DNA from: Rhodothermales bacterium | Lineage (GTDB): Bacteria; Bacteroidota; Rhodothermia; Rhodothermales; Bin80 | NCBI GenBank assembly: GCA_958296045.1 | Contig: CATQHT010000003.1 | Coordinates: 2,666,814 to 2,730,813, forward strand | DNA: 64,000 bases | Direction: 5' to 3' | In this document: one piece after another, positions 1 to 64,000 of the stretch | How positions within the stretch are numbered: position 1 is the first letter of the stretch | Layout of the letters: every line of letters begins with the position of its first letter | Notes under the pieces: generated by a model | Seen by the model: the letters and a program-made list of their open reading frames with translations, nothing else | What the model was told of the DNA's origin: nothing | The model's database searches: none | Program-made: the position numbers and the translations under genes

Positions 1-1395
1 ACATAGTAAGTGATGACGTCGCCGCCTTCGAGGCTGAATTCCTCCAGAAAGAGCAGGTGCTCACCCGCGACGCGCAGAGCACTCTCCTGTTCAACTAGTG
101 CAATACGCTGGGCTTCGCCGCCGCCCACATAGAAGACCAAGTCCAGCGCCGTCACGCCGAAGTCGTCCTCCGCGTCGGCGGCTACCAACACCTCCTCTAT
201 CGCGTTGGCGCGCAGGTCGCGCCCGGGATCCCGCAACGTGATGTGCGGCTTCTCGTCCGGTATCGGCACGATGGCGTGCTGCTGTGGAAACTGGTTCCGT
301 TTGCCCTCCGCATCCAACAGGCGAATCGTGAACAGATCCTCCTCTGCCAGCACAAAGTCGGTCGCAAACCGTCCATCACCCAACGAGCGCATCGTGCGCT
401 GCTGGCCGTGTTCCATCGCCATAACCGCGCTGGCGCTCTTGGCCGAGGCGGTGACCGTCAGGGTCACCGCAGAGCCCTCAAGCCCGACGATGTCACCAGC
501 ATCCTCCTCGATCCTTGGCGCCAATGGCAGGTGCTCTGGATAGACATAGGTCACGTCAATACGCTCGACCGCCGGAAACTCATACACCGAGATCGTGAAT
601 GCTTTTGTGCGCCGTCGCCCAGCTTCCACGAAGTACGTCACGGGTGCCTGAATGCTGGCAAACTCCGCCATAAATGCGGTCCCTTGCGAGCCCGGCTCCA
701 TTGCTCTGCGCGCCCATTCCGCCTCGCCTTCCCTGTAGGCTATCACTACGTCATCGCCGATGCTTCTTTGCAGCTCGGCCACGACAGCTACGGACTCTCC
801 CTTTTCGATTTCCACATCGCCGGGCGACACGCGCATAAAGGGGGTGGTAGCAGCGGCGGTTTCTGCCGCGACGAGGCGAATCCGGTCCACATTGGTGGCA
901 CCGAAAACCAGTAACGCAATGGCCACCGCCACCCCCAGACCTGTGATGACGCGTGCCTGCACTTTGCGTACCAGGGTCCCAGGCACGATAGCGCGCGCCA
1001 TGCGCGCCGCATCGGCGAACAGATCTTGTAGCAGGCGATCATCGGCGCCTTCGGCGCTCAAGGCTCGCGCTTCGGTAGCGCTGTTGATGCGGTCTTCTAG
1101 GTCTGGGCGTTGCTCTTCGATAAATAGCGCGACCTGGCGATCGGTGACAGGACGCCTTAGGGGACGTATCAGTGCCCACCAGGCGGTCCCCAGCGTGGCT
1201 GCCGCACCTAAGGTGGCGGCCACCCAGGGTGGCAGTGCCGCTGCGCGCAGCGCGGGCATCAGAAAAAACAACGCCACCAGGCAGGCGGCGGCTGCGACCA
1301 GGGTGAGCGTGGCGCCCTGCATTACGGTTCGGCGCCGCACTTGGCGTCGCACCTCACCGATCAGGCTATGAAGGTGGGTCTGCACGTTCTTCATG
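1..1395 (-). CDS. DUF4175-like large membrane protein of the BatA/DUF58 operon (5' part only, runs off the window)
   Basis: My own minus-strand translation from an ATG at about 1395 reads MKNVQTHLHSLIGEVRRQVRRRTVMQGATLTLVAAAACLVALFFLMPALRAAALPPWVAATLG... and stays open to position 1. It is absent from the ORF track because it has no stop in the window. It has two N-terminal TM helices and starts a few nt downstream of the vWA gene. Confidence 0.6.
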
Positions 1396-1403
1396 GCGGA
1401 ATG

Positions 1404-3404
1404 CTACGCTTGGGCGGCCTTGCGGTTACGATGAGATAGCACGGTTTCTAGGGCAAACAGCCCCAGGACGAGGATAACGGCCAAGCGCCAAAGCTTTTGG
1501 TCTGACTCGGTGTCCCCAATGGATAAAACCTCTTCTTCTGGAGTTGTCGCGCCACTGGAGCGGCTGACCACGGCGGCATAGGCTTCTTCTGCGGTGCGAG
1601 CCTTAAGCGCGGACTCCGCAGGATCCGTGTTGACCGAAAAGCGGTACTGTTCCTGCTCCGCTGCAGCGACGTAATGGCCTGGCGTTTCGGGGGCCGCAAA
1701 GACGCCCGTGCCCTCTTCATTCATCACGACTTTGTGGATCTGGCCCTCCGGTGTGCTCACGTTCCATTCTGCGTGGGGCATGCCGGTGAGTGTTACGGAT
1801 TCTGCGACCACAAACTGGCGGGGCGGCTCACGCAGCGCGGTGCCATAGGTGGCCATCTGATACAGGAACGGGAGGTACAGCTCCTGCAGCGCAAGGTCTG
1901 TCCAGCTCGTGCCGAAGCTTGAAGTATAGACGAGTATAGTGCCCTGGCCAATCCGCCGTTCCACAAGAAAGGGGTCGCCATTGTCGTAGCGCGCCACCAC
2001 GATGGCGCTGTCGGTGGGGGCGAGGCGCACATACCCGCGAAACGTGGGCCTAATGAGCGCGCTGGAAGACGCCAACGGCGCAAATATCGGATGCTGCGCT
2101 TCCACCTGGCCGATATGGGCGCTACCGCCTGGCGCCTGGGAGCGCACCACCTCTGTGACCTGGCCCACGCCCAGCCTTTCAAGTCCGTAACCGGGGGTCT
2201 GAACGGCATCGCCGAAACCGACAATCACGGTGCCGCCCCGCGTGGCAAACGTGCTCAGCAGCGCGGATTCTGTTGAGCTCAGGCGCGCTGTATTGGTCAC
2301 AAACACCACATCGCTCCTGAGCAGTGCCGAGGCGCTCAGTCGTGTTGCCGCGCTAAAGTCGAAGCGGGACCCTTGGCCCAGGTCAAACGCGCGCTGCAAA
2401 AAGAAGGCGTCCCGGTCTGCAGCCACTGCCAGCACCGCAGGGCGCGCGGCAACCCGGAAGGTAATGTAGTAGCGGTTGTCCGCTATCAGGTCATCGTCTG
2501 CTAGCGCCAGGTGTCCTTGGTATATGCCAGCGCGCGGCGCCACATACTGAAACGAGACCGTCCGAAGCCCGGGCTCGCCGGAAGACCTACGGTCCAGCTC
2601 TTCCTCTCCGATCCAGAGGCTCACCTCTTCGTCAGCGCTCAAAGCCAGATAGCGGGCGCCGATCTGTGTCACGGTGCCGCTGCCGCGCTGGCGCGAACTC
2701 AGGCTGACCGCAGCAAAATGCCGGTTGTCGCGTGCCTCTGTGCCCACCAGGACGGGTTCGAAGGTGACCCCTTCAGGCAGTGTGTATTCCTCTATGGAGG
2801 CCCGAAAGCCGCTCTGCTGCAGGTCAGAAATCAACACTACTCGCTGTGCGCTGTGGCGGGCCTCTTTCAGGATGTTCTCCGCGACTTGCAGAGCCGCCAG
2901 TATGTCCGTCGTACGGTAGGAGGGCTGCGCGGCAGCCGCCAGCACGCCAAGCTCGCGCGTATCGCGCGTGAGCGGCGAGAGCTGCGTGGCGTGGTCGCTG
3001 AACGACACCAGGGCCAGCTCATCTCGGCCGGAAGCCTGCGCGATGATGCGCTCTACGGCGTCTTGCGCCTCCTCAAAGGTGCGCTGGGCCTGCATGCTCA
3101 GTGACTGGTCCAGAAGGATCACCACGGATTCATCGGTGCGCTCGCTCACAAACGGCAGGGGAGCGCGCATCAGGTATGGGCGCGCGAAGGCGGTGGCGAG
3201 AAGGATAATCATCGCCATTCGCAGAATTAGCAGAAGCACATCGCGGATCTTGCGTCGGCGAAGGCGCTCCATAGGCGTGGCCGACAGGAACATCAGGGAG
3301 CTGAAGGGCATTTCGCGCGCCTTCATCCGGCGCACCAAGTGCAGAAGGATCGGCACCAGTGCCACGCCCGCGGCAGCCAGAAAGAGGGGTGTCAGAAAAG
3401 ACAA
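1404..3404 (-). CDS. BatA-type N-terminal anchor + von Willebrand factor A domain protein
   Basis: 666-aa ORF. The N-terminus MSFLTPLFLAAAGVALVPILLHLVRR matches the aerotolerance-regulator (BatA) N-terminal motif. VVILLDQSLSM is a MIDAS-like DxSxS. There is a C-terminal TM helix. The gene is packed 3 nt from the DUF58 gene. Confidence 0.8.
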   Translation of the reverse strand: MSFLTPLFLAAAGVALVPILLHLVRRMKAREMPFSSLMFLSATPMERLRRRKIRDVLLLILRMAMIILLATAFARPYLMRAPLPFVSERTDESVVILLDQSLSMQAQRTFEEAQDAVERIIAQASGRDELALVSFSDHATQLSPLTRDTRELGVLAAAAQPSYRTTDILAALQVAENILKEARHSAQRVVLISDLQQSGFRASIEEYTLPEGVTFEPVLVGTEARDNRHFAAVSLSSRQRGSGTVTQIGARYLALSADEEVSLWIGEEELDRRSSGEPGLRTVSFQYVAPRAGIYQGHLALADDDLIADNRYYITFRVAARPAVLAVAADRDAFFLQRAFDLGQGSRFDFSAATRLSASALLRSDVVFVTNTARLSSTESALLSTFATRGGTVIVGFGDAVQTPGYGLERLGVGQVTEVVRSQAPGGSAHIGQVEAQHPIFAPLASSSALIRPTFRGYVRLAPTDSAIVVARYDNGDPFLVERRIGQGTILVYTSSFGTSWTDLALQELYLPFLYQMATYGTALREPPRQFVVAESVTLTGMPHAEWNVSTPEGQIHKVVMNEEGTGVFAAPETPGHYVAAAEQEQYRFSVNTDPAESALKARTAEEAYAAVVSRSSGATTPEEEVLSIGDTESDQKLWRLAVILVLGLFALETVLSHRNRKAAQA

Positions 3405-3406
3405 CG

Positions 3407-4336
3407 TTAGTTGCGTCGGCTGCTGCGAGCGCAGAGGTACTCGAACAGAGCCACATCGAGCGGGCGGTCCGTAGTGATGAGCGTGTAGTCGATGCCCAGA
3501 AGGCCGCAGGCCCGCTGGATCGCCTGCTGATGCCGCTGGAAATTCTTCTGGTACACGGCGCGCGCGCTGCGTCCTTCCACCAGGAGCTTGGTGCCGGTTT
3601 CCAGGTCTTCGACGTGCATCACATCTTCGAAGTCGAAGTGTACCTCTTGGGGATCGAGAACGTGAATGATGAGCACCTCGTGTCCACAGAACCGGAAATG
3701 GCGCAGCGCATCGATCAGCGCAGCGCTGTCGGAGAGCAGGTCGCTCACGACAACGATGAAGCTGCGTCGCTCCTGTTGCTCCGCTATTGTATGCAGCGGC
3801 TTGTCAAACGAGGTGCCAGCCCCGGCCTCCACCTTGTCGAGCATGGTGAGCAGCGTGAGGAGATGTCCTTTGCTGCTGCGGGCCTCCAGGCGTTCCTGGA
3901 TGTCTTCATCAAATAGCGTCAGACCGGCAGCGTCCCGCTGTCTGATGGCCAGGTAAGCCAATGCAGCCACTAGGTACCGGGCATAGTCGAGCTTGGTGAT
4001 TGCGCCAGACTGGTAGCTCATCGAGCGGCTGCCATCGAGCAGAAGGTGTACACGCGTATTGGTCTCCCCTTCGAACTCTTTGACCAGTGTCCGGTCGGTC
4101 CGCGCATATACCTTCCAGTCGACGCGCCTGAGGTCGTCGCCGGGCATGTAGGGCCGGTACTGCATAAAGTCCACGCTGAACCCTTTATACGGGCTCCGGT
4201 GCAGCCCGGCGATAAAGCCTTCGACCACGGCGCGCGCCAACAGCTCCAGTCCCGATAGGCGCGCCAGGACATGTGGAAGGATGAACCGCGTCGCGGCTTC
4301 GGCCATAAACGGTTGCGCTGGGGCTCTGTGGCCCAA
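3407..4336 (-). CDS. DUF58 domain-containing protein
   Basis: HRSPYKGFSVDFMQYRPYMPGDDLRRVDWKVYARTDRTLVKEFEGE is the DUF58 signature. It sits in the usual operon position upstream of a BatA/vWA gene. Confidence 0.85.
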   Translation of the reverse strand: MGHRAPAQPFMAEAATRFILPHVLARLSGLELLARAVVEGFIAGLHRSPYKGFSVDFMQYRPYMPGDDLRRVDWKVYARTDRTLVKEFEGETNTRVHLLLDGSRSMSYQSGAITKLDYARYLVAALAYLAIRQRDAAGLTLFDEDIQERLEARSSKGHLLTLLTMLDKVEAGAGTSFDKPLHTIAEQQERRSFIVVVSDLLSDSAALIDALRHFRFCGHEVLIIHVLDPQEVHFDFEDVMHVEDLETGTKLLVEGRSARAVYQKNFQRHQQAIQRACGLLGIDYTLITTDRPLDVALFEYLCARSSRRN

Positions 4337-4456
4337 GGAAACGACAAGCGCGTCGGGTTTGTGCCCACGTCACGCAGCGTGACCAAAAGGGCAGCGGCCC
4401 AGGCGCAGAATGAGCGGGAATTCGCGGTGCCTTGCAAGGCCGCGTTGAGGCGACTC

Positions 4457-5494
4457 CTACGGCGATGGAGACATTTTCCAGAACGCGATACCGCCTGCCT
4501 GCCTGCCAACCTCACCGGTCGCAACGAGCTCCAGCGTCGAGAGGTCGATGACATCGACGGCTCCGGCTTCGCTTCCTACGCCTTCGACGCTCACGAACGC
4601 ATACCGTCCGTTGGGCGCAACCACTACACCGTGGGGTACCCTGCGGGATGTGCTGATTCTGGCCACTTCGCGGCCGGTCGCTGCCGCGTATACGCCCACC
4701 GCCGCGGCACTCTTGAGCGTTGCGACAATAAGGTGCCCATCAGGGGTAAGCGCGAGGTTGTAGGGGGCCCCGGCCGCGGCGATGCGGCGCGTGACGGACC
4801 AGGACTCAAGGTCAATTTCCACGATGGCATCCTGGCCGTTGTTGGCTACAAGGGCGCGATGCTCTGTAGGGTGGTGCTCCACCCAGGTGGGTCGTTGGCC
4901 GACTTTGAGCGTGCGCGTGACGGTCAAGCCCAATGCATCGATCTCGTAGAGCATGCCCTGCATCATAGACACGGAGTAGTGGCGCGTGCCGTCGGGCGAG
5001 AGCCGCGAACCGTGTGGCATCGCACCGGTCGTAACGCGTCCCACCTCTTGCATCCGGGCAGGATCCACCACGGAGATGGTGCTGGGGGTATGGGTGCCGT
5101 GTAGGTTGAAGTTGGCCACGTACAACAGTCCGGTGGCGCCAGACACCTGCATGGTGGCTGGAAACAGGTCCAGCGTCACCGCACCCACCCTTTCGTTTGT
5201 GTCGGTCCGGTACTTGATCACGGAGCCGAAGGGCGCACCGTGCGCGACAGAGACGTACCAGTACTTTCCATCCGGGCTGATGGTGAGTCCGTGCGGGCCT
5301 TCGATTTCAGTCGGGATCCGCCCCACCGGAATGGTCTCGATGGTAGTCACACGCTTTTGGCTATAGCGAACCAGCGAAACCGTATCATCAGACTCATTGG
5401 CCACGTACAGGAGGTATTCCTGCGCCTGGGCACCGGCACAGGAGAGTGTCAGCACCAGTGCCAGCGCGGCGGAGCGGGTGGCCGGGACCTTCAT
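4457..5494 (-). CDS. secreted YncE-like beta-propeller repeat protein
   Basis: Signal peptide MKVPATRSAALALVLTLSCAGAQA. Repeated blade motifs: YVANESDDTVSLV, LYVANFNLHG, ALVANNGQDAIVEIDL, AFVSVEGVGSEAGAVDVIDL. Confidence 0.7.
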   Translation of the reverse strand: MKVPATRSAALALVLTLSCAGAQAQEYLLYVANESDDTVSLVRYSQKRVTTIETIPVGRIPTEIEGPHGLTISPDGKYWYVSVAHGAPFGSVIKYRTDTNERVGAVTLDLFPATMQVSGATGLLYVANFNLHGTHTPSTISVVDPARMQEVGRVTTGAMPHGSRLSPDGTRHYSVSMMQGMLYEIDALGLTVTRTLKVGQRPTWVEHHPTEHRALVANNGQDAIVEIDLESWSVTRRIAAAGAPYNLALTPDGHLIVATLKSAAAVGVYAAATGREVARISTSRRVPHGVVVAPNGRYAFVSVEGVGSEAGAVDVIDLSTLELVATGEVGRQAGGIAFWKMSPSP

Positions 5495-5514
5495 GTGGTC
5501 AGATTGGCTTCGGC

Positions 5515-6168
5515 ATGCTCATGTTTTACTGTACGTCCCGGGCGCGGTTGCCCGCGCTTGTCAGGCGCGGAGCCACCGGTGTTTTGCTATGGCGCACGCT
5601 TGCTGACGCCAGGCGGATCTGTGATGCGGACGAGGTGATCCTTGTCGTGGAGCATAAGGATACCGGACTGCGCAATCTGAGGTGGGCGCCGTGCGCCTAT
5701 CTGGAGCGCGTGCTGCCGGAGGAATTCCAGAATGCGGCGCCGTATCTGCCTCCCCGGGAGGTGCTAGCGGCTGGCGGTGTGGTGCTGCGCGCTGGTGTGG
5801 TGCCCTGGGAGATTCTTCAGATTCGCCGGCACGGCCAATGGGATTTGCCCAAAGGCAAGTGCGACGGCGGCGAGTCGTTGCGTGCTTGCGCCTTAAGGGA
5901 GGTGCGTGAAGAGACCGGGGCGAATGATTTGGCGCTGGGCCGCTGCCTCGGAGCCACCGTGCATGGGTATCCGCAGGGCAAAAGCTATCGGGTAAAGCGC
6001 ACCTACTGGTACGAGATGCATAGCGCCTGCGAGGTGTTTTCGCCCCAGGCGGAGGAAGGCATCACGGCTGTGGAGTGGGTCCGGTGGGATCCGGCCAAGA
6101 CCCGGCTGGCGTACCAGACGCTGCGGCATTTGTCAGGGACGCTTGCTGAGCGTCTCAGCGCTCGCTGA
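5515..6168 (+). CDS. NUDIX hydrolase
   Basis: Nudix box GKCDGGESLRACALREVREETG. The ORF track start at 5446 overlaps the convergent propeller gene, so I prefer the internal Met at 5515. The start remains uncertain. Confidence 0.75.
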   Translation: MLMFYCTSRARLPALVRRGATGVLLWRTLADARRICDADEVILVVEHKDTGLRNLRWAPCAYLERVLPEEFQNAAPYLPPREVLAAGGVVLRAGVVPWEILQIRRHGQWDLPKGKCDGGESLRACALREVREETGANDLALGRCLGATVHGYPQGKSYRVKRTYWYEMHSACEVFSPQAEEGITAVEWVRWDPAKTRLAYQTLRHLSGTLAERLSAR

Positions 6169-6184
6169 GGTCTACAGTGCACGG

Positions 6185-7306
6185 TTACTCAGGCGAGGCG
6201 GCATCTTCGCTGCGCTCTTCTTCGAGAAGCTCATTTAGTGCGTGACCAACGAATGTATGGCGCCATCCATGGCTGAGCGGGCTGTCCCATCCCGCCATAT
6301 GGTGACGCACGGCCTTCTTGGTCGCCACCAGGTTAGGTGCCACATCGGCAATGTCGCTCCGCTCTTGGATGAATTCGATCGCTCTCGCAACCAGCGCTTT
6401 GAATTCGTCATCTTGGGGGATCGCCCTAGGGATAGGGGGTTGCTTGTCCGGTGCCAGGGCGCGCGCTTTCCTTATGATGCGCAAGAGTTCATGTTGGCAT
6501 TCTGCGCCGTACGTTCCGGCCAGACCACGCATGCGTTGAAGGAGGCTTACGGTCTTGGGCATACGGCGGGCTATGGTAGCGACGGTACTGTTGCGCAGTA
6601 TTCTCGGGCGCGGCGTGTTCATCAGCATCGCCTGTTCTTCCCGCCATTTGGCAACGGCTTGCAGCACCGTGAGTTGGGTGCTGGAGTATTTGTGCAGGCT
6701 CGTGAACTTGAGGTATGCCTTCGTGGGGTCGGGATCCACGTACTGTTCGTCATGCTCCACGCTTTTGAATTCATCGGCCAGCCAGGCCGCGTGGCCGCGC
6801 TCTGAGCATCGTTGAAGTAGGATATCGTGCGCACGGCACAGGTACCGTACATCTTCTCGCGCGTAGAGCAGCTGCTCTTGGCTGAGCGGTCGCTGCAGCC
6901 AGTTGGAACGGGTCTCCGAATTATCCATCGTCACACCGAACAGCGTTTCCACTAAGTTGCCCAGGGAGACAGGGTAGCGCAATCCAGCAAAGGCGGCGGC
7001 GCGCTGCGTGTCGAATATTCTTCGCGGCCGTGCGCCGGTATTCTGGTAAAGCACTTGCAGGTCGGCTTTGGGGGCGTGGAACACTTTGATGACGTCTTTG
7101 CGCTCAAGGAGCGGTTTCAGGAGCGCTAGGTCCACGGCAGCTAGTGGGTCGACAAGTTCCGTGTCGCGGCCGCAAGGTGCTATCTGTATCAGGCTCAGCC
7201 GGGGATAGTAGGTGGAAGAGCTGATAAACTCCGTATCAATGGCCACGATGCCCGCTCGGATGGCCTTGTTTAGCAGCACCTGCAGTGCGTCGTTGGTGGT
7301 GACCAT
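6185..7306 (-). CDS. rnd: ribonuclease D
   Basis: DEDDy 3'-5' exonuclease motifs IAIDTEF, HAPKADLQVL and YAREDVRYL, followed by an HRDC-like region. 373 aa. Confidence 0.85.
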   Translation of the reverse strand: MVTTNDALQVLLNKAIRAGIVAIDTEFISSSTYYPRLSLIQIAPCGRDTELVDPLAAVDLALLKPLLERKDVIKVFHAPKADLQVLYQNTGARPRRIFDTQRAAAFAGLRYPVSLGNLVETLFGVTMDNSETRSNWLQRPLSQEQLLYAREDVRYLCRAHDILLQRCSERGHAAWLADEFKSVEHDEQYVDPDPTKAYLKFTSLHKYSSTQLTVLQAVAKWREEQAMLMNTPRPRILRNSTVATIARRMPKTVSLLQRMRGLAGTYGAECQHELLRIIRKARALAPDKQPPIPRAIPQDDEFKALVARAIEFIQERSDIADVAPNLVATKKAVRHHMAGWDSPLSHGWRHTFVGHALNELLEEERSEDAASPE

Positions 7307-7495
7307 GCTGATCGGGGTTGTTGTTGTGTTTGGTGGGAGTCGAGCCGGTGGCAGGCCGCAGGTCGGTCTTTTTTGCTCCTATCGCGGCCTCTGGATGTGG
7401 GATGGGCCATGGAGGTGCCCTATCGGACCCCTTGGGCCGTCTGGTTGTTATAGGGTCGGCGCGCTATTTTCAGGTCATCACCACTTCCTTTTCCG

Positions 7496-7837
7496 ATGCC
7501 GTACGTCGTTGCCGAGCCTTGTATCAACTGCAAGCACACCGACTGCGTGGAGGTGTGCCCGGTAGACTGCTTCTATGAGGGGCCCAACTTCCTTGTCATT
7601 CATCCAGACGAATGCATCGATTGTAACGCGTGCGTTCCCGTATGTCCAGTCGAGGCTATCTTCCCCGATGATGAGTTGCCTGAGGAGTGGGAGCATTACA
7701 CTCAGTGGAACGAGTATCTGGCCGAAAAGTGGCAAGACGCGGGTTACAACATCGTCGAGCGCGGCGAGCCCATGGAAAACGCCGAGGAGTGGAAGACGCG
7801 GGAGAAGACTGAAGAGGACATCCTGGACTGGGAGTAG
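7496..7837 (+). CDS. fdxA: 7Fe (3Fe-4S + 4Fe-4S) ferredoxin, FdxA type
   Basis: [56 protein letters not shown] matches the FdxA family almost residue for residue. Confidence 0.9.
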
Positions 7838-8724
7838 GCGTGCGGTGTGCGGCGCCGTGCGCCTCGGTGTCCCAGAGAATGCCCGAGCTATTTCGGATCC
7901 GTGCGCAGCCACATCTGTGATGGATTGGCTGGCCCAGGTTCGTCACTGTTTCTCTCAAAAGGGTAGCTCGACTATGCGTCATAAGTGAGAATCACACGTT
8001 GCTCCAAGCCTAGTCGCTAAGTGTCTTCCAAGTCCGTGGCGAGTGTGGTGGCCTCTCTGGATGCGAGATAGGTAACCGTCCCGTTGCGTGCGTTTGATGC
8101 AGACCATGTACCCATCTTATGTTTTGATGGGGTCTTCGTGGCCATGCGGTTGCCTCGGCTCCAGGCAGGTCGGGAATATCCTTAGCTGTTGCTGGACGGC
8201 TTGGATTTGCGGTACCGAGTAGGTCTGCTGAGGATTGGTTGAGGCATGTTGTGGTGGTCAGTGGCGGGGAATAAGCGTCCAGTTGCGTGCATATTACATT
8301 GAGCGGCTTGGCCTGCTGATGTTGGTTCATCATCGGTTAGTGAGCCGTTCAATGGGGGTGCTATGGCATCGTTACGTCGCCCTTCGGAGGACATGTTGCT
8401 GCTGCTGGAGCGTATTTCTGGGTGGCCTGCAACGTCTGGGGGTGTTTTGCCTGGAGCACGGCCTATCGGAGCGTGGAAATTCCTACGGGCGCAAGAATTA
8501 TACGCCGTCTGTGTCGCGGACTTTGGGAGCATAATCCGAGGTAAGCTGGACACTTGTGGAGGGTTGCTGGGGCCTGTTGCAGGGCTGAGTAGAGGCCTTT
8601 ACTGGTGGCGGATTCTGGCTGGTATCAGCGGAGTAGTGGCGGCGTCGGCGGGGATCCGTCAGGCGGCTAATATCATTGATTCCATCACCAACCGGTTTTT
8701 TTGATGTCATACAAGCGAGTGTCA

Positions 8725-8868
8725 ATGCGAGCGATTAGGGACATGCTTCGGCTGCATTTCCGAGAGGGGTATAGCAAGCGCAAGATTGCGGGCCGTCAGA
8801 GCCTGGGGGTGAAACTCCCCCAGGCTACTCGACGTAAGGGAGTTCAGACTTCTCTCTCTGTCCTGTGA
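8725..8868 (+). pseudogene. IS21-family transposase (IstA) N-terminal HTH fragment
   Basis: My own translation gives MRAIRDMLRLHFREGYSKRKIAGRQSLG..., the typical IstA start (IREILRLxxxGxSxRxIA). A stop follows after 47 codons and there is no DDE domain downstream. Confidence 0.5.
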
Positions 8869-9298
8869 ACCCGCATGCCCCCTAATAATGACTCATTTCC
8901 AAACTATTACGGCCCCAAATTGGCAGCGATTGCTCACACCCAACAAGGTATGGTGCAATCCCGGCCCGGATCCGTCTGGATCAACAGGCCCATCGTAATA
9001 CCCTGAAAGCCAGGAATTACTGGCATCACGAGCGAACCTCCCGCAACCCGAAGCGTAGATCGACCCGAAATGCTACCTTTTTCCCATCCCCAAAGGTGTG
9101 TCATAATTGTTGACACATTCTGTGGCTTTGGATCACGGGCGTGGCGTAATTCACCACCGTGCGCTATATCCCGGCCTTCGCTCACACTCATTACTGTAAT
9201 GCTATGAAATACACACGCACCCTCACGGCCCTTTCGGAATGCCTCCAGGAATGCGACGGAAGTGCTATCGGGATCAAGACAGGGGGGAGGATTTAGAG

Positions 9299-9544
9299 AT
9301 GGCAAGCCCAATATTCAACGACCCGCGGGTCGCAGCTAGGAGACTGGCACCTGCTGTGATAATAATTGGGCCTGTCACGTCGGTGCTAGTGATGTTATTA
9401 GGGCTGCGCTATATCCTCAGTATTGGCTTTTGGCATTGGTTCGCCGTTGGGATGCTCCCACTGACTAGCGCCCTCTTTTGGTATGGAATCGTTATCTTCT
9501 TTGCCTACTGCCAGCAGCGGCATTGGAGAATAGGCAAATTCTAA
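9299..9544 (+). CDS. hypothetical small membrane protein (2-3 TM)
   Basis: MASPIFNDPRVAARRLAPAVIIIGPVTSVLVMLLGLRYILSIGFWHWFAVGMLPLTSALFWYGIVIFFAY, preceded by GGAGG. The local context is AT-richer. I recognise no homology. Confidence 0.35.
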   Translation: MASPIFNDPRVAARRLAPAVIIIGPVTSVLVMLLGLRYILSIGFWHWFAVGMLPLTSALFWYGIVIFFAYCQQRHWRIGKF

Positions 9545-9866
9545 GAGCACCCTTCGACGTCAGCGTCGATTAGGTCCTATCGTGCCCTAAGCCCCTGCCA
9601 AGCAGAGGCGCTGAAACACACGCTCCGCTGACGCAGAAACATGGGGGACCATCAAGGGACGTAGCGGGTCAAGAGTATACGGCCCGCAATCGTCCTTGCC
9701 AGTGGATCTATAACCCCACCAGCGATTCAATATTTTTGTGCATGTAGAAGTTATGGGGATACTTGTTTAGCAGGCAATATGTGTATGATGGGTGTATGGA
9801 GGGACAATACTGGTCCAGCGATGCCCTGCTATAGCGTGCTTTTGTCTTTCACTCTGAGGTACACCC

Positions 9867-10420
9867 ATGAAACCAAGCAAGCTGCTGCGCGATGTGCTGA
9901 AACGCATCCGATCGGCCGCCGGTACATTTGAGGATAACCGTCAGGGGCCCAATCTGCGCTACACGCTGGTCGATGCCGTGTTGAGCGCATTTGCCTGCTT
10001 CTTTCTGCAATCGCCCTCCTTTCTTGCTTTTCAGCGGAGGATGCAGGACGACGTGGGCCGTTCCGGCTGCCAGACGCTGTTTGGCATGCAAGGCATTCCC
10101 TCTGACGGGCAGATCCGCAACCTGCTGGACCGCCTGGTGCCTGATTCGTTTCAGTTCCTGTTTCTGCACCTGCTGGATACGCTTCGTTCCAAGGGAGACT
10201 TTTCGCCATTTGTACGTCTGACGGATCGCATCCTCGCGTCGCACGGGCAAAGACAAGCGTTCCTCGTTCTTCCATACCATGGTGGCGGCGGTTGTGGTGG
10301 CTCCAGGGCACAACCGGGTGGTACCGTTGATGCCAGAGTTTGTCTGCACACAGGATGATCCTGCCGACCAGCACTCGGTACAGCGTCGCAAGCAGGATTG
10401 CGAGATCAATACCGCTATGC
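9867..10420 (+). pseudogene. ISKra4-like (IS4 superfamily) transposase, N-terminal third, frameshifted and truncated
   Basis: NLRYTLVDAVLSAFACFFLQSPSFLAFQRRMQ...LFGMQGIPSDGQIRNLLDRLVP follows the conserved N-terminal pattern of this transposase type. After a frameshift the other frame reads PLMPEFVCTQDDPADQ...QDCEINTAMR (compare QDCExNAAKR). The DDE core is missing. Confidence 0.55.
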
Positions 10421-10514
10421 GGTAGGCCCCAATTTAACTCCGAAGTGCAACATATGCATTCAGGTCAGTGTGCTCGCAAATAGAGGCAGGGATTAGCGAA
10501 GAGAGCAGGAAGGG

Positions 10515-10561
10515 GCCGTTCCATCGAAGGGAGGGCGAAGTCCGACCGGAGATGGAACGGC
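10515..10561. other. perfect 11-bp stem hairpin (GCCGTTCCATC / GATGGAACGGC, 25-nt loop)
   Basis: Read directly from the sequence. It lies just downstream of the truncated transposase. Function unknown. Confidence 0.5.
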
Positions 10562-10736
10562 GTCGGGCAGACTGAAACAGCGCTTTGGGCCCCAAGAGCT
10601 TCGGCGCCGGCGGGACAAACGCCCTTTCCCATGCGCGCAGCCATGCATGATGCCGCATGTAGACGGTATCGTGCCCTACCTGTCGTTCTGGTGATACGAC
10701 CGAATCAATCCATCACGTCAGGCTGGACTGCTGGGA

Positions 10737-10879
10737 ATCGCGGGTCTGTGCAGGGCCATGGCCTGCTTTGGGCCTGTAATCGTGCGCGAGCGCACGTTTA
10801 TAACCTATACGGCGCCGTTTTCGAACGTTTCCGCACGATTCGAACGTTTCCGCACGTTTCCGCACGTTTCCGCACGATT
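10737..10879. repeat. repeat module copy 1 (palindromes + iteron-like short tandem repeats)
   Basis: ATCGCGGGTCTGTGCAGGGCCATGGCCTG...CGTGCGCGAGCGCACG...TTCGAACGTTTCCGCACGATTCGAACGTTTCCGCACG, plus two extra TTTCCGCACG units. A near-identical copy lies about 265 bp downstream. Confidence 0.8.
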
Positions 10880-11001
10880 ACGTGCGCTGTGGTCTTACAG
10901 ATCCATGTAGGATTTTGGGTGGCACATCCCTCCGCGTTGGTGTACGTCTATGGCCTCTAATTGTGCGATAGCACACATTTATGACCAAGCGGAGGCTTGG
11001 T

Positions 11002-11126
11002 ATCGCGGGTCTGTGCAGGGCCATGGCCTGCCTTGGGCCTGTAATCGTGCGCGGGCGCACGTTTATAATCTATACGGCGCCGTTTTCGAACGTTTCCGCA
11101 CGATTCGAACGTTTCCGCACGATTAC
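11002..11126. repeat. repeat module copy 2
   Basis: Same module as 10737-10879 with a few substitutions. It lacks the two extra 10-bp TTTCCGCACG units. Confidence 0.8.
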
Positions 11127-11287
11127 ACTGCGTTGTAGCCTCATCAGGTCCCTGCGGGGTTAGGGTCTTGCGTGATTTTCGACCTTGCGCCAGCGGAGCA
11201 CCGAGCACCGAGCCCAACCCGACTGAGTGCACCGAGACGCCATCGCCCTGGCTGCTACATCGCACGGGCTTAATCATGAACTCGTAT

Positions 11288-12949
11288 CTACGTCACCTGC
11301 AAATAATACGATCCCCTGCCTCGTCCTTCTCGCTTGAGTACACCCTCGTCAACGAGGGTAGAAAGCAACCTGGTGGCCTGAGGCGCGCTCAACATGCACA
11401 GATCAATGACATTAGCCCGGCGGATCGTCTTGTTGTCGGCGATAAACCCCAGTATCATCTGGGTATGCTGCAACTTGTTGAACCCCGCAAGCCGCGTGTA
11501 ATGCTCCGGCTTCCGGGTGCGCTTATAGACCTCAGGGCTTAGAACATACCCACGTCCTGTTTTCGTTCCCAACGCTCGAACTAACCCAATCTCAACTAGA
11601 TGCTCTAGAATGCCGCGAGCTCGCGGCAGATCCTTCTGGAGGACCGTAGCAACGGCTTGGCTGTCGGTACGACGGACTACGCGCAAATGAGACAACGCCA
11701 ACAGGTTGTCTATGGGCATGCTCGTCCCGAGCCGCTTTTCCTCCTGCATAACCATTTTCAGGAATTCCAGGTCCGCTGGCGTACAGCTCAATTCTGCCAC
11801 GACCGAAGTCGAGTCGCTTCGCGTATAGTCGGGTTGTGGACGCCCGTAACGGAGCAGCCACTCGTAAATCCGGTCAACGCCTCTCCCAGTACGCTCGGCC
11901 ATCCCGATACGCTTGAATGCATCTGCGAGAACTGGATTGCGAGGTCTGGGCTCCGTGACCAGAAGATTGTCTAGGCGCACCCCATCCACGAAGCCTCCAG
12001 GATTGCTGACGGTCACACACTCTGACGTCCAGCGAATATGAACCGCTCCCAACTTCGCATAGTCGCGGTGCGTCAGTGCATTAACAACACATTCCCGAAA
12101 CGCTTGGCTGCTCAGCGAGGGCACAGGTACCCTAAAGAACCCGACCTGTATCTCCTCTTCCATCACCCGAGCCTGGTAGAACTGTTCGATCTGCTCGTAC
12201 AGGCGGACCAGCGGCCATCGATAGAAGTCGTTTGCGCGCACATCCGTTCCATCGAGATGCTGCAGGGCTACCTCATGCGTAGGAAGGTGCCGCCGCAATG
12301 CGCTTTCTTTCCCGACAAGAAGCAGACCGGCTACCGTAGGCAGACGAAGGTCACCTACCGTGGTCGTAAGGCCCAGCGCGCCGTCAAGCTCCTCGTCGCT
12401 TAGGCGGAGGAGGGACTCTTCTCCCCGATACTCCTGGATCGCATCGCGGAGACGCACACGCTCAACCGGATTAAGGTCATCTAACGACGAACCGTCTACC
12501 GTAAACGCGGAATAGTCCACCTTACGCAAGTCTGATGCTCGGCTCACGAATTCGGCAGGCAGAAAAGGTACACACTGCGGCATGCCGTTGGCCTGAAGGC
12601 GGCGCCGCAGGACCGTACCACCGGAAGTCGCAACGATACGGTCTGACTTTGGCACGCTAACGACCGCGACCTGTTTATTACCTTTGCTCAAGGACTCAAT
12701 CCGAACACTCAGCGGCGGAAGCGTCTGATTAGCAATAATGCCAGCCAGACTTTGACCATTGGGGCGATCCATATGAAGGCCGGTCGCTCTGCCATCGTTC
12801 TCTACACCCAGGTAGATCTGCCCTCCTTCAGCGTTTGCCAGACATACTGCTGCCCGTGCAAGCGCGTCGTCCTTAAGCTTGTTGCGGTCGCTCTTGAATT
12901 CAATCGTAAGGGACTCCCGGTCGGGTACGCGCGGTAACATGGGACGCAA
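11288..12949 (-). CDS. AlbA_2 (Schlafen-like) DNA-binding domain + HATPase_c_4 ATP-binding protein (RecG-like putative regulator)
   Basis: N-terminus ESLTIEFKSDRNKLKDDALARAAVCLANAEGGQIYLGVENDGRATG fits the AlbA_2 pattern. AFRECVVNALTHRDYAKLGAVHIRWTSECVTVSNPGGF fits the HATPase_c_4 pattern. The C-terminus is winged-helix-like. Confidence 0.75.
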   Translation of the reverse strand: MRPMLPRVPDRESLTIEFKSDRNKLKDDALARAAVCLANAEGGQIYLGVENDGRATGLHMDRPNGQSLAGIIANQTLPPLSVRIESLSKGNKQVAVVSVPKSDRIVATSGGTVLRRRLQANGMPQCVPFLPAEFVSRASDLRKVDYSAFTVDGSSLDDLNPVERVRLRDAIQEYRGEESLLRLSDEELDGALGLTTTVGDLRLPTVAGLLLVGKESALRRHLPTHEVALQHLDGTDVRANDFYRWPLVRLYEQIEQFYQARVMEEEIQVGFFRVPVPSLSSQAFRECVVNALTHRDYAKLGAVHIRWTSECVTVSNPGGFVDGVRLDNLLVTEPRPRNPVLADAFKRIGMAERTGRGVDRIYEWLLRYGRPQPDYTRSDSTSVVAELSCTPADLEFLKMVMQEEKRLGTSMPIDNLLALSHLRVVRRTDSQAVATVLQKDLPRARGILEHLVEIGLVRALGTKTGRGYVLSPEVYKRTRKPEHYTRLAGFNKLQHTQMILGFIADNKTIRRANVIDLCMLSAPQATRLLSTLVDEGVLKREGRGRGSYYLQVT

Positions 12950-13300
12950 TCAGGTGACATAGCAGGTCAAAATTACACAACCCACCATCGTTTCTTCAGC
13001 CGTAGCCCCGGTCAGGTAGGCGTTGGCTGTTCGAGGGCAGTTGCTCCGGTACTGTTCTTGAAGCGGCGCGGATTAGGCTGCCGAAAACGATCCACGGCAG
13101 CTTTCCATGGGGCCACTGGCCGACCGCGTCGTAGGGCATACCCCTGCTTCGGTGCCAACCCGAATGGACTCCTAATCACCACGCCATCACCAAGGACCCA
13201 GCGGGCCTCAAGGGCATGGCAGCGTTTCTCAGGAACGGGTCTGCCTCCCGTACACGTCCTGGATGTTACCCCAAGCCGATACGGGCTGAGTACACGGGAC

Positions 13301-14605
13301 CTACGTGCCGGCTGAGTAGTCCGTGGCGTAGGCGGCCTGCTCGGGCGTCCATGCGTCAATGCTTAGCCCCATCGTCTGCAGCTTCAGCGTGGCGATGCGC
13401 TCATCAATACTCACCGGCAGATCAATCACCGTCTTAGGTAGCATCTCGCCCCGCCTATGCTGCTGCACCAACAGCAGGTGCGTCATGAACTGGTTGGCGA
13501 AGCTCATGTCCATCACCTCGGATGGATGCCCCTCGGCGGCAGCAAGATTGACTAGGCGCCCCTCGGCCAGCACGTACAAGCGGCGCCCGTCTGGTAGCGT
13601 GTACTCGCGGTTGTCAGGCCGCACCACACGAGACCCCTCGGACATGGCCTCCAGCTCCGACAAGTTGAGCTCCACATCGTAATGTCCCGTGTTGCAAACC
13701 ACAGCGCCTTCCTTCATCATGGCAAAATGGCGCCCCCGAATCACATCCTTCATGCCCGTCGCGGTCACAAACACGTCGCCCGCTGCAGCCGCCTGGTCCA
13801 TGGGCATGACACGCATCCCCTCTAGCGTGGCCTTGAGCGCTGCTGTGGGCCGCACCTCGGTCACAATCACGTTGGCTCCCATCCCCTTAGCACGCATAGC
13901 CACTCCACGACCGCAATGCCCGTAGCCGGCTACAACAAAGTTCTTACCTGCGAGAAGGACGCTGCTCGCGCGAAGAATGCCATCAAGCGTGGACTGCCCC
14001 GTGCCATACACGTTGTCAAAATCCCACTTCGTCTCCGTATCGTTGACCGCATATACGGGATACAGCAGCTTGCCGTCCTTGGCCATTGCCCGTAGGCGCT
14101 GCACGCCGGTAGTGGTCTCCTCGCTGCCACCAATGATGTGGCTTGCCAGATGCGGGAAGCGGTGATGCACGGTGAAAATCAGGTCCGCCCCGTCATCCAG
14201 GGTGAGGTGCGGCGGCACGTCAATGGTGCGGTCAATGCTCCAGTAAAAGTCCTCCACGCTCTGCCCGTACCAGGCGTAGATCTCGATGCCGCTCTTGGCC
14301 AGCGCGGCTGCTACCTCGTCGTTCGTGGAAAGGGGGTTGCACCCGGACCAAGCCACCTCGGCGCCGCAGGCGGCAAAGGTCTCCGCCAGGACCGCGGTCT
14401 CTTTGGTTACATGCAGGCAGCCGGTGATCTTATATCCCTCGAACGGCTGCGCGTCCTGGTACTCTTTGCGAAGCTGCGCAAGAACCGGCATGCGGCTCTG
14501 CGCCCACTCGATCCGCATGCGCCCAGCATCGGCGAGACGCAGATCCCGAACCTTGTATGCTCCCGCCTTATGATTCACTGACTGGGGGTTTTGGTGTAAG
14601 GGCAA
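13301..14605 (-). CDS. ahcY: adenosylhomocysteinase
   Basis: CNPLSTNDEVAAAL, the NAD-binding GYGHCGRGVAMRAKGMGANVIVTEV, and HFAMMKEGAVVCNTGH. 434 aa. Confidence 0.95.
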   Translation of the reverse strand: MPLHQNPQSVNHKAGAYKVRDLRLADAGRMRIEWAQSRMPVLAQLRKEYQDAQPFEGYKITGCLHVTKETAVLAETFAACGAEVAWSGCNPLSTNDEVAAALAKSGIEIYAWYGQSVEDFYWSIDRTIDVPPHLTLDDGADLIFTVHHRFPHLASHIIGGSEETTTGVQRLRAMAKDGKLLYPVYAVNDTETKWDFDNVYGTGQSTLDGILRASSVLLAGKNFVVAGYGHCGRGVAMRAKGMGANVIVTEVRPTAALKATLEGMRVMPMDQAAAAGDVFVTATGMKDVIRGRHFAMMKEGAVVCNTGHYDVELNLSELEAMSEGSRVVRPDNREYTLPDGRRLYVLAEGRLVNLAAAEGHPSEVMDMSFANQFMTHLLLVQQHRRGEMLPKTVIDLPVSIDERIATLKLQTMGLSIDAWTPEQAAYATDYSAGT

Positions 14606-14649
14606 CAGCCGCCATCCAACAGACGGGCCCGCCGGTCGTTTCCCGGGTG

Positions 14650-17600
14650 CTACCGTGTCACTATGATCGGCTCCATCATGGCCTTCGAACCTGCATTCAC
14701 GCGCAGAAAGTATAGACCACCAGCCATCGCTCCCAGATCTAGCTGTAGCGTGTGAAGACCACCAGCCTGCTCACGGTCCACCAGCACCATCATGCGCTGC
14801 CCGAGCATGTTGAAAAGCTCCACGCGAACCGGCATCGGCTCTGGCAACGCGTAGCTGATGGTCGTGCGACCAGCGACGGGGTCGGGATAGTTGCCGTATA
14901 GAACCAGCTCCGTGGCGCGCTCAAGGGTGGGTTCCGTGGCGGCGCTTAATACGGTTGCAGTGTGGATGGTCCACGCCTCGCCACTGCCCAACCGGTCGAC
15001 ACTGCCCAAGTCAATGCGAAGCCAGATGTTCTCTCCAGCATAACCGGTAAGGTCAAAGATGGCGGTCTCGTCCCGATTGCCTGCAAAGACGGCTTCTCCA
15101 TGCATAGGAACCGACGCGCCAGGGGTGTACGTCTCGTCATAGCCGCCCATGGGCTCAATAACCTCCCACTGGGCACCATCATTTACGCTAGCTTTGACAT
15201 TGCCGCGGGCCTGATCCAGCATCGCTTCATGGGTCATGCGCAGCGAAATTCGGCTCGCGTTGGCAGGGAGCGCCACCGGGGCCAAAACAATGCTGGACAC
15301 CTGAGAGTGCTCATCGCCGCCGGTCTGAAATCCCCCGTTACCGCTTTGGCGCCACACTCCGGTGACGTTGGCACGCGCAAGCGCTGGAAGCTGCTCAATG
15401 GTGGCAGCCTCAATAACCAGCTCCGGCTCACCCTGCGCGGGGACATACGCGGTGTTCTGATCGAAGTCGCGCACACGAAAACGATAGCGCACCTGGTCTC
15501 CCAACTGAAGAGCCTCCGAAATCGGAAAGTCCCCCGCAAAGCGGGTCACATCCGCCGTATTCATGGCTAGGCGCACCGTGCCAGAGGTCGAGGCGCCAAC
15601 CTGTGGCACAAAAGTGTATGCGGCCAGCACCGACTCAATGCCCGTGTTGTCTGACGCTACAAGGTGCACACCCGGCGCTGCGGAACCATGGGGGATATGG
15701 ACCAGTGGCTCAAAGGTGGTGTGCACCACAGGCGCGTCGTCTTCTCGTGGACGCTCTTCTAGAATGCGGATGCCATCGATGGCCCATCCCGCAAAGTCGT
15801 GCGCCGATGAATGTGTGTTGCCGGTGTCTGTGCCCGACTCGATGCGCACCATGAGGCTGGGGACCTGCGGCAAAGGAAATAGCACACGGCGCCAGCCGTA
15901 ACTGTATCCCGCAAAGGCGGGTTCACCATTTAGCGGGTTGCCCGCATCCAGCGTCGCACCATAGCCGCCCTCGGGGTGCAGCACGGACCAAGTCAGACCG
16001 CCATCGGTGGATGCCTTGACGTTACCGCCGTCAAAGGCGGTACCTCCGGTGTTGCTTACCGGATCGGTGATACCGCTGTGCTCCAGGTCGTGCCAGTGCC
16101 AAAGCTCCAGCCACACGCCCGCATAGTATGTGAGGTCAATGGTGGGGATCTTCAGCATGCTTATTGACGCCTGGTCCGTGTAGGGTTCGCCGTCGGCCGT
16201 CATCCAGGCAAATTCGCCTGAGCGGGAGGCCTCCAGCCCGAAGGCTGGCCTGACACGACGCCATTGTCCATCCGCTGGCAGCAGTGGGTCCCCATCCGCG
16301 GTATACGATGCCAGGATGCCGGGTTCAATCATATAGATCGAGAAAGGCCGCACATCAGCTGGCGGCAGCGCGCCCTCATTGCGGTAGTTGGTCAGATCAT
16401 TCGCCCAGATGCGATAATCGATGCGCGTCTTGATCGGCAGGTTCATGGGAGGGAACCGCCCCGTATAGCGGTCCCCTGTTTCTACAAGTGCAAATTTCTG
16501 GACCGGATCCCGCGAACTGTCTGCGTACACCACCTGAAATTCCACCCAGGACTCTCGTACGCCCACATCGTCGGTGATGGTGGCCTCTATGGTCGGTGGC
16601 CACGCCGCCTGCGTCACATGCGTCAGATAGGCATGTGTGATCTCCGGCGCCGTGAAGTCTTCGGTGATTGGCACGGTGAATACCTCTTGTGGCGCATTGG
16701 CGGGGAGCCTTGTCGTGTCGCCATTAGTCTGGTCGACCTCAAAGTAGTAGCGGATCGTCTCCGCGCCAGGCGGGAGCGCGATCGCGTAGGAATACGTGTT
16801 GTCGTCTACGCGCTGCATCGCTGCTGCCGTCCGCGGATCGTCGTCTAACGCATATTGTACTGTGTGACTGACAAGATCATCGGCGCACGACATGGAGGTC
16901 AGTTCTACCACGTGCGGTGATCCATCGTCGTTGGCGAAGTTCGCGGACTGGTGACCAAGCGTCGGGGCGACCTGCCCGCAATCGACGTAGCCGCGATCAT
17001 TGAGGATCGTGCGCATGTCCGCACTGTGGGCGCCTTGGTACCGGTCCTGGTCGGCCTGCAGCAGCGCTTCGGCCGCATCGGCGAAGGTAACTCCCGGGCT
17101 CAGGTAGCCGTGAGAGATGAGATTCAGCTGATCCACCTTTTCTTTGCCGATCGCATCATATATCTGCATCAATGAAGTGGCCCAGATCAGCCCGTCGGCG
17201 TAAATGTTGCAGGTAGGGTTGCCACCCACACACGTAAAGCCACTCGGATAGGTGGCGGTGGAGCCGAGACGACGCCCTGACCAGGTCTCATTGCCGTCCC
17301 AGTCGAAGACCTGCTGCCAATCCTGGCCCTGCACCTGGGACGCATCCATAAGCCCGCGGGTAAAAGACGTGGCCCAATAGTCACTCCAGCCTTCATGAAG
17401 CGCTGCTCCCTCGCCACTGAACAGGTTGGCGCTGCTCGATTCCAGAACAGCATGCCCGTATTCGTGCACCACCACCTCGGCGTCCTCCGCATCGTCTATC
17501 CCTCCGTCGCCAAACTGGATGGTGTTCTGGGCGGGCGAGTATGACGCGTTGTCCTGCGGACCTAGGCCGTGAGGGTTGGCACGGATGCTTCCCCCCTGGA

Positions 17601-18807
17601 TCGGCCGTCCTATGTCGAGAGACCGGATGTAGCGCTGGACTAGGTCCACATGGTAATAGACCAGGACCGCCTCAAAATGCTGATTGGCTCGCAGGTACTG
17701 AAAATCGTCCGCGTTGTCTTCTGCCGGCGTATTGTAGCTGTAGCCGCCAGCCGACCCGTCGATACTCACATGCGGTCCACGTAGCCGGTACTTGCTGTCT
17801 GACCCCAGCTCAATGTCGAGCAAGGTAACCTGTTGGCGCTCATCATTGAGCGCGTTGGAATTCTGGTCATTGTTGTCCACGTAGTCACCCCCGTAGGAGA
17901 CGCCTGCACTTGTCAAAGGGTCGGGGATCCATACCTGCCCGATGCCGTCTACGCGCCCGATAGCAACAACGTCGTTTGCATGGGCATGACCATGAGAATA
18001 GGCCGAATCGTCGATGTGCATGATCTGACCCGGCTTGTGCCACATCACGCGGTCGAGCAGGTGAATCACCGCGCCGGACTGCGCATCCAGCAGCACTTCC
18101 CATTCGCCGGGGGTGTTCTCAGGCCATGCGATGACGCGCCATGCCAGAACAGGCACGGCAAGTGGATGCACGACAAGTTCAGGCTCCGAAGAGGAAGCGC
18201 CCGACTCTGATACGTGCGCTTGGGCGAGGGACCGCGCCTGATCCTGTGACACCGCTGGCGTAACATCTAACGACCGTGCATCCCTCACGTGCGGGGCGTA
18301 GGTGCTCAGTACCATGGTGGGCCGCCCTTCAGGTCCCAGGTTCACCTTAACGGCACGCCGATGGACCGGCACGCCGCGATAGGTCTGGGTGAAGGTGAGG
18401 TGCGTGGAGTACGAGGTGTTAACTTCCTCGGTGAGCACAAGGTCTTCTCCGGTAGTCCATCCGAACCGGTCGGCGTTTGCTTCCATCCATGCGCGCGCGG
18501 TCAGCTCCGGCGAGGCAAGCACTGGCGTCGTGGCCCTGATACGGTATGCGGCGCGCCACACGCCGCTGTCGGAGTCTAGTCGTCCACCCGCCACACGACG
18601 ATGGTTGAACTGCAAGGTGGGATCGAAATCCCGCACCAACGGTCGGGAGGATTCCGGCAGCAGCCCCCGCGCATCTGCGCGCTTTTGCGCATCCGCTGGC
18701 GATGCTATTATCATACACGCCGCTGCGAGGAGCAATAGCGGTAAGGATCGGAACCTGATCGTCGTTGGCATCATGACGCTGGTAAGCTGGTCAAAAAATA
18801 ACAGCAT
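14650..18807 (-). CDS. secreted M36 (fungalysin-like) zinc metallopeptidase with T9SS C-terminal sorting domain
   Basis: Signal peptide. The zinc site VVHEYGHAV is followed by HEGWSDYW (M36 EGWSD motif). There are large repeated beta-rich domains. The C-terminus YPDPVAGRTTISYALPEPMPVRVELFNMLGQ...GLYFLRVNAG is a Por/T9SS sorting domain. Confidence 0.8.
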   Translation of the reverse strand: MLLFFDQLTSVMMPTTIRFRSLPLLLLAAACMIIASPADAQKRADARGLLPESSRPLVRDFDPTLQFNHRRVAGGRLDSDSGVWRAAYRIRATTPVLASPELTARAWMEANADRFGWTTGEDLVLTEEVNTSYSTHLTFTQTYRGVPVHRRAVKVNLGPEGRPTMVLSTYAPHVRDARSLDVTPAVSQDQARSLAQAHVSESGASSSEPELVVHPLAVPVLAWRVIAWPENTPGEWEVLLDAQSGAVIHLLDRVMWHKPGQIMHIDDSAYSHGHAHANDVVAIGRVDGIGQVWIPDPLTSAGVSYGGDYVDNNDQNSNALNDERQQVTLLDIELGSDSKYRLRGPHVSIDGSAGGYSYNTPAEDNADDFQYLRANQHFEAVLVYYHVDLVQRYIRSLDIGRPIQGGSIRANPHGLGPQDNASYSPAQNTIQFGDGGIDDAEDAEVVVHEYGHAVLESSSANLFSGEGAALHEGWSDYWATSFTRGLMDASQVQGQDWQQVFDWDGNETWSGRRLGSTATYPSGFTCVGGNPTCNIYADGLIWATSLMQIYDAIGKEKVDQLNLISHGYLSPGVTFADAAEALLQADQDRYQGAHSADMRTILNDRGYVDCGQVAPTLGHQSANFANDDGSPHVVELTSMSCADDLVSHTVQYALDDDPRTAAAMQRVDDNTYSYAIALPPGAETIRYYFEVDQTNGDTTRLPANAPQEVFTVPITEDFTAPEITHAYLTHVTQAAWPPTIEATITDDVGVRESWVEFQVVYADSSRDPVQKFALVETGDRYTGRFPPMNLPIKTRIDYRIWANDLTNYRNEGALPPADVRPFSIYMIEPGILASYTADGDPLLPADGQWRRVRPAFGLEASRSGEFAWMTADGEPYTDQASISMLKIPTIDLTYYAGVWLELWHWHDLEHSGITDPVSNTGGTAFDGGNVKASTDGGLTWSVLHPEGGYGATLDAGNPLNGEPAFAGYSYGWRRVLFPLPQVPSLMVRIESGTDTGNTHSSAHDFAGWAIDGIRILEERPREDDAPVVHTTFEPLVHIPHGSAAPGVHLVASDNTGIESVLAAYTFVPQVGASTSGTVRLAMNTADVTRFAGDFPISEALQLGDQVRYRFRVRDFDQNTAYVPAQGEPELVIEAATIEQLPALARANVTGVWRQSGNGGFQTGGDEHSQVSSIVLAPVALPANASRISLRMTHEAMLDQARGNVKASVNDGAQWEVIEPMGGYDETYTPGASVPMHGEAVFAGNRDETAIFDLTGYAGENIWLRIDLGSVDRLGSGEAWTIHTATVLSAATEPTLERATELVLYGNYPDPVAGRTTISYALPEPMPVRVELFNMLGQRMMVLVDREQAGGLHTLQLDLGAMAGGLYFLRVNAGSKAMMEPIIVTR

Positions 18808-18872
18808 GCATCCGGGTCCTAATCATAGCCGAAGGGATATGGCCAAAATGTATCATTCCGCCAGGACCGCGT

Positions 18873-20075
18873 TTACGCGAGTAACCCGTTTGCTGCTTGC
18901 AGGATTGCTTCTGTGCCATCGAGCTGCTCCCAAGGGAAGCTGCTCCTTCCGAAATGACCATAGGTGGCCGTGCGCCCGTAAATGGGGCGCTTCAGGCGCA
19001 ACCGGCAGGCGATACCGGCGGGCGTCAGGTCGAAGGCAGACTCAACGATCCGGTGGAGGTCCGCGTCTGTGAATCCCCGGCGCGCAGTGTTGGCCGAATC
19101 CACGACCAGCGATACTGGGCGGTCGCACCCAATCGCGTAGGCCGCCTGAATCTCCACCTTGTCGGCAAGCCCAGCCGCCACCACATTCTTTGCGACATGG
19201 CGCAGGGCATAGGCCGCAGAGCGATCCACTTTGGACGGATCTTTGCCGCTGAATGCGCCACCACCGTGGGCGCCACGGCCGCCATACGTGTCCACAATGA
19301 TTTTGCGCCCCGTAAGCCCAGTGTCGCCGTGGGGGCCGCCAGTAACGAAGCGGCCCGTCGGGTTGACCAGAAGCTCTCTTGGCATCAAGGTGGCCGGAAA
19401 CACCTTGGGAATCAGCCGGTGCTCAACGTCTTCTCTGATCTGCTTCTGATCCACATCCGGCGCATGCTGCGTCGACAACACGACGGTATCTATGGCTACC
19501 GGCGCGCCGCGCTTGTCATACTTCACGGTAACCTGACTCTTCGAGTCGGGGCGCAGGTACGGCATGCAGCTGTTGTCCGATTTCCGGATGCGCGCCAGCT
19601 CTTCCACCAGGCGGTGGGCATAGTATAGCGGCATGGGCATTAGGACACGCCCTTCGATGCCTGCCACGCGGTCGACCTCCGTACACGCAAACCCGAACAT
19701 CATACCCTGGTCGCCGGCGCCCTGGGCCTTCGTGTCGCCGGCATCCACGCCTTGGGCGATGTCCAGGCTTTGTCCGTGCACGTGGTCGATAACCACTACG
19801 GTTTTCCAATGAAACTGCAGCTCGTGGTAGGTGTAGCCGATGTCACGGATGACGCGCCGCGCGATGGCCTCGTGGTTGACCGAGGCACTCGCATATTCGG
19901 TGGCGCGCACCTCACCTGCTAGCACCACTAGGTTGGTCGTGACCATCGTCTCTACGGCTACCCGGCTCTCTGGGTCTTTTTTAAGGTAGGCATCCAGAAT
20001 CGCGTCGGAAATCTGGTCCGCAACCTTGTCAGGATGGCCCTCGGAGACAGATTCCGATGTAAAGAGGTACCCCAT
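18873..20075 (-). CDS. metK: S-adenosylmethionine synthetase
   Basis: [39 protein letters not shown] and [19 protein letters not shown]. The ORF track start at 20126 adds 17 atypical residues, so the Met at 20075 fits the family N-terminus. Confidence 0.95.
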
Positions 20076-20350
20076 GTAGTGATGAGCGGTGAGCGGCGGG
20101 CGCACATTCAGGCTCAAATTGAACATCTTTTGGCGTTGACGGTTCGCTATCTACCGTTGCGGGGTCGGTTAGCGTGTGTGGGGCTTAGCGCTGGGGACGC
20201 GGGCGCAGCAGGAGGCGGGCCCATCGGCGCGGCGCCAGACCGTGAAGACTTGTGCAACTTGGCGCGTTACTTGAATTCCGCGGCACGGTGCAGTAACTTT
20301 CGGAGCTCGAAACCGCAGCGCCAAGTACACGCAAAACTATCTGAGGTCGA

Positions 20351-20599
20351 ATGGCAGACAGGGCAGCACAGGCCGAGGCAAAGATCAGGGCCATCATCGC
20401 GGATAAGCTCGGGGTGGAAGAGTCGGAAATCGTCCCGGAAGCGTCGTTCACGGACGACTTGGGAGCCGACTCACTGGACACCGTCGAGCTGATTATGGAG
20501 TTCGAGAAGGAGTTCAACATCAAGATTCCTGACGAGGATGCCGACAAGATCGCCACGGTGCAGAATGCTATCTCATACGTGACGGAAAAGTCGACCTGA
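20351..20599 (+). CDS. acpP: acyl carrier protein
   Basis: [28 protein letters not shown] carries the phosphopantetheine Ser in DSLD. Confidence 0.95.
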
Positions 20600-20670
20600 G
20601 CCTCCTGAGCCGAGGCGTCGCGTAGAAGCCGTCAGCTCTTCGTGAGCTGTGACCAACCTTTTCTGTACTG

Positions 20671-21930
20671 ATGCCAGACCGGATGCGCAGGGTGGTCGTT
20701 ACGGGTATGGGGGCGCTCACGCCCCTCGGGAACACGCCAGACGCGTTCTGGGAGGGCATGATGCGCGGCGAGAGTGGTGCGGCACCCATCACGTATTTTG
20801 ATGCCAGTGCCTATTCCACCAAGTTCGCCTGTGAGCTGCGGGGATATGATCCGCTAGCCCACTTTAACCGCAAGGACGCGCGGAAGCTGGATCCGTTTGC
20901 GCAGTATGCACTGGTGGCGGTCGAACAGGCGCTCGAGGATGCCGCGATGGATCCGGGCTCGATGCCGCAGGCAGCCCGGGATCGCGTAGGCGTAATCTTC
21001 GGCAGCGGTGTTGGCGGCATCCAGGCGTTTAACCGGGAAGCCAACAAGCTTCGGGATTACGGTCCCCGGCGCCTGTCGCCCTTCTTTATCCCGATGCTCA
21101 TTCCCGACATCATCAGCGGGCATATATCTATCCGTCACGGATTTCGGGGACCCAACTACTGTCTTGTCTCGGCGTGTGCCACCGGCAGCAACAACATTGG
21201 TGACGCGTTGATGCTAATTCAGCGCGGCACCATTGATGTAGCCATCTGTGGGGGTTCGGAGGCCGCGGTGTCGGAGATGGGCATTGGCGGGTTCAATGCG
21301 ATGCGTGCGCTTTCGACCCGCAATGATGATCCTCAGGGAGCCAGTCGTCCGTTTGACAAGACGCGCGACGGGTTTGTGCTAGGAGAGGGCGCAGGTGTGC
21401 TGGTGCTGGAGTCGTTGGAGCATGCCCAGGCTCGCGGTGCGCGTATCTACGCGGAGGTGTTGGGCATCGGCATGAGTGCGGACGCGAATCACATCACGGC
21501 GCCCGATCCTTCTGGTGAGGGTGCTGCTTTGGCCATGCGCAATCTTCTCGAAGACGCGCAGCTCACAGCGGAGGACGTGGATTATCTCAATATGCATGGC
21601 ACATCCACGTTGCGGGGCGACATTGCCGAGACCCGAGCTGTGAAGCAGGTATTCGGGGAGCATGCATACCGGATGAATGTGTCTTCTACGAAGAGCATGA
21701 CGGGTCATCTGTTGGGCGCGGCCGGTGCGGTTGAGGCGATTGCCGCGATATTGGCTATCCTGCACAACCGGGTACCGCCCACAATAAATTTCCAGACTCC
21801 AGATCCAGATTGCGACTTGAACTATACATTCAACGTTCCCCAGGAGCGCACGGTGGATGTGGCGGTATCGAATGCTTTCGGGTTTGGCGGCCACAACACG
21901 TCTTTGGGCTTCCGCACCTTTGACGCGTAG
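20671..21930 (+). CDS. fabF: beta-ketoacyl-ACP synthase II
   Basis: Active-site Cys in VSACATGSN, plus HGTSTLRGD, GHLLGAAG and NAFGFGGHN. Lies directly downstream of acpP. Confidence 0.95.
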   Translation: MPDRMRRVVVTGMGALTPLGNTPDAFWEGMMRGESGAAPITYFDASAYSTKFACELRGYDPLAHFNRKDARKLDPFAQYALVAVEQALEDAAMDPGSMPQAARDRVGVIFGSGVGGIQAFNREANKLRDYGPRRLSPFFIPMLIPDIISGHISIRHGFRGPNYCLVSACATGSNNIGDALMLIQRGTIDVAICGGSEAAVSEMGIGGFNAMRALSTRNDDPQGASRPFDKTRDGFVLGEGAGVLVLESLEHAQARGARIYAEVLGIGMSADANHITAPDPSGEGAALAMRNLLEDAQLTAEDVDYLNMHGTSTLRGDIAETRAVKQVFGEHAYRMNVSSTKSMTGHLLGAAGAVEAIAAILAILHNRVPPTINFQTPDPDCDLNYTFNVPQERTVDVAVSNAFGFGGHNTSLGFRTFDA

Positions 21931-22521
21931 GTCATCGGCGCGTCGCGCGTCGCGGGGGCGGACCGTGGGCTACCGGTTGAGGCCCATGCGGTCGGCAATA
22001 GGGAGAGGTAGCTCCCTATTGGACGAAAACTCCGTGACAGCACGAGGATGACCTTCGTGCTGACGTTGGTTCGAATATGCTGTAGTGCTTGACTCATGAT
22101 GTTGAGGCGTTGGGATTGGATTATCTGACCCTGTGAATTTGTATCTGATCGGTCGGATCACGGAAACGTATAACCCCCGGTGCCATTGTTAACGGCAACT
22201 TCCGCATGCTGATGAACGGCGTGGGATGGAGCAGCGCGCCTTCTTTGCAGACTCGGACAATGGCGCCACTCCCAATAGGCTTTGGCGCTCCAGCTCATAT
22301 GGTGCGGCTTATCACTCGGGCCATAAGTCCGATCCGCGTTAAGCCCTTTGGGACGGGATGATCCTTAGCTACGAGTATCCGGCCCGGGGTGCCACCTTTC
22401 GTATCGGGAAGGCCAGAGCTAGGTGCAATGTAGACCAGCACCAGCGAACGCTCAGCCGTTCGGGTCTCCGTCAGTGGCGGCCATGCGCGCACCAAGGATT
22501 CACCTTACATATGACGCAACT

Positions 22522-23243
22522 ATGGTGAGAATCGAAGCCAGCACATCCACGCTTATCGCCGTGTTCATGATCGCGGCTGCATGCTCTTCTGCTGCATTCG
22601 CGTACGGCCAAGATGCGGCCCAATGGGACGTGACCGCGCCGCTTGGCCCGGTAAAGACTGTGGAATTCTCGACCAGCGAAGGCACATGGATGAACCTCGA
22701 TGTCAGCCCGGAAGGGACTGAAATTGTCTTTGACCTCCTCGGAGACCTGTACGTGCTCCCCATCGAAGGTGGCCAAGCGCGGCTGCTATTGGGAGGTCCC
22801 GCCTTCGACATCCAGCCCCGCTACAGTCCCGACGGCAAGCACATCGCCTTCACCAGCGACCGTGCCGGCGGCGATAACCTTTGGATCGTCAGCCGGGACG
22901 GTACCGACACCACGCAGGTGACCAAAGAGGCTTTTCGCCTGGTCAACGGGCCCGCTTGGACACCGGATGGCAAGTACCTCCTGGGCCGCAAGCACTTCAC
23001 CAGTACCCGCTCTTTGGGGGCTGGCGAGGTATGGATGTATCACATCTCTGGGGGCGCCGGGCTGCAGCTGACCAAGAAGAAGAATTCGCAGCAAGACCAG
23101 GGCAATGAGATTGCGCTCAGTCCCGATGGTCGCTACGTATACTTCAGCGAAGACATCAGTGGCGGTAGCACCTTTCAGTACAACAAGGATCCGCACGGCC
23201 GCATCTATGCCATTCAGCGGTTGGATCGAGTTACAGGCAAGGT
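22522..23243 (+). pseudogene. TolB-like propeller/amidohydrolase gene, segment 1 of 3 (cut by an IS)
   Basis: The signal peptide MVRIEASTSTLIAVFMIAAACSSAAFA is followed by PD40/TolB-like repeats (YSPDGKHIAFTSDRAGGDNLWIV, WTPDGKYLLG). The reading frame runs into the IS inverted repeat at 23244. Confidence 0.8.
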
Positions 23244-23281
23244 CTGCCCTTTACCCATATCGCGACCTAGTCTGACGACTT

Positions 23282-23864
23282 CGATGGCGCCAAAGGGCCC
23301 CCCGCCGCTATCAAGGAGGTCTTCGGCGGCTTCGTGCAGGTGCAGCGCTGCTGTTGGCACAAGCGGGAAAACGTCGTGGCCCACATGAGCAAAGAAGATA
23401 AGCTCGTATATCGGGCGCGCCTGCAGAAAGCCTATCACATTCCAGACTACAGAGACGCGAAGGCGGAAGTCCTATCGATCAAGGACGACCTGGAAGCCTC
23501 CAACCAACTCAAGGCCATGAAGAGTCTGGAGGAAGGCATGGAGGACACGCTCACGATCCAAAGGCTCGCAATAGCCAAAGAGCTCGGCCAAAGCCTGCGC
23601 ACCACCAACTGTATGGAGAATCTCAATAGTACCCTCGGCAGATTGACGCGCAATGTTTGCAGTTGGAACAACTCGGCACAGGTCCACTGCTGGATGGCGC
23701 TGGCTCTCATGTATGCAGAACCCAAACTGAAAACCATCCCCAATCACCAACACCTGCTCAAGCTCCGAAAGGCGCTTATGAAGGTCAGGGCCCGACTGCC
23801 AAACCCCAAAATCCCCTTCTCCCCCCAGCGGGTGCCTTGGACCTATCTTCAGGCCCAGCAATAG
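23282..23864 (+). pseudogene. IS256 (Mutator) family transposase, C-terminal half only
   Basis: DGAKGPPAAIKEVFGGFVQVQRCCWHKRENVVAHMSKEDK...LRTTNCMENLNSTLGRLTR matches the IS256 pattern DGxxGLxxAI...QRCxxHKxRN...TTNxxExLN. The N-terminal half is absent. Confidence 0.75.
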
Positions 23865-24055
23865 TGCTCAGTTCGCGGCGATGAGTGATCATGCGGAGCA
23901 CCCTTGCTGACTTTTTGCACTTCGCCGCTCGTAAGGTTTCGACATGCCGTCACTCAATGTGCGTTCAGACTTGCATTAGAGGTATCCACTGCTTACGATG
24001 CCAGTGCTGCTCCGTGGTGGCGTGCCTCTGGCTCGTGCGTCGATGCGCGACAGGG

Positions 24056-26368
24056 TCAAGAAAGTATGCTGCTCCCATGGCCATAGTCGCAACCAAGCCC
24101 TTCTCGATACGCTGCCGGCAGTATTTCGTACCCAAAGCAAATGGTGGATAGTCGCTCTAATCCGCGCCACATGATCTGAAAGCCGGGCGGTCCATCGCGA
24201 GTTCGATTCTGATAGCCGCCCATTACTGCTACTAGCAGAAGCGCCGCTTCCAGGGTGCGGGGTACCGGCAGCTTCACGTTCTTAGCATAAAAGGAGAGAG
24301 CAATCAACTGCATCGGGGAGAATATCAGCTCGGCATCTAATCCAGGGACGGCACGCCCCAGTAAGGTGAGCATCATGACATAGCAGGCGATCACGCAGTA
24401 CACCGCCAACCCACGTTCCAGGCGCGCTGCCGAACGCATCGCCATGCGTTCCACCTTACAGCCACTCTTGAGCACACGGAAAAAGTCTTCAACACGCCAT
24501 CGCCGGGTATAATAAGTCAGGATCTGCACCGCTTCTTCTGCGCTGTGCACCGCCATACTGGTCAGCAGATACCATTCCACCGCCTTCTCTCCCTTCGGGG
24601 GCGCGATCTCCCGGACATGCACGCCGTACATCGCTACGGATCCCCCTTGCCGCTGCGTGGCGGGCAGCTGTACGCAATGGTAGCGTACCTCGGCTCGGGC
24701 AATACGGTGACTACGTCCGTGGCGCACCTTCTTCCTGGAAGACTTCGGACGCGCCGTGACCCGTTGGATCTCTATCCGCACCTTCGCTGCGGCAGGACCG
24801 CTGCGAAGCGTCGCAAACAGCTTTTTATTCTTCGCCAGTCTCCGGTCATGACGGGCGCGGACCAGGAGTTCCACGCGATCCTGTGCCCGCTGGGCGGCAA
24901 ATAGCGCAAAGTTATCCGCCTCCCGGTCCATCACGCAGATGAGGCGACACTGCTTGGGAATCTCCTCTGCTGCTTCGCAGATGTCCAGAAATCCGTCTAA
25001 CCACTGCTGCGATCGAGGTTTGAGCGGTCCCGTATCTGGATCCCGATAACTACAACGTAATATCCCCAGGGGCAGGCCATCGGTAGTAGTAACCAGCGTG
25101 GCATGAAGGGGCATCCCACGGGATTTTGCTTTCGTCTGGTTGGTACCTATGACCTGCAAGTCTTCACAGGCGGGTCGCGTGCTGAAATTCAGCTTGGTGG
25201 TATCCTGTATGCAGAGTACCGCCTTCTGACTCCGTATCCGCTCAATCGTACGTTTGCGATGCGGCGCCAGCATGTTTTCGGGTGTTACGTCGGTCTGCTT
25301 GCTGCTCAGAAGCCGGTAATGGGCCTTCACCGCCGCCCTATCATGGCTTATATGGGAGCATATAGGCTTTCCTATCACATCGGCCAACAACGATGCGCTC
25401 TTCACCAGCCGCGTGGACAGCCGCCTGTCTCCCAGCGGAGCATCTCCGAACTCTGCCTCAACCCAGTCGTCCATGCCTTCGTGCGGTTGCCTGACCGGAC
25501 GCAGCGCCACCTCGGGTACGCCCAAGTACGAGCGCCACCGGCGGTCCACTTCGTACATGAACAAGGCCTTCGGCGCTTCTTCTTTGGAATGTGCGTGGCG
25601 CTTGCCCCCAGCAGTATAGCCGATGGACAGAAAATTGGCCGCCTTCAAGCACGTACCTTTCCATGGAGGTTCCACATACGTTTCTATCAACCAGGGGTGG
25701 TATCCATAAAGCGCATAACAGTCGTCAGATAACTGCTTCAACACCCTGCCGAGTACGTGACTGGCCAGGTATTTGCAAGTGCCGCGTATCAGAAAGCGGC
25801 TCAAACAGAAGATGCGGTGGAGGTGCGCTTGGCGTTGGGCATCGCTCCATGCCATGAAGTGTTCCCTTGCGGCCAAGCGCAAGGCCGGGGCGGAAAAACC
25901 TACCGCGCCCAGATATCCATGCGCGCTCACTACCAGGTACCGCAGCTGGGCACCAACAAGGGTGGTCGTACCACGAGGATGCTCATGGTGCAGCAGGGTA
26001 TTCCACACCGCACGCTGTGCTGCGGTCCGAACTCTTACTACTGCAAGACCTTCCACCTCACCCAAAGTCGCGGGCATCGCCACCGGTGGAGCAACCGCCT
26101 CGTCCAACAGGCGGGGCGACGCCTGCGCAGCATGATTGTTGAGCGGTGCTGGCAGTGTGATCTCACCCCGTGCCTCCAGCTTCAAGAGGGCTTTCGCGCA
26201 GGTAGCTACCTGTGCCCTGCCTTTGGCATCTACAAATCCAAAGTCCTCACATACACGGCGCGCAATCGCGGTGCGATTGGGAAGGCTCTCGTCAGAAAGC
26301 CTCTTCTTCAAGCGAATGCGCCCCCGGGGAGCACTGAGAGTCCGCAAAACCTGATTCTGCTCGAACAT
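24056..26368 (-). CDS. fusion transposase: N-terminal DUF4338 (DruA-like) domain + Tn5/IS4-type DDE transposase
   Basis: 770-aa intact ORF. The N-terminal part GAQLRYLVVSAHGYLGAVGFSAPALRLAAREHFMAWSDAQR...CLSRFLIR...GYHPWLIETYVEPPWKGTCLKAANFLSIGYTAGGKR fits my memory of the DUF4338 pattern. The C-terminal part has Tn5-like DDE regions (LCIQDTTKLNF, ICVMDREADNF, YYTRRWRVEDFFRVLKSGCKVE). Confidence 0.8.
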   Translation of the reverse strand: MFEQNQVLRTLSAPRGRIRLKKRLSDESLPNRTAIARRVCEDFGFVDAKGRAQVATCAKALLKLEARGEITLPAPLNNHAAQASPRLLDEAVAPPVAMPATLGEVEGLAVVRVRTAAQRAVWNTLLHHEHPRGTTTLVGAQLRYLVVSAHGYLGAVGFSAPALRLAAREHFMAWSDAQRQAHLHRIFCLSRFLIRGTCKYLASHVLGRVLKQLSDDCYALYGYHPWLIETYVEPPWKGTCLKAANFLSIGYTAGGKRHAHSKEEAPKALFMYEVDRRWRSYLGVPEVALRPVRQPHEGMDDWVEAEFGDAPLGDRRLSTRLVKSASLLADVIGKPICSHISHDRAAVKAHYRLLSSKQTDVTPENMLAPHRKRTIERIRSQKAVLCIQDTTKLNFSTRPACEDLQVIGTNQTKAKSRGMPLHATLVTTTDGLPLGILRCSYRDPDTGPLKPRSQQWLDGFLDICEAAEEIPKQCRLICVMDREADNFALFAAQRAQDRVELLVRARHDRRLAKNKKLFATLRSGPAAAKVRIEIQRVTARPKSSRKKVRHGRSHRIARAEVRYHCVQLPATQRQGGSVAMYGVHVREIAPPKGEKAVEWYLLTSMAVHSAEEAVQILTYYTRRWRVEDFFRVLKSGCKVERMAMRSAARLERGLAVYCVIACYVMMLTLLGRAVPGLDAELIFSPMQLIALSFYAKNVKLPVPRTLEAALLLVAVMGGYQNRTRDGPPGFQIMWRGLERLSTICFGYEILPAAYREGLGCDYGHGSSILS

Positions 26369-26520
26369 GCTGCTATAGTAAGCAACACGACTTACAATGT
26401 CAAGTGGTCCCTATGGGCCGGGGGCAGACCTGAGCACTATTGCTGGGCCTGAAGAGAGGTCCAATGCACCCGCAGAGTCGTCAGACTAGGTCGCGATATG
26501 GGTAAAGGGCAGGGCAAGGT

Positions 26521-27091
26521 TGTGACATTGGTTAGCGGGGCTGGCGGGGCTGCGCGCCCTGAGCCCTCGCCCGACGGTCGCCACCTCGCCTTTGTGAGAC
26601 GGGTGCGATCCAAGAGTGTACTGTACCTGTACGACATGGCCAGTGGTGCCCAGCGGCCGCTATGGGACGGGTTAAGCCACGATCAGCAGGAGGCCTGGGC
26701 TATCTTTGGCGTTTATCCTGGCTTTGACTGGACGCCGGATGGAAAGCACATCATCTTGTGGGCCGAGGGCAAAATTTGGCGCGTGGCAATCACTCACGGC
26801 CAAGTGGCCGAAGTGCCCTTTACGGCGCCGGTCAAGCAAGAGGTGCACGAAACGTTGCGCTTCCGGCAGGAGGTCTTCGGCACCTCTTTCGACGTTCGCA
26901 TGATTCGCGATGCAGTCACCTCGCCCGATGGTGGCACGCTGGTGTTTGCGGCGCTGGGCACCCTGTGGAAAAAGACGCTGCCCAGCGGAGAGCCTCAGCG
27001 CCTGACAGACGACGATGTGCACGAGCACGAACCCGCATTTAGCCCCGATGGTAAAGTTGTGGTGTACACCATGTGGAGTGACTCGACGTTG
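26521..27091 (+). pseudogene. TolB-like propeller/amidohydrolase gene, segment 2 of 3
   Basis: The frame continues exactly across the IS once one target-duplication copy is removed (..RVTGKV|VTLVSGAGGAARPEPSPDGRHLAF..). It ends at codon ..WSDSTL immediately before the intron GTGCG. Confidence 0.8.
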
Positions 27092-27797
27092 GTGCGCCAG
27101 GCTAACTGGTGCCAGTACAGGGAGTGAAAGTCTCCCGATGTGAAGGACTAACCATCCACGCATCTCCTCGAGCCGTGCGTCGGTACCCGCGAGGGTGCAG
27201 GCGAAGCGTCGGTAGAGGTGCGGGTGGGCAGGGCTAATGAGCACCGAAAATGTCATCGTCCGGGACGCCGAGGGTTTCTTCGTGGTCGAAGGCAACACCT
27301 TCTTTGCCGTTAATGGTGAGGCGGAGGAGGGTCCCGCGGTGTCCAAGAACCCAGGCACGCACGTACGTACTGCATCGGGACCTGGGAGGTCTCTCCACTA
27401 CCCATCCCTTCGGGGAGGGTCGCCAAAGCGTAGGCTAAATGCCGATCGGAGGATGTACGGTGGAGAGAAGTCAGATGCGACCATAGTAGCTATGAAGCCA
27501 GCGAACAACGCGTGGATGACCACGGGGCGGAGCCGGTGGAGCCAAGGGTCGCACCCAAGGGGAAAGCGGGAAGCTGGATTCATGCCGGACTCTGGGCTGG
27601 ATTACGTGGATCTGTCCAAGAGCTGTGGACTCAGTGCCACAGTCGGGGCGCAGGTGTACCGCTTACGGCTGGAGGTGGGGTTTCCCCACTTCCTAACGTC
27701 ATGCGCGGGAGCGCGACCTGCGGGAAGAGCCGTGTGCGTTAACGCGCACGCACGGATCTGTGCGGGGCCCCAGGGGAAACCCTGGGGCTACCGCGAT
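27092..27797 (+). mobile_element. group II intron, ORF-less (intron-encoded protein deleted)
   Basis: 5' GUGCGCC. Domain V is at 27727-27758 (GAGCCGUGUGCGUUAACGCGCACGCACGGAUC, with the AGC triad and AC bulge). Domain VI is GCCCCAGGG-GAAA-CCCUGGGGC with an unpaired A at 27790, 7 nt before the 3' end ..AU. Removal leaves the exons in frame. Confidence 0.8.
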
Positions 27798-29729
27798 GGC
27801 GCCATCTGCCGAGTTCCGCTGGTAGGCGGTCGCTGTGAGCAGCTGACCACGCGTCCTGGGCACTACTTCACTCCTCGGTTCAGCCCAGACGGGTCCAAAA
27901 TCGTGTACCAGCGCGGCACCGGCAATGCGCTGCGCGGCACCCTACACGGGACAGATCCCGGCCTATACTGGATGGCATCTGATGGCAGCGCGCCGCACCT
28001 GATCACCGAATCTGGTGCCGATCCGCGCTTCGATGCCACAGGGGAGCGCATATACTTTATGGCGGGCGGTGGCCTTGAAAAGGAGTACCGCAGCATCAGC
28101 CTGCACGGCGCCGAGCCACGGGTGCACTTTACGCTGAAGTATCCGGCCGAGGTGGTGCCAAGCCCTGACGGCACGCTGGTGGCTTTCACGGAGCTATTCA
28201 ACGCGTACGTTGCGGCCTTTCCGGCAACAGGCGGCCCGGTGGCGCTGGCGAAGGATACCAAGGCGATACCGGTCCACCAGGTCAGCCGAGATGCTGGGAC
28301 GAGTATTCACTGGACTGAGCGCGGATTGCACTGGGTGCTGGGTCCACGATACTTCACCCATGATGTGCGCGGCGGATTCCCGGTTAGCGGTGCCGACAGC
28401 ACCGGGGTGCCGATAGGGCTGGTGGCCGCGTCGGATAGGGTGACTGGAGCCGTGGCGTTTACGGGTGCACAGGTCGTCACTATGCGAGGTGACGAGGTGC
28501 TACAGGATGCGACCGTAGTGGTAGAGGGCTCTCGTATCATTGCGATAGGCGCCGACGTCTCTATCCCCGAAGGCGCCTTGGTGATCGATGCTGCGGGCCA
28601 GACCATTCTCCCGGGCATCATTGATGCACATGCGCATGCCAGCCACTTCGTCAGCGGTCCATTGCCCCAGGAGAACTGGGCTTATTTGGCCAACTTGGCC
28701 TATGGCGTCACTACGGCGCATGACCCGAGTGCCAGCACCGCTACGGTCTTCACGCAGAGCGAGATGGTACGGGCCGGGTTGTTGACGGGGCCGCGCATCT
28801 TTTCGACGGGGACGATCCTTTACGGGGCAGACGGTGACTTCAAGGCGGTGGTCAACAGCTTAGACGATGCTCGGAGCCACCTTCGTCGGATGCAGGCGGT
28901 AGGTGCCTTCTCCGTCAAGAGTTACAACCAGCCGCGCCGCAACCAGCGGCAGCAGATCGTGCAGGCGGCCAGGGAGTTGAAGATGAACGTGGTGCCGGAA
29001 GGGGGATCTACCTTTTTCCACAACATCACCATGATCCTGGACGGCCATACGGGAATCGAGCACAACCTGCCGGTGGCGCCACTGTACCAGGATGTGCTGC
29101 GGCTGTGGGCTGCCACCGAGGTCGGGTACACGCCGACCTTGGTGGTCAGCTACGGTGGATTGTCTGGAGAGTTCTTCTGGTACCAGCGGGACAACGTGTG
29201 GGAAGATGAGCGCCTTCTGACCTTCGTTCCGCGCGGCATCGTGGATGCTCGCAGCCGGCGGCGCCTGATGGCGGATGCGGACGACTATTTCTATCTGGAA
29301 GTTGCGCGGCAGACGAAGAAGCTGGTCGATCAGGGAAACATCGTGCAGGTCGGGGCGCACGGCCAGATGCAGGGCATCGCGGCGCACTGGGAATTATGGA
29401 TGTTGCACCAGGGCGGCATGACCTCGCACGAAGCGCTGCGCAGCGCGACGCTGCATGGTGCCCAATACCTGGGGTTGGATCATGAGCTGGGCTCACTGGA
29501 GCCGGGAAAGCTCGCCGACCTGATGGTTATTGACGGGGACCCATTGACAGACCTTTACCAGTCTGTCAATGTGGCGCAGGTCATGGTCAACGGGCGTCTG
29601 TACGATGCGCGCACCATGGATCAGATCGGCAACCATCCCGCGCCGCGAGGCTCGCTGTACTGGGAACGGCATGAGGTGAGCGAAGAGCTGCTCGATCACG
29701 GCCCGGCGTGTGTGTGCGGCCGCCACTAG
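27798..29729 (+). pseudogene. TolB-like propeller/amidohydrolase gene, segment 3 of 3 (amidohydrolase domain)
   Basis: GAICRVPLVGG...FSPDGSKIVYQRG, then the metal-dependent hydrolase motifs PGIIDAHAHASH, GSTFFHNITMILDGHTGIEH, GAHGQMQG and KLADLMVIDGDPL. The 830-aa ORF in the track begins inside the intron. Confidence 0.85.
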
Positions 29730-29793
29730 GTTGGTACACGTCCCTCATATAGCCGCATGCTGGAGGACCATCAAGCAGCGCCCGACGCTAGAT

Positions 29794-30089
29794 GCCTGCG
29801 CTTTGTCTGCTCTATTGGCGACAGTGCTGTTCCGGTGCGACGCGTCGGAGTCTGAGGCGCAGCGCTTGCAGGCTGTTATGGCTCGGCGGTGTGCATCGTG
29901 GGTGGGGATGATCCCGGTGGTGCCGCAGACCAGAGCCTCAGGCGGGTGAACCCGGAGCCGGCGGAGCCAGCGGGCGGCGAGTACAGCGGTCGCGGCGGCA
30001 ATGGCCGTACAGGTTCAGCGCTGCACGCGTGATTTCAAAATGGTATACCTCGGCGACCGGGTCCTGGATGCGCGGATCACAGAATTCAA
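29794..30089. repeat. diverged duplicate of the fur 3' end and its downstream flank (copy A; contains a 3' fur pseudogene fragment at 29938-30089, minus strand)
   Basis: Aligns with 33077-33381. It encodes EFCDPRIQDPVAEVYHFEITRAALNLYGHCRRDRCTRRPLAPPAPGSPA, matching the C-terminus of the intact Fur-family gene. Confidence 0.85.
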
Positions 30090-30520
30090 CCGGCCTTCGC
30101 CGCAGCCGTTGACCGTGCCTTCTTTTCCCGTTAACGAGATTGAACAGGAGCTTAACTTGCTGATCGGTAACCATGCTGAATGCATGTTGACAGGTGAACA
30201 ATCCTGCCCGTAGATACGCATCTCACCGATTCCTTCCCCCGCAATTCTAGTTGTCGCCAACCGCAATTCTAATTGTCGCTGAACATACTTGCCGTGGCTG
30301 TGGAATTTACGGACGTACTCATCCTTCTGGCTAGCGTCCGACCGGTAGACGCTGGACTGACCGAGGACCAAAATTATGAAATGGATGTGCGTGAGGGCTG
30401 TATTGATTGCCACGGTCACACAGCGCCGCTACCCTGTTACCGCGCCTTCTGTAGGGATAGGGGAACGGAGTGCTCAAGGTGGGCAGGTGCCTGTTTCACT
30501 ATGGACCCGAATGACCCAGA
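30090..30520 (+). pseudogene. TnpB (IS200/IS605 OrfB) 3' fragment, multiply frameshifted
   Basis: Across frames it reads ..VDTHLTDSFPRNSSCRQ, then PRNSNCR and TCRGCG (zinc-finger CxxC). A 22-bp tandem duplication CCGCAATTCTAGTTGTCGCCAA/CCGCAATTCTAATTGTCGCTGA is present. The 24-mer CGCAATTCTAATTGTCGCTGAACA recurs inverted at about 37873-37897 inside the other tnpB remnant. Confidence 0.55.
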
Positions 30521-30550
30521 CCGTTATTGCGATGGCTGGTAGTGGTTACC

Positions 30551-31603
30551 ATGAAGATTAGCCTTATGAGCGCCTCACCACCGAGCCGTCGTGCTTTTCT
30601 GATCTGCGCGCTCTTGTTGGGCGTGGCGGTGACCTCTGGCGTGCGTGCGCAAGAATTGGCGCTGCCCGATTTGAAGCACTTCAAGAGGGTCCGTACGGTC
30701 ACCTTTGATGGGCCGGAGACGCTGCTGATTGCGCAGATCGAATACCTTGATATAGATGCGGCTGGTCGATTCCTTGTCACCGACATACTGGGTGAGCAGG
30801 TCTTGCTGTTTGACTCGACCGGCTCACTGCAGGCCTCATTGGATTCATCGGTTTGCGAACCAGGATTCACCTTTAGCCCTGAGAGTGCCCATTTTAGAGG
30901 TGATGAGTCCATCTTTGTCCTGAATAGTGGGGACCACTGGGGGTACCGATTCAACAAGGACGGCACATGCCTAGGCAAAGTCGATCGCGAGTTCGATAAT
31001 CCAAGGTTCCTCGCCATTGATCCAGCGGGCACGCTCTATGGCGCTTATGTCCGGCCGACCTTGGAAATGCGACGCATGAGCGCCACCGGGGAGACCCTTA
31101 GCAGCTTCTCAATCCCTAAAGGGGAGTTCCCTAATGCCAACAATCGTCTCGACGAGGGCGGTCTCGTTGCTGACGGAACGCATCTCTTCTACGCCGCGGC
31201 AACTGAGCCAGCGATAATGAAGTTCGCTTTGGATGGTACGCTTGTAGGAAGAATTTCGAAGCGCAGCTCATGGTTTCGCTCCCCCCGTCGGGATCTGCCG
31301 CGTGATCTTTCCCCAAAGCTGTTCGAAGCCCTTAGAGAATGGGAAAGCACTACCACAACGTGGAGCCTTTTTGAGCTCACAGACGAAACACTGCTGATTC
31401 AGTATTTCAGTGGTGAGCGCGGAATCGGGTATCAGGTGTTTTCCAAGGACGGCACCCTGGTTGCCGAAGAGCTAGACTATGGTCGCCGACCTATTGTACA
31501 TGGGGAAAACGGGCTGGTCTACTTCGTGATGCAACCCGGTCTAGACAGTCAGGGTGATTTGCCCAATCCTTATGTTGAAATCTACCGGTTTGTAGCGCCA
31601 TGA
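30551..31603 (+). CDS. secreted 6-bladed beta-propeller protein (BF3164/NHL-like family)
   Basis: Signal peptide MKISLMSASPPSRRAFLICALLLGVAVTSGVRA. Repeated blades include IDAAGRFLVTDILGEQVLLFDSTGSL, IFVLNSGDHWGYRFNKDGTCL, AIDPAGTLYGAY and HLFYAAATEPAIMKFALDGTLV. The family assignment is from memory only. Confidence 0.55.
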   Translation: MKISLMSASPPSRRAFLICALLLGVAVTSGVRAQELALPDLKHFKRVRTVTFDGPETLLIAQIEYLDIDAAGRFLVTDILGEQVLLFDSTGSLQASLDSSVCEPGFTFSPESAHFRGDESIFVLNSGDHWGYRFNKDGTCLGKVDREFDNPRFLAIDPAGTLYGAYVRPTLEMRRMSATGETLSSFSIPKGEFPNANNRLDEGGLVADGTHLFYAAATEPAIMKFALDGTLVGRISKRSSWFRSPRRDLPRDLSPKLFEALREWESTTTTWSLFELTDETLLIQYFSGERGIGYQVFSKDGTLVAEELDYGRRPIVHGENGLVYFVMQPGLDSQGDLPNPYVEIYRFVAP

Positions 31604-31722
31604 CGCACAATATCGTGCCATCTTCCATTAAGGCCGAGAGCCTCAAGGTCTTGGCCTTGGCCATACTCCTGGCATCGGGCGTCGCCTATCTGTTGCTTAT
31701 TGACAGCGTAGAACCGGCGTGA
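31600..31722 (+). CDS. possible 40-aa single-TM peptide, start overlaps the upstream stop (ATGA)
   Basis: My own translation: MTHNIVPSSIKAESLKVLALAILLASGVAYLLLIDSVEPA. It is below the ORF-track size cutoff. The ATGA overlap with the propeller gene suggests translational coupling. Confidence 0.3.
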   Translation: MTHNIVPSSIKAESLKVLALAILLASGVAYLLLIDSVEPA

Positions 31723-31740
31723 TCGAATGGTGCGCTTGGC

Positions 31741-32220
31741 ATGTACGCAGACGCCAGCACAGTGGACTCACTAAGGCGGGCGCTTGAGGGACGTACAGTT
31801 CCAGCTTTGCACGCCCATAGTGCCGTCACAGATCAGCGCAGCAACATTGATATGGCTGCCGTTGGGCTAATCATTCCGTTAGCAGTAAATACCTGCGCTC
31901 AGAAGCAGATCGAAGCACTAAAGAGGCTTCAGGCACTACAGGACGCTATCAGTGAGGAGGTCCCGGTGCACGTTGTTCTGGTGACTGATATTGACGCAGA
32001 AACCACTAGAATGCGAACCCTCCTCCTGCGCAAGGCAATACGACCAACCTTTGAATTGTGGCATACCAACGAGAGCCATCCCCTATATCGGGCTGTTCTG
32101 TCAGAGCAGTTAGCGCCAGTCCTAGTCGTCAGTGACAACATGGTTAGCAGCGTGTTCCACACCGTAGAACACAAGCGTATTGTGAGTACCGTTTCGTCTT
32201 TGCTGGCGACTTCGCCTTAG
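31741..32220 (+). CDS. hypothetical protein, possibly a thioredoxin-fold (TlpA-like) protein with degenerate CxxC (VNTC)
   Basis: 159-aa ORF. AAVGLIIPLAVNTCAQKQIEALKRL...PVLVVSDNMVSSVFH resembles the redoxin layout but keeps only one Cys. The assignment is weak. Confidence 0.35.
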   Translation: MYADASTVDSLRRALEGRTVPALHAHSAVTDQRSNIDMAAVGLIIPLAVNTCAQKQIEALKRLQALQDAISEEVPVHVVLVTDIDAETTRMRTLLLRKAIRPTFELWHTNESHPLYRAVLSEQLAPVLVVSDNMVSSVFHTVEHKRIVSTVSSLLATSP

Positions 32221-32414
32221 CTTAAGTTCATAGACCTTTGGGCTGTACGAGGGGCCACAACTCCTCTGGATTGTGCAGGGTAGCTGCAACTTCCTGACTT
32301 CCTCGGAATACGCACCCCCTTTCTTGGCAGCGAAACGATGCAGGCCTCCCTCTGTGCATCAGGCTTTTTCCCTCCCCTTGTGGCTGCGTCCTCGCTATCG
32401 AACTCAGAGACCGC

Positions 32415-33060
32415 CTACTGGGGCTGACAGGCTAGGAACCGCCCGCGTAGGAAGCTTCCGCTCGCTACTGGCGACCGCCCCTTGTTGGCCACGATGTTCC
32501 GGTACATGAGCCGTTTCCCGATCATCTGGGCCACGACGTGCTGAATCTGACCCATCGAGTCCAGTTCCTGGACGTTGCGCTGCCCCGCGAAGGCATTGAC
32601 GTAGGCCTGGAGGTGCTTCGGGCTGAGCCGGTGGTGGACCTCCTTGTGTGTCCGCTTCAGCATCGGCCAGAACGACTCGACCCCGTTCGTATGGATCGGC
32701 GCGCCTTCGAGATACCGGACGTATTCGGCGGCCGAGTGCTTCACTGTCTCGTGCTCCTCCGGTCCTCTTGTAGGCTGTCGCGTCGTCGGTGAAGAGCAGC
32801 GCGCCGGGAGCCGCGTGTTCGTCCACGAAGCCCTGTAGCGTCTCCCAGTTCAGGCGGTCAAGCAGCCGCCGCGGGTCTCCCCGTACTTGGCCCCGAGACC
32901 ACCGCGGCCTTCCCTATCGGACCCCGGCCCGCCCCTGCCGCTTCGAGTGGCTCATGTTCGCTCGCTTGCCGCCAATGTAGCACTCGTCCACCTCGACCGG
33001 CCCCTCGAAGCAGGGCCGCACCACGGCGAACACCTCCCGGATCCGATGTAGCATGGACCA
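32415..33060 (-). pseudogene. IS1595-family (ISXO2-like) transposase, N-terminally truncated and frameshifted
   Basis: Across frames it reads VEVDECYIGGKRANMSHSKR, ALLFTDDATAYKR, and EYVRYLEGAPIHTNGVESFWPMLKRTHKEVHHRLSPKHLQAYVNAFAGQRN...GKRLMYRNIV. Confidence 0.75.
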
Positions 33061-33076
33061 GGCGGACCGCTGTCCA

Positions 33077-33381
33077 GCCTGCGCTTGGTCTGCGCTACTG
33101 GCGACAGCGTTGCACAGGTGCGCCGCGTCGGAGTATGAGCCGTAAAGCCTGCGGGCTGCTATGGCCCGGCGATATGCACCGTGGGTGGGGATGATCCCGG
33201 CGGTGCCGCGAACCAGCGCCTCAGGCGGGTGAACCCGGAGCCGGCGAAGCCAGCGGGCGGCGAGTGCACCGGTCGCGGCGGCAATGGCCGTACAGGTTTA
33301 GCGCCGCACGCGTGATTTCAAAATGGTATACCTCGGCGACCAAGTCCTGGATGCGCTGGATGCGCGGATCACAGAATTCAA
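33077..33381. repeat. fur 3' end and downstream flank (copy B, part of the intact gene)
   Basis: Partner of 29794-30089. In the roughly 150-nt coding part I count 7 mismatches plus a 9-bp indel. The non-coding part is visibly more diverged. Confidence 0.85.
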
Positions 33382-33715
33382 GCACCTCCTGGCAGTCAAG
33401 ACAGATCAGGTGGTCATGCTGCCGGTAGCGTAACGACGGCTCGTACTTAGCACCGTGCTCACCGAATTGATGCCTCACCACCAAGTCGCACGCCAAAAGG
33501 AGGTTCAGCGTGTTGTAAACGGTCGCGCGACTGATGGTGCGCTCCTGTTGCTGCAGCCGATCATACAGCGCATCCGCGTCCGTGTGACCGTCCATCGCGT
33601 AGAGCGCATCAAGCACCTGAAACCGTTCGGGCGTCTGACGCAGACCTTGCTGCCGCAGGTAGCTCTGAAAACGCTCTTTGGCTTCCTCGCGATGGCTGGC
33701 TGGGTGCGACCGCAC
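33221..33715 (-). CDS. fur: Fur-family transcriptional regulator
   Basis: LRQTPERFQVLDALYAMDGHTDADALYDRLQQQERTISRATVYNTLNLL (winged helix), then HDHLICLDCQEVLEF and GHCRRDRC metal sites. The 283-aa ORF in the track is over-extended; I propose a GTG start at 33715 (164 aa). Metal specificity is unknown. Confidence 0.8.
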   Translation of the reverse strand: MRSHPASHREEAKERFQSYLRQQGLRQTPERFQVLDALYAMDGHTDADALYDRLQQQERTISRATVYNTLNLLLACDLVVRHQFGEHGAKYEPSLRYRQHDHLICLDCQEVLEFCDPRIQRIQDLVAEVYHFEITRAALNLYGHCRRDRCTRRPLASPAPGSPA

Positions 33716-33910
33716 GGCGCTGGGTAAAGAATGTGCGTGCTCTGAAGTGCTTCGACGAACCTGGGTCCAGGCAGTTGACCATTGGCGTATCCGAAGCGCT
33801 GACCGAACGGAGGGGTGGTCCTGCAGGTTCCCGAGCCCGAACACAGTCACCGCATTGGCGTATTTTGGCCAAGCCGGTATTTGTTGCGCTTGTACTGGGG
33901 AGCTTGTTGC

Positions 33911-35320
33911 ATGAATACGTTTGACTATGACAATGAAGGCGGCCGCTCGGACCCAGAGCGTATCAATGCGCTGGTGGAGCGGTACGAGAACGACCAGGGG
34001 GAGACGTATTTTGACTCCGAAGCGCTGGAGGAAATCGCTTCCCACTACTTTCAGGCGGGCATGTACGCCCAATGCCTTACGGTGGTGGATCGGCTCCTTG
34101 AGATGCAGCCCTCCACGTCCGACTTATGGCTGCGCCGCGGCGTGGTGCTCAACTGCCTCAACGAGGAGTCAGAGGCCCTCAAGACGCTGTGGCGTGCGCA
34201 CGACTTGAATCCTTCAGATTCAGAAACGCTGCTGACAATTGCCCACACGCTGGATGCTCTAGAACGCAGCGAAGAGGCGTTGCGGTTCGTCGACCGGGCC
34301 GAACAGCTCGATCCCCACAACCCCGATGTACACTATCTTCGCGGGCTGGTGCTGGAGGGGCTGGATCGCGTAGATGAGGCCATTGAGTCCTTCAATGCCT
34401 GCCTCGACTTGGACAAGAATCACCTCGAGGTGTGGTACGAACTCGGGTACTGCTACGACCAGACCGGCCTCCTGGAAGAAAGTATTTCGTGCTATGACCG
34501 GCACCTGGACGAGGACCCGTACTGTGCGGATGCCTGGTACAATCGCGGGATCGCACTCATGCGTTTGGATAGGATGGAGGAGGCCGTCGATTCGTATAGC
34601 CTGGCGCTGGTCATCCGGGAGGGCTTCGCTTCCGCCTATTTTAATCGCGGTAACGCGTTGATGGCGCTGCAGCGATTTCAGGAGGCTGCAGAGGACTACG
34701 AGGAAGTGCTAAACCTGTCAGAGCCGGATGCTCCCACCCTGTGTAACCTGGGTGTGGCGTATGAGCATCTGGATCAGGTGCATGTCGCATTTGACTACTT
34801 TTACAGGGCTCTCAAGGTGGACAAGAGGTTCGCCGAAGCATGGTATGGGCTGGGGTGCTGCTATGAAAGGCTAGATGAGAACCACAAGGCGCTTGGCTGC
34901 ATCAACCGGGCGGTGGAAATTGAGCCGCAGGCCCCAGACTTCTGGTATTCCAAGGGAGACTGCCACCGGAGCGTTGGGGCGTTTCGGCAGGCGATCACGG
35001 CCTATAAAAGGGTGGTAGCGCTGGATCCATCCAACCGCGATGCGTGGTTTGATTTGGCCGAAGCGTACAGCGAAGCCGGTGCCACATCCAAGGCGCTTAT
35101 CGCTTATGAGCGGGCGCTGAAGCTGGATCCGCAGTGTGCGGTGGCATGGTTTCAGCAGGGCCGCGTTCTTTCCCAGGTCGGTCGCACGGACGAGTGCATC
35201 GCGTCATTCAAGAAGGCGATGCAGCTGGACCCGCGTATGCGGGACATGCTCAAGAAGGTTTGTCCGAAAATCTATCGGGACAGGCGCATGCGCAAGCGGC
35301 TCGGTTTGGGCCGCCGTTGA
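33911..35320 (+). CDS. tetratricopeptide (TPR) repeat protein
   Basis: More than 10 consecutive 34-residue TPR units (e.g. AWYNRGIALMRLDRMEEAVDSYSLALVI, AEAWYGLGCCYERLDENHKALGCINRAVEIEP). I chose the Met at 33911 over the upstream extension. Confidence 0.85.
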   Translation: MNTFDYDNEGGRSDPERINALVERYENDQGETYFDSEALEEIASHYFQAGMYAQCLTVVDRLLEMQPSTSDLWLRRGVVLNCLNEESEALKTLWRAHDLNPSDSETLLTIAHTLDALERSEEALRFVDRAEQLDPHNPDVHYLRGLVLEGLDRVDEAIESFNACLDLDKNHLEVWYELGYCYDQTGLLEESISCYDRHLDEDPYCADAWYNRGIALMRLDRMEEAVDSYSLALVIREGFASAYFNRGNALMALQRFQEAAEDYEEVLNLSEPDAPTLCNLGVAYEHLDQVHVAFDYFYRALKVDKRFAEAWYGLGCCYERLDENHKALGCINRAVEIEPQAPDFWYSKGDCHRSVGAFRQAITAYKRVVALDPSNRDAWFDLAEAYSEAGATSKALIAYERALKLDPQCAVAWFQQGRVLSQVGRTDECIASFKKAMQLDPRMRDMLKKVCPKIYRDRRMRKRLGLGRR

Positions 35321-35344
35321 CGCCGCACCACAGGGTTGCGCCCT

Positions 35345-35959
35345 ATGGCATGGATTCGGCGACTCTACGACTGGGTTCTGTCTTGGGCGGACTCGCCCTA
35401 CGGGATGCAGGCGCTGTTTGTGTTGGCTCTGGTGGAGTCCGTTTTCTTTCCTGTGCCACCGGATGCATTGCTCATCGCGTTGGTGCTGGGCAGTCGCAGC
35501 AGGGCCTTTTATTTGGCACTGGCCTGTGCTGTTGGCTCTCTGATAGGTGGAGCTGCCGGATACGGGTTAGGGTACTTTCTGTGGCTGGGCACCGGCGGCG
35601 AGTTTACCAGTCTGGCGACCTTCTTTTTTGGAACTATCCCCGGCTTTTCCCAGGAGCTCTATCATGAGCTTGGGCACCGCTTTGAGACGTGGGGCTTTGA
35701 AATCATCTTCGTTGCAGGTTTCACGCCCATCCCGTACAAGGTCTTTACCGTGAGCGCTGGCGCTTTTGACGTGGACTTTTTGCGGTTCATGTTCGCCTCC
35801 GTTGTCGCCCGATCTGCGCGCTTCTTTGCTGTAGCGGCGCTGATCTGGTGGTTTGGCGAGCCGATCCGCCAGTTTATAGACCGCTACTTCAACCTGTTGG
35901 CGATCGCTTTTACCATTCTGCTCGTAGGCGGCTTCGTAGTGGTTAAGCTGCTGCTGTGA
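35345..35959 (+). CDS. YqaA/DedA-type (SNARE-associated) membrane protein
   Basis: MAWIRRLYDWVLSWADSPYGMQALFVLALVESVFFPVPPDALLIAL is the YqaA family N-terminus. The protein has 4-5 TM helices. Confidence 0.8.
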   Translation: MAWIRRLYDWVLSWADSPYGMQALFVLALVESVFFPVPPDALLIALVLGSRSRAFYLALACAVGSLIGGAAGYGLGYFLWLGTGGEFTSLATFFFGTIPGFSQELYHELGHRFETWGFEIIFVAGFTPIPYKVFTVSAGAFDVDFLRFMFASVVARSARFFAVAALIWWFGEPIRQFIDRYFNLLAIAFTILLVGGFVVVKLLL

Positions 35960-35962
35960 GTG

Positions 35963-37546
35963 TTAGCGTGTGCGCATGGCCGTGCGCACTGCCTGATAGC
36001 GCCCGCCGCCAGCCGTTGCTATCACGAGGTAGTGGCCGCTGGGCAGGCGCGTAGCGTCCAGGTGCACTAGGTGACGTCCGCTGGGCAGGAAGCCTGAAAA
36101 AAGGACGGCGGCGGTGCGGCCTGCCACATCGTGCACTTTGATGGTCACGGACTGCGCCACCGGGTTGCTGAGCTCCAGTGTGGTGCGTTGGTTGAAGGGG
36201 TTGGGATAGGCGGCCCCCAGTGCAAAAGTGGCAAGCTGGGCAGGGGCTTTTGGGCTGGGGTCTTTTGCGGTGGTGCCGACCGGGTCGTATTTGAGCAGGT
36301 ACAGTCCGTGAAATGCGCTGGTAACCGCTACGGTGCCGCTTGCAAAGTAGGGGTAAGCCGTCCAGGCTCCGAAGTATCCGGCATGGTCGCTAAATGGATA
36401 CGTATCAAAGTAGGCGATCTCTACGGGTGCGGTCGGTGAGGAGATGTCCGCCATACGTAGGCCACTGGCGTAGTTGGCCATATACAGCGTATCTCCTTTA
36501 ATGTAGAGGTTGTGATCTGTGGCATCGGTCGGGCCGAAGTATTCTGCGGCGAGCACCGGGTCATCCAGGTCGGTCATATCCCAGATGAGTGTTCGAGTGC
36601 CGGGCAGGGGTGTCTCGCCCAGCCAGTGGCGCATGAGCTCATCGGTCTCATCGTTAAGGTAGAGGAAGGTATGGTCTTCACTCAGCCACGCCTGGTGGGC
36701 ATACGATGCGTCTGGATATTCCGCGCTGCTCAGTTTGCGCGGCTGTGATTTGTCGGAGACATCCGCGACGCTAATGCCGTCCACGTTGGCCAGGATACAA
36801 ATCTCCGAGCCGTCGTGGTCGGTGTCGGGTCCGTGGTACACCACGCACTGCACGTCATGGGTGTATCCAGAGGTGTTGTCGCCGAGGCTGGTATCGCGGT
36901 AGCATCCTGCGTAGGCGGGTTGCAAAGGATCAGTGATGTCCACCATATGCAGTGCTAAGGGGCAGGGGCCATTGTCTGATCCTACCACGTAGGCAAATCC
37001 GGTGGCGGTGTTAATAGCCACGTTATGGGCCTGGTCGAACAGATCGTAGTGAGCAGTTGCGACAAAGGTCTGAGGCGTGCTCGCGGGCGATCGCAGTTGC
37101 GTCAGATCAAAGACTTGCATGCCGTTGGTCCCATCCACATCCTGGACGACGAATACATGATCCTGGAACACTTTCAGGTCGCGCCATCCAGACGTGGAAT
37201 TGTCCTGCGAGGGTAGTTTGCCCAGGTATTCTGGGTTGATCGGGTCGGTGATATCCACGAAGGCCACCGCATTGACTGTGCCTACGAGCGCGTATTCATG
37301 GCCGTTGACTGAATCGGTCCATCCCCACATGTCTAGCACTTCGGGGGCTTCCAGCCGGTCCGGCATCAGCCTTGACAGGAGTGCCACATTGTGGCAGGCA
37401 TGCCCGGCTGCTTCGCCGCTGGTGCAGTTGACGCGGTTGCCCGTGATGGAGGGTTGTGCAGACGCTGGCATGCTCAGCAGCGCCCCAGCGAGCAATGTTG
37501 CGATAGGAGAGCGCACTTCGTTGAAGATGTTGAGCAAGGCAGCCAC
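35963..37546 (-). CDS. choice-of-anchor B / LVIVD-repeat beta-propeller protein with T9SS C-terminal domain
   Basis: Signal peptide. DMWGWTDSVNGHEYALVG, QVFDLTQLRSP and GLRMADISSPTAPVEIAYFDT. The C-terminus YPNPFNQRTTLELSNPVAQSVTIKVHDVAGR...GHYLVIATAGG is the sorting domain. It is a paralog of 49214-50764 and of the C-terminal half of 59678-61966. Confidence 0.8.
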   Translation of the reverse strand: MAALLNIFNEVRSPIATLLAGALLSMPASAQPSITGNRVNCTSGEAAGHACHNVALLSRLMPDRLEAPEVLDMWGWTDSVNGHEYALVGTVNAVAFVDITDPINPEYLGKLPSQDNSTSGWRDLKVFQDHVFVVQDVDGTNGMQVFDLTQLRSPASTPQTFVATAHYDLFDQAHNVAINTATGFAYVVGSDNGPCPLALHMVDITDPLQPAYAGCYRDTSLGDNTSGYTHDVQCVVYHGPDTDHDGSEICILANVDGISVADVSDKSQPRKLSSAEYPDASYAHQAWLSEDHTFLYLNDETDELMRHWLGETPLPGTRTLIWDMTDLDDPVLAAEYFGPTDATDHNLYIKGDTLYMANYASGLRMADISSPTAPVEIAYFDTYPFSDHAGYFGAWTAYPYFASGTVAVTSAFHGLYLLKYDPVGTTAKDPSPKAPAQLATFALGAAYPNPFNQRTTLELSNPVAQSVTIKVHDVAGRTAAVLFSGFLPSGRHLVHLDATRLPSGHYLVIATAGGGRYQAVRTAMRTR

Positions 37547-37705
37547 AACAATCCGTACGACGGTAGGCGGACCACACGCACGGCTACTGGACTTCTAATG
37601 GACCTTATATACGAAAATCGCCCTTTATGCACATGATTCTGCGCTGCAGCTGAGTATAGTGCTCTGTTTGAGCGGCACCAGGGACTCGGCATGCCCCAAG
37701 TTTTT

Positions 37706-38828
37706 TCAGTTCGTGGGGCTTCCCGCCTCTCGCAGGAGCATAGCGCCTCTGAAAATAATATTGATCGAGGCATACAGGTAACGACCAATAGCCTTTGCGC
37801 AACGATTGCACATGTACTTCCTTACCTGCAGCGTGATGTTCTCAGCGGGTAGTCGTCTGCAGCCACTATACTGTTGTTCAGCGACAATTAGAATTGCGGG
37901 GCGGCATGTGCACGAAGGTGCCCTCTCGCTCTGTTTTATAGGTAAGTGGTTGTATTACCAGCCCCAAGGCTTGGTCCAGTATGGTACGGTTCTGACCACG
38001 CTTGCGAGCGCCCCCATTGCGGGTCAGGTTGGCATCCTGCAGGTCTTCGCATGCAACGGTGCCGGTCTCCCAATCGATATCCGCTGTGATGTTGGGTCCC
38101 GTTGCATTGCGGTGCGATCCTGAAGGATTCCCTGTATCCAGCTACCTTGGCCTTCTCCCTGTACTTGCTTTTTCCTGAGTGCACGTCATCCTGCGTGGCC
38201 ACTTGATGCCCTTGCGTTCATCCGAACGTAAGGGCACGTACTGCACGCCCTTGTGCCACGTGCAATGAGCCTTCAGGCCAGGATCGATGCCAATAGGTCT
38301 GTCCTCGCACGACCCTTCGGCTAAGACTTCCTGCTCGTAGATTACCTGTACCTCAATGCCGCTGCTAACCGGAATGCGCTTTGTCCGCACATGTCTTACC
38401 GGGACATCGTTTCAAGAGGTCGCAGTAGTCGTCAAAGTACAGCTTGTCGACACGCTTCACCTGACCGACCACTTGCCGTTTTGCTCCTGCTGCACTTCCT
38501 GCTGTTCGAAGGTGATGACGTACTCGCCAAACCTGGGAAATTTGCCCAATGGCTTGAGAGCCTGCGTCTAGCCTCTTCAAACCCGACGACCCACACTCCA
38601 CTGCGCCCTACGTGCAAAGCTGGCTTCATAGTCCGGTCCTTTGACCAATATCTTCAGCCACCTGCACGGGTCATAGTCACTCAGACGCTTTTCGCCCTGC
38701 CTATACCGGGCCTAGCAATACCCCTTCATCTGGTCGTGCAGCGACCTCAGGTGGCTCCAGTAATGGCCAAGCTCGGCTCGTTTGGCCTTACTTAGTCCGG
38801 TGACACGATAGGTCCGCGTCTTCACCAT
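37706..38828 (-). pseudogene. TnpB (IS200/IS605 OrfB, RNA-guided nuclease family), multiply frameshifted
   Basis: Pieces across frames: MVKTRTYRVTGLSKAKRAELGHYW, RPIGIDPGLK, GKSKYREKAKVAG, ARKRGQNRTILDQALG..YKTEREGTFVHMPPRNSNCR, YMCNRCAKAIGRYLYASINIIFRG. No intact frame and no adjacent tnpA. Confidence 0.65.
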
Positions 38829-39011
38829 GCTAAGGCGTCCAACGATCACATCGCACCAGAGCACCATGGTCCTGTCAGTTGATACACATAATTCCCAGGT
38901 AAGGACGAATAGCTAGGGGCTATCTCACGCCTGCCTTGGAGTAGCCTTCTTGACAAGCCAAGCCGTAGCCAATCTCCTCGTCTGGATGAGTAGGCGCGCT
39001 GCAGATCTAGC

Positions 39012-39527
39012 CTACAGGCGCGTGGCCTGCTCCAGATAAAAATAAATCCCTGCTATTACGCCGATGGCGGAGATGACCGAGAATCCGATACCGATCAGCC
39101 ATTTGGTCAAGCGAAACTGCCTATCGGTCATCTGCATTAATGTGGTAAGCTGGTTTTGTTGGGCATCGAACTTGGTAGTCATCTCCGCTTTCTGAGCATC
39201 GAACTTGGTAGTCATCTCCGCTTGCTGGGCATCCAACTTGGCAGTTACCTCCGCTTTATGGGCGTCGAACTTGGTAGTTATTTCTGTCCTAAGCGCAGCT
39301 ATCTGGGCATCGAACTTGGTAGTCATTTCTGTCCTAAGCGCAGCTATCTGGGCATTTAGGGCCTCTAATTTCGTTTCGAAGCGGTGAATGAGCTTGGCGG
39401 AAGCCATCTTTTCCAAGAGCTTGATCAGTAGGTGAGCGTCTCGTCCGCTGCTGCCGGAACGTCGGAGAAGGTCGAAAAGTAGCGCGCCGTCAGGATCCTG
39501 GTGTCCGCTGTGTTGGTCGTCGGGCAA
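39012..39527 (-). CDS. tail-anchored coiled-coil protein (DUF1640-like), array copy 1, 171 aa
   Basis: ALLFDLLRRSGSSGRDAHLLIKLLEK, then two 15-residue and three 11-residue repeats (Q[KQ]AE[MV]T[TA]K[FL]DA), then the C-terminal TM LIGIGFSVISAIGVIAGIYFYL. This copy has a TTG start. Confidence 0.7.
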   Translation of the reverse strand: MPDDQHSGHQDPDGALLFDLLRRSGSSGRDAHLLIKLLEKMASAKLIHRFETKLEALNAQIAALRTEMTTKFDAQIAALRTEITTKFDAHKAEVTAKLDAQQAEMTTKFDAQKAEMTTKFDAQQNQLTTLMQMTDRQFRLTKWLIGIGFSVISAIGVIAGIYFYLEQATRL

Positions 39528-39731
39528 GCATGCTCTCTACCGTCAGCAGCAACGGTGGTTCCGCAGCGTGGACAAGCCAATGTGGTGAATCCAACGGTGC
39601 TGCGTATATCCACGCAAAACGGCCAGTGGGTCCGACGGAATTCTGCCACCTGATCCGAGATATATCTACCCCTGGCTGCATCCTGGTCAGGGTGCGTATG
39701 ATGATCTGCCAGAAGGGCGAAATGGGGCAGG

Positions 39732-40115
39732 TTATATCGGGTCACTGCTGGCTATCGCGGGAATGGCGGGCCCTTCTGTGGTGCGCTGCCAAAGTACGGC
39801 TTCATTGGGACGCGTCACACACTGTGATAGCCGAACAGGGCAAGGCATCGGTGTTGTTCTGCCGTTGGAAGGGGGGCTTGCGGGCGAATCTGACACATCA
39901 TAATGCGGCTCCAGAAGGAAAAACATCGCCAGCGAAGCCAAAGACGCCAGGAGGCCCCCGGCCACAGTCACCGCAAGCCCCCACAAGAAGTCTCCCCCGT
40001 CAGGTAACACCAGAAGCGGCAGCATGGCAGCTGCCACCGAGGCGAGCGCGGCCTTGCTTAGTCCGGCGACACCATAGGTCTGCGTCCTCACCATGCCAAG
40101 GTGTCCAACGATCAC
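39732..40115 (-). CDS. possible small 2-TM membrane protein whose first ~15 codons derive from tnpB (array copy 1, stop lost)
   Basis: MVRTQTYGVAGLSKAA (compare tnpB MVKTRTYRVTGLSKAK), then LASVAAAMLPLLVL and LWGLAVTVAGGLLASLASLAMFFLL. Coding status is uncertain. Confidence 0.25.
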   Translation of the reverse strand: MIVGHLGMVRTQTYGVAGLSKAALASVAAAMLPLLVLPDGGDFLWGLAVTVAGGLLASLASLAMFFLLEPHYDVSDSPASPPSNGRTTPMPCPVRLSQCVTRPNEAVLWQRTTEGPAIPAIASSDPI

Positions 40116-40280
40116 ATCCGCACCTGAGTACCATGATCCTGTCAGCTGGCAAACTATAATTCCCAGGTAACGACCAATAGCTGGGGGCTATCTCACGCTT
40201 ATCTTGGAGTAGCCTTCTTGACAAGCCAAGCCGCAGCCAATCTCCTCGTCTGGATGAGTTAGGCGCGCTGCAGACCTAGC

Positions 40281-40763
40281 CTACAGGCGCGTGGCTTGCT
40301 CCAGGTAAAAGTAAATTCCTGCTATCACGCCGATGGCGGAGATGACCGAGAATCCGATACCGATCAGCCATTTGGTCAAGCGAAACTGCCTATCGGTCAT
40401 CTGCATTAATGTGGTAAGCTGGTTTTGTTGGGCATCGAACTTGGCAGTCATCTCCGCTTTCTGGGCATCCAACTTGGCAGTTACCTCCGCTTTCTGGGCA
40501 TCGAACTTGGTAGTTATTTCTGTCCTAAGCGCGGCTTTCTGGGCATCGAACTTGGTAGTTATCTCTGCCCTAAGCGCAGCTATCTGGGCATTTAGGGCCT
40601 CTAATTTCGTTTCGAAGCGGTGAATGAGCTTGGCGGAAGCCATCTTTTCCAAGAGCTTGATCAGTAGGTGAGCGTCTCGTCCGCTGCTGCCGGAACGTCG
40701 GAGAAGGTCGAAAAGTAGCGCGCCGTCAGGATCCTGGTGCTCGCTGTGTTGGACGTCGGACAT
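40281..40763 (-). CDS. tail-anchored coiled-coil protein (DUF1640-like), array copy 2, 160 aa
   Basis: Same architecture as copy 1 with two 11-residue repeats. ATG start. Confidence 0.75.
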   Translation of the reverse strand: MSDVQHSEHQDPDGALLFDLLRRSGSSGRDAHLLIKLLEKMASAKLIHRFETKLEALNAQIAALRAEITTKFDAQKAALRTEITTKFDAQKAEVTAKLDAQKAEMTAKFDAQQNQLTTLMQMTDRQFRLTKWLIGIGFSVISAIGVIAGIYFYLEQATRL

Positions 40764-41093
40764 GCATGCTCTCTACCGTCAGCAGCAACGGTGGCTCCGC
40801 AGCGTGGACATACCAATGTGGTGAATCCAAAGGTGCTGCGTATATCCACGCAAAACGACCAGTGGGTCCGACGGAATTCTGCCACCTGGTCCGAGATATA
40901 TCTACCCCTGGCTGCATCCTGGTCAGGGTGCGTATGATGACCTGCTAGAAGGGCGATATGGGGCAGGTTATATCGGGTCACTGCTGGCTATCGCGGGAAT
41001 GGCGAGCCCTTCTGTGGTGCGCTGCTAAAGTACGGCTTCATTGGGACGCGTCACACACTGTGATAGCCGAACATGGCAAGGCATCGGTGTTGT

Positions 41094-41351
41094 TCAGCCG
41101 TTGGAAGGGGGGCTTGCGGGCGAATCTGACACATCATAATGCGGCTCCAGAAGGAAAAACATCGCCAGCGAAGCCAAAGCCGCCAGGAGGCCCCCGGCCA
41201 CAGTCACCGCAAGCCCCCACAAGAAGTCTCCCCCGTCAGGTAACACCAGAAGCGGCAGCATGGCAGCTGCCACCGAGGCGAGCGCGGCCTTGCTTAGTCC
41301 GGCGACACCATAGGTCTGGGTCCTCACCATGCCAAGGTGTCCAACGATCAC
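41094..41351 (-). CDS. possible small 2-TM membrane protein (array copy 2, 85 aa)
   Basis: Same as 39732-40115 but ends ...SPPSNG*. The unit-3 counterpart (42255-42570) needs a frameshift. Confidence 0.3.
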   Translation of the reverse strand: MIVGHLGMVRTQTYGVAGLSKAALASVAAAMLPLLVLPDGGDFLWGLAVTVAGGLLAALASLAMFFLLEPHYDVSDSPASPPSNG

Positions 41352-41516
41352 ATCCGCACCTGAGTACCATGATCCTGTCAGCTGGCAAACTATAATTCCC
41401 AGGTAACGACCAATAGCTGGGGGCTATCTCACGCTTATCTTGGAGTAGCCTTCTTGACAAGCCAAGCCGCAGCCAATCTCCTCGTCTGGATGAGTTAGGC
41501 GCGCTGCAGACCTAGC

Positions 41517-41966
41517 CTACAGGCGCGTGGCTTGCTCCAGGTAAAAGTAAATCCCTGCTATCACGCCGATGGCGGAGATGACCGAGAATCCGATACCGAT
41601 CAGCCATTTGATTAAGCGAAACTGCCTATCGGTCATCTGCATTAATGTGGTAAGCTGGTTTTGTTGGGCATCGAACTTGGCAGTTACCTCCGCTTTATGG
41701 GCATCGAACTTGGTAGTTATTTCTGTCCTTAGCGCAGCTATCTGGGCATCGAACTTAGTAGTCATCTCTGTCCTTAGCGCAGCTATCTGGGCATTTAGGG
41801 CCTCTAATTTCGTTTCGAAGCGGTGAATGAGCTTGGCGGAAGCCATCTTTTCCAAGAGCTTGATCAATAGGTGAGCATCTCGTCCGCTGCTGCCAGACCG
41901 CCGGAGAAGGTCGAAAAGTAGCGCGCCGTCAGGATCCTGGTGCTCGCTGTGTTGGTCGCCGGACAT
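41517..41966 (-). CDS. tail-anchored coiled-coil protein (DUF1640-like), array copy 3, 149 aa
   Basis: Same architecture with one 11-residue repeat. The N- and C-terminal parts are nearly identical to copies 1 and 2, although the flanking DNA is much more diverged. Confidence 0.75.
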   Translation of the reverse strand: MSGDQHSEHQDPDGALLFDLLRRSGSSGRDAHLLIKLLEKMASAKLIHRFETKLEALNAQIAALRTEMTTKFDAQIAALRTEITTKFDAHKAEVTAKFDAQQNQLTTLMQMTDRQFRLIKWLIGIGFSVISAIGVIAGIYFYLEQATRL

Positions 41967-42665
41967 GCATGCCTTCTACCGTCAGCAGCAATGGTGGTTC
42001 CGTAGCGTGGACAAGCCAATGTGGTGAATCCAAAGGTGCAGCGTATTTCCATGCAAAACGACCAGTGGATCCGATTCAATGCGGCCACCTGATCCGAGAT
42101 ATATCGACCACTGGCTGCATCCTGTTCGGGGTACGTAGGATGATCTGCCAGATGGGCAGGTTGGGGCAAGTTGTATCGGGTCACTATTCGCTATCGCGCG
42201 TGTTGGCGGACCCCTCTCTGGTGCGCTGCCAAAATACAGCTTCATTGGGACGCGTCACACACTGTGATAGCCGAACAGGGCAAGGCCTCGGTGTTGTTCA
42301 GCCGTTGGAAGGGACACTTGCGGGCGAATATGGCACACCCAGCCGCGGCCGCAGAAAAGATAACATCGCCACCAAAGCCAGAGGCGACAGGAGCGTGGAC
42401 GCCAGGAGTCCCCAGTCACAGTCATCGCGAGGCCCCCATCCCCCATGGAGAAGTCGCCCTCGTCCAGAAACACCAGAAGCAGCAGCATGGCAACCACCGA
42501 GGCGATCGTGGCGGCTTTGCGTCCTGCCATCCAGCTTTCTGTCAGGGTCACCACACCCGGAACGGACCACCGGGCAGGATAAGTCCCAGCCCTCTGGCCT
42601 GAGCGCCAGGAATGCTCAAATCGGAACCAACAGACGCGGAAGGGGAGGCCCCTATGTAAGCCAGC

Positions 42666-45600
42666 CTACACCGACGCTTCCTGCGAGGCCGAGGTGCGCC
42701 CGAAGGTGCGCCCCCGCCAAAGGTAAAAGACTACGGGAATCACAAAGAGACACAACACCGTTGCGGAAATCATGCCCCCCACCATGGGCGCCGCCACACG
42801 CTGCATGACCTGTGACCCGGTGCCATGCCCCCACATCAATGGAAGAAGTCCTGCAACCACCGTGATCACCGTCATCAGGACCGGCCGCAGGCGCCAGGTC
42901 GTGCCTGCAATGACCGCCTCCCTCAGATCCTGCATGCTGCTCATGCGGCCTTCGGCTTCTCTAGATTCACACGCACGATGCAGGTAGGTCAGCATCAGCA
43001 CGCCCAGCTCAGCTGCCAGGCCCGCCAGCGCCAACAGACCAACGCCCACCGCCACACTTAGCGCATAGTCCAGAAGGTGTAACAGCCATATGCCGCCTGC
43101 CAAAGCGAATGGCAGCGATAACATGACCATAAGGCACTCGGCCAGACGACCGAAATTCAGGTACAACAGCAGCAGAATGATCAGCAACGTGACGGGTACC
43201 ACAATCCGCAGTCGCGCCTCGGCCCGCTGCATGTATTCAAACTGCCCGCTCCACATCAGGCTGTAGCCGTCGGGCAAATCCACAGCGGCAGCGACAGCGC
43301 GCTGGGCCAGCGACACGTACGTCCCTACATCAGTGTCCCGAATGTCCACATAAACCCATGCGGTACGGCGCGCATTCTCGCTCCGGATCACAGGCGGTCC
43401 CGCAACATAGTCGAATGCGGCTACATAGCTGAGCGGAATGCGCGCCCCGTGCGGCGTGTCAATGAGCATCCGACCTATCGCCTCTGGCGTGCTGCGCAGA
43501 TCACGGCTGTAACGTACGCTGACCGGATAGCGCTCAAGGCCTTCTACCGTACGTGTCACGTTCGAGCCGCCAGCGGCAGACATAATAACTTCTTGGACAT
43601 CAGCAACAGCAAGCCCGTAGCGAGCTGCCTCCTCACGGTTGATCGTAAAGTCCAGAAAGTTGCCGCCCAGCGTCTTGTCCGCAAAAGCACTGGCCGTGCC
43701 AGGCACCCCGCTCAGTGCCGCAACAACCTCCTGGCCGAGCGCGGCCAAAACCTCAGGGTCTGGACCCATAATCTTGACACCTACGGGAGTCTTGATGCCG
43801 GTCGACAACATGTCCGTCCGAGCTTTGATCGGCATAGTCCATGCATTGGTCAACCCGGGGAAAGCGATCGCCTGATCCAGCTCCTCCACGAGGCGCTCGT
43901 GCGTCATGCCCTCTGGCCACTGACTCCTGGGTTTGAGCCTGATAGTGGACTCAATCATAGATAAAGGAGCAGGGTCCGTGGCGGTTTCCGCACGCCCAGC
44001 CTTACCTAACACATGTTCCACCTCTGGAAAGGAGGCGATGATCCGGTCCGTCTGCTGAAGCAGCTCCTTGGCTTTGGTGATGCTGATGCCAGGATCCGTA
44101 GTCGGCATATAAAGCAAGTCCCCCTCGTCAAGGGGAGGCATAAACTCGGAGCCAAGCCTGCTGAGTGGATAGGCGGTAGATGCCAGCACCAGCACGGCGC
44201 CCGCTAAGACGAGCCAGCGCCGCCGGAGCGCCACTCGGATCAGGGGCCCATAGATAAAAGCGAGTAGCCGGTGAATGGGATTCCTTGCAGCTGGCGTGAG
44301 CGAGCCCCGAACGAAGTACCCGACCAGCACAGGCACCAACGTCACCGCCAGAAGCGCAGCCGCCGCCATAGCATACGTCTTCGTGTACGCCAGCGGACCA
44401 AACAGGCGTCCCTCCTGGGCCTGCAGCGCAAAAACAGGCAGGAACGATAGCGTAATGATCAACAGAGAATAGAAAAGCGGCGGACCCACCTCCTTAGCAG
44501 CACCGGCCACCACAGACCAGTGGTCCTTTTGTCTGCTGCTAAGCGCGAGATGGCGATGCGCGTTTTCCACCATCACGATGGCCCCGTCCACCATGGCGCC
44601 GATAGCGATGCCGATCCCGCTTAGCGACATGATGTTGGCGTTGAGCCCCTGAAAATGCATTGCCAGAAATGCCAACAGAATCCCAAGCGGCAGCGAAAGG
44701 AGAACAACGAGCGTGCAGCGCACACTTAGCAGAAAAAGCATGACCACCACCGCCACCATGAGGCATTCCTCCAGAAGCTTGCGCTTGAGGTGGTCAATGG
44801 CGCTAAGGATGAGCCCGCTGCGGTCATAGGCCGCCCGAATGGTGACACCAGGAGGCAGGCCATCCTCCAGCGCCGCAAGCCGCTCTTTGACGGCTTCAAT
44901 AGTCTCCAGCGTGTTGGCGCCGTGGCGCATCACTATGATGCCCCCCACGACCTCACCTTCGCCGTTGAAGTCCGCCACCCCGCGCCGAAGCTCGGGCCCC
45001 ACCTGGACACGAGCCACATGACGGACCAGTATCGGGATGCCCCGATCGTCCACACCCACGGCAGTCTGCTCAATGTCTTCCACGGACCGGATATAGCCCA
45101 GACCACGCACCATAAATTCCGATTCTCCTATCTCGATGAGCCGCCCGCCCACATCACTGTTGCTGCGCTCTAGGGCGCTGCGCACTGCCCGGAGCGATAC
45201 CCCGTACGCCTGGAGCCGGTTGGGATCCACCTCGACCTGATATTGCTTGACGAAGCCACCCAATGAAGCCACCTCGGCCACGCCCTCCACGCTCATCAAC
45301 TCATAACGCAGAAACCAGTCCTGTATAGAGCGCAGCTGCTGAAGGTCGTACCGGTTGCCTCCTTCGAGCACGTATTCGTAGATCCAGCCCACGCCCGTGG
45401 CGTCCGGGCCCAAGGTAGGCGTGACGCCCTGCGGCAAGCGGCTCGCCACGACGTTGAGGTATTCTAGGACGCGCGAGCGTGCCCAGTACAAATCGGTGCC
45501 GTCTTCGAAAATGATGTAAACAAAAGACACCCCGAAGAAAGAGTAGCCCCGTACCGTTTTGGCATAGGGTACCGAAAGCATGGCCGTGGTGAGCGGATAC

Positions 45601-45797
45601 GTGACAAGATCTTCGACCACCTGCGGCGCCTGCCCCGCAAACTCCGTGTGGATGATTACCTGTACATCCGAAAGGTCCGGGATAGCATCGACGGGGGTGC
45701 GCAGCATTGCATACACACCGCCCAGTCCCGCCAGAAGTGCGAAGATCAGGACCACGAAGCGGTGCCTGACCGAGGCCTCTATAATATGGTGCAACAT
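42666..45797 (-). CDS. CusA/CzcA-family heavy-metal efflux RND pump
   Basis: 1043 aa. 12-TM RND architecture with two large periplasmic loops. The family-typical N-terminus is MLHHIIEASVRHRFVVLIFALLAGLGG. Last gene of an OMP-adaptor-pump operon. Confidence 0.9.
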   Translation of the reverse strand: MLHHIIEASVRHRFVVLIFALLAGLGGVYAMLRTPVDAIPDLSDVQVIIHTEFAGQAPQVVEDLVTYPLTTAMLSVPYAKTVRGYSFFGVSFVYIIFEDGTDLYWARSRVLEYLNVVASRLPQGVTPTLGPDATGVGWIYEYVLEGGNRYDLQQLRSIQDWFLRYELMSVEGVAEVASLGGFVKQYQVEVDPNRLQAYGVSLRAVRSALERSNSDVGGRLIEIGESEFMVRGLGYIRSVEDIEQTAVGVDDRGIPILVRHVARVQVGPELRRGVADFNGEGEVVGGIIVMRHGANTLETIEAVKERLAALEDGLPPGVTIRAAYDRSGLILSAIDHLKRKLLEECLMVAVVVMLFLLSVRCTLVVLLSLPLGILLAFLAMHFQGLNANIMSLSGIGIAIGAMVDGAIVMVENAHRHLALSSRQKDHWSVVAGAAKEVGPPLFYSLLIITLSFLPVFALQAQEGRLFGPLAYTKTYAMAAAALLAVTLVPVLVGYFVRGSLTPAARNPIHRLLAFIYGPLIRVALRRRWLVLAGAVLVLASTAYPLSRLGSEFMPPLDEGDLLYMPTTDPGISITKAKELLQQTDRIIASFPEVEHVLGKAGRAETATDPAPLSMIESTIRLKPRSQWPEGMTHERLVEELDQAIAFPGLTNAWTMPIKARTDMLSTGIKTPVGVKIMGPDPEVLAALGQEVVAALSGVPGTASAFADKTLGGNFLDFTINREEAARYGLAVADVQEVIMSAAGGSNVTRTVEGLERYPVSVRYSRDLRSTPEAIGRMLIDTPHGARIPLSYVAAFDYVAGPPVIRSENARRTAWVYVDIRDTDVGTYVSLAQRAVAAAVDLPDGYSLMWSGQFEYMQRAEARLRIVVPVTLLIILLLLYLNFGRLAECLMVMLSLPFALAGGIWLLHLLDYALSVAVGVGLLALAGLAAELGVLMLTYLHRACESREAEGRMSSMQDLREAVIAGTTWRLRPVLMTVITVVAGLLPLMWGHGTGSQVMQRVAAPMVGGMISATVLCLFVIPVVFYLWRGRTFGRTSASQEASV

Positions 45798-45835
45798 GCG
45801 GCAGCCTAACGTTAAAAGGCGTTCCGACTTGGCGC

Positions 45836-47164
45836 CTAGTGGTGGTCGTGGTGCATCTGAGGGGCGGCTAATGCGGTGTCCGCGGCCTCAGGTTCGTTGC
45901 TAACGGGTCTCATCTGGCGCAACGATTCCTGGAGTCGGCTGTCGCTGTCGAGCATGAACTGAGCTGAGGTCACCACCGACTCGCCTGCCCGCAGGCCTTC
46001 GACCACATGCGTGAAGCGGCCGCGTTCTCCGCCGGTCTCTCCTACCTGGATCTCCCGGGGCTCATAGCGGCCCGGCGCGACGGCCACGAACACTATAGTG
46101 CGTTCGCCGGTGCGAATGACGGCGTCGCCTGGCACGACCAGAGCATCCGTGCGCGCCAGCGCTTCAAGGTGCACGTTGACGTACATGCCGGGCTTAAGCT
46201 GCCAGCCGGGGTTGTCAAACACCAGGCGAACCAGTACGTCGCGTGCCTCTTCGCGCAGATACGGATAGATGTACGAGACATGTCCAGCGAACCTGCGCCC
46301 GGGCACATAGGCCAGCTCCATGATGGCGGCCTGGCCCCGGAAAACCCACGGCAGCTCGTCTTCGCGGATGCTGGCATGCACCCACACAGTGGACAGATCA
46401 GCAACCTGATATAGGGACATACCCGCTGGTACATAAGCGCCTAGCACGGCACCGATCTCTTGTATGACGCCACTGGCTTGCGCGCGCATCACTGCGGTCT
46501 TGCGCACTTGGCCTGTTGTGGCCAGGCGATCAATGTCTTCCGCTGGAACGTCCCAGTATTCCAGGCGCTGCCGTGTAGAGGTAAGAAGCTCCTGCGCGTC
46601 GTTGCGCATCGACGCAAAGCGGCTTTCCTCTGAAGCTCTGTGATGCGCTAAGGCAAGCAAGTATTCCTCTTGTGCGGTCACCAGCTCCGGTGCATAAATC
46701 TCCAGGAGCGTGTCGCCCTTTGCCACGGATTCTCCAGCGTATGCCACATGCAGGGCTTCAATCCAGCCAGCAACCTTCGTGCTTACCACATGCTGAGACT
46801 CTTCGTTATATTCGATGGTACCCGCAGCGCGCACGATGCGCGACAGATCACGCCGCTCAACCAGCGTAGTGCGTACGCCCATATTCTGGACGGTGACGGG
46901 ATCGATGGAGACCTGACGCGCCGGCGTGCTGTCATTATCGTCCGCATAGACGGGCACTAGGTCCATACCCATGGCTGACTTCCCCGGATTATCGTAGGTT
47001 TCTAGCGGGTTCATGGGAGCCCGCCAATAAAGAATGGTCCGGCTTTCGTTCGTCTCGGCTGTTGAGGGCGCGGTAGATTCCTGCACCATGGTGGCGCGTC
47101 CCAGCAAAAAGGCGCCCGCGGCAACTAAGAAGGTTACCGTGAAAGCTATGACGAGTCGTGGCAT
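45836..47164 (-). CDS. efflux RND periplasmic adaptor (CusB/HlyD family)
   Basis: Membrane anchor. Cys-less version of the N-terminal metal-binding motif (YWRAPMNPLETYDNPGKSAMGMDLVPVY). Barrel-sandwich and hairpin regions are present. The tail PQMHHDHH is His-rich. Confidence 0.85.
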   Translation of the reverse strand: MPRLVIAFTVTFLVAAGAFLLGRATMVQESTAPSTAETNESRTILYWRAPMNPLETYDNPGKSAMGMDLVPVYADDNDSTPARQVSIDPVTVQNMGVRTTLVERRDLSRIVRAAGTIEYNEESQHVVSTKVAGWIEALHVAYAGESVAKGDTLLEIYAPELVTAQEEYLLALAHHRASEESRFASMRNDAQELLTSTRQRLEYWDVPAEDIDRLATTGQVRKTAVMRAQASGVIQEIGAVLGAYVPAGMSLYQVADLSTVWVHASIREDELPWVFRGQAAIMELAYVPGRRFAGHVSYIYPYLREEARDVLVRLVFDNPGWQLKPGMYVNVHLEALARTDALVVPGDAVIRTGERTIVFVAVAPGRYEPREIQVGETGGERGRFTHVVEGLRAGESVVTSAQFMLDSDSRLQESLRQMRPVSNEPEAADTALAAPQMHHDHH

Positions 47165-47175
47165 AAGATTTCTGC

Positions 47176-48546
47176 TTAATCGGTCGTGGTCTGTTCCACG
47201 TCCCGCAAGGATCGAACGCCCAGTGTCCGCTCCAATGATGCGATGGTCTTAAGGCAAAGGGCGAGGACATCTTCGTAGCTCGTGCCGAGGGTGAACAATG
47301 TTTTTTCGGCTTCGAGTAGCTCCGCATAGTCTGCGGTGCCGGTGGCGTACGCGTTAAGTGTGGCCTGGCGGGTTGTTGTGGCCAAAGGGATGAGCACCTC
47401 CTCGAGAAGGGCCAACTGCTCTTGTGCCTCATCTAGACGGCGGACGAGCTCGGCGATACTCGTCTGTATTGAGGTATGGAGCGCTTCCGACTCAGCGGCG
47501 ACCCTTTGCCTGGTGAGCTGCGCCTCTTCTATGCGCGCGTCCAACCGCCCGCGCTGCAACGGCACGCGTACAGAGAGGCCAATGGCGAATGCGTCGCGGC
47601 CCCTCGCCCACGACACCGCATCGTGGGGCTGCACATCGAAGTAGCTAAGCCGCACGCCGAAGTCGGGCATCAAGGCTTTGCGCGCAAGCGTAATGCCTGA
47701 TTCTGCACTCTTAGCAGCCGCCTTTAGCGCTGCATGTTCCGGGCGTCGGGCAAGGGCCAACGCCAGCATCGCTGCTTCACCTTGCACTAACAGCGGCGGC
47801 GGTCCTACGCGGAGCGCGCCCAGAGATCGGCCCAGCTCCGAGCGCTCCATCAGGGCGGCTAGCGTTTCGGTGGCCTCCGCATGCTCCGCATTCAGCGCCA
47901 GCAGCGTCCCAAAAAGCAGGCTGCGTTGCAGCTGCACATGGAGGATGGCCTGCTGCGGGCCCAGCCCCACCTCATATTGCGCGCGGGCATCTGTAGCAAA
48001 CTGGTCCAGCCGACTCTGAAACGCCAGGATGCGAGCCTGATGCTGCTGAACGCGGTACAGCTCGAAATAGGCGTGCTTGGCGTGCATCTCAAGGTCTGCT
48101 TCGAAGGCGGCCGCGCGGTAGGCTGCCTCTTCAGCGCCCAGCGTTGCCATACGGCCGCGCAGCATGCGCTTGCCAGGAAAAGGGAACTGCTGTTCGATGC
48201 GCCACTGACTGCGCTGCCCACCGCGTGCGGCCGCGAATTCCATCGGTTGCACGATCATCGTCACCAGCGGATCGGGCAGGGCGGATACCTGCGCAGCGCG
48301 TGTGGCGTTTGCCGCTGCTCCGAGACGCATGGCGCGCAGCGACGCGTTGCGAGCTCGCACCTGTTCGAGCACCGCCTCTAGGGTCATCACGGAATCAGTC
48401 ACCTGGGACAGAGGCTGCGGCTGGGCGGTTGCAGCGTGCGCCCATAGCAGCATCGCTGCCACACTGGCGCCAATACAAAGCACACGTTTCATGGGGTTAC
48501 TGAGCTGAAAAGACTGCCAGGGTCGCCGTGAGAAGGAGGCTCTCAC
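47176..48546 (-). CDS. TolC-family outer membrane efflux protein
   Basis: Signal peptide and two tandem OEP repeats rich in coiled helices (LEEVLIPLATTTRQATLNAYATGTADYAELLEAEKTLF). Confidence 0.85.
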   Translation of the reverse strand: MRASFSRRPWQSFQLSNPMKRVLCIGASVAAMLLWAHAATAQPQPLSQVTDSVMTLEAVLEQVRARNASLRAMRLGAAANATRAAQVSALPDPLVTMIVQPMEFAAARGGQRSQWRIEQQFPFPGKRMLRGRMATLGAEEAAYRAAAFEADLEMHAKHAYFELYRVQQHQARILAFQSRLDQFATDARAQYEVGLGPQQAILHVQLQRSLLFGTLLALNAEHAEATETLAALMERSELGRSLGALRVGPPPLLVQGEAAMLALALARRPEHAALKAAAKSAESGITLARKALMPDFGVRLSYFDVQPHDAVSWARGRDAFAIGLSVRVPLQRGRLDARIEEAQLTRQRVAAESEALHTSIQTSIAELVRRLDEAQEQLALLEEVLIPLATTTRQATLNAYATGTADYAELLEAEKTLFTLGTSYEDVLALCLKTIASLERTLGVRSLRDVEQTTTD

Positions 48547-48568
48547 GGCCAGAGAGCAGCCCAGTCTA

Positions 48569-49042
48569 TCAGATCAGAAACGTGGCCAGGACGGCCTGCT
48601 GGTCGGCGGACAGGCCAAAGAGAGGGGGTGGTGTAGCGACAGGCCGAATGGCCCCCGGCGGCAGGAAGGATAGCCTGCCGAGGTGATCGCTGATCAGTGC
48701 CTGCGGCGCGACTTCCAGTGACGAGGCGCTCCGTAGCACAATCGCCAACAGCGGAGCGTCAGGGGCTGGCGGCCGCACGCTGCAGCACGTCAGGCCTTCG
48801 GGGCAATGGGCTGTGCGCGGATCATCGTTCTCGGGCGTGGCATTGCTTTCGTGGCCACTATGATGAGGGCTGTGGTCCGCGTCAGCGCTTTCGTTGTGGT
48901 CCTGGCAATGGCTTTGGTTGGTGTGCTCGCCACTGCCCAGTAGCGCACAATGCGGCGCAAGCAATGTCCCAAAGGCGCTGCAAAAAAAGCATAACGCCAC
49001 CAAGGAGCACATCAGCCGGCTTGTCCGGATCGTATACAGCAA
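48569..49042 (-). CDS. hypothetical His/Cys-rich exported protein, first gene of the efflux operon
   Basis: N-terminal hydrophobic segment, then HCALLGSGEHTNQSHCQDHNESADADHSPHHSGHESN...HCPEGLTCCS. Ends 23 nt upstream of the OMP gene. I recognise no family. Confidence 0.45.
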   Translation of the reverse strand: MLYTIRTSRLMCSLVALCFFCSAFGTLLAPHCALLGSGEHTNQSHCQDHNESADADHSPHHSGHESNATPENDDPRTAHCPEGLTCCSVRPPAPDAPLLAIVLRSASSLEVAPQALISDHLGRLSFLPPGAIRPVATPPPLFGLSADQQAVLATFLI

Positions 49043-49213
49043 CTTTGCTCGGAAAAGTAGGGGTGCGACGCACCAAGCGTTGCAGGCTGGGAGCCGCCAG
49101 GCAACGCCGCCTTTAATATAGGATACCCCTGGCGAACGTGATGTACCCAGCGCCAGCGATCCCGCCAGCCGTACCTGTGGACCCTACCTTAGCCGGGAGT
49201 GCACGCTTGCCGC

Positions 49214-50764
49214 CTACCGCACCAGCGCCACCGGCAGTGTGTGTGCATGTGCCCCTGAGCTGGCCCGGATGAAGTAGGTCCCGCTCACTAGGTTGCCAGC
49301 GTCAAAGGCCAGCCGGTGTCGTCCCTTTGTCAATTCGCCCGTGTGCAAGACCGCGATCTCCCGCCCAGCGGTATCAAAGACGCGCACATCCATCGTCCGC
49401 TCCTTCAGGAGGGATAGAGACACGTTAAGGACCGGATTGAATGGGTTGGGGTATGCGTCATGCAGCATGAATGAGCCGGGCGGGGCCTCCAGCAACGCAG
49501 CCGGCATCCCAAGAGTCTTTGTACTAAGCATGAATAGGCCCTCAGGTGAGCTGCTGACCAGCACTGTGCCGCTGGGCAGGAATGGATAGGCTGTCCAGGC
49601 GCCCCAGAACCTGAGGTCATCGTTTTCTGGGTGTGTGTCGAAGTAGGCGACCTCTTGCGGAGTCGCAGGGTCGGCCACGTCAAGGATGCGCAGCCCAGAC
49701 GTATAGTTGGCCATGTATACGTATTGGCCAGCGACGTACAAGTTGTGGTCGATCGATCGGGCTTGTCCCCAGTACTCGGTAAGGATCACCGGATCATCTA
49801 GGTCTTCCACGTCCCAGATAAGCGTCCGTGTACCTTCGCCGCGGCCGCCATCACGCAGCAGGTTGCGCTCATCGAGCTCATCGTTCTGCACCACGTACCG
49901 GTGGTCGGGCGTCAGCCATCCCTGGTGGGCATAAGACACATCTGGATAATCTGAGCGCGCGATGGCGACCGGCGCCGCCTTGTCGGTGACGTCAGCGATG
50001 CTGATGGCGTTTTCGTTGAAGCCGATGCAGATTTCGCGTCCAGCATGGTCTGTATCCGGTCCGTCATAGATCACGCACTGTGCATCATGCGTGTATCCGC
50101 TGCTGCCGCGGCCAGTAGAGTAGTCTCTGTAGCAGCCGGCATACTTGGGCTTGAGCGGGTCCCTGATGTCGATCATATGGAGCCCCAGGGAGCAGTCGTT
50201 ATAGTTGCCGTACCGGCTACCCACGGCATAGGCAAAGCCGGTGGCCTCATTGATCACAATGTTATGGGCTCGCCCTATACGGTCGTAGTGCGCGTCCGCA
50301 TCGAATTCGTAGGGCCTTGTTGGGGGCGACAGCAGCCGGCTGAGGTCAAAGATCTGCATGCCATTGCGCCCGGCGCCGTCCACGACCACGAACATGTGGT
50401 CCTTATAGACCTTCATGTCGCGCCAGACGGAAGTCGATTGCCAGTCCTGTGAAGGAAGCAGACCGATATACTCAGGATTGAGCGGGTCGGTGACCTCCAC
50501 GAAGGCTACATGCTCAAAGGTGCCGACTAGCGCAAACTCCCGCCCTGAGGACGGGTCTGCCCAGCCCCAAACGTCATTAAGGTAGTTAGCATCGCCGAGC
50601 TCTGCGGGAATGATCCTAGAAAGCAGCGTGACCTCGTTGCAGCTAAAGCCGCGCACGTGGCCATTGATGCATTCGAGCTCGGTGCCGGTGATGGACTGCA
50701 GCTGTTGCCCTGCCGCGGGCGTGAGCGCGGTAAGGCCCATAAGCAGTGCAAAAGGCAGTTTCAT
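49214..50764 (-). CDS. choice-of-anchor B / LVIVD-repeat beta-propeller protein with T9SS C-terminal domain
   Basis: Paralog of 35963-37546: DVWGWADPSSGREFALVG, QIFDLSRLLSP and GLRILDVADPATPQEVAYFDT. C-terminus YPNPFNPVLNVSLSLLKERTMDVRVFDTAGR...GTYFIRASSG. Confidence 0.8.
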   Translation of the reverse strand: MKLPFALLMGLTALTPAAGQQLQSITGTELECINGHVRGFSCNEVTLLSRIIPAELGDANYLNDVWGWADPSSGREFALVGTFEHVAFVEVTDPLNPEYIGLLPSQDWQSTSVWRDMKVYKDHMFVVVDGAGRNGMQIFDLSRLLSPPTRPYEFDADAHYDRIGRAHNIVINEATGFAYAVGSRYGNYNDCSLGLHMIDIRDPLKPKYAGCYRDYSTGRGSSGYTHDAQCVIYDGPDTDHAGREICIGFNENAISIADVTDKAAPVAIARSDYPDVSYAHQGWLTPDHRYVVQNDELDERNLLRDGGRGEGTRTLIWDVEDLDDPVILTEYWGQARSIDHNLYVAGQYVYMANYTSGLRILDVADPATPQEVAYFDTHPENDDLRFWGAWTAYPFLPSGTVLVSSSPEGLFMLSTKTLGMPAALLEAPPGSFMLHDAYPNPFNPVLNVSLSLLKERTMDVRVFDTAGREIAVLHTGELTKGRHRLAFDAGNLVSGTYFIRASSGAHAHTLPVALVR

Positions 50765-50791
50765 GGCACCTCTAACTGGTGGTCGGGTAGC

Positions 50792-51396
50792 TTATATACG
50801 GAAGTTGCCATTGATATACCCACAAAGCTTGTACACGGCCGAGGTTTTCCGATAGCTGTAGGTCGGGGTGGGGCAGGGTTGCGCCGCCTGGAGACCTGCG
50901 GCGGGCCCCAGCGCCAGTGGGTGACTGCGCGACTTGGCGTCATCCTCAAAGCGGTAACGTGCCCGTCTGGGATAGGGGATAGTGTTAAGCGACCTGGCTG
51001 CGGTCATCGATATCCATAGGTACAGGTGAGCGCTTGGTTGCGGGTGCCTTACGTTGCCCATGATCAGGGATGCTTGCTCGGGGCTGCCAGTAAATCTGAA
51101 GCCACCAGCAACACGCAATCCCATGCCCGCTGCTCTGGCACGGTGACCACGCACGCAGCGAATGCCAGCGGAGATAGCTCAGACGCGATCCCATAGTCGA
51201 CACCGGTCCCCAAGCCAAATGTTGCTGATGCTACAGTGGTGGTTGCAAAGATCTTGCGTTCGAACGAAATAGCCAAGGTGCTTGGCCTGAGGACGGCCCG
51301 ATAAATGCGCGGCGCGGCGCGATCGCGACATGACATCATGCTCTCCTCCATGACCTGGCTTGCGAAAGCCAAGGAGATATTCATTCGATACACCAA
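50792..51396 (-). pseudogene. possible frameshifted outer-membrane beta-barrel gene
   Basis: Two overlapping minus-strand ORFs carry alternating beta-strand-like segments (ATFGLGTGVDYGI, GLRVAGGFRF, ARYRFEDD, AVYKLCGYINGNFRI). No clear signal peptide. Weak call. Confidence 0.25.
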
Positions 51397-52111
51397 TGGT
51401 ATGGTGCCTCTTGAGTCAATAGGCGCCGCCTATGCACGGTAACAGGCTGGGCTAAAGTCGAGGCTCACCTACCCCGCCTTGGCCCCGCATCGTCTCATGC
51501 TCAGTGAATTGGCGCTCTCGGAACAGATCCTATTCATGGCTGGCGCCCTCGACTGGTTGCCAGGCCTTGCCGGTGCACATTCAACGCGGCGCCCCTGCGC
51601 GTGAATCGGCGCGTGGTTCCCTATAGATTTGCGCTCAGCCAAGTTGGTGTGTAATGCCCAACGCATTGGCTTCTTGCTCGTTCCTACCAGTGTACAATTC
51701 AAAGATTCGCGAATGCCCGACTATCACCCGACACCGTGGGCCGTTGGATAAAACATGCAGCGACTCGATCGCGCAGCGCCCCACCCTGTGAGCGACTGCG
51801 GTATTTTCTTATCCGTGCCAGCCGCCAGACCGCTGCGGGCTTCGTCTGCCACCCCGCTATTGGCATTGCCGCATCCGAGCCCCACGGCCTTGGCGCTCGC
51901 TGAATGCCCCAGGCCTGGACGGACCTCTTATGAACCTCGACAGCCTATCGAGATGCTTACCAATTGCCACCGTGTGCGGCGGGCAGGTTAAGGCAGGTAT
52001 AACTGCGCCTTATGCAGCCTTACGGCGAGGGCAGGTGGACAGGCGCATCCGCTGCGCCGCATGGCAAATTGGGCCCTGTAGCGTGCAGTGCCAAGAGCTG
52101 GGAAAACCGTC

Positions 52112-53743
52112 ATGATCGGGACCGTCTTTACGCTGCGGGCGCTGGCCAGTGAGTGGTCTGAGCGCTTTGCCCACAAAGCAGTCACGGATGCGTGGTCCCA
52201 GCACCCTGGTGAACTCATCGTTGCCATCGAAAAGCAGGGTCAGCTGCACCTGAGACTGCAGGGCGCGGTGCGATGCACCTTTCGCTCACCGAGGTCGGCC
52301 CGGGCACGGCGCAACGCGGTCACCGTGCTCGCGAAGGTGCGCGGCAGCGTTGTGCGACAGGTGCGTATCGCAGAAGGGGACCGAATTCTGATCATTGAGC
52401 TGGATCAGGGGCGATCGCTGCGAGCGTACCTCTTTGGAAGCCGATCCAACGTATACCTGACCCAGGCAGATCGCCGCATCGTGGCCGCCTTCCGCAAAGG
52501 AACGTTAAAGGAAGATGACTTTGCGCCGCCCCATGTCGCTGCCCGGCTGCCAACAGGACTCGAAGAGTTCCAGAGGCGCCTAGCGCGTAACCGACGACGC
52601 CCGTTAGCACAGGCGCTTAGTGCTGCGTGCCGCGTCTTTGACCGTACCTTGGTGACCGAAGTGATGGACCGAGCCAATGTGACAGACCAGCCCGTGTCCC
52701 GCTGCGAGAGCGGTGCGGCGCATGCGTTGTTCGAAGCCGCGCAACAAGTGCGCCAAGAACTGGAATCACCCGCGCCCCGTATCTATCACCAGAGCCACAC
52801 CTTTTCCCTGATTGCGCTCAGATCTTTGGAGCACGTCGATGCTGAAACGTTCAGTACCACCGACCATGCGGCGCGCGCATGGGCACAACGCGCACTGGCC
52901 CGGCAGGCACTGGCCCAAGAGCGGGACCCGATACGGAAGATAGCAGCGAGGGCTGCGCGCAAAGCCTCAAGGAGCGCCTGCGCTTTGCGCCAACAGCTGG
53001 GCAAGGGCTCTACCGCAGATCGCTATGAGCAATTAGGGCATCTGCTAATGGCCATCCCCCCGCAGCCGGCCGGCTGCCACGCCATCACGGTGCCCGACCT
53101 GTTGGGACGCCAGGAGCTACGGACCATCCCGTTGCGCCCCAACCTGAGCACGATCGATAACGCGGAGCGTTACTATCGCAAAGCGCGCAATGCTCGCCAG
53201 GCCCATGCTATGCTAGAGGAACGCGCGCAGGCGGCCGACGCGCGCGCTGGCCGCCTGACAGCACTGGTGGAGGCGCTCGATACCGTTTCGTCTGTAGCCC
53301 AGGTACGGGCGCTCAAAGTACGCGAAGCGGACACGCTCAAAGACCTAGTTGCGCCGCGCAAAGACGCACCGCGGTTGCCATACCGGTCGGTGAACCTGGC
53401 GCCAGGGTACGAGGTGCGGATAGGCAAGAGCGCCCGTGACAGCGACCAGCTCACGCGGCGCCACGCGCGCCCCTTTGATCTGTGGATGCATGCGCGCGGC
53501 GCAACAGGGGCCCACCTGGTTTTGCGGTTACCCCACCGCACCGCGGCGCCGTCCGCGGCCATCGTGCAGCAGGCAGCAGCCATGGCTGCCTGGCACAGCA
53601 AAGCGCGCGGCAGTACGTTGGTGCCGGTAACTGTAACGCCGCGCAAATACGTCCGTAAGCCCAAAGGCGCGGCGCCAGGCGCCGTGATCGTTGACCGAGA
53701 AGAGGAGGTGATCATCGTCAGACCAGCGATGCCACGCACCTGA
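52112..53743 (+). CDS. NFACT-family (FbpA N-terminal + DUF814/NFACT-R) RNA-binding protein, RqcH-like
   Basis: YEVRIGKSARDSDQLTRRHARPFDLWMHARGATGAHLVLRL is the DUF814 signature. The N-terminal region resembles fibronectin-binding protein A. The start could be 52088 or 52112. Confidence 0.75.
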   Translation: MIGTVFTLRALASEWSERFAHKAVTDAWSQHPGELIVAIEKQGQLHLRLQGAVRCTFRSPRSARARRNAVTVLAKVRGSVVRQVRIAEGDRILIIELDQGRSLRAYLFGSRSNVYLTQADRRIVAAFRKGTLKEDDFAPPHVAARLPTGLEEFQRRLARNRRRPLAQALSAACRVFDRTLVTEVMDRANVTDQPVSRCESGAAHALFEAAQQVRQELESPAPRIYHQSHTFSLIALRSLEHVDAETFSTTDHAARAWAQRALARQALAQERDPIRKIAARAARKASRSACALRQQLGKGSTADRYEQLGHLLMAIPPQPAGCHAITVPDLLGRQELRTIPLRPNLSTIDNAERYYRKARNARQAHAMLEERAQAADARAGRLTALVEALDTVSSVAQVRALKVREADTLKDLVAPRKDAPRLPYRSVNLAPGYEVRIGKSARDSDQLTRRHARPFDLWMHARGATGAHLVLRLPHRTAAPSAAIVQQAAAMAAWHSKARGSTLVPVTVTPRKYVRKPKGAAPGAVIVDREEEVIIVRPAMPRT

Positions 53744-53758
53744 ATTGCATGAGAAGCT

Positions 53759-54577
53759 ATGGAGTGGTGGGTAGCTAGCCTCCTGGGCCTAGTACAAGGA
53801 CTGACGGAGTTTCTTCCCGTGTCGTCGTCAGGGCATCTGGTCTTGGCACAGGCCGCGCTCGGCGTTCAAGCCGACGAAGGGCTCCTCTTTGAGGTATTGG
53901 TCCACCTGGGCACGGCACTGAGCATCGTGACGGTCTACGGACGGCAGCTGGGAGCCATCGCCTGGGACATGCTGCGCGCCGTGCGGCGCCCGGTAACGAC
54001 CTGGCGTCAAAGCCAGGATGCCCGCACTGGAGGCTTTATCTTGCTGACGCTTCTACCGACTGGTATTGTGTACCTCCTTTTTGCCAAGCCTCTAGAAGCT
54101 ACCTTCGATTATCCAGCCCTCGCCAGCGCCATGCTGCTGGTCACCGGTGTGCTGCTCCTGCTAACCGTCAAGGTGCACCCCTATAGGCATGGGAAGCTGA
54201 CCTGGGCCAAAGCCCTGGTGGTCGGGCTGGCCCAGGGAGCGGCCCTTTTGCCTGGCATCTCACGTTCGGGCGCCACCATCTGCGCGGCGCTATACCAGAA
54301 AGTGACACCGCAGACAGCAGCCGACTTTGCGTTTCTTATGGCAGTACCTGTCATCTTTGGCGCCGCCTTGATCAAAGGATGGCCGCTGCTGGAGTCGCCA
54401 CAGGACGTGAACCTGGCGCCCCTTGTCATCGGCACACTCGCCGCCTACCTCAGCGGTATGGCGGCGATAAAAGTGGTGCTGGGCTTTGTGCAGCGCGGCA
54501 GACTCCACTATTTTGCCTATTACTGCTTCGGGATCGGCACCTTGGGGCTGATCCTGATCTATATGCCATGGCTATGA
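53759..54577 (+). CDS. uppP: undecaprenyl-diphosphate phosphatase
   Basis: TEFLPVSSSGHL and LLPGISRSGATI signatures. 8 TM helices. 272 aa. Confidence 0.95.
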   Translation: MEWWVASLLGLVQGLTEFLPVSSSGHLVLAQAALGVQADEGLLFEVLVHLGTALSIVTVYGRQLGAIAWDMLRAVRRPVTTWRQSQDARTGGFILLTLLPTGIVYLLFAKPLEATFDYPALASAMLLVTGVLLLLTVKVHPYRHGKLTWAKALVVGLAQGAALLPGISRSGATICAALYQKVTPQTAADFAFLMAVPVIFGAALIKGWPLLESPQDVNLAPLVIGTLAAYLSGMAAIKVVLGFVQRGRLHYFAYYCFGIGTLGLILIYMPWL

Positions 54578-55389
54578 ACCTCACGCCGTACGAACGCCGA
54601 GCGCGCCGCGAAATCGATGACTGGGTGCGAGGCGATGCCTCCATCCTGGCACGGGCGTTTAACCTGGTGATGAAGCCGGTGGACTGGGCCGTGGAGCAGG
54701 CCGTGCCAGCAGCCGTGGCGCAGCAGGCAGGCGATGCCGTGGGTCAGTTTCTATCGATGCTCAACGATGCGTCCAAATGGACATGCGACACGTCCGCGCT
54801 TGCCACCGCCGCCCAGGCACAAGGCATGGACGTGGAAGATGTGGAGGCCCTCAGAAGCCAGCCGCTTGAGCGCCTAGATGGCTTGGCCCGAGGCTTTTTT
54901 TCGCAGAACGCGCTTTTAGCGGCGCTCAGCGGCGGAGGCACCGGTCTGGGTGGGTTTGCACTCATCGCTGCGGATATCCCCATACTTTTTACGATCAACT
55001 TCCGGCTGATTCAGCAGATCGGCGCGGCATTCGGGTTTCCCATGAAGAGCCCCGAATACGGACCCGTCGTGCTGTCCATATATAATGCCGCGGCCGCTGG
55101 CACGCGCGACGCGCGCGGCGCGGCCTTGAGTGAAGTCACGGTGGCCGCTGCGGCGCTGGCTGGCAGGTCCGGCTACAAAGGGCGTGTGCGCGGCACCATT
55201 GGCGACCAGAGCAGACACCTGCCGCGGGAGATAACAAAAAACCTGGTGGGCCGAAAGCTGCTGCAAGCTATCCCGCTTGCCGGTGCGGCCGTCGGAGCGG
55301 GCATCAACTACTGGTTTACCAGCGAAACCGCCAAAACCGCGTTCATGCTGTTTCGGGCGCTCCACCTGGAATTCAAAGAACGCCGGTAG
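54568..55389 (+). CDS. EcsC-family protein
   Basis: MAMNLTPYERRARREIDDWV... and LSGGGTGLGGFALIAADIPILFTINFRLIQQIGAAFGF are typical of EcsC. The start overlaps the uppP stop by 10 nt; the ORF-track start at 54379 lies inside uppP. Confidence 0.75.
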   Translation: MAMNLTPYERRARREIDDWVRGDASILARAFNLVMKPVDWAVEQAVPAAVAQQAGDAVGQFLSMLNDASKWTCDTSALATAAQAQGMDVEDVEALRSQPLERLDGLARGFFSQNALLAALSGGGTGLGGFALIAADIPILFTINFRLIQQIGAAFGFPMKSPEYGPVVLSIYNAAAAGTRDARGAALSEVTVAAAALAGRSGYKGRVRGTIGDQSRHLPREITKNLVGRKLLQAIPLAGAAVGAGINYWFTSETAKTAFMLFRALHLEFKERR

Positions 55390-55392
55390 TTT

Positions 55393-56730
55393 ATGCCTTT
55401 GGTAGCCATCGTTGGGCGCCCCAATGTGGGTAAGTCGACCCTGTTTAATCGGCTGACGCAGGCGCGGCAGGCTATCGTGGCTGACGAGCCGGGAGTGACG
55501 CGCGACCGGGTCTATGGTACGGTCGAATGGAACGGCAGAACCTTCTCGTTGGTGGATACGGGCGGCTTTGTGCCACGCTCGGCCGAGAGGTTTGAGAAAG
55601 CTATTCGCGAACAGGTGCACATCGCCATTGAGGAAGCCGATGTGGTGGTGATGGTCGCCGACGTAATGTCGGGTGTCACGGACCTGGACGACGAGATGGC
55701 CCGGACGCTCAGACGCAGCGGCCAGCCGGTGCTGGTGGTCGGCAACAAGGCGGACAACATTGAGCGGCGCTATATGGCGGCGTCCCTCTACCGTCTGGGG
55801 CTAGGGGAGGTATTTCCGGTCAGCGGCACCAATGGCATGGGGACGGGCGACTTTCTGGACGCGCTGGTGGAGCAGCTGCCGGCCTCGTCGTCGACAACTC
55901 AGCCCCAGGGGCTGGACGGCATCGCCCTTTTGGGGCGCCCCAATGCGGGCAAATCACTTTTGGCCAATGCCCTGTTGGGGCGTGAGCGCTCTATCGTGAC
56001 CAGCGTCGGCGGTACCACGCGCGACGCCATCGACAGCCCCATCACATGGCGGGGCCACCACCTAACCCTGATAGATACCGCTGGCTTGCGCAAGCGTGCC
56101 CGTGTGGCGGACAACATTGAATTCTATTCGGTGCTGCGCACGCGGCGCGCCATGGAGCGCTGCGAAGTGGTCGTCATCGTGCTCGATGCCACCCGAGGGC
56201 TTCAGGCGCAGGACATCCGGATCCTGAAAGATGCGGAAGCAGCCAACAAGGGGCTGCTGATTGCGGTCAACAAATGGGACCTGATAGAAAAGGTTACGAA
56301 CACGGCGCGCGACTATGAAGCAAACCTGAGGGCGGGGCTAAAGACGCTGGACTATGTGCCGGTGCAGTTCATCTCGGCGCTGACGCGGCAGCGGGTTCAT
56401 CGCGTGCTGGAATATTCCGTTCGTATCCTGGCGGCCCGCGCCGAGCGTGTGCCGACCGCCAAGCTCAACACCGTGGTGCAGCAGGCTATCCGGCGAAACC
56501 ATCCGCCCAGCTACCGCAACCGCCATGTGCAGATCAAGTATGCCACGCAGGTCAGCACGCGACCCCCGGTCTTTGCATTTTTCTGCAACCACCCGTACGG
56601 CATCACGACCGCGTACCGACGCTTTCTCGAACGGCGGCTGCGCGAAGCCTTCGGGTTCGAAGGCGTGCCCATCTCCGTCGTATTCAAAGCCAAGTCGAAG
56701 CAGGACCTAGCGGAACAACCGGACGCGTGA
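55393..56730 (+). CDS. der: ribosome biogenesis GTPase Der (EngA)
   Basis: Two GTPase domains (GRPNVGKSTLFN/DTGG/NKAD and GRPNAGKSLLAN/DTAG/NKWD) plus a KH-like C-terminus. Confidence 0.95.
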   Translation: MPLVAIVGRPNVGKSTLFNRLTQARQAIVADEPGVTRDRVYGTVEWNGRTFSLVDTGGFVPRSAERFEKAIREQVHIAIEEADVVVMVADVMSGVTDLDDEMARTLRRSGQPVLVVGNKADNIERRYMAASLYRLGLGEVFPVSGTNGMGTGDFLDALVEQLPASSSTTQPQGLDGIALLGRPNAGKSLLANALLGRERSIVTSVGGTTRDAIDSPITWRGHHLTLIDTAGLRKRARVADNIEFYSVLRTRRAMERCEVVVIVLDATRGLQAQDIRILKDAEAANKGLLIAVNKWDLIEKVTNTARDYEANLRAGLKTLDYVPVQFISALTRQRVHRVLEYSVRILAARAERVPTAKLNTVVQQAIRRNHPPSYRNRHVQIKYATQVSTRPPVFAFFCNHPYGITTAYRRFLERRLREAFGFEGVPISVVFKAKSKQDLAEQPDA

Positions 56731-56766
56731 GGGCTTCGAATACCCATCGTCTATTCGACTTCTTAG

Positions 56767-57489
56767 ATGCCCGGCGTCCCAAAAAATACGAAGCCAGAAA
56801 ATGAGCGCACGCTCAACCTGGCCGAGCGGCTGTATCTGCCCGAAATTTTCAAGGGATTGGCTTACAGCTTCAAAAAGATGATCAGGGAGCCGCAGTACAC
56901 GGTGGAATATCCTGATGAGCTGTGGGATCCTCCCGACTCATATCGCGGACGCCCCGTCTTGGTGGAAGAGGACGGCAAGCCGCGCTGCGTCTCGTGCAAC
57001 CTGTGCGCCAAGGCGTGCCCGCCGATGGCCATATCGATGCAGTCGAAAGAGGTCGACGACCCGTCGAGTGCCAAAGAGCGAGAGCCCGCCTGGTTTGAAA
57101 TCAACATGCTCCGCTGCATCTACTGCGGCTTTTGTGAGGAGGTCTGCCCAGAAGAAGCCATAGTGATGTCCAAAGAGTATGACCTGACCTTCCAGGACCG
57201 GGATGAGGCCATCTTCGGCATGGATCGCCTCCTTATTCCCGCCGAGCGCCTGACTGAGCGGCTGCGCTATCTGCGGGAATACAAGGATCCGCAGGAAGAA
57301 GCCGAACCCTGGCAGCACCCCACTGAAAACAACCTGCACAGCCTCAAAGACCGACACCATCTGGAGGCGCTGGCCAAAAAGAAGATGCCAGCGTTGGCCA
57401 ACACGCACTTGCGTGCCGAGGCTCCGATCGCGCAGGCCAACACATGGAGCGGTCGCGCTACAGAACGCGCTGCAGAAGAGGATAAATGA
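56767..57489 (+). CDS. nuoI: NADH-quinone oxidoreductase subunit I-like 2x[4Fe-4S] protein with C-terminal extension
   Basis: [32 protein letters not shown], plus the cluster motifs [12 protein letters not shown] and [12 protein letters not shown]. About 80 extra C-terminal residues. No other nuo genes nearby. Confidence 0.75.
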
Positions 57490-57953
57490 GTCCGGCCGGG
57501 ATGCGCAGGGCGCTGCTTTTGCAGCTCGGTCATTTAGAGGAAGAGCTGGAGGCCACTAGGGTTGTTGGCCGACATCTGCTGCCTGCCATGCTTACCGCCA
57601 GAAGCGGGGACGCATCCGTCCAAGAGTGTTACGGCCAATTGGCGGAACGGGACCGCAAGATGTTGCCGCAGCTCAAGCACATGACAGCGTTGCCCCATCC
57701 AGCCGTCTCTTCCCCTATCGCGCCAGCCGAGGCGTCGTGGAACGAGATGACGTTCGGCGAGGTGCTGGACGCCGCGTGTGCGGCGCGGCGTACGCTGGTC
57801 GCCTTTGTGCGCACGCTGCCTTTGGCGGCATGGACCCGGACGGAGGTGGTCGATGGCAAAAAGAGCGACATGTTTGGACTCTTGCATCAGCTCACGCAAG
57901 CGGACGCAGAGCTGCTGCAGCGTGTGGCCCGGCAGCTGAACCAGATGCTGTAG
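57486..57953 (+). CDS. hypothetical protein (DinB-like helical bundle?)
   Basis: 155-aa ORF whose ATG overlaps the nuoI stop (ATGA), suggesting coupling. The family guess is weak. Confidence 0.4.
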
Positions 57954-57955
57954 CT

Positions 57956-59029
57956 GTGAAGGCTGCCCGCAAAGACAGCGTTCCTCAGCGGTTTGAGGAC
58001 CTAAAGAAGATCTTCAAGACGGGTGCATTAGAGCCACTGTACCTGTTGTATGGAGACGAGCCCTTCTTTTTGACCGAGCTGCAGCGTTTTGCGGAAAAGG
58101 TCGTCGTGGATGAAGCGCTAAAAGACTTCAACTGCGACATCTTTTATGGCGACGAGGTTGCTGCCGACGAAGCGATCTTGCGGTGTCTGGCACCACCCAT
58201 GATGGCAAAGCGGCGCCTAGTTATCGTCCGTCGCTTCCATAAGATGGCTGGCAATGACCGCTGGATAGCGTACGAAAAGCACCCGAACCCGCGCGCGGTA
58301 GTGCTGCTCATCTGTGAGCAGAGACCCGACATGCGGCGCAAGGTGTACAAAGCGCTCAAGGCCAGACGTGTAGCCCACGAGTTTGAGCCGCTGAAAAAAA
58401 ATCAGAGACTCTCGTTTATTCGCCAGCGTGTCAAAGCCGCGGGGCGGTCTATCGAAGCGGATGCCCTAGACTTGCTAGGGGAATACCTGGGAGCCTCCCT
58501 GAGTGTCGTCGCAACAGAGACTGATAAGCTGCTGACTTATGCCGGCCAACGGACGCAACTGACGGTTGACGATGTGGCCGTGGCGATCGGGCAGTCCATC
58601 GATGTCAAGCCCTGGGAGCTGCAGGAGGCGGTCTTAGATGGTGATCCGTTTCGGTCCGAGGCCCTTGCTTCGAAGCTTATCGAGAGCAGCCAGGATAAGC
58701 GAGGAACAGCCATTGGGACCGTCATTAGCCTGGGAAAATTTTTTTCTCAGGCGTGGAAAGCCTACAGTCTGGAGCACCGCCGCCGTATGCCGCGTTCTAA
58801 GGTGGCTGAGGCGCTGGATTCGCGCCCATTTGTGGCACGCAAGTACATCAGAGCGGCCCGCCACTTTGGGCCAGACGGTCTGCAGCAGGTCTTTAGCGCG
58901 CTCCTGGCCGCTGACTGTGAGCTGAAAGGCTTCAGAATGCGAGACCCCGAGCTGGTGATGACGCTCCTGTTGCGACGCGTGCATGAAGCGGCTGGGGCCG
59001 GATCCAGGCACGCTGCGCGCGCGCGCTGA
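57956..59029 (+). CDS. holA: DNA polymerase III subunit delta
   Basis: FEDLKKIFKTGALEPLYLLYGDEPFFLTELQRF is the typical delta N-terminus. About 357 aa from a GTG at 57956. The ORF-track start at 57626 overlaps the previous gene. Confidence 0.8.
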   Translation: MKAARKDSVPQRFEDLKKIFKTGALEPLYLLYGDEPFFLTELQRFAEKVVVDEALKDFNCDIFYGDEVAADEAILRCLAPPMMAKRRLVIVRRFHKMAGNDRWIAYEKHPNPRAVVLLICEQRPDMRRKVYKALKARRVAHEFEPLKKNQRLSFIRQRVKAAGRSIEADALDLLGEYLGASLSVVATETDKLLTYAGQRTQLTVDDVAVAIGQSIDVKPWELQEAVLDGDPFRSEALASKLIESSQDKRGTAIGTVISLGKFFSQAWKAYSLEHRRRMPRSKVAEALDSRPFVARKYIRAARHFGPDGLQQVFSALLAADCELKGFRMRDPELVMTLLLRRVHEAAGAGSRHAARAR

Positions 59030-59090
59030 CCGCAGCGAAACAAAAACGCCGCCCGTTCATTCCGCACCATATCCACCTGCACCCCTGCTT

Positions 59091-59576
59091 ATGGCACAAG
59101 GATACCACAGCACATCTCTTGCACCCAGCATGCTCGTTGATGAGCTGCTGTGCGAATTCGTCGATGGGACCATCGAAGAGTCCATCCGCGACGACTTTGA
59201 GGCCTGCATGCGTGCTAACAGGGATCTGGCGGTGCGCGTGGACCGGCTGCGTGCTACTCGGCAGCTGTTGAGGCAGTACCGGTGGCGTGACACCAATGGA
59301 ACGAACCAGCGCGTGCGTGCGCGCCTATTGCGTCAGCTCCAGGCGTCTGGCGCTCCCAAGGCTTCCGGTAGCATGTTCCGGGTGCTGGCGCTCGCGCTGT
59401 GCGCAATGCCGCTGGTCCAAACCGCGCCAATGGTGCCTGTCCCCGCACTTCATCAGGCGCTGGCGCTCCCGGCTGCGATGCCGTACTGGGCGCAGTCCTG
59501 TCCGAGCGGAGCGGGCGCCCTGCGCATCGCCGCGTCGCCTCATCTGATGACCGCGACGGCGGTTTCCTGCAAGTAA
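59091..59576 (+). CDS. hypothetical membrane protein, anti-sigma-factor-like N-terminus
   Basis: LLCEFVDGTIEESIRDDFEACMRANRDLAVRVDRLR resembles an anti-sigma N-terminal helix pair. One TM segment (MFRVLALALCAMPLV). Weak call. Confidence 0.35.
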   Translation: MAQGYHSTSLAPSMLVDELLCEFVDGTIEESIRDDFEACMRANRDLAVRVDRLRATRQLLRQYRWRDTNGTNQRVRARLLRQLQASGAPKASGSMFRVLALALCAMPLVQTAPMVPVPALHQALALPAAMPYWAQSCPSGAGALRIAASPHLMTATAVSCK

Positions 59577-59582
59577 TTCTTT

Positions 59583-59659
59583 GGGCCCTTAGCTCAGCGG
59601 TTTAGAGCGCTCGCCTCACACGCGAGAGGTCACAGGTTCGAATCCCGTAGGGCCCACCA
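59583..59659 (+). tRNA. tRNA-Val (anticodon CAC), CCA encoded
   Basis: Acceptor stem GGGCCCT/AGGGCCC. D arm AGCTCAGCGGTTTAGAGC. Anticodon stem-loop CTCGC-CTCACAC-GCGAG. T arm GGTTCGAATCC. 3' ACCA. Confidence 0.9.
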
Positions 59660-59677
59660 CACGCCAAGTACAAACCA

Positions 59678-61966
59678 ATGCGCTACCGATCCATCCTGCT
59701 GCTATCAGCGCTTGTCACACTGCCCTGGGGTGTCTGGGCGCAATCCTTCTATAGCTACGCTCCTATGCCAGCCTCCTTCGGAGGCGCCGTGGCCATAGGC
59801 GAAGCGCACCTTTTTGTGGCTGCGTCGAGCGGTTTCAAAGACCCGGGTACGGTGCATGTTTACGCACGGTCCATGGGCGGCTGGGAGCAGACTCATCAGC
59901 TGCAGGCGGCAGAGCCTGCCGTGTCGGACTTTTTCGGGCGCGCGCTGGCCCATCAGGGCAACACGTTGGTGGTGGCTGGCAATGCGGTCGTGGCCTTTTT
60001 TGCCTTTGACGGCAGCGCATGGACACGTGTGACGCAGCTGGAAATGCGCATAGCTAGCGTAGCCACAGATGGACGACTCGCTCTTTTGGGGGTCCCCGGC
60101 GCGGACGACACACCCGGCCAGGTGGTTGTCTACGAAGATGGTGACGGTGGGTGGACCGAGGTGGCACGCCTAGCAGGCGAGGCATCCGCGTTCGGGCGAT
60201 CCCTTGCGATCGATGGCCAGATGGCGCTCATAGGGGGCGAAGAGTCGGTTGCCTTCTACCGATGGGATGGTCAGACGCTTGTGCAGGAGGCCACCTTTGC
60301 GGGTTCGGAGCTTAGCATCGAGCAAAGCTTCGGCGCCGCTGTCAGCTTGAGCGGCAGCCATGCGCTCGTAGGGGCCCCCTCAGAAGAATCCGTGCAGGCG
60401 TTCCGCCACGAGGATGGAGCTTGGCAGCCGGCTGGCCGCCTCAGTCCCGGTGAGGATGTGCGCGGCGCGGGCTTTTTTGGCACCGCCGTGGTGGCCCAAG
60501 CCGATACCTGGTGGGTGGGAGCGCCGTTTGCGAATCAGGCCGCGGGAGCGATGTACCTCTTTGCGGCAGGCGACACGGTGGCAACAGGCGCGCTGGCACC
60601 TGAGGCCGCAGTCGGAAGCGGGTTCTTACGTTTTGGCTCTGCGGCAGCCGTCACGAACGGTCACGCACTGATCGGCATGCCAGGGGCGGCCTACGGAGAA
60701 GGCAGCGCGATGCTTTATGCGATCGAAGACGGTGCGTGGAGCTTCATGGAAGAGCTGTTCGTGGAGGCGGAACCCATGGATCCGGTGCTGGGCGAAGGCG
60801 AGGTCTGCGACCAGAATGACGCGGGCGGCTATGAGTGCGGGCAGGTGGATCTGGTGTCGTTCTTGCCCCTTTCGGATATGGGAACCGCCCGGGGCGTGCG
60901 CCTCAGCGACGTTTGGGGATGGACAGATCCAGAAACAGACCGCGAATACGGGCTGGTAGGACACCTGGAAGGCACCGCCTTTGTGGACCTGGGCGATCCG
61001 TCGAGGCCGCGCTTTCTAGGAGAGCTTCCGCGGACCGAAGGGTCGCCGGGCAGCACATGGCGCGACATCAAAGTCTTTGCGGATCACGCGTTCATCGTGG
61101 CCGACGGCGCCGGTGCGCACGGCATGCAAGTGTTTGACCTTACACGGCTGCGCACGCTGGATGACGCGCCAACAATCTTTGAGCCGGATGTGCTCTACGA
61201 TGGCATCCATAGCGCGCACAACATAGTGGTCAACGAAGAGACCGGGTTCGCGTTTGCGGTTGGCGCCAGCGGCGGTGGCCAGACGTGCGGCGGCGGGCTG
61301 CACATGATTGACGTCCAGAACCCGCAGGAGCCTGTCTTTGCTGGGTGCTTTGCGGACGAGTCGACCGGGCGGCGCAAGACGGGCTACTCGCATGATGCGC
61401 AATGTGTCATTTATCAGGGACCCGACAGCGAGCACCACGGCAAAGAAATATGCGTCGGATCCAATGAAACCGCGATTAGCATCGCGGACATCACCGATAA
61501 GGACAACCCGGTGGCGATCTCCAGCGGCACTTATCCAGATGCGGCGTATGTGCACCAAGGGTGGCTATCCGAGGACCACACCTTTTTCTACCAAAACGAT
61601 GAGCTGGACGAGCTCAGCGGGCGCGCAGAGCGCACGCGCACCCTGGTCTGGGATGTGAGCGACCTGGACGACCCGTTGCTAGTCCACGAGTATTTCGGGC
61701 CTACCAGTGCTACAGACCACAACCTGTATGTGCATGGCGACCTGATGTATCAGACCAACAACGCTAGCGGGCTCCGCATCCTGGACATCTCCGAACGCTC
61801 GGCCCCTATGGAGGTCGGCTTCTTTGACACGACGCCCTACGGAACCAATGATGCCGGCTTTAACGGCACCTGGAGCAGCTATCCGTACTTCAAGAGCGGC
61901 ATCATCATGGTGACGAGCCGACGCGAAGGGCTCTTTGTTTTGAAGAAGCAGACCGTGGGATCCTGA
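59678..61966 (+). CDS. secreted FG-GAP-like repeat + choice-of-anchor B/LVIVD fusion protein (no T9SS C-terminal domain)
   Basis: Signal peptide MRYRSILLLSALVTLPWGVWA. The N-terminal half has repeated FG..(A/L)..(G)....VGAP units (FGRSLAIDGQMALIG, FGAAVSLSGSHALVGAP, FGTAVVAQADTWWVGAP). The C-terminal half is paralogous to 35963-37546 (DVWGWTDPETDREYGLVG, GLRILDISERSAPMEVGFFDT). It ends without a sorting domain. Confidence 0.8.
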   Translation: MRYRSILLLSALVTLPWGVWAQSFYSYAPMPASFGGAVAIGEAHLFVAASSGFKDPGTVHVYARSMGGWEQTHQLQAAEPAVSDFFGRALAHQGNTLVVAGNAVVAFFAFDGSAWTRVTQLEMRIASVATDGRLALLGVPGADDTPGQVVVYEDGDGGWTEVARLAGEASAFGRSLAIDGQMALIGGEESVAFYRWDGQTLVQEATFAGSELSIEQSFGAAVSLSGSHALVGAPSEESVQAFRHEDGAWQPAGRLSPGEDVRGAGFFGTAVVAQADTWWVGAPFANQAAGAMYLFAAGDTVATGALAPEAAVGSGFLRFGSAAAVTNGHALIGMPGAAYGEGSAMLYAIEDGAWSFMEELFVEAEPMDPVLGEGEVCDQNDAGGYECGQVDLVSFLPLSDMGTARGVRLSDVWGWTDPETDREYGLVGHLEGTAFVDLGDPSRPRFLGELPRTEGSPGSTWRDIKVFADHAFIVADGAGAHGMQVFDLTRLRTLDDAPTIFEPDVLYDGIHSAHNIVVNEETGFAFAVGASGGGQTCGGGLHMIDVQNPQEPVFAGCFADESTGRRKTGYSHDAQCVIYQGPDSEHHGKEICVGSNETAISIADITDKDNPVAISSGTYPDAAYVHQGWLSEDHTFFYQNDELDELSGRAERTRTLVWDVSDLDDPLLVHEYFGPTSATDHNLYVHGDLMYQTNNASGLRILDISERSAPMEVGFFDTTPYGTNDAGFNGTWSSYPYFKSGIIMVTSRREGLFVLKKQTVGS

Positions 61967-62148
61967 GCGGATCCCCTTGGCAGGCGCAATGGCTCCATTA
62001 GCAACAATACAGGCACCGTTCTGACTCCAGTCGCATCTCGTCCTTTGTACCTGTGGCGTCGGTCTGGCATTGCACGTCCGCTCACAGGAGTGGGCAGACC
62101 GGTATGCTGCGTGCGTCCGATGGCTCGCCGCTTGATGAGTCTATGATG

Positions 62149-62427
62149 ATCGACGTCGAGTCTGCGCTAAGGACGCTGGAGCTTCGCGAAGCGTACATCG
62201 GCCGCTCTTGCTTCGCTGCAGGCCGCAAGTATCCGCTGATCCAGATCGACCACAGGTTTGACCGGACGCCCGAGCGTGTCAGACAAATCATTGAGCAAGC
62301 TGTGCGCAAGGTCCGCCCTATGGCGTATGCCCAGCGGTGGATGCGCCGGTCTATCCTGTTGGTCCAGGCGCAGCAGGGCCGTGCCGTGCAGCGTGCCTCC
62401 AGGATGCGTAAGCGCATCTGGCAGATC
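62149..62427 (+). pseudogene. scrambled sigma-70 gene debris (region 4 fragment joined to a region 2.4/3.0 fragment)
   Basis: Within ORF 62053-62481, IDVESALRTLELREAYIGRSCFAAGRKYPLIQIDHRFDRTPERVRQIIEQAVRKVR aligns to region 4 of the downstream sigma genes. It is followed directly by AYAQRWMRRSILLVQAQQGRAV, which aligns to [22 protein letters not shown]. Confidence 0.6.
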
Positions 62428-62492
62428 GCAGAGATGGCGTCAAACACGGTGTGCCATCGGTTGAAAACACCTCTTGTCTGACCTGTCGTCCT

Positions 62493-63341
62493 ATGCCCAG
62501 GTTTGTTCCACGTCGCCAGCGGATGCTGAATCAGTATCTGAAAGAGATAGGTAAAATCAAGCTGGTGACCCCTGCCGAGGAGGCAGAGCTGGCATACAGA
62601 ATTCGACAGGGTGATGACGACGCGCTCGAGAAGCTGGTCCAGGCCAACCTGCGCTTTGTGGTATCCGAAGCCAAACACTACCAGGGGCAGGGGCTGCACC
62701 TGACCGACCTGATCAACGAAGGCAACTACGGCCTAATCAAGGCGGCTACGCGTTTTGATGAGACGCGTGGCTTCAAATTTATCTCGTATGCGGTGTGGTG
62801 GATACGCCAGTCTATCCTTAAAGCGTTAGCGGAGCAGGGGCGTGTAGTGCGGCTTCCGCTTAACCGCATCGGGATCATCCTCAAGATGCGCAAGGCTAGT
62901 GCACGACTGGCGCAGGAGAAAGAGCGCCGGCCCAGCTGCGAGGAGCTGGCCGGTGAGCTGGATGTCGGGGTGGACAAGATACGGGACGCCATGCAGCATA
63001 CGGCACGGCACTTATCTATGGATGCGCCCTTTAGTGACGAAGGCGACAACAGCCTTCTGGATGTGCTGCCGAACAATGAGACCATTGCGCCCGATGCCCC
63101 GCTGCACGATGAGTCCATAGAGATCGCCATAGAGGTTGCACTGGGGATGCTCGAGCCCCGCGAAGCAGAAATCGTCCGCCTCAGCTTCGGCATCGGCCGC
63201 GAACATCCGCTAACTCTCGACGAAATCGGGCAACGGTTCGACCTGACGCGCGAGCGTGTCAGACAGATTCGGGAGAAGGCCTTTAGTAAGCTCCGCAAAC
63301 AGCGCACGATGCTTCGCCACAGCTCAGAATTGTATGGCTAG
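62493..63341 (+). CDS. RNA polymerase sigma-70 factor (short Bacteroidetes-type RpoD-like), copy 1
   Basis: Regions 1.2 to 4 are present: [71 protein letters not shown] and TLDEIGQRFDLTRERVRQIREKAFSKLR. Confidence 0.9.
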   Translation: MPRFVPRRQRMLNQYLKEIGKIKLVTPAEEAELAYRIRQGDDDALEKLVQANLRFVVSEAKHYQGQGLHLTDLINEGNYGLIKAATRFDETRGFKFISYAVWWIRQSILKALAEQGRVVRLPLNRIGIILKMRKASARLAQEKERRPSCEELAGELDVGVDKIRDAMQHTARHLSMDAPFSDEGDNSLLDVLPNNETIAPDAPLHDESIEIAIEVALGMLEPREAEIVRLSFGIGREHPLTLDEIGQRFDLTRERVRQIREKAFSKLRKQRTMLRHSSELYG

Positions 63342-63389
63342 GTTTCGGCTGAAGTCCACCAGTCCTCTCTCTACTCGCCCCGCCGTCTT

Positions 63390-64000
63390 ATGCCCATGTT
63401 CGTTCCGCGTCGCCAGCGGATGCTGGATCAGTACCTTAAAGAGATCGGCCAGATCGAGCTGGTAACCCCATCACAAGAAGCTGAACTGGCACGCAGAATC
63501 AAGCAAGGCGATGATGATGCGCTTGAGAAGCTGGTCCAGGCCAACCTGCGTTTTGTGGTTTCCGTGGCCAAGCGGTACCAAGGGCAAGGGCTGCATCTGA
63601 CTGACCTGATCAATGAAGGCAACTACGGTCTTATCAAGGCGGCCAAGCGCTTTGATGAGACGCGCGGCTTCAAGTTTATCTCGTATGCGGTGTGGTGGAT
63701 ACGGCAGTCCATCTTGCAGGCTCTGGCGGAGCAGGGGCGTGTGGTACGGCTCCCGCTTAATCGCATCGGCATTATCAGCAAGATCCGGAAGACCAGTGCA
63801 CGGCTCGCGCAACAGAAGGAGCGTATGCCCAACTACGAGGAGCTGGCCAACGAGCTGAATATCGGGGTGGACAAGATTCGCGAGGCCATGCAGCACACAG
63901 CACGGCACCTGTCGATGGATGCGCCCTTTAACGACGAAGACGACAACAGCCTTTTGGATGTACTGCCGAGCAATGAGACTATCGCACCCGATGTCCCGCT
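63390..64000 (+). CDS. RNA polymerase sigma-70 factor, tandem paralog copy 2 (3' end beyond the window)
   Basis: My own translation: [112 protein letters not shown]... It is open to the window end, so it is absent from the ORF track. Confidence 0.85.

Follow-up and report, generated by a model that had tools for sequence, protein, structure and literature searches.

Two diverged copies of the fur 3' end flank an islet of broken mobile-element sequence and two cargo genes in a Rhodothermales genome

How did some 3 kb of accessory DNA come to lie between two copies of the 3' end of a fur gene, and what did its arrival do to that gene? The locus that raises these questions was analyzed within a 64,000-nt stretch of Rhodothermales DNA, here called the window. 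An earlier note had placed two direct copies of the fur 3' end here, and a repeat search and blastn confirmed its coordinates (Table 1). In the repeat search, positions 29794-30073 and 33077-33356 are 89% identical, and gapped blastn aligns the two copies over 305 columns at 86.6% identity (E 1.8e-103). The copies are 296 and 305 bp long and in direct orientation. The repeat extends from inside fur to 144 nt beyond its stop codon, both outer junctions are sharp, and the junction at 30089/30090 is also sharp in the alignment. The insert between the copies measures 2,987 bp (30090-33076).

Table 1. Features of the fur locus, in window coordinates.
Feature	Position	Strand	Basis
PD40 beta-propeller/amidohydrolase gene, C-terminal exon	27801..29729	+	Pfam Amidohydro_1/3 and PD40
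Left copy, displaced 5'-truncated fur 3' fragment	29794..30089	-	Repeat search, blastn, alignment
Left-copy downstream flank, 144 nt	29794-29937	-	Alignment
Left-copy coding part, 50 codons and stop	29938-30089	-	Alignment
26-nt block shared without mismatch, at the repeat edge inside fur	30064..30089 = 33356-33381		Repeat search, 100%
Scrap between fur fragment and cargo gene 1	30090..30565	+	22-nt tandem near-repeat and ~32-nt patch
Cargo gene 1 (P0121), intact, 345 aa, predicted exported NHL-type beta-propeller	30566..31603	+	AF2 and Foldseek
Cargo gene 2, ~206 aa, predicted membrane-anchored one-cysteine thioredoxin-fold protein	31600..32220	+	Homologues, AF2, Foldseek
IS1595-family transposase remnant, residues ~100-298	32415..33076	-	PF12762, NF033547, tblastx
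Right copy, 3' end used by working fur	33077..33381	-	Repeat search, alignment
Right-copy downstream flank, 144 nt	33077-33220	-	Alignment
Right-copy coding part, 53 codons and stop	33221-33381	-	Alignment
Complete fur gene, 164 aa	33221..33715	-	PF01475; identical to called protein P0001

The arrangement in related genomes shows which parts of the locus are native. Seventeen related Rhodothermales loci, with the same backbone as here (T9SS-tailed protein, DedA, TPR), have fur next to the amidohydrolase gene in convergent orientation and nothing inserted between the two. Because these loci have the two genes without an insert, 30090-33076 is an insertion, and the synteny check bore out the ancestral state that the earlier note had expected. 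Here too the amidohydrolase gene is convergent with fur; its counterparts beside fur in L001-L003 and 14 other loci show 80% identity, and in the four closest loci (L001-L003 and L005) the stop codons of the two genes overlap. The left copy of the repeat adjoins this native neighbor, 64 nt separating it from the amidohydrolase stop codon at 29729. It gives only a weak match to the Fur C-terminus in NCBIfam, and compared with the right copy and all relatives it carries a derived in-frame 9-bp deletion (RIQRIQ to RIQ) and an L-to-P change. The right copy retains the ancestral RIQRIQ and DLV, as in relatives, and the product of the gene that it ends matches PF01475 over profile positions 2-121 of 121 (E 3.4e-29). 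The right copy completes a working fur, and the left copy is a displaced, decaying fragment.

Assemblers are known to fail at structural variants by placing false duplicates in series, and the source looks like one 2.88-Mb contig assembled from a metagenome. Two strain haplotypes, one with and one without the islet, might then have been stitched together in series. We find this barely credible. A haplotype join would not break off the left copy within fur and continue it in unrelated sequence, as is seen here, and the 11-13% difference between the copies is far above the variation among strains that assemblers collapse or chain. At 3.6 kb, the entire structure would also be shorter than a single long read if the assembly is a long-read one like related records.

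The insert was described earlier as foreign-looking, AT-richer DNA. The composition part of that description holds: 30090-32414 has a GC content of 54.2%, a level to which only 0.3% of stretches of this size fall, compared with 59.6% for the window, and GC3 is 0.56-0.60 in the cargo and 0.68-0.75 in the flanking genes. The word foreign overstates the case, as the cargo belongs to a small family confined to Rhodothermales, with several copies per relative, and the two fur copies share lineage-specific derived states. The three-gene cassette reported earlier reduces to two genes. The first encodes a protein with an N-terminal SRRAFL-type signal and, in the structural model, a six-bladed propeller; its 39 homologues are all in Rhodothermales-type genomes, and it has no Pfam or NCBIfam match. 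The AF2 model (pLDDT 89.5) has Brat/TRIM NHL domains as its top Foldseek matches (E ~1e-13), and the product is predicted to be an exported NHL-type beta-propeller protein. The 40-aa and 159-aa open reading frames that follow are one gene divided by an in-frame TGA at 31720-31722, and homologues of 203-204 aa cover both in a single frame. Selenocysteine at this TGA is ruled out: the stop lies in a linker of variable sequence, and none of the homologues has a Cys there. The model of this second product (pLDDT 91) matches thioredoxin-fold proteins in Foldseek (E ~1e-6), and a TlpA/ResA/peroxiredoxin-like thioredoxin fold is predicted; the family has only 19 representatives among 1.84 billion proteins. 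In relatives the gene pair recurs in IS-rich, multi-copy loci beside IS1595, IS4, IS3, and tnpB fragments, and in one of them (L054) a cargo homologue is surrounded by an integrase fragment and relaxase/MobC genes.

Both borders of the insert had been assigned to mobile elements, and the right-hand assignment stands. The rightmost 660 nt give partial matches to PF12762 (Pfam) and NF033547 (NCBIfam), correspond to the C-terminal part of an ISXO2-like DDE transposase, and align with residues ~100-298 of the 298-aa transposase of a relative. A tblastx comparison with the intact element of L054 runs from 33072 to 32487 through frames 0, 0, 1, 0, 2, and 2, which amounts to at least three frame changes. 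The remnant (GC 65.7%) is without the N-terminal zinc ribbon and the left inverted repeat, and no terminal inverted repeat was recognized in it; an intact IS1595 element was accordingly rejected. Its truncated end lies no more than 4 nt from the boundary of the repeat at 33076/33077, and because the cut falls at about residue 100 of the transposase, the right junction is an arbitrary breakpoint and not a transposon end. The proposed tnpB 3' fragment on the left did not hold up. The sole significant similarity of 30090-30565 is a patch of ~32 nt (30252-30285) that is identical or nearly so, on the opposite strand, to 37875-37906, within a decayed tnpB at ~37.7-38.7 kb (PF07282, E 5e-4). Six-frame Pfam scans of 30090-30565 found no TnpB (PF07282), integrase, or other domain, and tblastn with the TnpB fragment of a relative against the same stretch gave only E >= 0.18. 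A target-site duplication made by a transposase would be short (2-15 bp) and identical; the repeat here, at 296-305 bp and 87-89% identity, is neither, and the insert ends are not IS termini. The earlier view that this is not a fresh target duplication was therefore correct.

Between the two copies, the coding part holds 7 mismatches and one 9-bp indel, exactly as counted earlier, and the non-coding flank, where more differences had been reported, has 25 mismatches in 144 nt (17% divergence). Among the 7 coding substitutions, 4.5 are synonymous and 2.5 non-synonymous (dS 0.13, dN 0.023, dN/dS 0.18). A binomial test strictly within the coding part gives P 0.07-0.10 on these 7 substitutions. For a freely drifting pseudogene, ~8-12 non-synonymous differences are estimated against the 2.5 observed (Poisson P ~0.001-0.05), an expectation that is itself an estimate derived from the substitution counts of the two copies. 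Since the differences are mostly synonymous, an origin from two alleles that diverged under selection, while functional, and met later appears to be favored over an old duplication in place. The two copies also have in common several states missing from all relatives, namely EITRAAL, a C-terminal tail RRPLA.PAPGSPA, and the 144-nt flank; because of these shared derived states, the donor would have been a very close relative or sister lineage. Homologous anchoring requires such a donor, in keeping with the shared states. No sister-lineage, donor, or empty-site genome was found in the collections searched, the next Fur being only 76% identical, and a metagenome 20-mer search returned chance matches only.

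Our preferred reading, which we hold tentatively, is that the fur 3' end was displaced by recombination with incoming DNA that carried a very close sister-lineage fur allele, as the earlier note had proposed in outline. With this allele would have come its downstream flank of 144 nt and ~3 kb of debris from mobile elements, consisting of the 5'-truncated IS1595, the propeller and thioredoxin-fold two-gene cassette, and the scrap. One crossover within fur, located in the 26-nt block or upstream of it, would have linked the 5' part of the resident gene with the 3' end that came in. The other end of the incoming DNA would have become attached ahead of the resident 3' end, by an illegitimate event or, if the molecule was circular, as the second half of a Campbell-type single crossover. 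The product would read, in order, resident fur 5' part, incoming fur 3' end (the one in use), islet, resident fur 3' fragment, and amidohydrolase gene. By this route fur would remain functional, with the redundant resident fragment free to decay through the 9-bp deletion and the L-to-P change. Displacement by incoming DNA gains from the lower GC and GC3 of the cargo and from the IS-rich loci that house it in relatives. It carries a cost in that it needs an earlier junction in the donor, where a truncated IS1595 abutted the fur flank.

The substitution pattern rests on only 7 sites, and an accident in place could also leave two such copies. Under this alternative, which we think unlikely but give real weight, one replication or repair accident copied ~3 kb of IS-rich DNA into fur, for example by two MMBIR/FoSTeS-type template switches or by fill-in of a long staggered break. 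Replication resumed 296 nt behind, and the copies, identical at first, then drifted apart, more slowly in the coding part, where the working copy acted as a donor for gene conversion. Divergence does fall towards fur: the distal 100 nt differ by ~20%, the 40 nt after them by ~10%, the coding part by 4.6%, and the final 26 nt by 0%. Such a gradient would also be expected from gene conversion between copies in place, which counts against displacement. Conversion that strong should, however, have repaired the 9-bp deletion too, and the non-synonymous changes are too few for free drift. Each end of the insert is an arbitrary break within a decayed element, as template switching predicts if it occurred just twice, and all lineage-specific derived states are common to both copies. 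The islet is visibly old, and its decay (the IS frameshifts and the nonsense codon in cargo gene 2) would equally fit an old resident insertion, a further point against displacement. Yet to reach 17% neutral divergence in place, 300-bp direct repeats 3 kb apart must have persisted for long with the islet undeleted, and the source contig offers no template in the form of another cargo gene 1, P0121 being the only family member listed from it.

One other Rhodothermales genome bears on both readings. In L008, which is independent, fur shows the same topology with other cargo and another internal breakpoint, at about residue 73 instead of ~113 as here, and its fur copies are 97-99% identical. This recurrence speaks for displacement; the near identity of the copies also shows that the topology can exist with hardly diverged repeats, a point for duplication in place. 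It might further be read, instead of as one of two unconnected accidents, as a second visit to a preferred landing site, the fur 3' end of Rhodothermales, used by recombinase-less cassettes that always bring or regenerate the gene end. Such a site could be served by a recombinase acting in trans or by RNA-guided nuclease homing linked to the nearby tnpB debris, but we regard the idea as highly improbable.

A further possibility is an integrase-driven element of the e14/phage-21 type, or a CIME, that had its att site in fur, brought its own replacement 3' end, and later lost the integrase and most of its length by deletion. CIMEs are att-flanked, integrase-less derivatives of integrative elements. 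The 26-nt block would then be the att core. As a candidate crossover or core region this block is suggestive only, since at dS ~0.13 the chance of 26 identical coding nucleotides is roughly 0.3 by estimate. The anatomy of icd/e14/icdC is matched point by point (~50 codons, a block at the internal edge, silent changes, homology past the stop, a fragment beside the neighbor), the cargo homologue of L054 keeps company with an integrase fragment and relaxase/MobC genes, and IS1595, broken off right at the edge of the repeat, could mark the deletion that removed int. Nevertheless, such an origin seems to us quite unlikely. No tyrosine or serine recombinase or excisionase, nor any remnant of one, was found in the islet, in all ORFs and in six-frame translations of the unassigned stretches, and 2,987 bp leave no room for one. 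The different boundary in L008 argues against a conserved core, L008 has the only other fur-derived repeat among 33 Rhodothermales fur loci, a relative of fur was found on no viral contig, and 144 nt of flank homology exceed what an attP needs.

The fur islet is a known and fairly ordinary footprint of a DNA integration that leaves its target gene intact. It offers a clean natural example, from a poorly studied phylum, of accessory DNA entering the end of an important gene, that of the iron regulator Fur, without inactivating it, and of a leftover gene fragment that records the event. It also brings to light a Rhodothermales-only cassette, predicted to encode an exported NHL propeller and a membrane-anchored one-cysteine thioredoxin-fold protein, that travels with IS elements. 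The value lies mainly in annotation, and no new question is opened: the fragment at 29938-30089 should be annotated as a pseudogene, the 40-aa and 159-aa ORFs as one broken gene, and the region downstream of fur as a variable spot in Rhodothermales.

Several known systems can be set beside the locus. Intact members of the IS1595 family in L054 have inverted repeats of ~27-32 nt and 8-bp target duplications, whereas the copy here is frameshifted, has lost its first ~100 codons and one end, and cannot have made a 300-bp duplication. In Campbell-type integration, a single crossover duplicates exactly the segment of homology as direct repeats around the inserted DNA and, where that segment takes in the 3' end of a gene, leaves one intact and one 5'-truncated gene copy. 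The islet shows no plasmid, circle, or replication or mobilization function, however, and this route would need a circle in which two broken IS elements enclosed a 300-bp piece of fur. A close anatomical parallel is the element e14, which, like phage 21, integrates in the 3' end of E. coli icd and leaves the icdC pseudogene (PMC13626634, citing Hill et al. 1989). In our alignment the icd/icdC repeat is 165 nt long and ~93% identical, with the core at the gene-internal edge and changes that are mostly silent, and homology continues ~55 nt beyond the stop. At fur, too, the 3' end of the target gene occurs as direct repeats, one fused to the gene and one displaced. In e14 the element brings a diverged version of the last ~50 codons, the working gene is chimeric, and what was the resident 3' end lies as a fragment on the far side; the likeness of the two loci extends to the identical internal block, the mostly silent differences, and the homology past the stop, and by analogy may be taken to favor displacement. 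The fur repeat is longer (296-305 nt against 165 nt plus terminator) and more diverged (87-89% against ~93%), and e14 is a 15.2-kb element with intE and xisE that excises, whereas the fur islet is 3 kb long, without a recombinase, and ends in broken IS sequences. A similar order is found at rhs, CDI, and T6SS effector loci, where C-terminal displacement with orphan 3' fragments has been attributed to a proposed homology-facilitated illegitimate recombination (PMC5361080; reviewed in PMC3240628). There the conserved 5' part anchors the exchange, a new 3' end is inserted with its cargo, and the old 3' end becomes a downstream orphan with a conserved start; at fur the 5' part of the gene is likewise followed by a new 3' end, the cargo, the orphaned old 3' end, and the native neighbor. 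Those loci diversify toxin tips and keep their immunity genes under selection. At fur there is no array of several orphans, and both 3' ends encode almost the same protein, so that nothing would have been gained at fur itself and the displacement would be a by-product of cargo acquisition.

The ancestral arrangement at fur was read from 53 loci, obtained by scanning species-representative genomes with the Fur protein, in which the window's neighbouring genes were placed by tblastn. The nearest loci belong to Rhodothermales MAGs (74-78% Fur protein identity), and a backbone of a T9SS-tailed protein, DedA, a TPR protein and fur is conserved across the loci. In 17 loci, among them the nearest three (L001-L003), fur is directly followed by the PD40-propeller/amidohydrolase gene in convergent orientation. 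The stops of the two genes overlap as TTAGTG at L001-L003 and L005, which leaves no spacer. The 2,987 nt that lie between the repeat copies in the window are therefore an insertion, and the ancestral state expected in the earlier note, an amidohydrolase gene convergent with fur and no insert, is borne out by these loci. The spacer between the amidohydrolase and fur stops in the window and the C-terminal tail of its Fur protein are both missing from the closest relatives, whose stops overlap; this extra sequence is older than the duplication. The amidohydrolase gene is itself split by a group II intron and is uninterrupted in relatives. Across the order Rhodothermales the region downstream of fur is variable: some loci have the amidohydrolase gene or fabF there, and others have a class-V aminotransferase/PAPS-reductase/GmrSD set (L023), DUF4143 or STAND ATPases (L025 and L008) or feoB (L024). 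At locus L016 a DUF559 endonuclease-like gene lies 40 nt downstream of fur between 110-nt direct repeats (96% identical), each with a 32-nt palindrome. Loci L004 and L007 carry an unannotated gene pair (392-396 aa and 149-216 aa) between fur and fabF; the smaller protein has a single 'STCG' cysteine motif, and the pair loosely recalls the propeller/thioredoxin-fold pair of the insert. Homology of the two pairs is unsupported (hhalign probability 1.3%, BLASTP E 0.013).

Features at and around fur, with repeats elsewhere in the window and loci of related genomes (window positions unless a locus is named)
Feature	Positions	Strand	Details
Direct repeats	10730-11124		two of 130 nt, 95% identical, 265 nt apart
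Group II intron	27092-27792	plus	~700 nt, without maturase reading frame; begins GTGCG, ends CTAC; Rfam RF02005 at 27127-27351 (168 bits), RF00029 at 27725-27797
Amidohydrolase-fur spacer	29730-29937		208 nt
Left copy	29794-30089		
Insert	30090-33076		
Cargo gene 1	30566-31603	plus	345 aa; SRRAFL-type signal
Cargo gene 2	31600-32220	plus	broken by in-frame TGA at 31720-31722
IS1595-family transposase remnant	32415-33076	minus	PF12762, NF033547
Right copy	33077-33381		
Complete fur	33221-33715	minus	164 aa; continuous with right copy; PF01475 over whole profile, E 3e-29
Decayed, frameshifted tnpB	~37740-38700	minus	PF07282, E 5e-4, stitched translation
Tandem ~1.24-kb units	38780-42600		three copies, 85-97% identical
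Diverged direct repeats	62245-63678		300 nt at 82% and 72 nt at 72%; spacing ~900-980 nt
L054 (OZ244626.1), intact IS1595 copies	9198-10469; 13432-14702		97% identical, ~1.27 kb, ~27-32-nt inverted repeats
L008 (OZ242367.1), duplicated fur region	10199-16760		
L016, DUF559 gene	10532-11269		
L004, gene pair	10886-12736		
L007, gene pair	10679-12543		

A repeat search of the window found a segment of ~300 nt in two direct copies, which share 280 nt at 89% identity and a perfectly identical 26-nt block at the right-hand end of each; by gapped blastn they align over 305 columns at 86.6% identity (E 1.8e-103). Read on the minus strand, both copies contain the last part of a Fur-family ORF and then a non-coding flank of 144 nt. 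Between the coding parts (50 codons on the left and 53 on the right, plus the stop) there are 7 substitutions and a single indel of 9 bp, and the flanks differ at 25 of the 144 positions (17%). The repeat coordinates and the mismatch and indel counts of the earlier note were all reproduced by the repeat search, blastn and alignment. The left copy starts abruptly at codon ~113 (EFCD...), where it is joined to unrelated sequence at 30089/30090. All relatives read ...DPRIQRIQD(L/M)V... at the indel site, and the right copy has therefore kept the ancestral form; the derived changes of the left copy are an in-frame 9-bp deletion, in which one CTGGATGCG tandem unit was lost, and an L-to-P replacement. 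The left copy represents a piece of fur that has been displaced and is decaying. Common to both copies are EITRAAL (EIKRHAL in relatives), the lineage-specific Fur tail RRPLA[S/P]PAPGSPA and the 144-nt flank, so that neither copy has a closer known relative than the other one, and a donor, if there was one, would be a sister lineage. The 147-nt stretch from the fur stop through the flank gives no folding signal in either copy (z -0.6 and -0.9), and an Rfam search of the region at E <= 1 gave no match.

The protein of cargo gene 1 has no Pfam or NCBIfam match and only 39 homologues in a set of 5.8 billion clustered proteins, every one from a Rhodothermales-type assembly. Its AlphaFold model (32 sequences, pLDDT 89.5) is a six-bladed propeller nearest to NHL domains (Foldseek E ~1e-13). 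The 40-aa and 159-aa ORFs that follow had been taken for separate genes; they lie in the same frame with a single TGA between them, and homologues of 203-204 aa span both, so that cargo gene 2 is one gene with a nonsense codon. Selenocysteine at this TGA was rejected, as the site falls in a variable linker and Cys occurs there in no homologue. In the homologues a membrane helix at the N-terminus precedes a soluble domain with one invariant Cys; the domain is modeled with good confidence (pLDDT 91) as a thioredoxin fold near TlpA/ResA and one-cysteine peroxiredoxins. At the right border, the truncated IS1595 transposase reported earlier was recovered by both profiles; it aligns with the intact 298-aa transposase of the related locus L054 only from residue ~100 through the C-terminus (positions 33072 to 32487, frames 0,0,1,0,2,2). 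The remnant has lost the zinc-ribbon N-terminus and one terminus, contains at least three frame changes, and is truncated at most 4 nt from the repeat boundary. The tnpB 3' fragment placed at the left border did not hold up: 30090-30565 has no Pfam match in any frame (stitched and six-frame translations) and no significant tblastn match to the TnpB fragment of a relative, and in local alignments of the DNA its sole tnpB link is a ~32-nt patch at 30252-30285 (25 nt exact), in common with the decayed tnpB that lies beside a conserved T9SS-tailed protein gene. The idea that an inversion had divided a single tnpB, leaving parts at 30.26 kb and 37.9 kb, was rejected because the copy at 37.7-38.7 kb runs on through its own zinc ribbon.

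The description of the insert as foreign-looking stands in part. The cargo part does deviate, with a GC content of 54.2% against 59.6% for the window (equally low in only 0.3% of equal-sized windows), a GC3 of 0.56-0.60 against 0.68-0.75 in flanking genes and a tetranucleotide distance in the top 6%, but the stretches at 38-40 kb and 7-9 kb deviate more strongly, the IS1595 remnant is GC-rich (65.7%) and the cassette is not exotic. At loci L056 and L057 of related genomes, the propeller and small membrane/thioredoxin-fold genes occur together in several copies, interspersed with IS4-type transposases, downstream of a conserved block of PorZ, ribH, PHP and LPG-synthase genes. At L054, a cargo homologue is next to an intact IS1595 copy and a further copy lies 4 kb off, each of the two with an 8-bp target duplication; densely packed at this locus are also a tnpB fragment, IS3, ISL3 and IS4 elements, relaxase genes and a fragment of an integrase. 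The islet has the look of a piece broken out of an IS-rich locus like those of relatives. The window has other repeats as well. In each tandem ~1.24-kb unit there is a 106-aa ORF and a gene for a coiled-coil protein of 149-171 aa that has a membrane helix at its C-terminus, and no other part of the window deviates as far in tetranucleotide composition as the region of these units. The 130-nt repeats lie in a lower-GC stretch at 8.5-12.5 kb (GC 0.53-0.58), and the diverged repeats near the window end suggest tandem paralogous genes.

A transposase target duplication is excluded as the source of the fur repeat by its length and divergence. An assembly artefact is very improbable, since the left copy breaks off within fur and its divergence from the right copy exceeds 10%. 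Of three mechanisms that would each yield the topology seen, we rank first, at a little under an even chance, a recombination at the resident fur with incoming DNA bearing a fur 3' end of its own. Such an event may have paired a homologous anchor with an illegitimate join, the model put forward for displaced ends at rhs and T6SS loci (PMC5361080; HFIR: PMC3240628), or a circle may have integrated by one Campbell-type crossover. The coding differences between the copies comprise 4.5 synonymous and 2.5 non-synonymous changes (dS 0.13, dN 0.023, ratio 0.18), a pattern that sets an incoming allele, however integrated, apart from an in-place duplicative insertion, for example by replication template switching, followed by divergence. 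We rank this in-place event second and consider it unlikely: for a left pseudogene drifting freely throughout, ~8-12 non-synonymous differences are expected from an estimate scaled by neutral divergence, more than the 2.5 found (Poisson P ~0.001-0.05 by the neutral estimate), although a binomial test limited to the 7 coding differences gives P only 0.07-0.10. The divergence gradient towards fur could also arise by gene conversion, which would suit duplication in place. The substitutions thus favour, without being decisive, alleles that would have diverged while both were in use. The recombination with a diverged allele proposed in the earlier note is sensible at its core and has partial support; the note's tnpB border and its count of three cassette genes are corrected here.

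Incoming DNA could also have been integrated by a site-specific integrase, with the replacement 3' end carried in attP on the model of e14 at icd. This alternative, ranked third, seems more doubtful still: profile searches of ORFs and six-frame translations found no recombinase in the insert, which has no room for one; there is no core in common with the only other case, L008; and a search of viral contigs for a relative of Fur, which might mark an attP in a phage, found none. No relative of the same species or genus with an empty site or a donor allele was found, the next Fur, after the source's own protein (100% identical, called on a 2.88-Mb contig), being 76% identical in the protein search and at most 78% in species-representative genomes; the source genome was read here as the 64-kb window. 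A metagenome scan with a 20-mer of the flank gave 5 chance matches whose similarity extends no further, and the outgroups were too distant to polarise the 7 substitutions and so identify the resident copy.

The locus L008, from an independent Rhodothermales genome, has an intact fur and, behind it, ~6 kb made up of two and a half tandem units of 2.33 kb, with AAA/STAND-type ATPase genes and what by eye resembles a transposase C-terminal fragment. After the units comes a fur copy that is 97-99% identical and extends from residue ~73 to ~275 nt beyond the stop; fabF, the native neighbour, follows it. The topology at fur is the same as in the window whereas the breakpoint differs, which speaks for a non-site-specific, homology-anchored process more than for a conserved att site. 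The feature adds one more instance of a phenomenon already described, the displacement of a gene's 3' end on integration of accessory DNA. In E. coli K-12, icd and icdC align as a repeat of 165 nt at ~93% identity that begins at the core, located at the gene-internal edge, with mostly silent differences and residual homology ~55 nt past the stop; the fur repeat, with its identical 26-nt block as a candidate core, has the same anatomy as this e14/icd/icdC arrangement (see also PMC13626634).

Follow-up and report, generated by a model that had tools for sequence, protein, structure and literature searches.

The window, that is, the whole 64-kb stretch of DNA that was analysed, holds three head-to-tail units with their genes on the minus strand, lying between a cusA-like gene and a decayed tnpB, as revealed by self-BLAST and a repeat search. 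A previous sequence-only reading had already described three units of ~1.24 kb placed between a metal-efflux operon and a dead tnpB, an arrangement that self-BLAST confirmed. The lengths of the unit-unit matches go far beyond chance expectation, and neither search found a further copy of the unit in the rest of the window. Neighbouring units share 90% identity, and units 1 and 3 share 82%. The flanking efflux operon is of the RND type, with ACR_tran, HlyD_D23 and OEP domains. The features of the locus are as follows:

37650-38828, minus strand: decayed tnpB relic
37775-37792, minus strand: 18-nt motif GCTATTGGTCGTTACCTG at the tnpB 3' end
38784-40049, minus strand: unit 1 (U1), 1266 nt, promoter-distal, running on into the tnpB relic
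40050-41285, minus strand: unit 2 (U2), 1236 nt, mosaic
41286-42512, minus strand: unit 3 (U3), 1227 nt, adjoining cusA and holding the original left-hand flank
39012-39527, minus strand: gene A1, 171 aa, TTG start, two 15-residue and three 11-residue repeats, C-terminal TM helix
40281-40763, minus strand: gene A2, 160 aa, two 15-residue and two 11-residue repeats, identical to database protein P0001
41517-41966, minus strand: gene A3, 149 aa, two 15-residue repeats and one 11-residue repeat, identical to database protein P0002
39160-39355 (A1), 40429-40591 (A2) and 41698-41794 (A3), minus strand: internal 33-nt and 45-nt tandem repeats
40764-41093 (U2, with equivalents in U1 and U3), minus strand: non-coding spacer of ~330 nt, upstream of A2
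39732-40115 (U1), 41094-41351 (U2) and 42255-42570 (U3), minus strand: C-like ORF; in U1, fusion of tnpB codons 1-15 with the C frame, whose stop codon is lost; in U3, frameshifted, in two frames
38784-39011 (U1, original), 40050-40280 (U2) and 41286-41516 (U3), minus strand: post-A flank, tnpB upstream region (as a copy in U2 and U3) and first 15 tnpB codons
40050-40052 (U2|U1) and 41286-41288 (U3|U2), minus strand: 3-nt GCC microhomology
42666-45797, minus strand: cusA-like RND pump, same-strand upstream neighbour

Each unit carries one minus-strand A ORF, with ~334 alignment columns from the C stop to the A start and ~232 from the A stop to the unit end. Both the ~330-bp spacer, in which no coding signal was detected, and the ~230-bp homologue of the tnpB 5' and upstream region were found in the units as earlier described; in U1, the post-A columns belong to the tnpB relic itself, with its genuine upstream flank and its first 15 codons. 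When the spacer is compared with that of a second A subfamily, conservation is limited to the last ~50 nt. The adjacent tnpB is indeed dead, as had been stated, with several stops and frame changes. Its stitched translation can be aligned both to NCBIfam guided_TnpB (E = 8e-12, profile positions 91-386) and to the Cas12f1-like TNB zinc ribbon, with profile scores under the curated cut-offs, and no close homologue of the relic was found. The 18-nt motif of its 3' end is found again upstream of every copy of the tnpB 5' part (38896-38913, 40164-40181 and 41400-41417; four matches versus 0.01 expected), and is probably related to IS ends.

A single junction sequence, identical at U3|U2 and U2|U1, joins tnpB after codon 15 to the C frame after codon 6 through a GCC common to both parental sequences, so that the proposed location of the breakpoint inside both tnpB (codon 15/16) and the C frame (codon 6/7) was borne out. 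In this line, the C ORFs of U1 and U2 begin with MVRTQTYGVAGLSKA, to be compared with MVKTRTYRVTGLSKA in tnpB and MAGRKAATIASV in U3, which agrees with the claim that the C frame of the first two units opens with the first 15 tnpB codons. An IS-associated illegitimate recombination had also been suggested; the association holds as adjacency only, the junction being a 3-nt microhomology within the tnpB coding sequence instead of an IS end, and the tnpB is long dead. An amplification driven by the IS itself, either through TnpB/TnpA activity, through recombination between IS ends or with A as IS cargo, would fit with a junction falling within tnpB and with the presence in each unit of the tnpB upstream region with the 18-nt motif of the tnpB 3' end. 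This scenario is nonetheless very unlikely: the junction sits 45 nt into the coding sequence at the GCC microhomology instead of at an IS end, the units lack a right end, and the tnpB, without close homologue, is heavily decayed and also occurs as a relic in a related strain (L001). Moreover, tandem arrays are also formed in L006, of the second A subfamily, and in the distantly related L005, with no tnpB-derived sequence seen in these short contigs. No part in the amplification could be demonstrated for the tnpB relic, and the IS was a bystander.

The middle unit is a mosaic, U1-like in alignment columns 1-971 and U3-like in columns 1000-1296, with informative sites supporting U1=U2 versus U2=U3 in a ratio of 87:9 before column 971 and of 1:27 after column 1000 (Fisher p = 1.7e-18). 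Such a structure is the product expected from an unequal homologous crossover; the threefold amplification originally read from the locus is thus correct for the number of units but not as a single event, since the middle unit is a recombinant. U2 differences are scarce at its ends (3/488) compared with its middle (26/751, p = 8e-4), and ~500 bp around each junction are >99% identical between copies. This near-identity is a hazard for short-read assemblers, and the metagenome contig L001 ends within the repeat, two facts that would suit a repeat expanded or made chimeric during assembly, or a MAG that mixes strains. An assembly artefact of this kind is, however, extremely improbable, given that private substitutions are present in every unit (16 private sites in U2), that each unit has its own count of 11-residue repeats (hendecads) and that overall unit divergence reaches 10-18%. 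Moreover, A2 and A3 are deposited as proteins of one 2.88-Mb contig, and the U1-tnpB arrangement was found again in the independent metagenome of L001.

The simplest reading of these sequence patterns, although not the sole one, is a stepwise history. An illegitimate tandem duplication at the GCC microhomology would have copied one 1.23-kb segment that comprised gene A, with codon 7 of a non-functional ORF lying downstream of cusA at one limit and codon 15 of the adjacent tnpB at the other. An unequal homologous crossover between the two resulting units might then have generated the third, middle one, with U1 as the source of its 5' part and U3 as that of its 3' part, and a later conversion tract of ~500 bp across the junction would have re-homogenised the unit ends. 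Finally, slippage or unequal exchange among the 33-nt repeats of A may have left the copies with 3, 2 and 1 hendecad modules. Similar mosaics would also result if the array had expanded and contracted repeatedly.

The uneven divergence within the unit that had been pointed out was confirmed: U1-U3 identity is 78.8% in C (plus 26 gap columns), 86.7% in the tnpB 5' fragment, 87.6% in the spacer, 90.8% in the post-A region and 95.4% in A. Values of omega for A are 0.10 (A1-A3), 0.18 (A2-A3) and 0.28 (A1-A2), with a dS of 0.174, a dN of 0.018 and a pS of 0.155 for A1 versus A3. Divergence in non-coding parts (0.11-0.21) is similar to this dS, and the synonymous changes of A (16/103 sites) do not differ from the non-coding ones (64/559, or 0.114; p = 0.25), whereas its non-synonymous divergence is far below the non-coding level (Fisher p = 1e-8). 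Within the first 40 codons, A2 and A3 show the seven nucleotide differences previously counted (alignment columns 557, 560, 615, 618, 621, 639 and 649), two of which alter codons 3-4 while five are synonymous. In the unit, the amino-acid sequence of A alone is conserved (omega 0.1-0.3) and the rest drifts at about the synonymous rate; divergence looks uneven because purifying selection keeps the amino acids of A during this drift. Divergence is higher in the C region than in the remaining non-coding parts (21% versus 11%, p = 0.0014), which a strictly uniform neutral rate does not account for.

From the two causes initially offered, purifying selection or gene conversion on A only, the first one is sustained by the omega values (0.10-0.28) and the second one is not. 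Conversion limited to A could preserve the resemblance of its copies as the other parts of the unit diverge, in keeping with A being the best conserved part (95.4% versus 79-91% for the flanks). Conversion does occur in the array, where the ends of U2 hardly differ from the equivalent ones, and the paralogue P0004 has the C-terminus of the other subfamily. But the synonymous divergence of A is not below the non-coding one, the depletion is limited to non-synonymous sites, and the homogenised tracts span the junction at the unit ends rather than A, which makes this explanation quite unlikely and leaves purifying selection as the preferred one.

The C frame, on the other hand, had been regarded as a possible mini-gene with two TM segments. 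U1 and U2 contain ORFs with a length of 85-127 aa, two hydrophobic stretches and a start codon gained from tnpB, which would be compatible with a genuine gene, co-amplified and acting with A. Against this highly improbable role, the omega of C is 0.87-1.9, the U3 version has two insertions of 9 and 14 nt, the longer of which shifts the frame, as well as a deletion of 3 nt, and the stop codon is gone in U1. Furthermore, no homologue was found in any fetched locus or among 5.8 billion proteins, self-match included, and C was therefore not called by the source annotation. C is not a maintained gene.

The A copies, in turn, are not almost identical, as first described, but differ in length by whole 33-nt (11-codon) repeats. 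The 171-aa product of A1 is absent from the protein collection searched, and the gene may be weakly expressed or missing from the annotation. A has no signal peptide and consists of a short helical head, a stalk of ~100 residues and a single C-terminal TM helix; the AF2 model cited for A1 (pLDDT 92.7) predicts a helix at residues 12-23 followed by a single helix at 28-170. In total, seven A paralogues, four of them outside the array (140-173 aa), apparently lie on one 2.88-Mb contig, which together with the purifying selection on A agrees with the proposed series of maintained paralogues. All seven differ in length (140, 149, 151, 160, 162, 171 and 173 aa), the hendecad count climbs 1, 2, 3 along the array and every copy is under purifying selection, as if the series had been selected as a ladder of required stalk lengths with a Bdr-like programmed variability. 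However, the A1 orthologue in strain L001, which is 1-2% diverged, is one hendecad shorter and the ladder is therefore not conserved, while the chance of obtaining all-different counts, roughly estimated as ~0.1, is not small. We regard such a selected ladder as unlikely.

An exhaustive profile search gave 528 matches at E <= 1e-3, and 11 of 41 relatives matched the CCDC90-like Pfam model PF07798 (best E = 1.2e-11). Among them, P0011 reaches 35.9 bits, above the gathering score of 33.5, and aligns with A1 over the full length (38% identity, BLASTP E = 5e-34). A3 itself obtains 15.3 bits, under the gathering score, and A1 and A2 show no match to the model; membership of A in this family therefore rests on transitive homology, by which A is classified as a divergent DUF1640/CCDC90-like tail-anchored coiled-coil protein. 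Family membership and sequence suggest that A is most likely located in the inner membrane, with a cytoplasmic head and stalk, where it would probably act as a homo- or hetero-oligomeric coiled-coil scaffold similar to MCUR1/CCDC90B, with a stalk length set by the number of repeats. Altogether, it is quite probable that the locus is a three-copy tandem array shaped by duplication, unequal crossover and purifying selection, with gene A, from a divergent DUF1640/CCDC90-like branch, as its sole functional cargo.

The mechanism behind the array is an ordinary one. As in generic tandem arrays subjected to unequal crossing-over, gene conversion and concerted evolution, we find one novel junction that is repeated, a mosaic middle unit with a locally homogenised tract, and expansion or contraction of copy-internal repeats; there is no essential difference, except that the founding event happened to take in the IS left end and 15 tnpB codons. 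Tandem copies also occur in L005, with three copies spaced by 484 and 449 nt, and in L006, where the array is collapsed with a period of 587. The relic shares with IS200/IS605-type tnpB-only elements the guided_TnpB and TNB zinc ribbon alignments and the 18-nt motif at both the upstream region and the 3' end, but departs from them in its sub-cut-off scores, stops, frameshifts and lack of close homologues.

The DUF1640/CCDC90-like family comprises human MCUR1 and CCDC90B, yeast Put6/Put7 and prokaryotic homologues, and is reported as conserved across prokaryotes and organelles (Adlakha 2019, as cited in PMC7519068), with matrix-facing, hetero-oligomeric members (PMC7519068). A shares with it the N-terminal head, the coiled-coil stalk and one C-terminal TM helix, as well as a conserved 'MA..' motif at the head-stalk boundary, the site of the DUF1640 beta-layer motif (PMC4786415), which in A is partial (M-A-S-A-K-L), and it is linked to the family through relatives that pass the Pfam threshold. 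Unlike the known members, A has a stalk made of 11- and 15-residue repeats, near-perfect and variable in number among paralogues and strains, has apparently seven paralogues in one small genome, in tandem arrays, and itself falls under the gathering score.

The architecture of A also parallels that of the Borrelia direct repeat (Bdr) proteins, which are located in the inner membrane and form a large family of paralogues, encoded by 18 genes in B. burgdorferi (PMC2525819). A gave no match to the KID repeat model PF02524 (Bdr control, 8.6e-21), and a profile-profile comparison gave a probability of 54% over 34 columns. Moreover, A is chromosomal, in head-to-tail arrays of a Rhodothermales-like free-living bacterium, whereas Bdr genes are dispersed on plasmids and prophages. 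Both nevertheless share a G-[FS]-S...A head motif, a central block of 11-residue repeats in variable number and a C-terminal hydrophobic anchor, and in both the repeat number varies between near-identical strains, as seen for A1 and its L001 orthologue and for bdrT, with ~9 and 6 repeats, respectively, in two strains at 99.4% identity (PMC3303823).

The tandem array described in a sequence-only reading of this DNA was confirmed by a repeat search, TRF and self-BLAST, which all recovered three head-to-tail units and found no fourth unit copy in the 64-kb window:

38784-40049, minus strand: U1, the unit adjoining the tnpB relic
40050-41285, minus strand: U2, the middle unit
41286-42512, minus strand: U3, the unit adjoining cusA

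Identity is 90% between neighbouring units and 82% between the outer ones, and the copy number of three comes from the assembly together with the unit-specific differences. All the genes of the locus lie on the minus strand, in the order cusC-cusB-cusA (with ACR_tran, HlyD_D23 and OEP as the domains of cusCBA), U3, U2, U1 and the tnpB relic. A three-way alignment divides each unit into five segments, one of which is gene A (copies A1, A2 and A3 in U1, U2 and U3).

Segments of the unit in the direction of transcription (three-way alignment), with the U1-U3 identity of each
C-like ORF: columns 1-215; 78.8% (plus 26 gap columns)
Spacer between C and A: about 334 columns; 87.6%
Gene A: columns 550-1065; 95.4%
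Post-A flank: about 187 columns; 90.8%
tnpB 5' fragment: 45 nt, of the same origin as tnpB codons 1-15; 86.7%

Finer details of the first description were found again, namely the fusion of the tnpB start to the C frame (MVRTQTYGVAGLSKA), the string MAGRKAATIASV in U3, and the seven differences between A2 and A3 within the first 40 codons, five of them synonymous.

Taking U1 and U3 as the two old copies, divergence is clearly uneven within the unit, as had been noticed, with segment identities ranging from 78.8 to 95.4%. The near-constancy of A had been attributed to either strong purifying selection or gene conversion acting on A only, and a Nei-Gojobori analysis separates these two explanations. 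Between A1 and A3 there are 16 synonymous differences in 103 sites (dS 0.174) and 6 non-synonymous differences in 344 sites (dN 0.018), which gives an omega of 0.10, with values of 0.18 and 0.28 for the two other A pairs. Homogenisation restricted to A would have lowered synonymous divergence as well, and is disfavoured by a synonymous divergence in A equal to that of the pooled non-coding parts (64/559; p = 0.25). Non-synonymous divergence, on the other hand, is about sevenfold lower (p = 1e-8), and therefore A is conserved by ordinary purifying selection on the protein. The dN/dS comparison of A, C and spacer that had been proposed at the outset thus located constraint in A only.

In this regard, C had been put forward as a possible 2-TM mini-gene, a proposal that did not survive the analysis. 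The two halves of its frame show omega values of 0.87 and 1.9, a 14-nt insertion shifts the frame in U3, and the stop codon is gone in U1. Moreover, no homologue of C was found in any fetched locus or among 5.8 billion proteins, where even a self-match from the source annotation was absent. The spacer, initially described as apparently non-coding, does lack coding constraint in all six frames. A 106-aa spacer ORF that stays open in U1, U2 and U3 and contains a CxxC-like motif was rejected as coding on account of an omega of 1.06-1.18 and the loss of one cysteine of the motif in U3. Searches of the spacer for non-coding RNA (Rfam in E-value mode) returned chance-level matches only, folding z-scores of 0 to +0.8 were within background, and promoter and terminator scans gave results at or below shuffle expectation. 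As separate observations, the C region (39838-40049, 41094-41285 and 42298-42512) has a U1-U3 divergence of 21% plus several indels, faster than the 11% of the other non-coding parts of the unit (p = 0.0014), and the spacer begins with ~85 nt of unusual conservation, where U1 and U3 diverge by about 6%.

The origin of the array can be followed at its junctions. Both internal junctions, at 41286-41288 and 40050-40052, are identical (...GGACTAAGCAAGGCC|GCGCTCGCC), and the duplication junction lies within tnpB as originally read, 45 nt inside the gene. The parental sequences, ...GCAAAGCC|GCCACG from the left flank into U3 and ...AGTAAGGCC|AAACGA from U1 into tnpB, have only GCC in common, inside an imperfect AA[AG]GCC, which points to an illegitimate, GCC microhomology-mediated tandem duplication of 1.23 kb as the probable founding event, whose endpoint would have happened to fall inside tnpB. 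The classes of variable columns further reveal U2 as a mosaic of the outer units. Up to column 971, U2 agrees with U1 at 87 sites and with U3 at 9, whereas from column 1000 onwards it sides with U1 at 1 site and with U3 at 27 (Fisher p = 1.7e-18), placing the switch point between columns 971 and 1020, in the TM-coding end of A. Such a mosaic is exactly what unequal crossover of a two-unit array would be expected to leave: a U3-U1 array would have misaligned and crossed over, generating a new middle unit that derives from U1 in its 5' part and from U3 in its 3' part. The ends of U2 differ from their counterparts at only 3/488 positions, compared with 26/751 in its middle (p = 8e-4), and the simplest account of these near-identical ends would be one later conversion tract of about 500 bp across the junction. 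The mosaic is read directly from the alignment columns, and from there we infer the order of events.

The array had been put down to IS-associated illegitimate recombination, but no mechanistic link leads from an IS to the duplication. Three-frame translation of 38870-37500 shows TnpB-like pieces (IGIDPGL, ...ASINI...) interrupted by several stops and frame changes. The stitched translation matches positions 91-386 of the NCBIfam guided_TnpB profile (NF040570; E = 8e-12) with 45 bits, below the cut-off of 100 bits, and the Cas12f1-like TNB zinc ribbon PF07282 with 21.1 bits (E = 3.5e-4; cut-off 26.3). Single fragments had no Pfam match, and a search with the stitched TnpB found no close homologue. 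An IS200/IS605-family tnpB would show an intact ORF and a score above the curated TnpB cut-off, and neither is seen here. The same relic, also interrupted early, is present in an independent metagenome contig (L001), and tnpB is an old, dead relic, not a functional gene. One copy of the 18-nt motif GCTATTGGTCGTTACCTG lies close to the tnpB 3' end and one more upstream of every tnpB 5' copy, with 4 matches against 0.01 expected, and the motif is probably part of the IS ends:

37775-37792, minus strand: 18-nt motif
38896-38913, minus strand: 18-nt motif
40164-40181, minus strand: 18-nt motif
41400-41417, minus strand: 18-nt motif

The U2 and U3 copies match the 3'-end copy exactly, the one physically joined to tnpB has 2 mismatches, and within the units the motif falls in the loop of a CCCAG/CTGGG hairpin.

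The products of A1, A2 and A3 have 171, 160 and 149 aa, and the length steps correspond to whole 33-nt units. Each protein contains two 15-residue modules (IAALRTEITTKFDAQ) plus 3, 2 or 1 modules of 11 residues (KAEMTTKFDAQ), the hendecads of the stalk, in A1, A2 and A3. All have a hydrophilic N-terminus with a conserved segment (DPDGALLFDLLRRSGSSGRDAHLLIKLLEKMASAKLI), no signal peptide, and a C-terminal hydrophobic helix (segment WLIGIGFSVISAIGVIAGIYFYL) preceded by the positively charged R, R and K. An AlphaFold2 monomer model of A (pLDDT 92.7) consists of a helix at 12-23 and one continuous helix at 28-170, and Foldseek found no match in the PDB for this model, which is essentially one long helix. 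The A proteins would be tail-anchored inner-membrane proteins with a cytoplasmic head and stalk, and may oligomerise through a coiled coil of hendecad/pentadecad periodicity by analogy with their DUF1640 relatives, acting as scaffolds with a reach set by the number of repeats. Regarding the individual copies, the start codon of A1 is TTG (39525-39527, minus strand), that of A2, A3 and the L001 orthologue ATG. The A2 and A3 products are present in the protein collection and the 171-aa A1 product is missing, and therefore A1 may be unannotated or weakly translated. The co-orientation with cusCBA would permit read-through transcription of A. No functional link between both is indicated: none of the cusA relatives, the closest species representatives of which are only 69% identical (Rhodothermales/Bacteroidota MAGs), has an A gene downstream, and relatives of A are located in unrelated gene contexts. 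Together with T9SS sorting domains encoded nearby, these cusA relatives would put the organism near Rhodothermales.

The A family extends beyond the array. Database proteins P0001 and P0002, both from a 2.88-Mb contig, have exactly the sequences of A2 and A3, and four further paralogues (P0003-P0006; 162, 151, 173 and 140 aa; 63-69% identity), which are listed for a contig of equal length and presumably belong to the same genome, carry one 15-residue module plus 2-5 of 11 residues. Altogether, the seven paralogues span 140-173 aa, all of different length, with differences in multiples of 11. Profile scans with the A alignment retrieved no relative from the genome contigs and metagenome contigs, and the DNA context of P0003-P0006 would be that of L006, the one contig from which it is judged. 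This contig, from a metagenome and of the second subfamily, shows a 55-nt exact terminal overlap with a period of 587, the mark of a collapsed head-to-tail array; its genes would be only about 165 nt apart, and neither C nor tnpB sequence occurs within its 642 bp. Conservation between the two subfamilies covers only A plus about 50 nt on its upstream side and about 45 nt on the other. P0004, encoded outside the window, is of the second subfamily but its TM/C-terminal sequence (GIGFSVISAIGVIAGI..) is that of the window subfamily, which suggests a hybrid produced by recombination between two arrays. A third arrangement occurs in L005, where the distant relative P0011 is encoded, with three tandem copies spaced by 484 and 449 nt; the second (1003-1437) has a degenerate N-terminus and the third (1551-1667) is reduced to a fragment, so that A-type arrays also decay. 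L001, from the same metagenome as L006, holds an orthologue of U1 plus tnpB diverged by 1-2%, yet its A gene is shorter by exactly one hendecad; therefore, repeat number changes fast relative to point substitution.

Other features of the window deserve a mention. At 27127-27797 (plus strand) there are strong Rfam group II intron matches (D1-D4 with 168 bits, plus domains V/VI), with no evident reverse-transcriptase ORF. They overlap a PD40/amidohydrolase ORF (27237-29729) at its 5' end, and a group II intron without an ORF of its own is a possible reading. A 770-aa ORF at 24056-26368 (minus strand) joins a DruA-like N-terminal region to Tn5-type transposase domains (DNA-binding, DDE and dimerisation), and a different ORF at 11288-12949 (minus strand) has Schlafen AlbA_2 and HATPase_c_4 domains, a combination frequent among defence-island genes or putative transcriptional regulators. 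The stretch from the tnpB relic through the A array to cusCBA is flanked on both sides by a pair of paralogous proteins with LVIVD repeats and T9SS C-terminal sorting domains (35963-37546 and 49214-50764, both minus strand), and this whole block may be an insertion between duplicated LVIVD genes.

Compared with known systems, head-to-tail units sharing one novel junction with parental microhomology are the mark of tandem segmental duplication, and an internal unit mosaic of the outer ones is that of unequal crossing-over; the U1-U3 array has both. Its mechanics are standard for tandem arrays and require no new mechanism. Taken alone, the locus would serve as a textbook case of tandem-array formation and evolution, combining microhomology duplication, unequal crossover, junction-spanning conversion and selection on a single real gene.

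By homology, the nearest family to A is DUF1640/CCDC90-like (PF07798, formerly DUF1640). Direct Pfam, NCBIfam, PADLOC and PDB sequence searches gave sub-threshold coiled-coil noise only, and PHROGs weak matches to small families of unknown function; A3 scored 15.3 bits against PF07798 (E = 0.019), short of the gathering score of 33.5, and A1 and A2 had no match at E <= 1. An exhaustive profile search, nevertheless, collected 528 relatives that share this architecture (E <= 1e-3), and 11 of 41 sampled relatives match PF07798 (best E = 1.2e-11). P0011, the closest outside relative, reaches 35.9 bits, above the gathering score and in agreement with its precomputed Pfam assignment, and aligns with A1 along its full length (38% identity over 161 residues, BLASTP E = 5e-34). 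Both lines argue by transitive homology for A as a divergent member of the DUF1640 superfamily, whose architecture A shares: a small head, a long coiled-coil stalk, a single C-terminal TM helix and no signal peptide. We know of no function for the prokaryotic members. The family has been described as integral to the membranes of prokaryotes and mitochondria, with a beta-layer motif, [aliphatic]-A-T-K-[polar]-[DE], where the stalk begins (PMC4786415). In eukaryotes its members MCUR1, CCDC90B and Put6/Put7 face the matrix and are oligomeric scaffold proteins (PMC7519068). Residues 41-46 of A read M-A-S-A-K-L; M41 and A42, at the beta-layer position, are invariant in the close A family and 'MA' is the consensus of 41 relatives, but the full motif is not kept, the T, K and D/E being unconserved. 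What characterises the A expansion is that it is lineage-specific, alters stalk length in exact 11-residue steps and recurrently places its copies in tandem, and the resulting length series is a natural set usable for testing what the stalk does.

By behaviour, the nearest system is Bdr of Borrelia, with which A shares a head, central 11-residue repeats in variable number, a C-terminal anchor and multi-copy paralogues. Bdr proteins form many paralogues located at the inner membrane (PMC2525819), and their repeat number varies between near-identical strains, their function being unknown (PMC3303823). Membership of A in Bdr is not supported: the KID repeat PF02524 had no match in the A proteins (the control Bdr BBP34 scores E = 8.6e-21) and hhalign of the A-family alignment with BBP34 gave a probability of only 54% over 34 columns, at the repeat/TM boundary. 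A bolder reading, which we regard as improbable, is that a free-living Rhodothermales-like bacterium runs a Bdr-like system of DUF1640-type tail-anchored proteins, with hendecad gain and loss and tandem amplification, whose seven lengths are selectively kept as molecular spacers; the different repeat count in L001 argues against a selected, non-redundant length series. If true, it would suggest that Borrelia Bdr is a branch of the DUF1640/MCUR1 family. The A family stands as a non-spirochaete parallel to the unexplained Bdr family of Borrelia.

Follow-up and report, generated by a model that had tools for sequence, protein, structure and literature searches.

In the 64,000-nucleotide stretch of DNA that we analyzed (the window), a Rhodothermales-like bacterium (59.6% G+C) has, at its native sigA/rpoD locus, two σ70 genes lying head to tail, preceded by fragments of sigma sequence. 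The reading that we favor, with a probability of about three in four, is that the ancestral sigma gene was amplified in tandem, in place and specifically in this lineage, leaving a conserved copy (sig2), an intact, diverging copy resembling a group 2 sigma factor (sig1), and units that have decayed. If so, stages of sigma factor birth and death can be seen together at this locus: the parent is conserved, the daughter is diverging under constraint, and the fragments are dead, with the ancestral single-copy state documented in relatives.

A tandem sigma gene pair at a conserved site

The conserved left neighbor of the sigma genes, which serves as a syntenic anchor, encodes a 762-aa FG-GAP/LVIVD repeat protein (59678..61966, plus strand; Pfam FG-GAP_2 and LVIVD). 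Its stop codon is followed by a non-coding stretch (61967..62112), by the sigma fragments, and then by a short segment common to sig1 and sig2 (62482..62492, plus strand), at which a repeat unit of 897 nt begins; an independent repeat finder reported this direct repeat (D1, period 897 nt) as starting at 62482 and 63379. The first complete gene, sig1 (62493..63341, plus strand), encodes a 282-aa RpoD/SigA-type paralogue in which all four Pfam sigma-70 regions exceed their gathering cut-offs (region 1.2, PF00140, 44.6 bits; region 2, PF04542, 63.5; region 3, PF04539, 61.3; region 4, PF04545, 61.9). Beyond a 48-nt spacer (63342..63389, plus strand) lies sig2 (63390..64000, plus strand; canonical start ATG at 63396), of which 203 codons (63390–63998) are in the window, with matches there to Pfam regions 1.2, 2 and 3. 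These codons specify the same residues as positions 1–203 of P0002, a 280-aa protein of the source contig. Both P0002 and P0003, a third paralogue on the same contig, have precomputed matches to all four Pfam sigma-70 regions. Because P0002 is full length, truncation or frameshifting of the second copy beyond the window is ruled out.

The products of sig1 and sig2 align without gaps at 87% amino acid identity; the genes are 82.9% identical in nucleotide sequence, with a longest identical run of 29 nt. An earlier note on this DNA had described two mostly identical σ70 genes lying head to tail, and the Pfam regions and identities bear this out. The same note placed the beginning of sigma-like DNA at 62149, which should be corrected to 62113, and held that ~30 nt upstream of each start are homologous, which is so for ~11–13 nt; farther upstream of the start codons, homology between sig1 and sig2 was not significant. 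Its statement that the differences between the copies cluster holds for the part in the window: region 1.2 has 8 and region 3 at least 11, and region 2 has few.

Both sig1 and sig2 have the features of primary-like (group 1 or 2) σ70 factors, namely regions 1.2–4 together with the promoter-recognition and melting motifs, and the best PDB and NCBIfam matches are SigA/RpoD. For every copy the best NCBIfam model is NF004208 (RpoD), at 252–278 bits against a cut-off of 555; since P0005, the single-copy syntenic orthologue, also falls below this cut-off, the NCBIfam equivalog models do not fit this short SigA type. No terminator-like or promoter-like site was found on the plus strand of the 48-nt spacer, and its lack of a terminator-like site suggests that sig1 and sig2 are probably co-transcribed. 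(Note that the scan for σ70 promoters and terminators gave counts near the shuffled expectation: 2 promoter-like sites versus 0.9 ± 0.9, and 2 terminator-like sites versus 1.4 ± 1.2.) The Bacteroidetes-type −7 motif TAnnTTTG was not enriched in the window and did not occur on the plus strand near the locus, and an Rfam search of 61000–64000 returned no match.

Two related genomes (L081 and L204) have a single sigma gene at the syntenic site, between the FG-GAP gene and OEP-MFP-ABC efflux genes. The FG-GAP protein of the window is 64% identical to the product of the gene directly preceding the single sigma gene of L081, the upstream block BacA-EcsC-Der-Fer4-DinB-holA-hyp is colinear with that genome, and L204 is arranged alike. 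These comparisons show that the ancestral arrangement was an FG-GAP gene, one sigma gene and efflux genes. Because a single gene occupies the same site in two relatives, the amplification would have been in place and lineage-specific. Both synteny and lowest divergence identify this locus, and within it sig2, as the primary orthologue: sig2 occupies the place of the relatives' single sigma gene, as expected of a group 1 SigA/RpoD, is 90% identical to P0005, and by a relative-rate test has acquired just ~3 unique changes after the duplication. The corresponding figures for sig1 are 79% identity and 37 unique changes (37 versus 3, P = 8e-8). Judged by its sequence and position, sig2 is the conserved orthologue, with the ancestral sequence preserved, and would be the primary sigma factor.

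In a neighbor-joining tree, sig1, sig2 and P0003 form one clade with 99% bootstrap support, which favors duplication within the lineage over acquisition. Within this clade the branching order is tentative: the grouping of sig1 with P0003 (77% bootstrap) possibly reflects long-branch attraction. The duplication that gave rise to sig1 and sig2 is not recent: the two genes differ at a pS of about 0.50, below the 0.66–0.72 that separates them from the orthologue, and by about 0.8 synonymous substitutions per site, although this timing is rough because dS to the orthologues is saturated. P0004 and P0008 are among the closest orthologues; in a scan of a genome collection with sig1, relatives among the matches listed were all at most 68% identical.

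Divergence of sig1 and decay of the upstream units

Since the duplication, sig1 has taken nearly all of the amino acid change while staying under purifying selection. The ratio dN/dS is 0.089 between sig1 and sig2; an even split of dS would give the sig1 branch a value of roughly 0.15. A dN/dS of 0.09 despite a 37:3 ratio of changes argues that sig1 is a functional, diverging paralogue, and most likely one comparable to a group 2 or alternative primary sigma factor: as in that group, there is a primary paralogue in the same genome, the DNA-binding regions are conserved, and the sequence has a signature of its own.

Compared with the consensus of 116 orthologues, sig1 is changed along the whole C-terminal tail and at about a dozen positions that are otherwise invariant; its substitutions at such sites include ones in regions 2.1, 2.4, 3.0 and 4.2. 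In particular, region 2.1 has the changes V59E (at an invariant hydrophobic residue) and K62H, region 2.4 has Q110K as the sole change within its helix, region 3.0 has S130L, and the activator-contact end of region 4.2 has K260R, L264F and R265S; Y231S also lies at an invariant site. Apart from Y231S, these would be positions of a surface type. We take Q110K, which presumably adjoins the residues that read the −12 position, to be equivalent to E. coli R441, and K260R, L264F and R265S to be equivalent to E. coli 591, 595 and 596; this numbering agrees with the ranges of the PDB alignments. The motifs YAxWWIRQ of region 2.3/2.4 and TRERVRQI of region 4.2 are identical in sig1, sig2 and the 116 orthologues. 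Region 2.3/2.4 of sig1 keeps its aromatic and Gln residues, and region 4.2 its RERVRQ recognition helix; sig1 would be expected to bind core RNA polymerase and to read essentially the same −10/−35-type elements as sig2. The differences between sig1 and sig2 may instead affect promoter or partner preference, in that the changes in region 2.1, at Q110K and S130L, at the end of region 4.2 and in the tail would shift promoter ranking and contacts with activators or anti-sigma factors, with no new specificity arising.

At its C terminus (63297..63341, plus strand), sig1 has, by column-by-column comparison, the novel tail KQRTMLRHSSELYG in place of RQKHRxxNLKxHI, which is conserved in the 116 orthologues, sig2 and P0003. 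From ~10 nt past codon 268 the DNA is no longer similar to the orthologue, and neither alternative frame resembles the conserved tail by eye, so we rejected a frameshift as its origin. The upstream region 4 fragment described below also stops at codon 268. A duplication breakpoint inside the gene may be involved, an attractive but tentative idea. At the other end of the gene, sig1 has AGG through mutation of the canonical start ATG; sig1 and sig2 share a further ATG two codons earlier.

Two adjacent fragments of sigma sequence lie upstream. The first, remnant A (62113..62316, plus strand), is a decayed region 3.2/4 corresponding to sigma residues 199–268, with which it shares 51–57% amino acid identity (sig1, P0002, P0003 and orthologues; tblastn E = 8e-12 for the whole window) and 73% nucleotide identity over 183 nt (blastn; also detected as repeat D3). 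A deletion has removed two codons from helix 1 of its region 4.2 helix-turn-helix (HTH), and the first Arg of TRERVRQ has undergone an R-to-P change; relative to sig1, dN/dS is 0.41 and pS is 0.48. Remnant B (62317..62439, plus strand) is a decayed region 2.4/3.0 (residues ~96–140) and lies in a tblastn match to sigma residues ~79/96–140 (E = 1e-3 window-wide and 1e-6 locally). It contains a 39-nt DNA repeat (D2) that is 79% identical to sig1 and 72% identical to sig2, has internal deletions, and has a dN/dS of 0.42. The two remnants are joined in frame via two codons, and both lie in the frame of the ORF at 62053–62481, which thus runs from region 4 to region 2.4/3.0 in one frame, as the earlier note had read it. 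This order fits a junction of two tandem units after a deletion of ~370–390 nt. We envisage an array that once held at least four units, in which two deletions would have joined the 3′ part of one unit (residues 199–268) to the middle of the next (residues ~96–140). The proposal that the fragments are remnants of further copies joined by deletion gains support from their relaxed dN/dS, from their order and from the single gene in relatives.

The upstream ORF begins, at its maximal extent, with GTG at 62053; the source annotation calls residues 18–142 of it as a 125-aa protein, P0121 (62104..62481, plus strand), which spans both remnants. The ORF has sigma regions and does not belong to a distinct family: its only Pfam match is Sigma70_r4, at 21.9 bits just below the cut-off of 24.1, it matched nothing in NCBIfam, and a search of 5.8 billion proteins for homologues of P0121 retrieved only its own gene call. 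A dN/dS of 0.41–0.42, compared with 0.04–0.09 for the intact genes, together with the absence of homologues in that search, argues that the fragments are pseudogene remnants. Consistent with this, the segment 62113–62439 combines partial, out-of-order homology and relaxed constraint with indels in the HTH and no independent family. P0121 is most likely a spurious gene call on pseudogene DNA. The lack of stop codons in this stretch is mildly unexpected under simulated neutral decay (P about 0.05–0.15). Between the FG-GAP gene and remnant A, the stretch 61967–62112 did not significantly resemble either the relatives' intergenic DNA or the 5′ regions of sig1 and sig2 (shuffle p 0.3–0.99). A candidate relic start codon in this interval (TTGTAC versus ATGTAC in the orthologue) matched no better than shuffled sequence (p 0.3–0.5), and we do not claim it.

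Other accounts of the locus

Part of this evidence can be turned against a functional sig1. Its strongly accelerated change, the radical substitutions at invariant sites (V59E, Y231S and R265S), the replaced tail, the lost canonical ATG and the fully decayed copies alongside would all fit a redundant copy that is drifting toward a pseudogene, has no distinct role and leaves sig2 as the sole working gene; V59E and the loss of the canonical start of sig1, in particular, could be read as early decay. We consider this unlikely, however: sig1 still has an uninterrupted frame of 282 codons despite ~0.8 synonymous substitutions per site, its dN/dS (0.089 against sig2, ~0.15 for its own branch) compares with 0.41 for true remnants, its four domains score above Pfam cut-offs, and it has lost none of the known motifs that contact DNA or the core enzyme. 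Horizontal acquisition of the extra copies, or an assembly error behind the tandem arrangement, is highly improbable, even though the DNA comes from a metagenome-type assembly: sig1, sig2 and P0003 are most closely related to one another, the G+C and codon-position G+C of the copies match those of neighboring genes, and the diverged remnants imply a real history. Moreover, the copies differ at 17% of nucleotides and lack long stretches of identity, which would keep an assembler from confusing or collapsing them.

A role for P0121 as a real gene, encoding a small region-4-derived decoy for activators or anti-sigma factors that bind region 4, or a translated leader coupled to sig1, would be in keeping with the position of the sig1 ATG, 11 nt past the ORF stop codon, with the occurrence of both fragments and their junction in one stop-free frame, with the gene call itself, and with the short sigma-derived ORFs that follow a full sigA in two metagenome loci (L120 and L167). 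Against this stand a dN/dS that is as expected for a neutral compared with a constrained lineage, the 2-codon deletion and R-to-P change within the HTH, and the outcome of the homologue, Pfam and NCBIfam searches; spurious ORFs of 100–200 aa are, in addition, common in this G+C-rich DNA, also on the opposite strand at this place. We therefore regard such a role as improbable. There is a small chance that housekeeping transcription is run here by three constrained SigA paralogues (sig1, sig2 and P0003) that share out promoters or activators among themselves, with P0121 possibly acting as an expressed decoy or translationally coupled leader that tunes sig1; were this so, a new sigma regulatory module would have been caught forming from a primary sigma gene in the Rhodothermota/Bacteroidota.

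Known primary-like sigma paralogues and other tandem sigA pairs

Under the amplification that we favor, the locus is a clear, fairly ordinary case of primary-like sigma factors arising via duplication, with no new mechanism. It is of value as a natural case of which residues alter first as a primary sigma factor turns alternative. Here the early changes fall at the region 2.4 position beside the residues that read −12, in region 3.0, at the end of region 4.2 that contacts activators and in the C-terminal tail. Primary-like paralogues of the Rhodothermota/Bacteroidota are essentially unstudied, and the literature that we searched held no description of such paralogues of the short (~280 aa) SigA of these groups.

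Tandem duplication of sigA recurs among short SigA factors of the Bacteroidota/Rhodothermota type. In metagenomes, the junction pattern ERVRQI ... YLKEIG, restricted to GAG codons for Glu, had 0 matches; a looser pattern gave at least 120, a number for which chance matches of that scale are expected by estimate. About half of the loci so retrieved had no sigma-like match and most of the others had a single sigma gene, and true tandem sigA pairs were selected among them by tblastn. Pairs of sigA-like genes were found in a Muribaculaceae genome (L078) and in the metagenome loci L086, L197/L177 and L093. As with sig1 and sig2, each pair comprises two full-length, primary-like sigma genes in head-to-tail order, separated by a short spacer, and the partners share 67–87% amino acid identity; they differ in belonging to other lineages, being 39–60% identical to sig1 and representing independent events.

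The earlier note called duplicated housekeeping sigma factors uncommon, which is true of tight tandem arrays only; in general, primary-like sigma paralogues are well known (PMC2194791, PMC2758279). Group 2 or alternative primary σ70 factors derived from duplication of rpoD include cyanobacterial SigB–E, Streptomyces HrdA/C/D, and Burkholderia SigI/SigJ and extra rpoD copies (PMC2194791, PMC2758279). Like sig1 and P0003, group 2 factors have full regions 1.2–4.2 and near-identical DNA-recognition residues, and coexist with the essential primary sigma factor that is their parent. Unlike those examples, the sigma factors of this locus are of the short (~280 aa) Bacteroidota/Rhodothermota SigA type, and the copies still lie head to tail at the ancestral site, 48 nt apart, together with decayed units.

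Intact tandem sigma-70 genes

The final 1.9 kb of the window contains two sigma-70 genes arranged head-to-tail. The first, sig1 (62493–63341, + strand), encodes 282 aa in which Pfam regions 1.2, 2, 3 and 4 each score above the gathering score; the second, sig2, contributes 203 codons before the window ends (63390–63998, + strand), and over these regions 1.2, 2 and 3 are matched. A protein-database search recovered the full sig2 product of the source genome, P0002, a 280-aa protein with all four Pfam regions; its residues 1–203 are identical to the window translation. Sig2 is therefore not truncated, and the two full tandem genes described in the earlier note are indeed present. The same search recovered P0001, a call of sig1 that begins at Met11; P0001 and P0002 lie on one contig of 2,880,851 bp, and a contig likewise of 2,880,851 bp carries one more paralogue, P0003 (278 aa; 88% identity with sig2).

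Sig1 and sig2 align without gaps at 87% amino acid identity and share 82.9% of their nucleotides, with a longest identical run of 29 nt and thus no sign of recent gene conversion. An independent repeat finder identified a direct repeat with a period of 897 nt that begins 11 nt 5' of each ATG; homology upstream of the two starts, previously put at ~30 nt, is demonstrable for only about 11–13 nt. The canonical start ATG has become AGG in sig1; both genes share an in-frame ATG two codons further upstream. Only 48 nt separate the genes, and no terminator-like or promoter-like site was found on the + strand of this spacer, which makes it likely that sig1 is co-transcribed with sig2.

Beside the sigma locus, the window carries a second tandem gene amplification at 39012–41966 (– strand), comprising three copies (39012–39527, 40281–40763 and 41517–41966) of a 149–171 aa protein with a period of ~1269 nt. 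In all three copies the N-terminal part is conserved and the protein carries 'TTKFDAQxAEx' repeats of 11 residues, whose number varies; a hydrophobic stretch at the C-terminal end could, by eye, be a membrane helix. At 10816–11124, a 19-nt unit (TTCGAACGTTTCCGCACGA) forms short tandem arrays at two sites that are separated by about 265 nt.

Sigma remnants upstream of sig1

Sigma-like DNA is present 5' of sig1, as previously proposed, although it starts at 62113 rather than at 62149. Remnant A (62113–62316) aligns to sigma residues 199–268, covering region 4 and the last part of region 3.2 (51–57% amino acid identity; 73% nucleotide identity over 183 nt), and remnant B (about 62317–62439) aligns to residues ~96–140, from region 2.4 into 3.0, and holds a 39-nt stretch that is 79% identical to sig1. 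Both are in the frame of ORF 62053–62481, which does join a region-4-like segment to a region-2.4/3.0-like segment in that order. Nothing pointed to a distinct protein family: the sole Pfam match of the ORF was a sub-threshold one to Sigma70_r4 (21.9 bits; cut-off 24.1), an NCBIfam search gave no match, and the only homologue among 5.8 billion proteins was P0121, the 125-aa gene called on this ORF in the source genome itself.

Against sig1, the remnants have dN/dS values of 0.41 and 0.42, about the expectation for a neutral lineage compared with a constrained one, and within its region 4.2 helix-turn-helix remnant A has lost two codons and exchanged an Arg for a Pro. From these features we conclude that the remnants are probably pseudogene debris, and their pS of 0.48–0.59, similar to the sig1–sig2 value, suggests an age about that of the sig1/sig2 split. 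The possibility that P0121 is instead a real small protein is kept alive by its stop-free frame (P about 0.05–0.15 under simulated neutral decay), but the relaxed dN/dS, the damaged helix-turn-helix and the lack of homologues argue against it, and so does the abundance of spurious long ORFs in DNA with 60% G+C, as here.

Pseudogene debris in this order could arise from a tandem array, in which region 4 of one unit, the spacer and regions 1.2–2.3 of the following unit lie in succession. If about 370–390 nt were deleted across a unit junction, region 4 would come to lie directly before region 2.4, and the loss of a further stretch of about 450 nt would join the remainder of the cut unit to the sig1 leader. 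The simplest history would be an array of once at least four units, the first two of which were cut down; such tandem-junction deletion would explain the out-of-order fragments and lends support to the suggestion that they are leftovers of further copies. Remnant A ends at codon 268, precisely where sig1 leaves the C-terminal tail conserved in 116 orthologues, sig2 and P0003, which suggests that an intragenic duplication breakpoint gave non-terminal units a new tail. A simple frameshift does not account for the sig1 tail, judging from DNA comparison and from reading the other frames by eye.

Duplication in place and fate of the copies

Two relatives carry one sigma gene each in the same setting, which marks the locus as the native site of the sigma gene. 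On a 4.6-Mb ENA contig (locus L081), the 278-aa orthologue P0005, 90% identical to sig2, lies in the gene order BacA-EcsC-Der-Fer4-DinB-holA-hyp-FG-GAP-sigma-OEP-MFP-ABC, and window positions 53759–61963 contain counterparts of all genes left of sigma, in the same order; the second relative (locus L204, orthologue P0009) has the same arrangement from DinB onward. No sigma fragments occur in the intergenic region of either locus. The FG-GAP/LVIVD repeat protein gene and the sigma gene are separated by 135 nt in L081 and by 695 nt without a called gene in L204 (4306–5000), where we found no sigma-like remnants and nothing resembling the remnant region of the window.

Mobile elements also lie close to the locus in relatives: a few kb 3' of its lone sigma gene, the related genome has several Transposase_mut (PF00872) genes, in both orientations (L081, 15517–20837; L082, 15709–17990). 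In the window, its only tRNA gene, tRNA-Val(CAC) (59583–59659, +), is immediately upstream of the FG-GAP gene, and the C-terminal half of the FG-GAP/LVIVD protein has two more paralogues (49508–50701 and 36272–37465, both –), 50–53% identical to the L081 orthologue.

Sig1, sig2 and P0003 form one clade with 99% bootstrap support in an NJ tree that also contains 20 orthologues, and pS between sig1 and sig2 (0.50) is lower than that between either copy and the L081 orthologue (0.66–0.72). Together with the synteny and the single copy in relatives, these values argue that the copies originated in place, by duplication, once this lineage had split from the L081 and L204 relatives. Horizontal acquisition of the extra copies, or an assembly artefact, is contradicted, since the three paralogues are monophyletic, their base composition matches that of neighbouring genes and the copies differ at 17% of nucleotides. 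Of the two origins that the earlier note set against each other, recent duplication and acquisition, duplication is favoured, but about 0.8 synonymous substitutions per site suggest that it is not recent. Relative to the outgroup P0005, 37 residues are unique to sig1 and 3 to sig2 (Tajima test, P=8e-8); for P0003 against sig2 the counts are 23 and 8. Sig1 is 79% identical to the orthologue versus 90% for sig2, and this asymmetry points to sig2 as the conserved primary sigma. Sig1 might then be regarded as a redundant copy in decay, a reading disfavoured by its intact domains and low dN/dS (0.089 for the sig1–sig2 pair; roughly 0.15 for the sig1 branch by our own estimate, with dS split evenly). 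Despite its fast divergence, sig1 is thus under constraint.

All known core- and promoter-contact motifs (DLINEGNxGL, YAVWWIRQ and TRERVRQI) are unchanged in sig1. Scored at columns invariant in the 116 orthologues, changes unique to sig1 are R35Y in region 1.2, V59E and K62H in region 2.1 (E. coli I390 and K393), Q110K in region 2.4 (E. coli R441, adjoining the –12-reading Q437/T440), S130L in region 3.0, K210E and D212A in the linker, Y231S in region 4.1, and K260R, L264F and R265S (E. coli E591, L595 and R596), in addition to replacement of the whole C-terminal tail. The E. coli numbering agrees with PDB alignment ranges. E. coli residues 590–600 are presumably a contact patch for activators such as lambda cI and class II activators. 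We infer that sig1 fits a group-2 or alternative-primary sigma, which would recognize promoters of the same basic class while its fine preference and partner contacts are altered. The sequence evidence supports reading the locus as a lineage-specific, in-place amplification of the primary sigma gene that left a conserved copy, a diverging functional paralogue and pseudogene debris. The locus is a tidy evolutionary example, and its mechanism is not surprising.

Sigma duplications elsewhere

NCBIfam RpoD equivalog models fall below their cut-offs for every copy and also for the single-copy orthologue, and so cannot separate primary from secondary sigmas here. A junction-pattern scan of metagenome contigs, with single-sigma and chance matches filtered out, yielded further tandem pairs (L086, 85% identical; L197/L177, 81–87%; L093, 72%), as well as two loci, L120 and L167, in which a full sigA is followed by a short sigma-derived ORF. 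These short ORFs (L120, offsets 1105–1528 on the reverse strand, 141 aa; L167, 3143–3719, 192 aa) have a region-2-like segment 53–59% identical to their own full-length neighbour and a C-terminal end that is region-4-like by eye, and may be mini-sigma derivatives or decaying duplicates. A 375-aa Bacteroidota-type SigA on an 8138-nt ENA contig (P0010) has regions 2.2–3.0 (about 90 residues) tandemly duplicated internally, reflecting either intragenic duplication in the same gene family or assembly error.

Our literature searches found no description of primary-like sigma paralogues in Bacteroidota or Rhodothermota. Tight tandem sigma pairs are uncommon, not unique: among 80 genome loci retrieved with sig1, one, from a member of the Muribaculaceae (L078), has such a pair, with partners 67% identical. 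The view that duplicated housekeeping sigmas are uncommon therefore holds for tight tandem pairs but not for primary-like paralogues in general, since actinobacteria, cyanobacteria and Burkholderia provide well-documented examples that derive from rpoD duplication (PMC2194791; PMC2758279).
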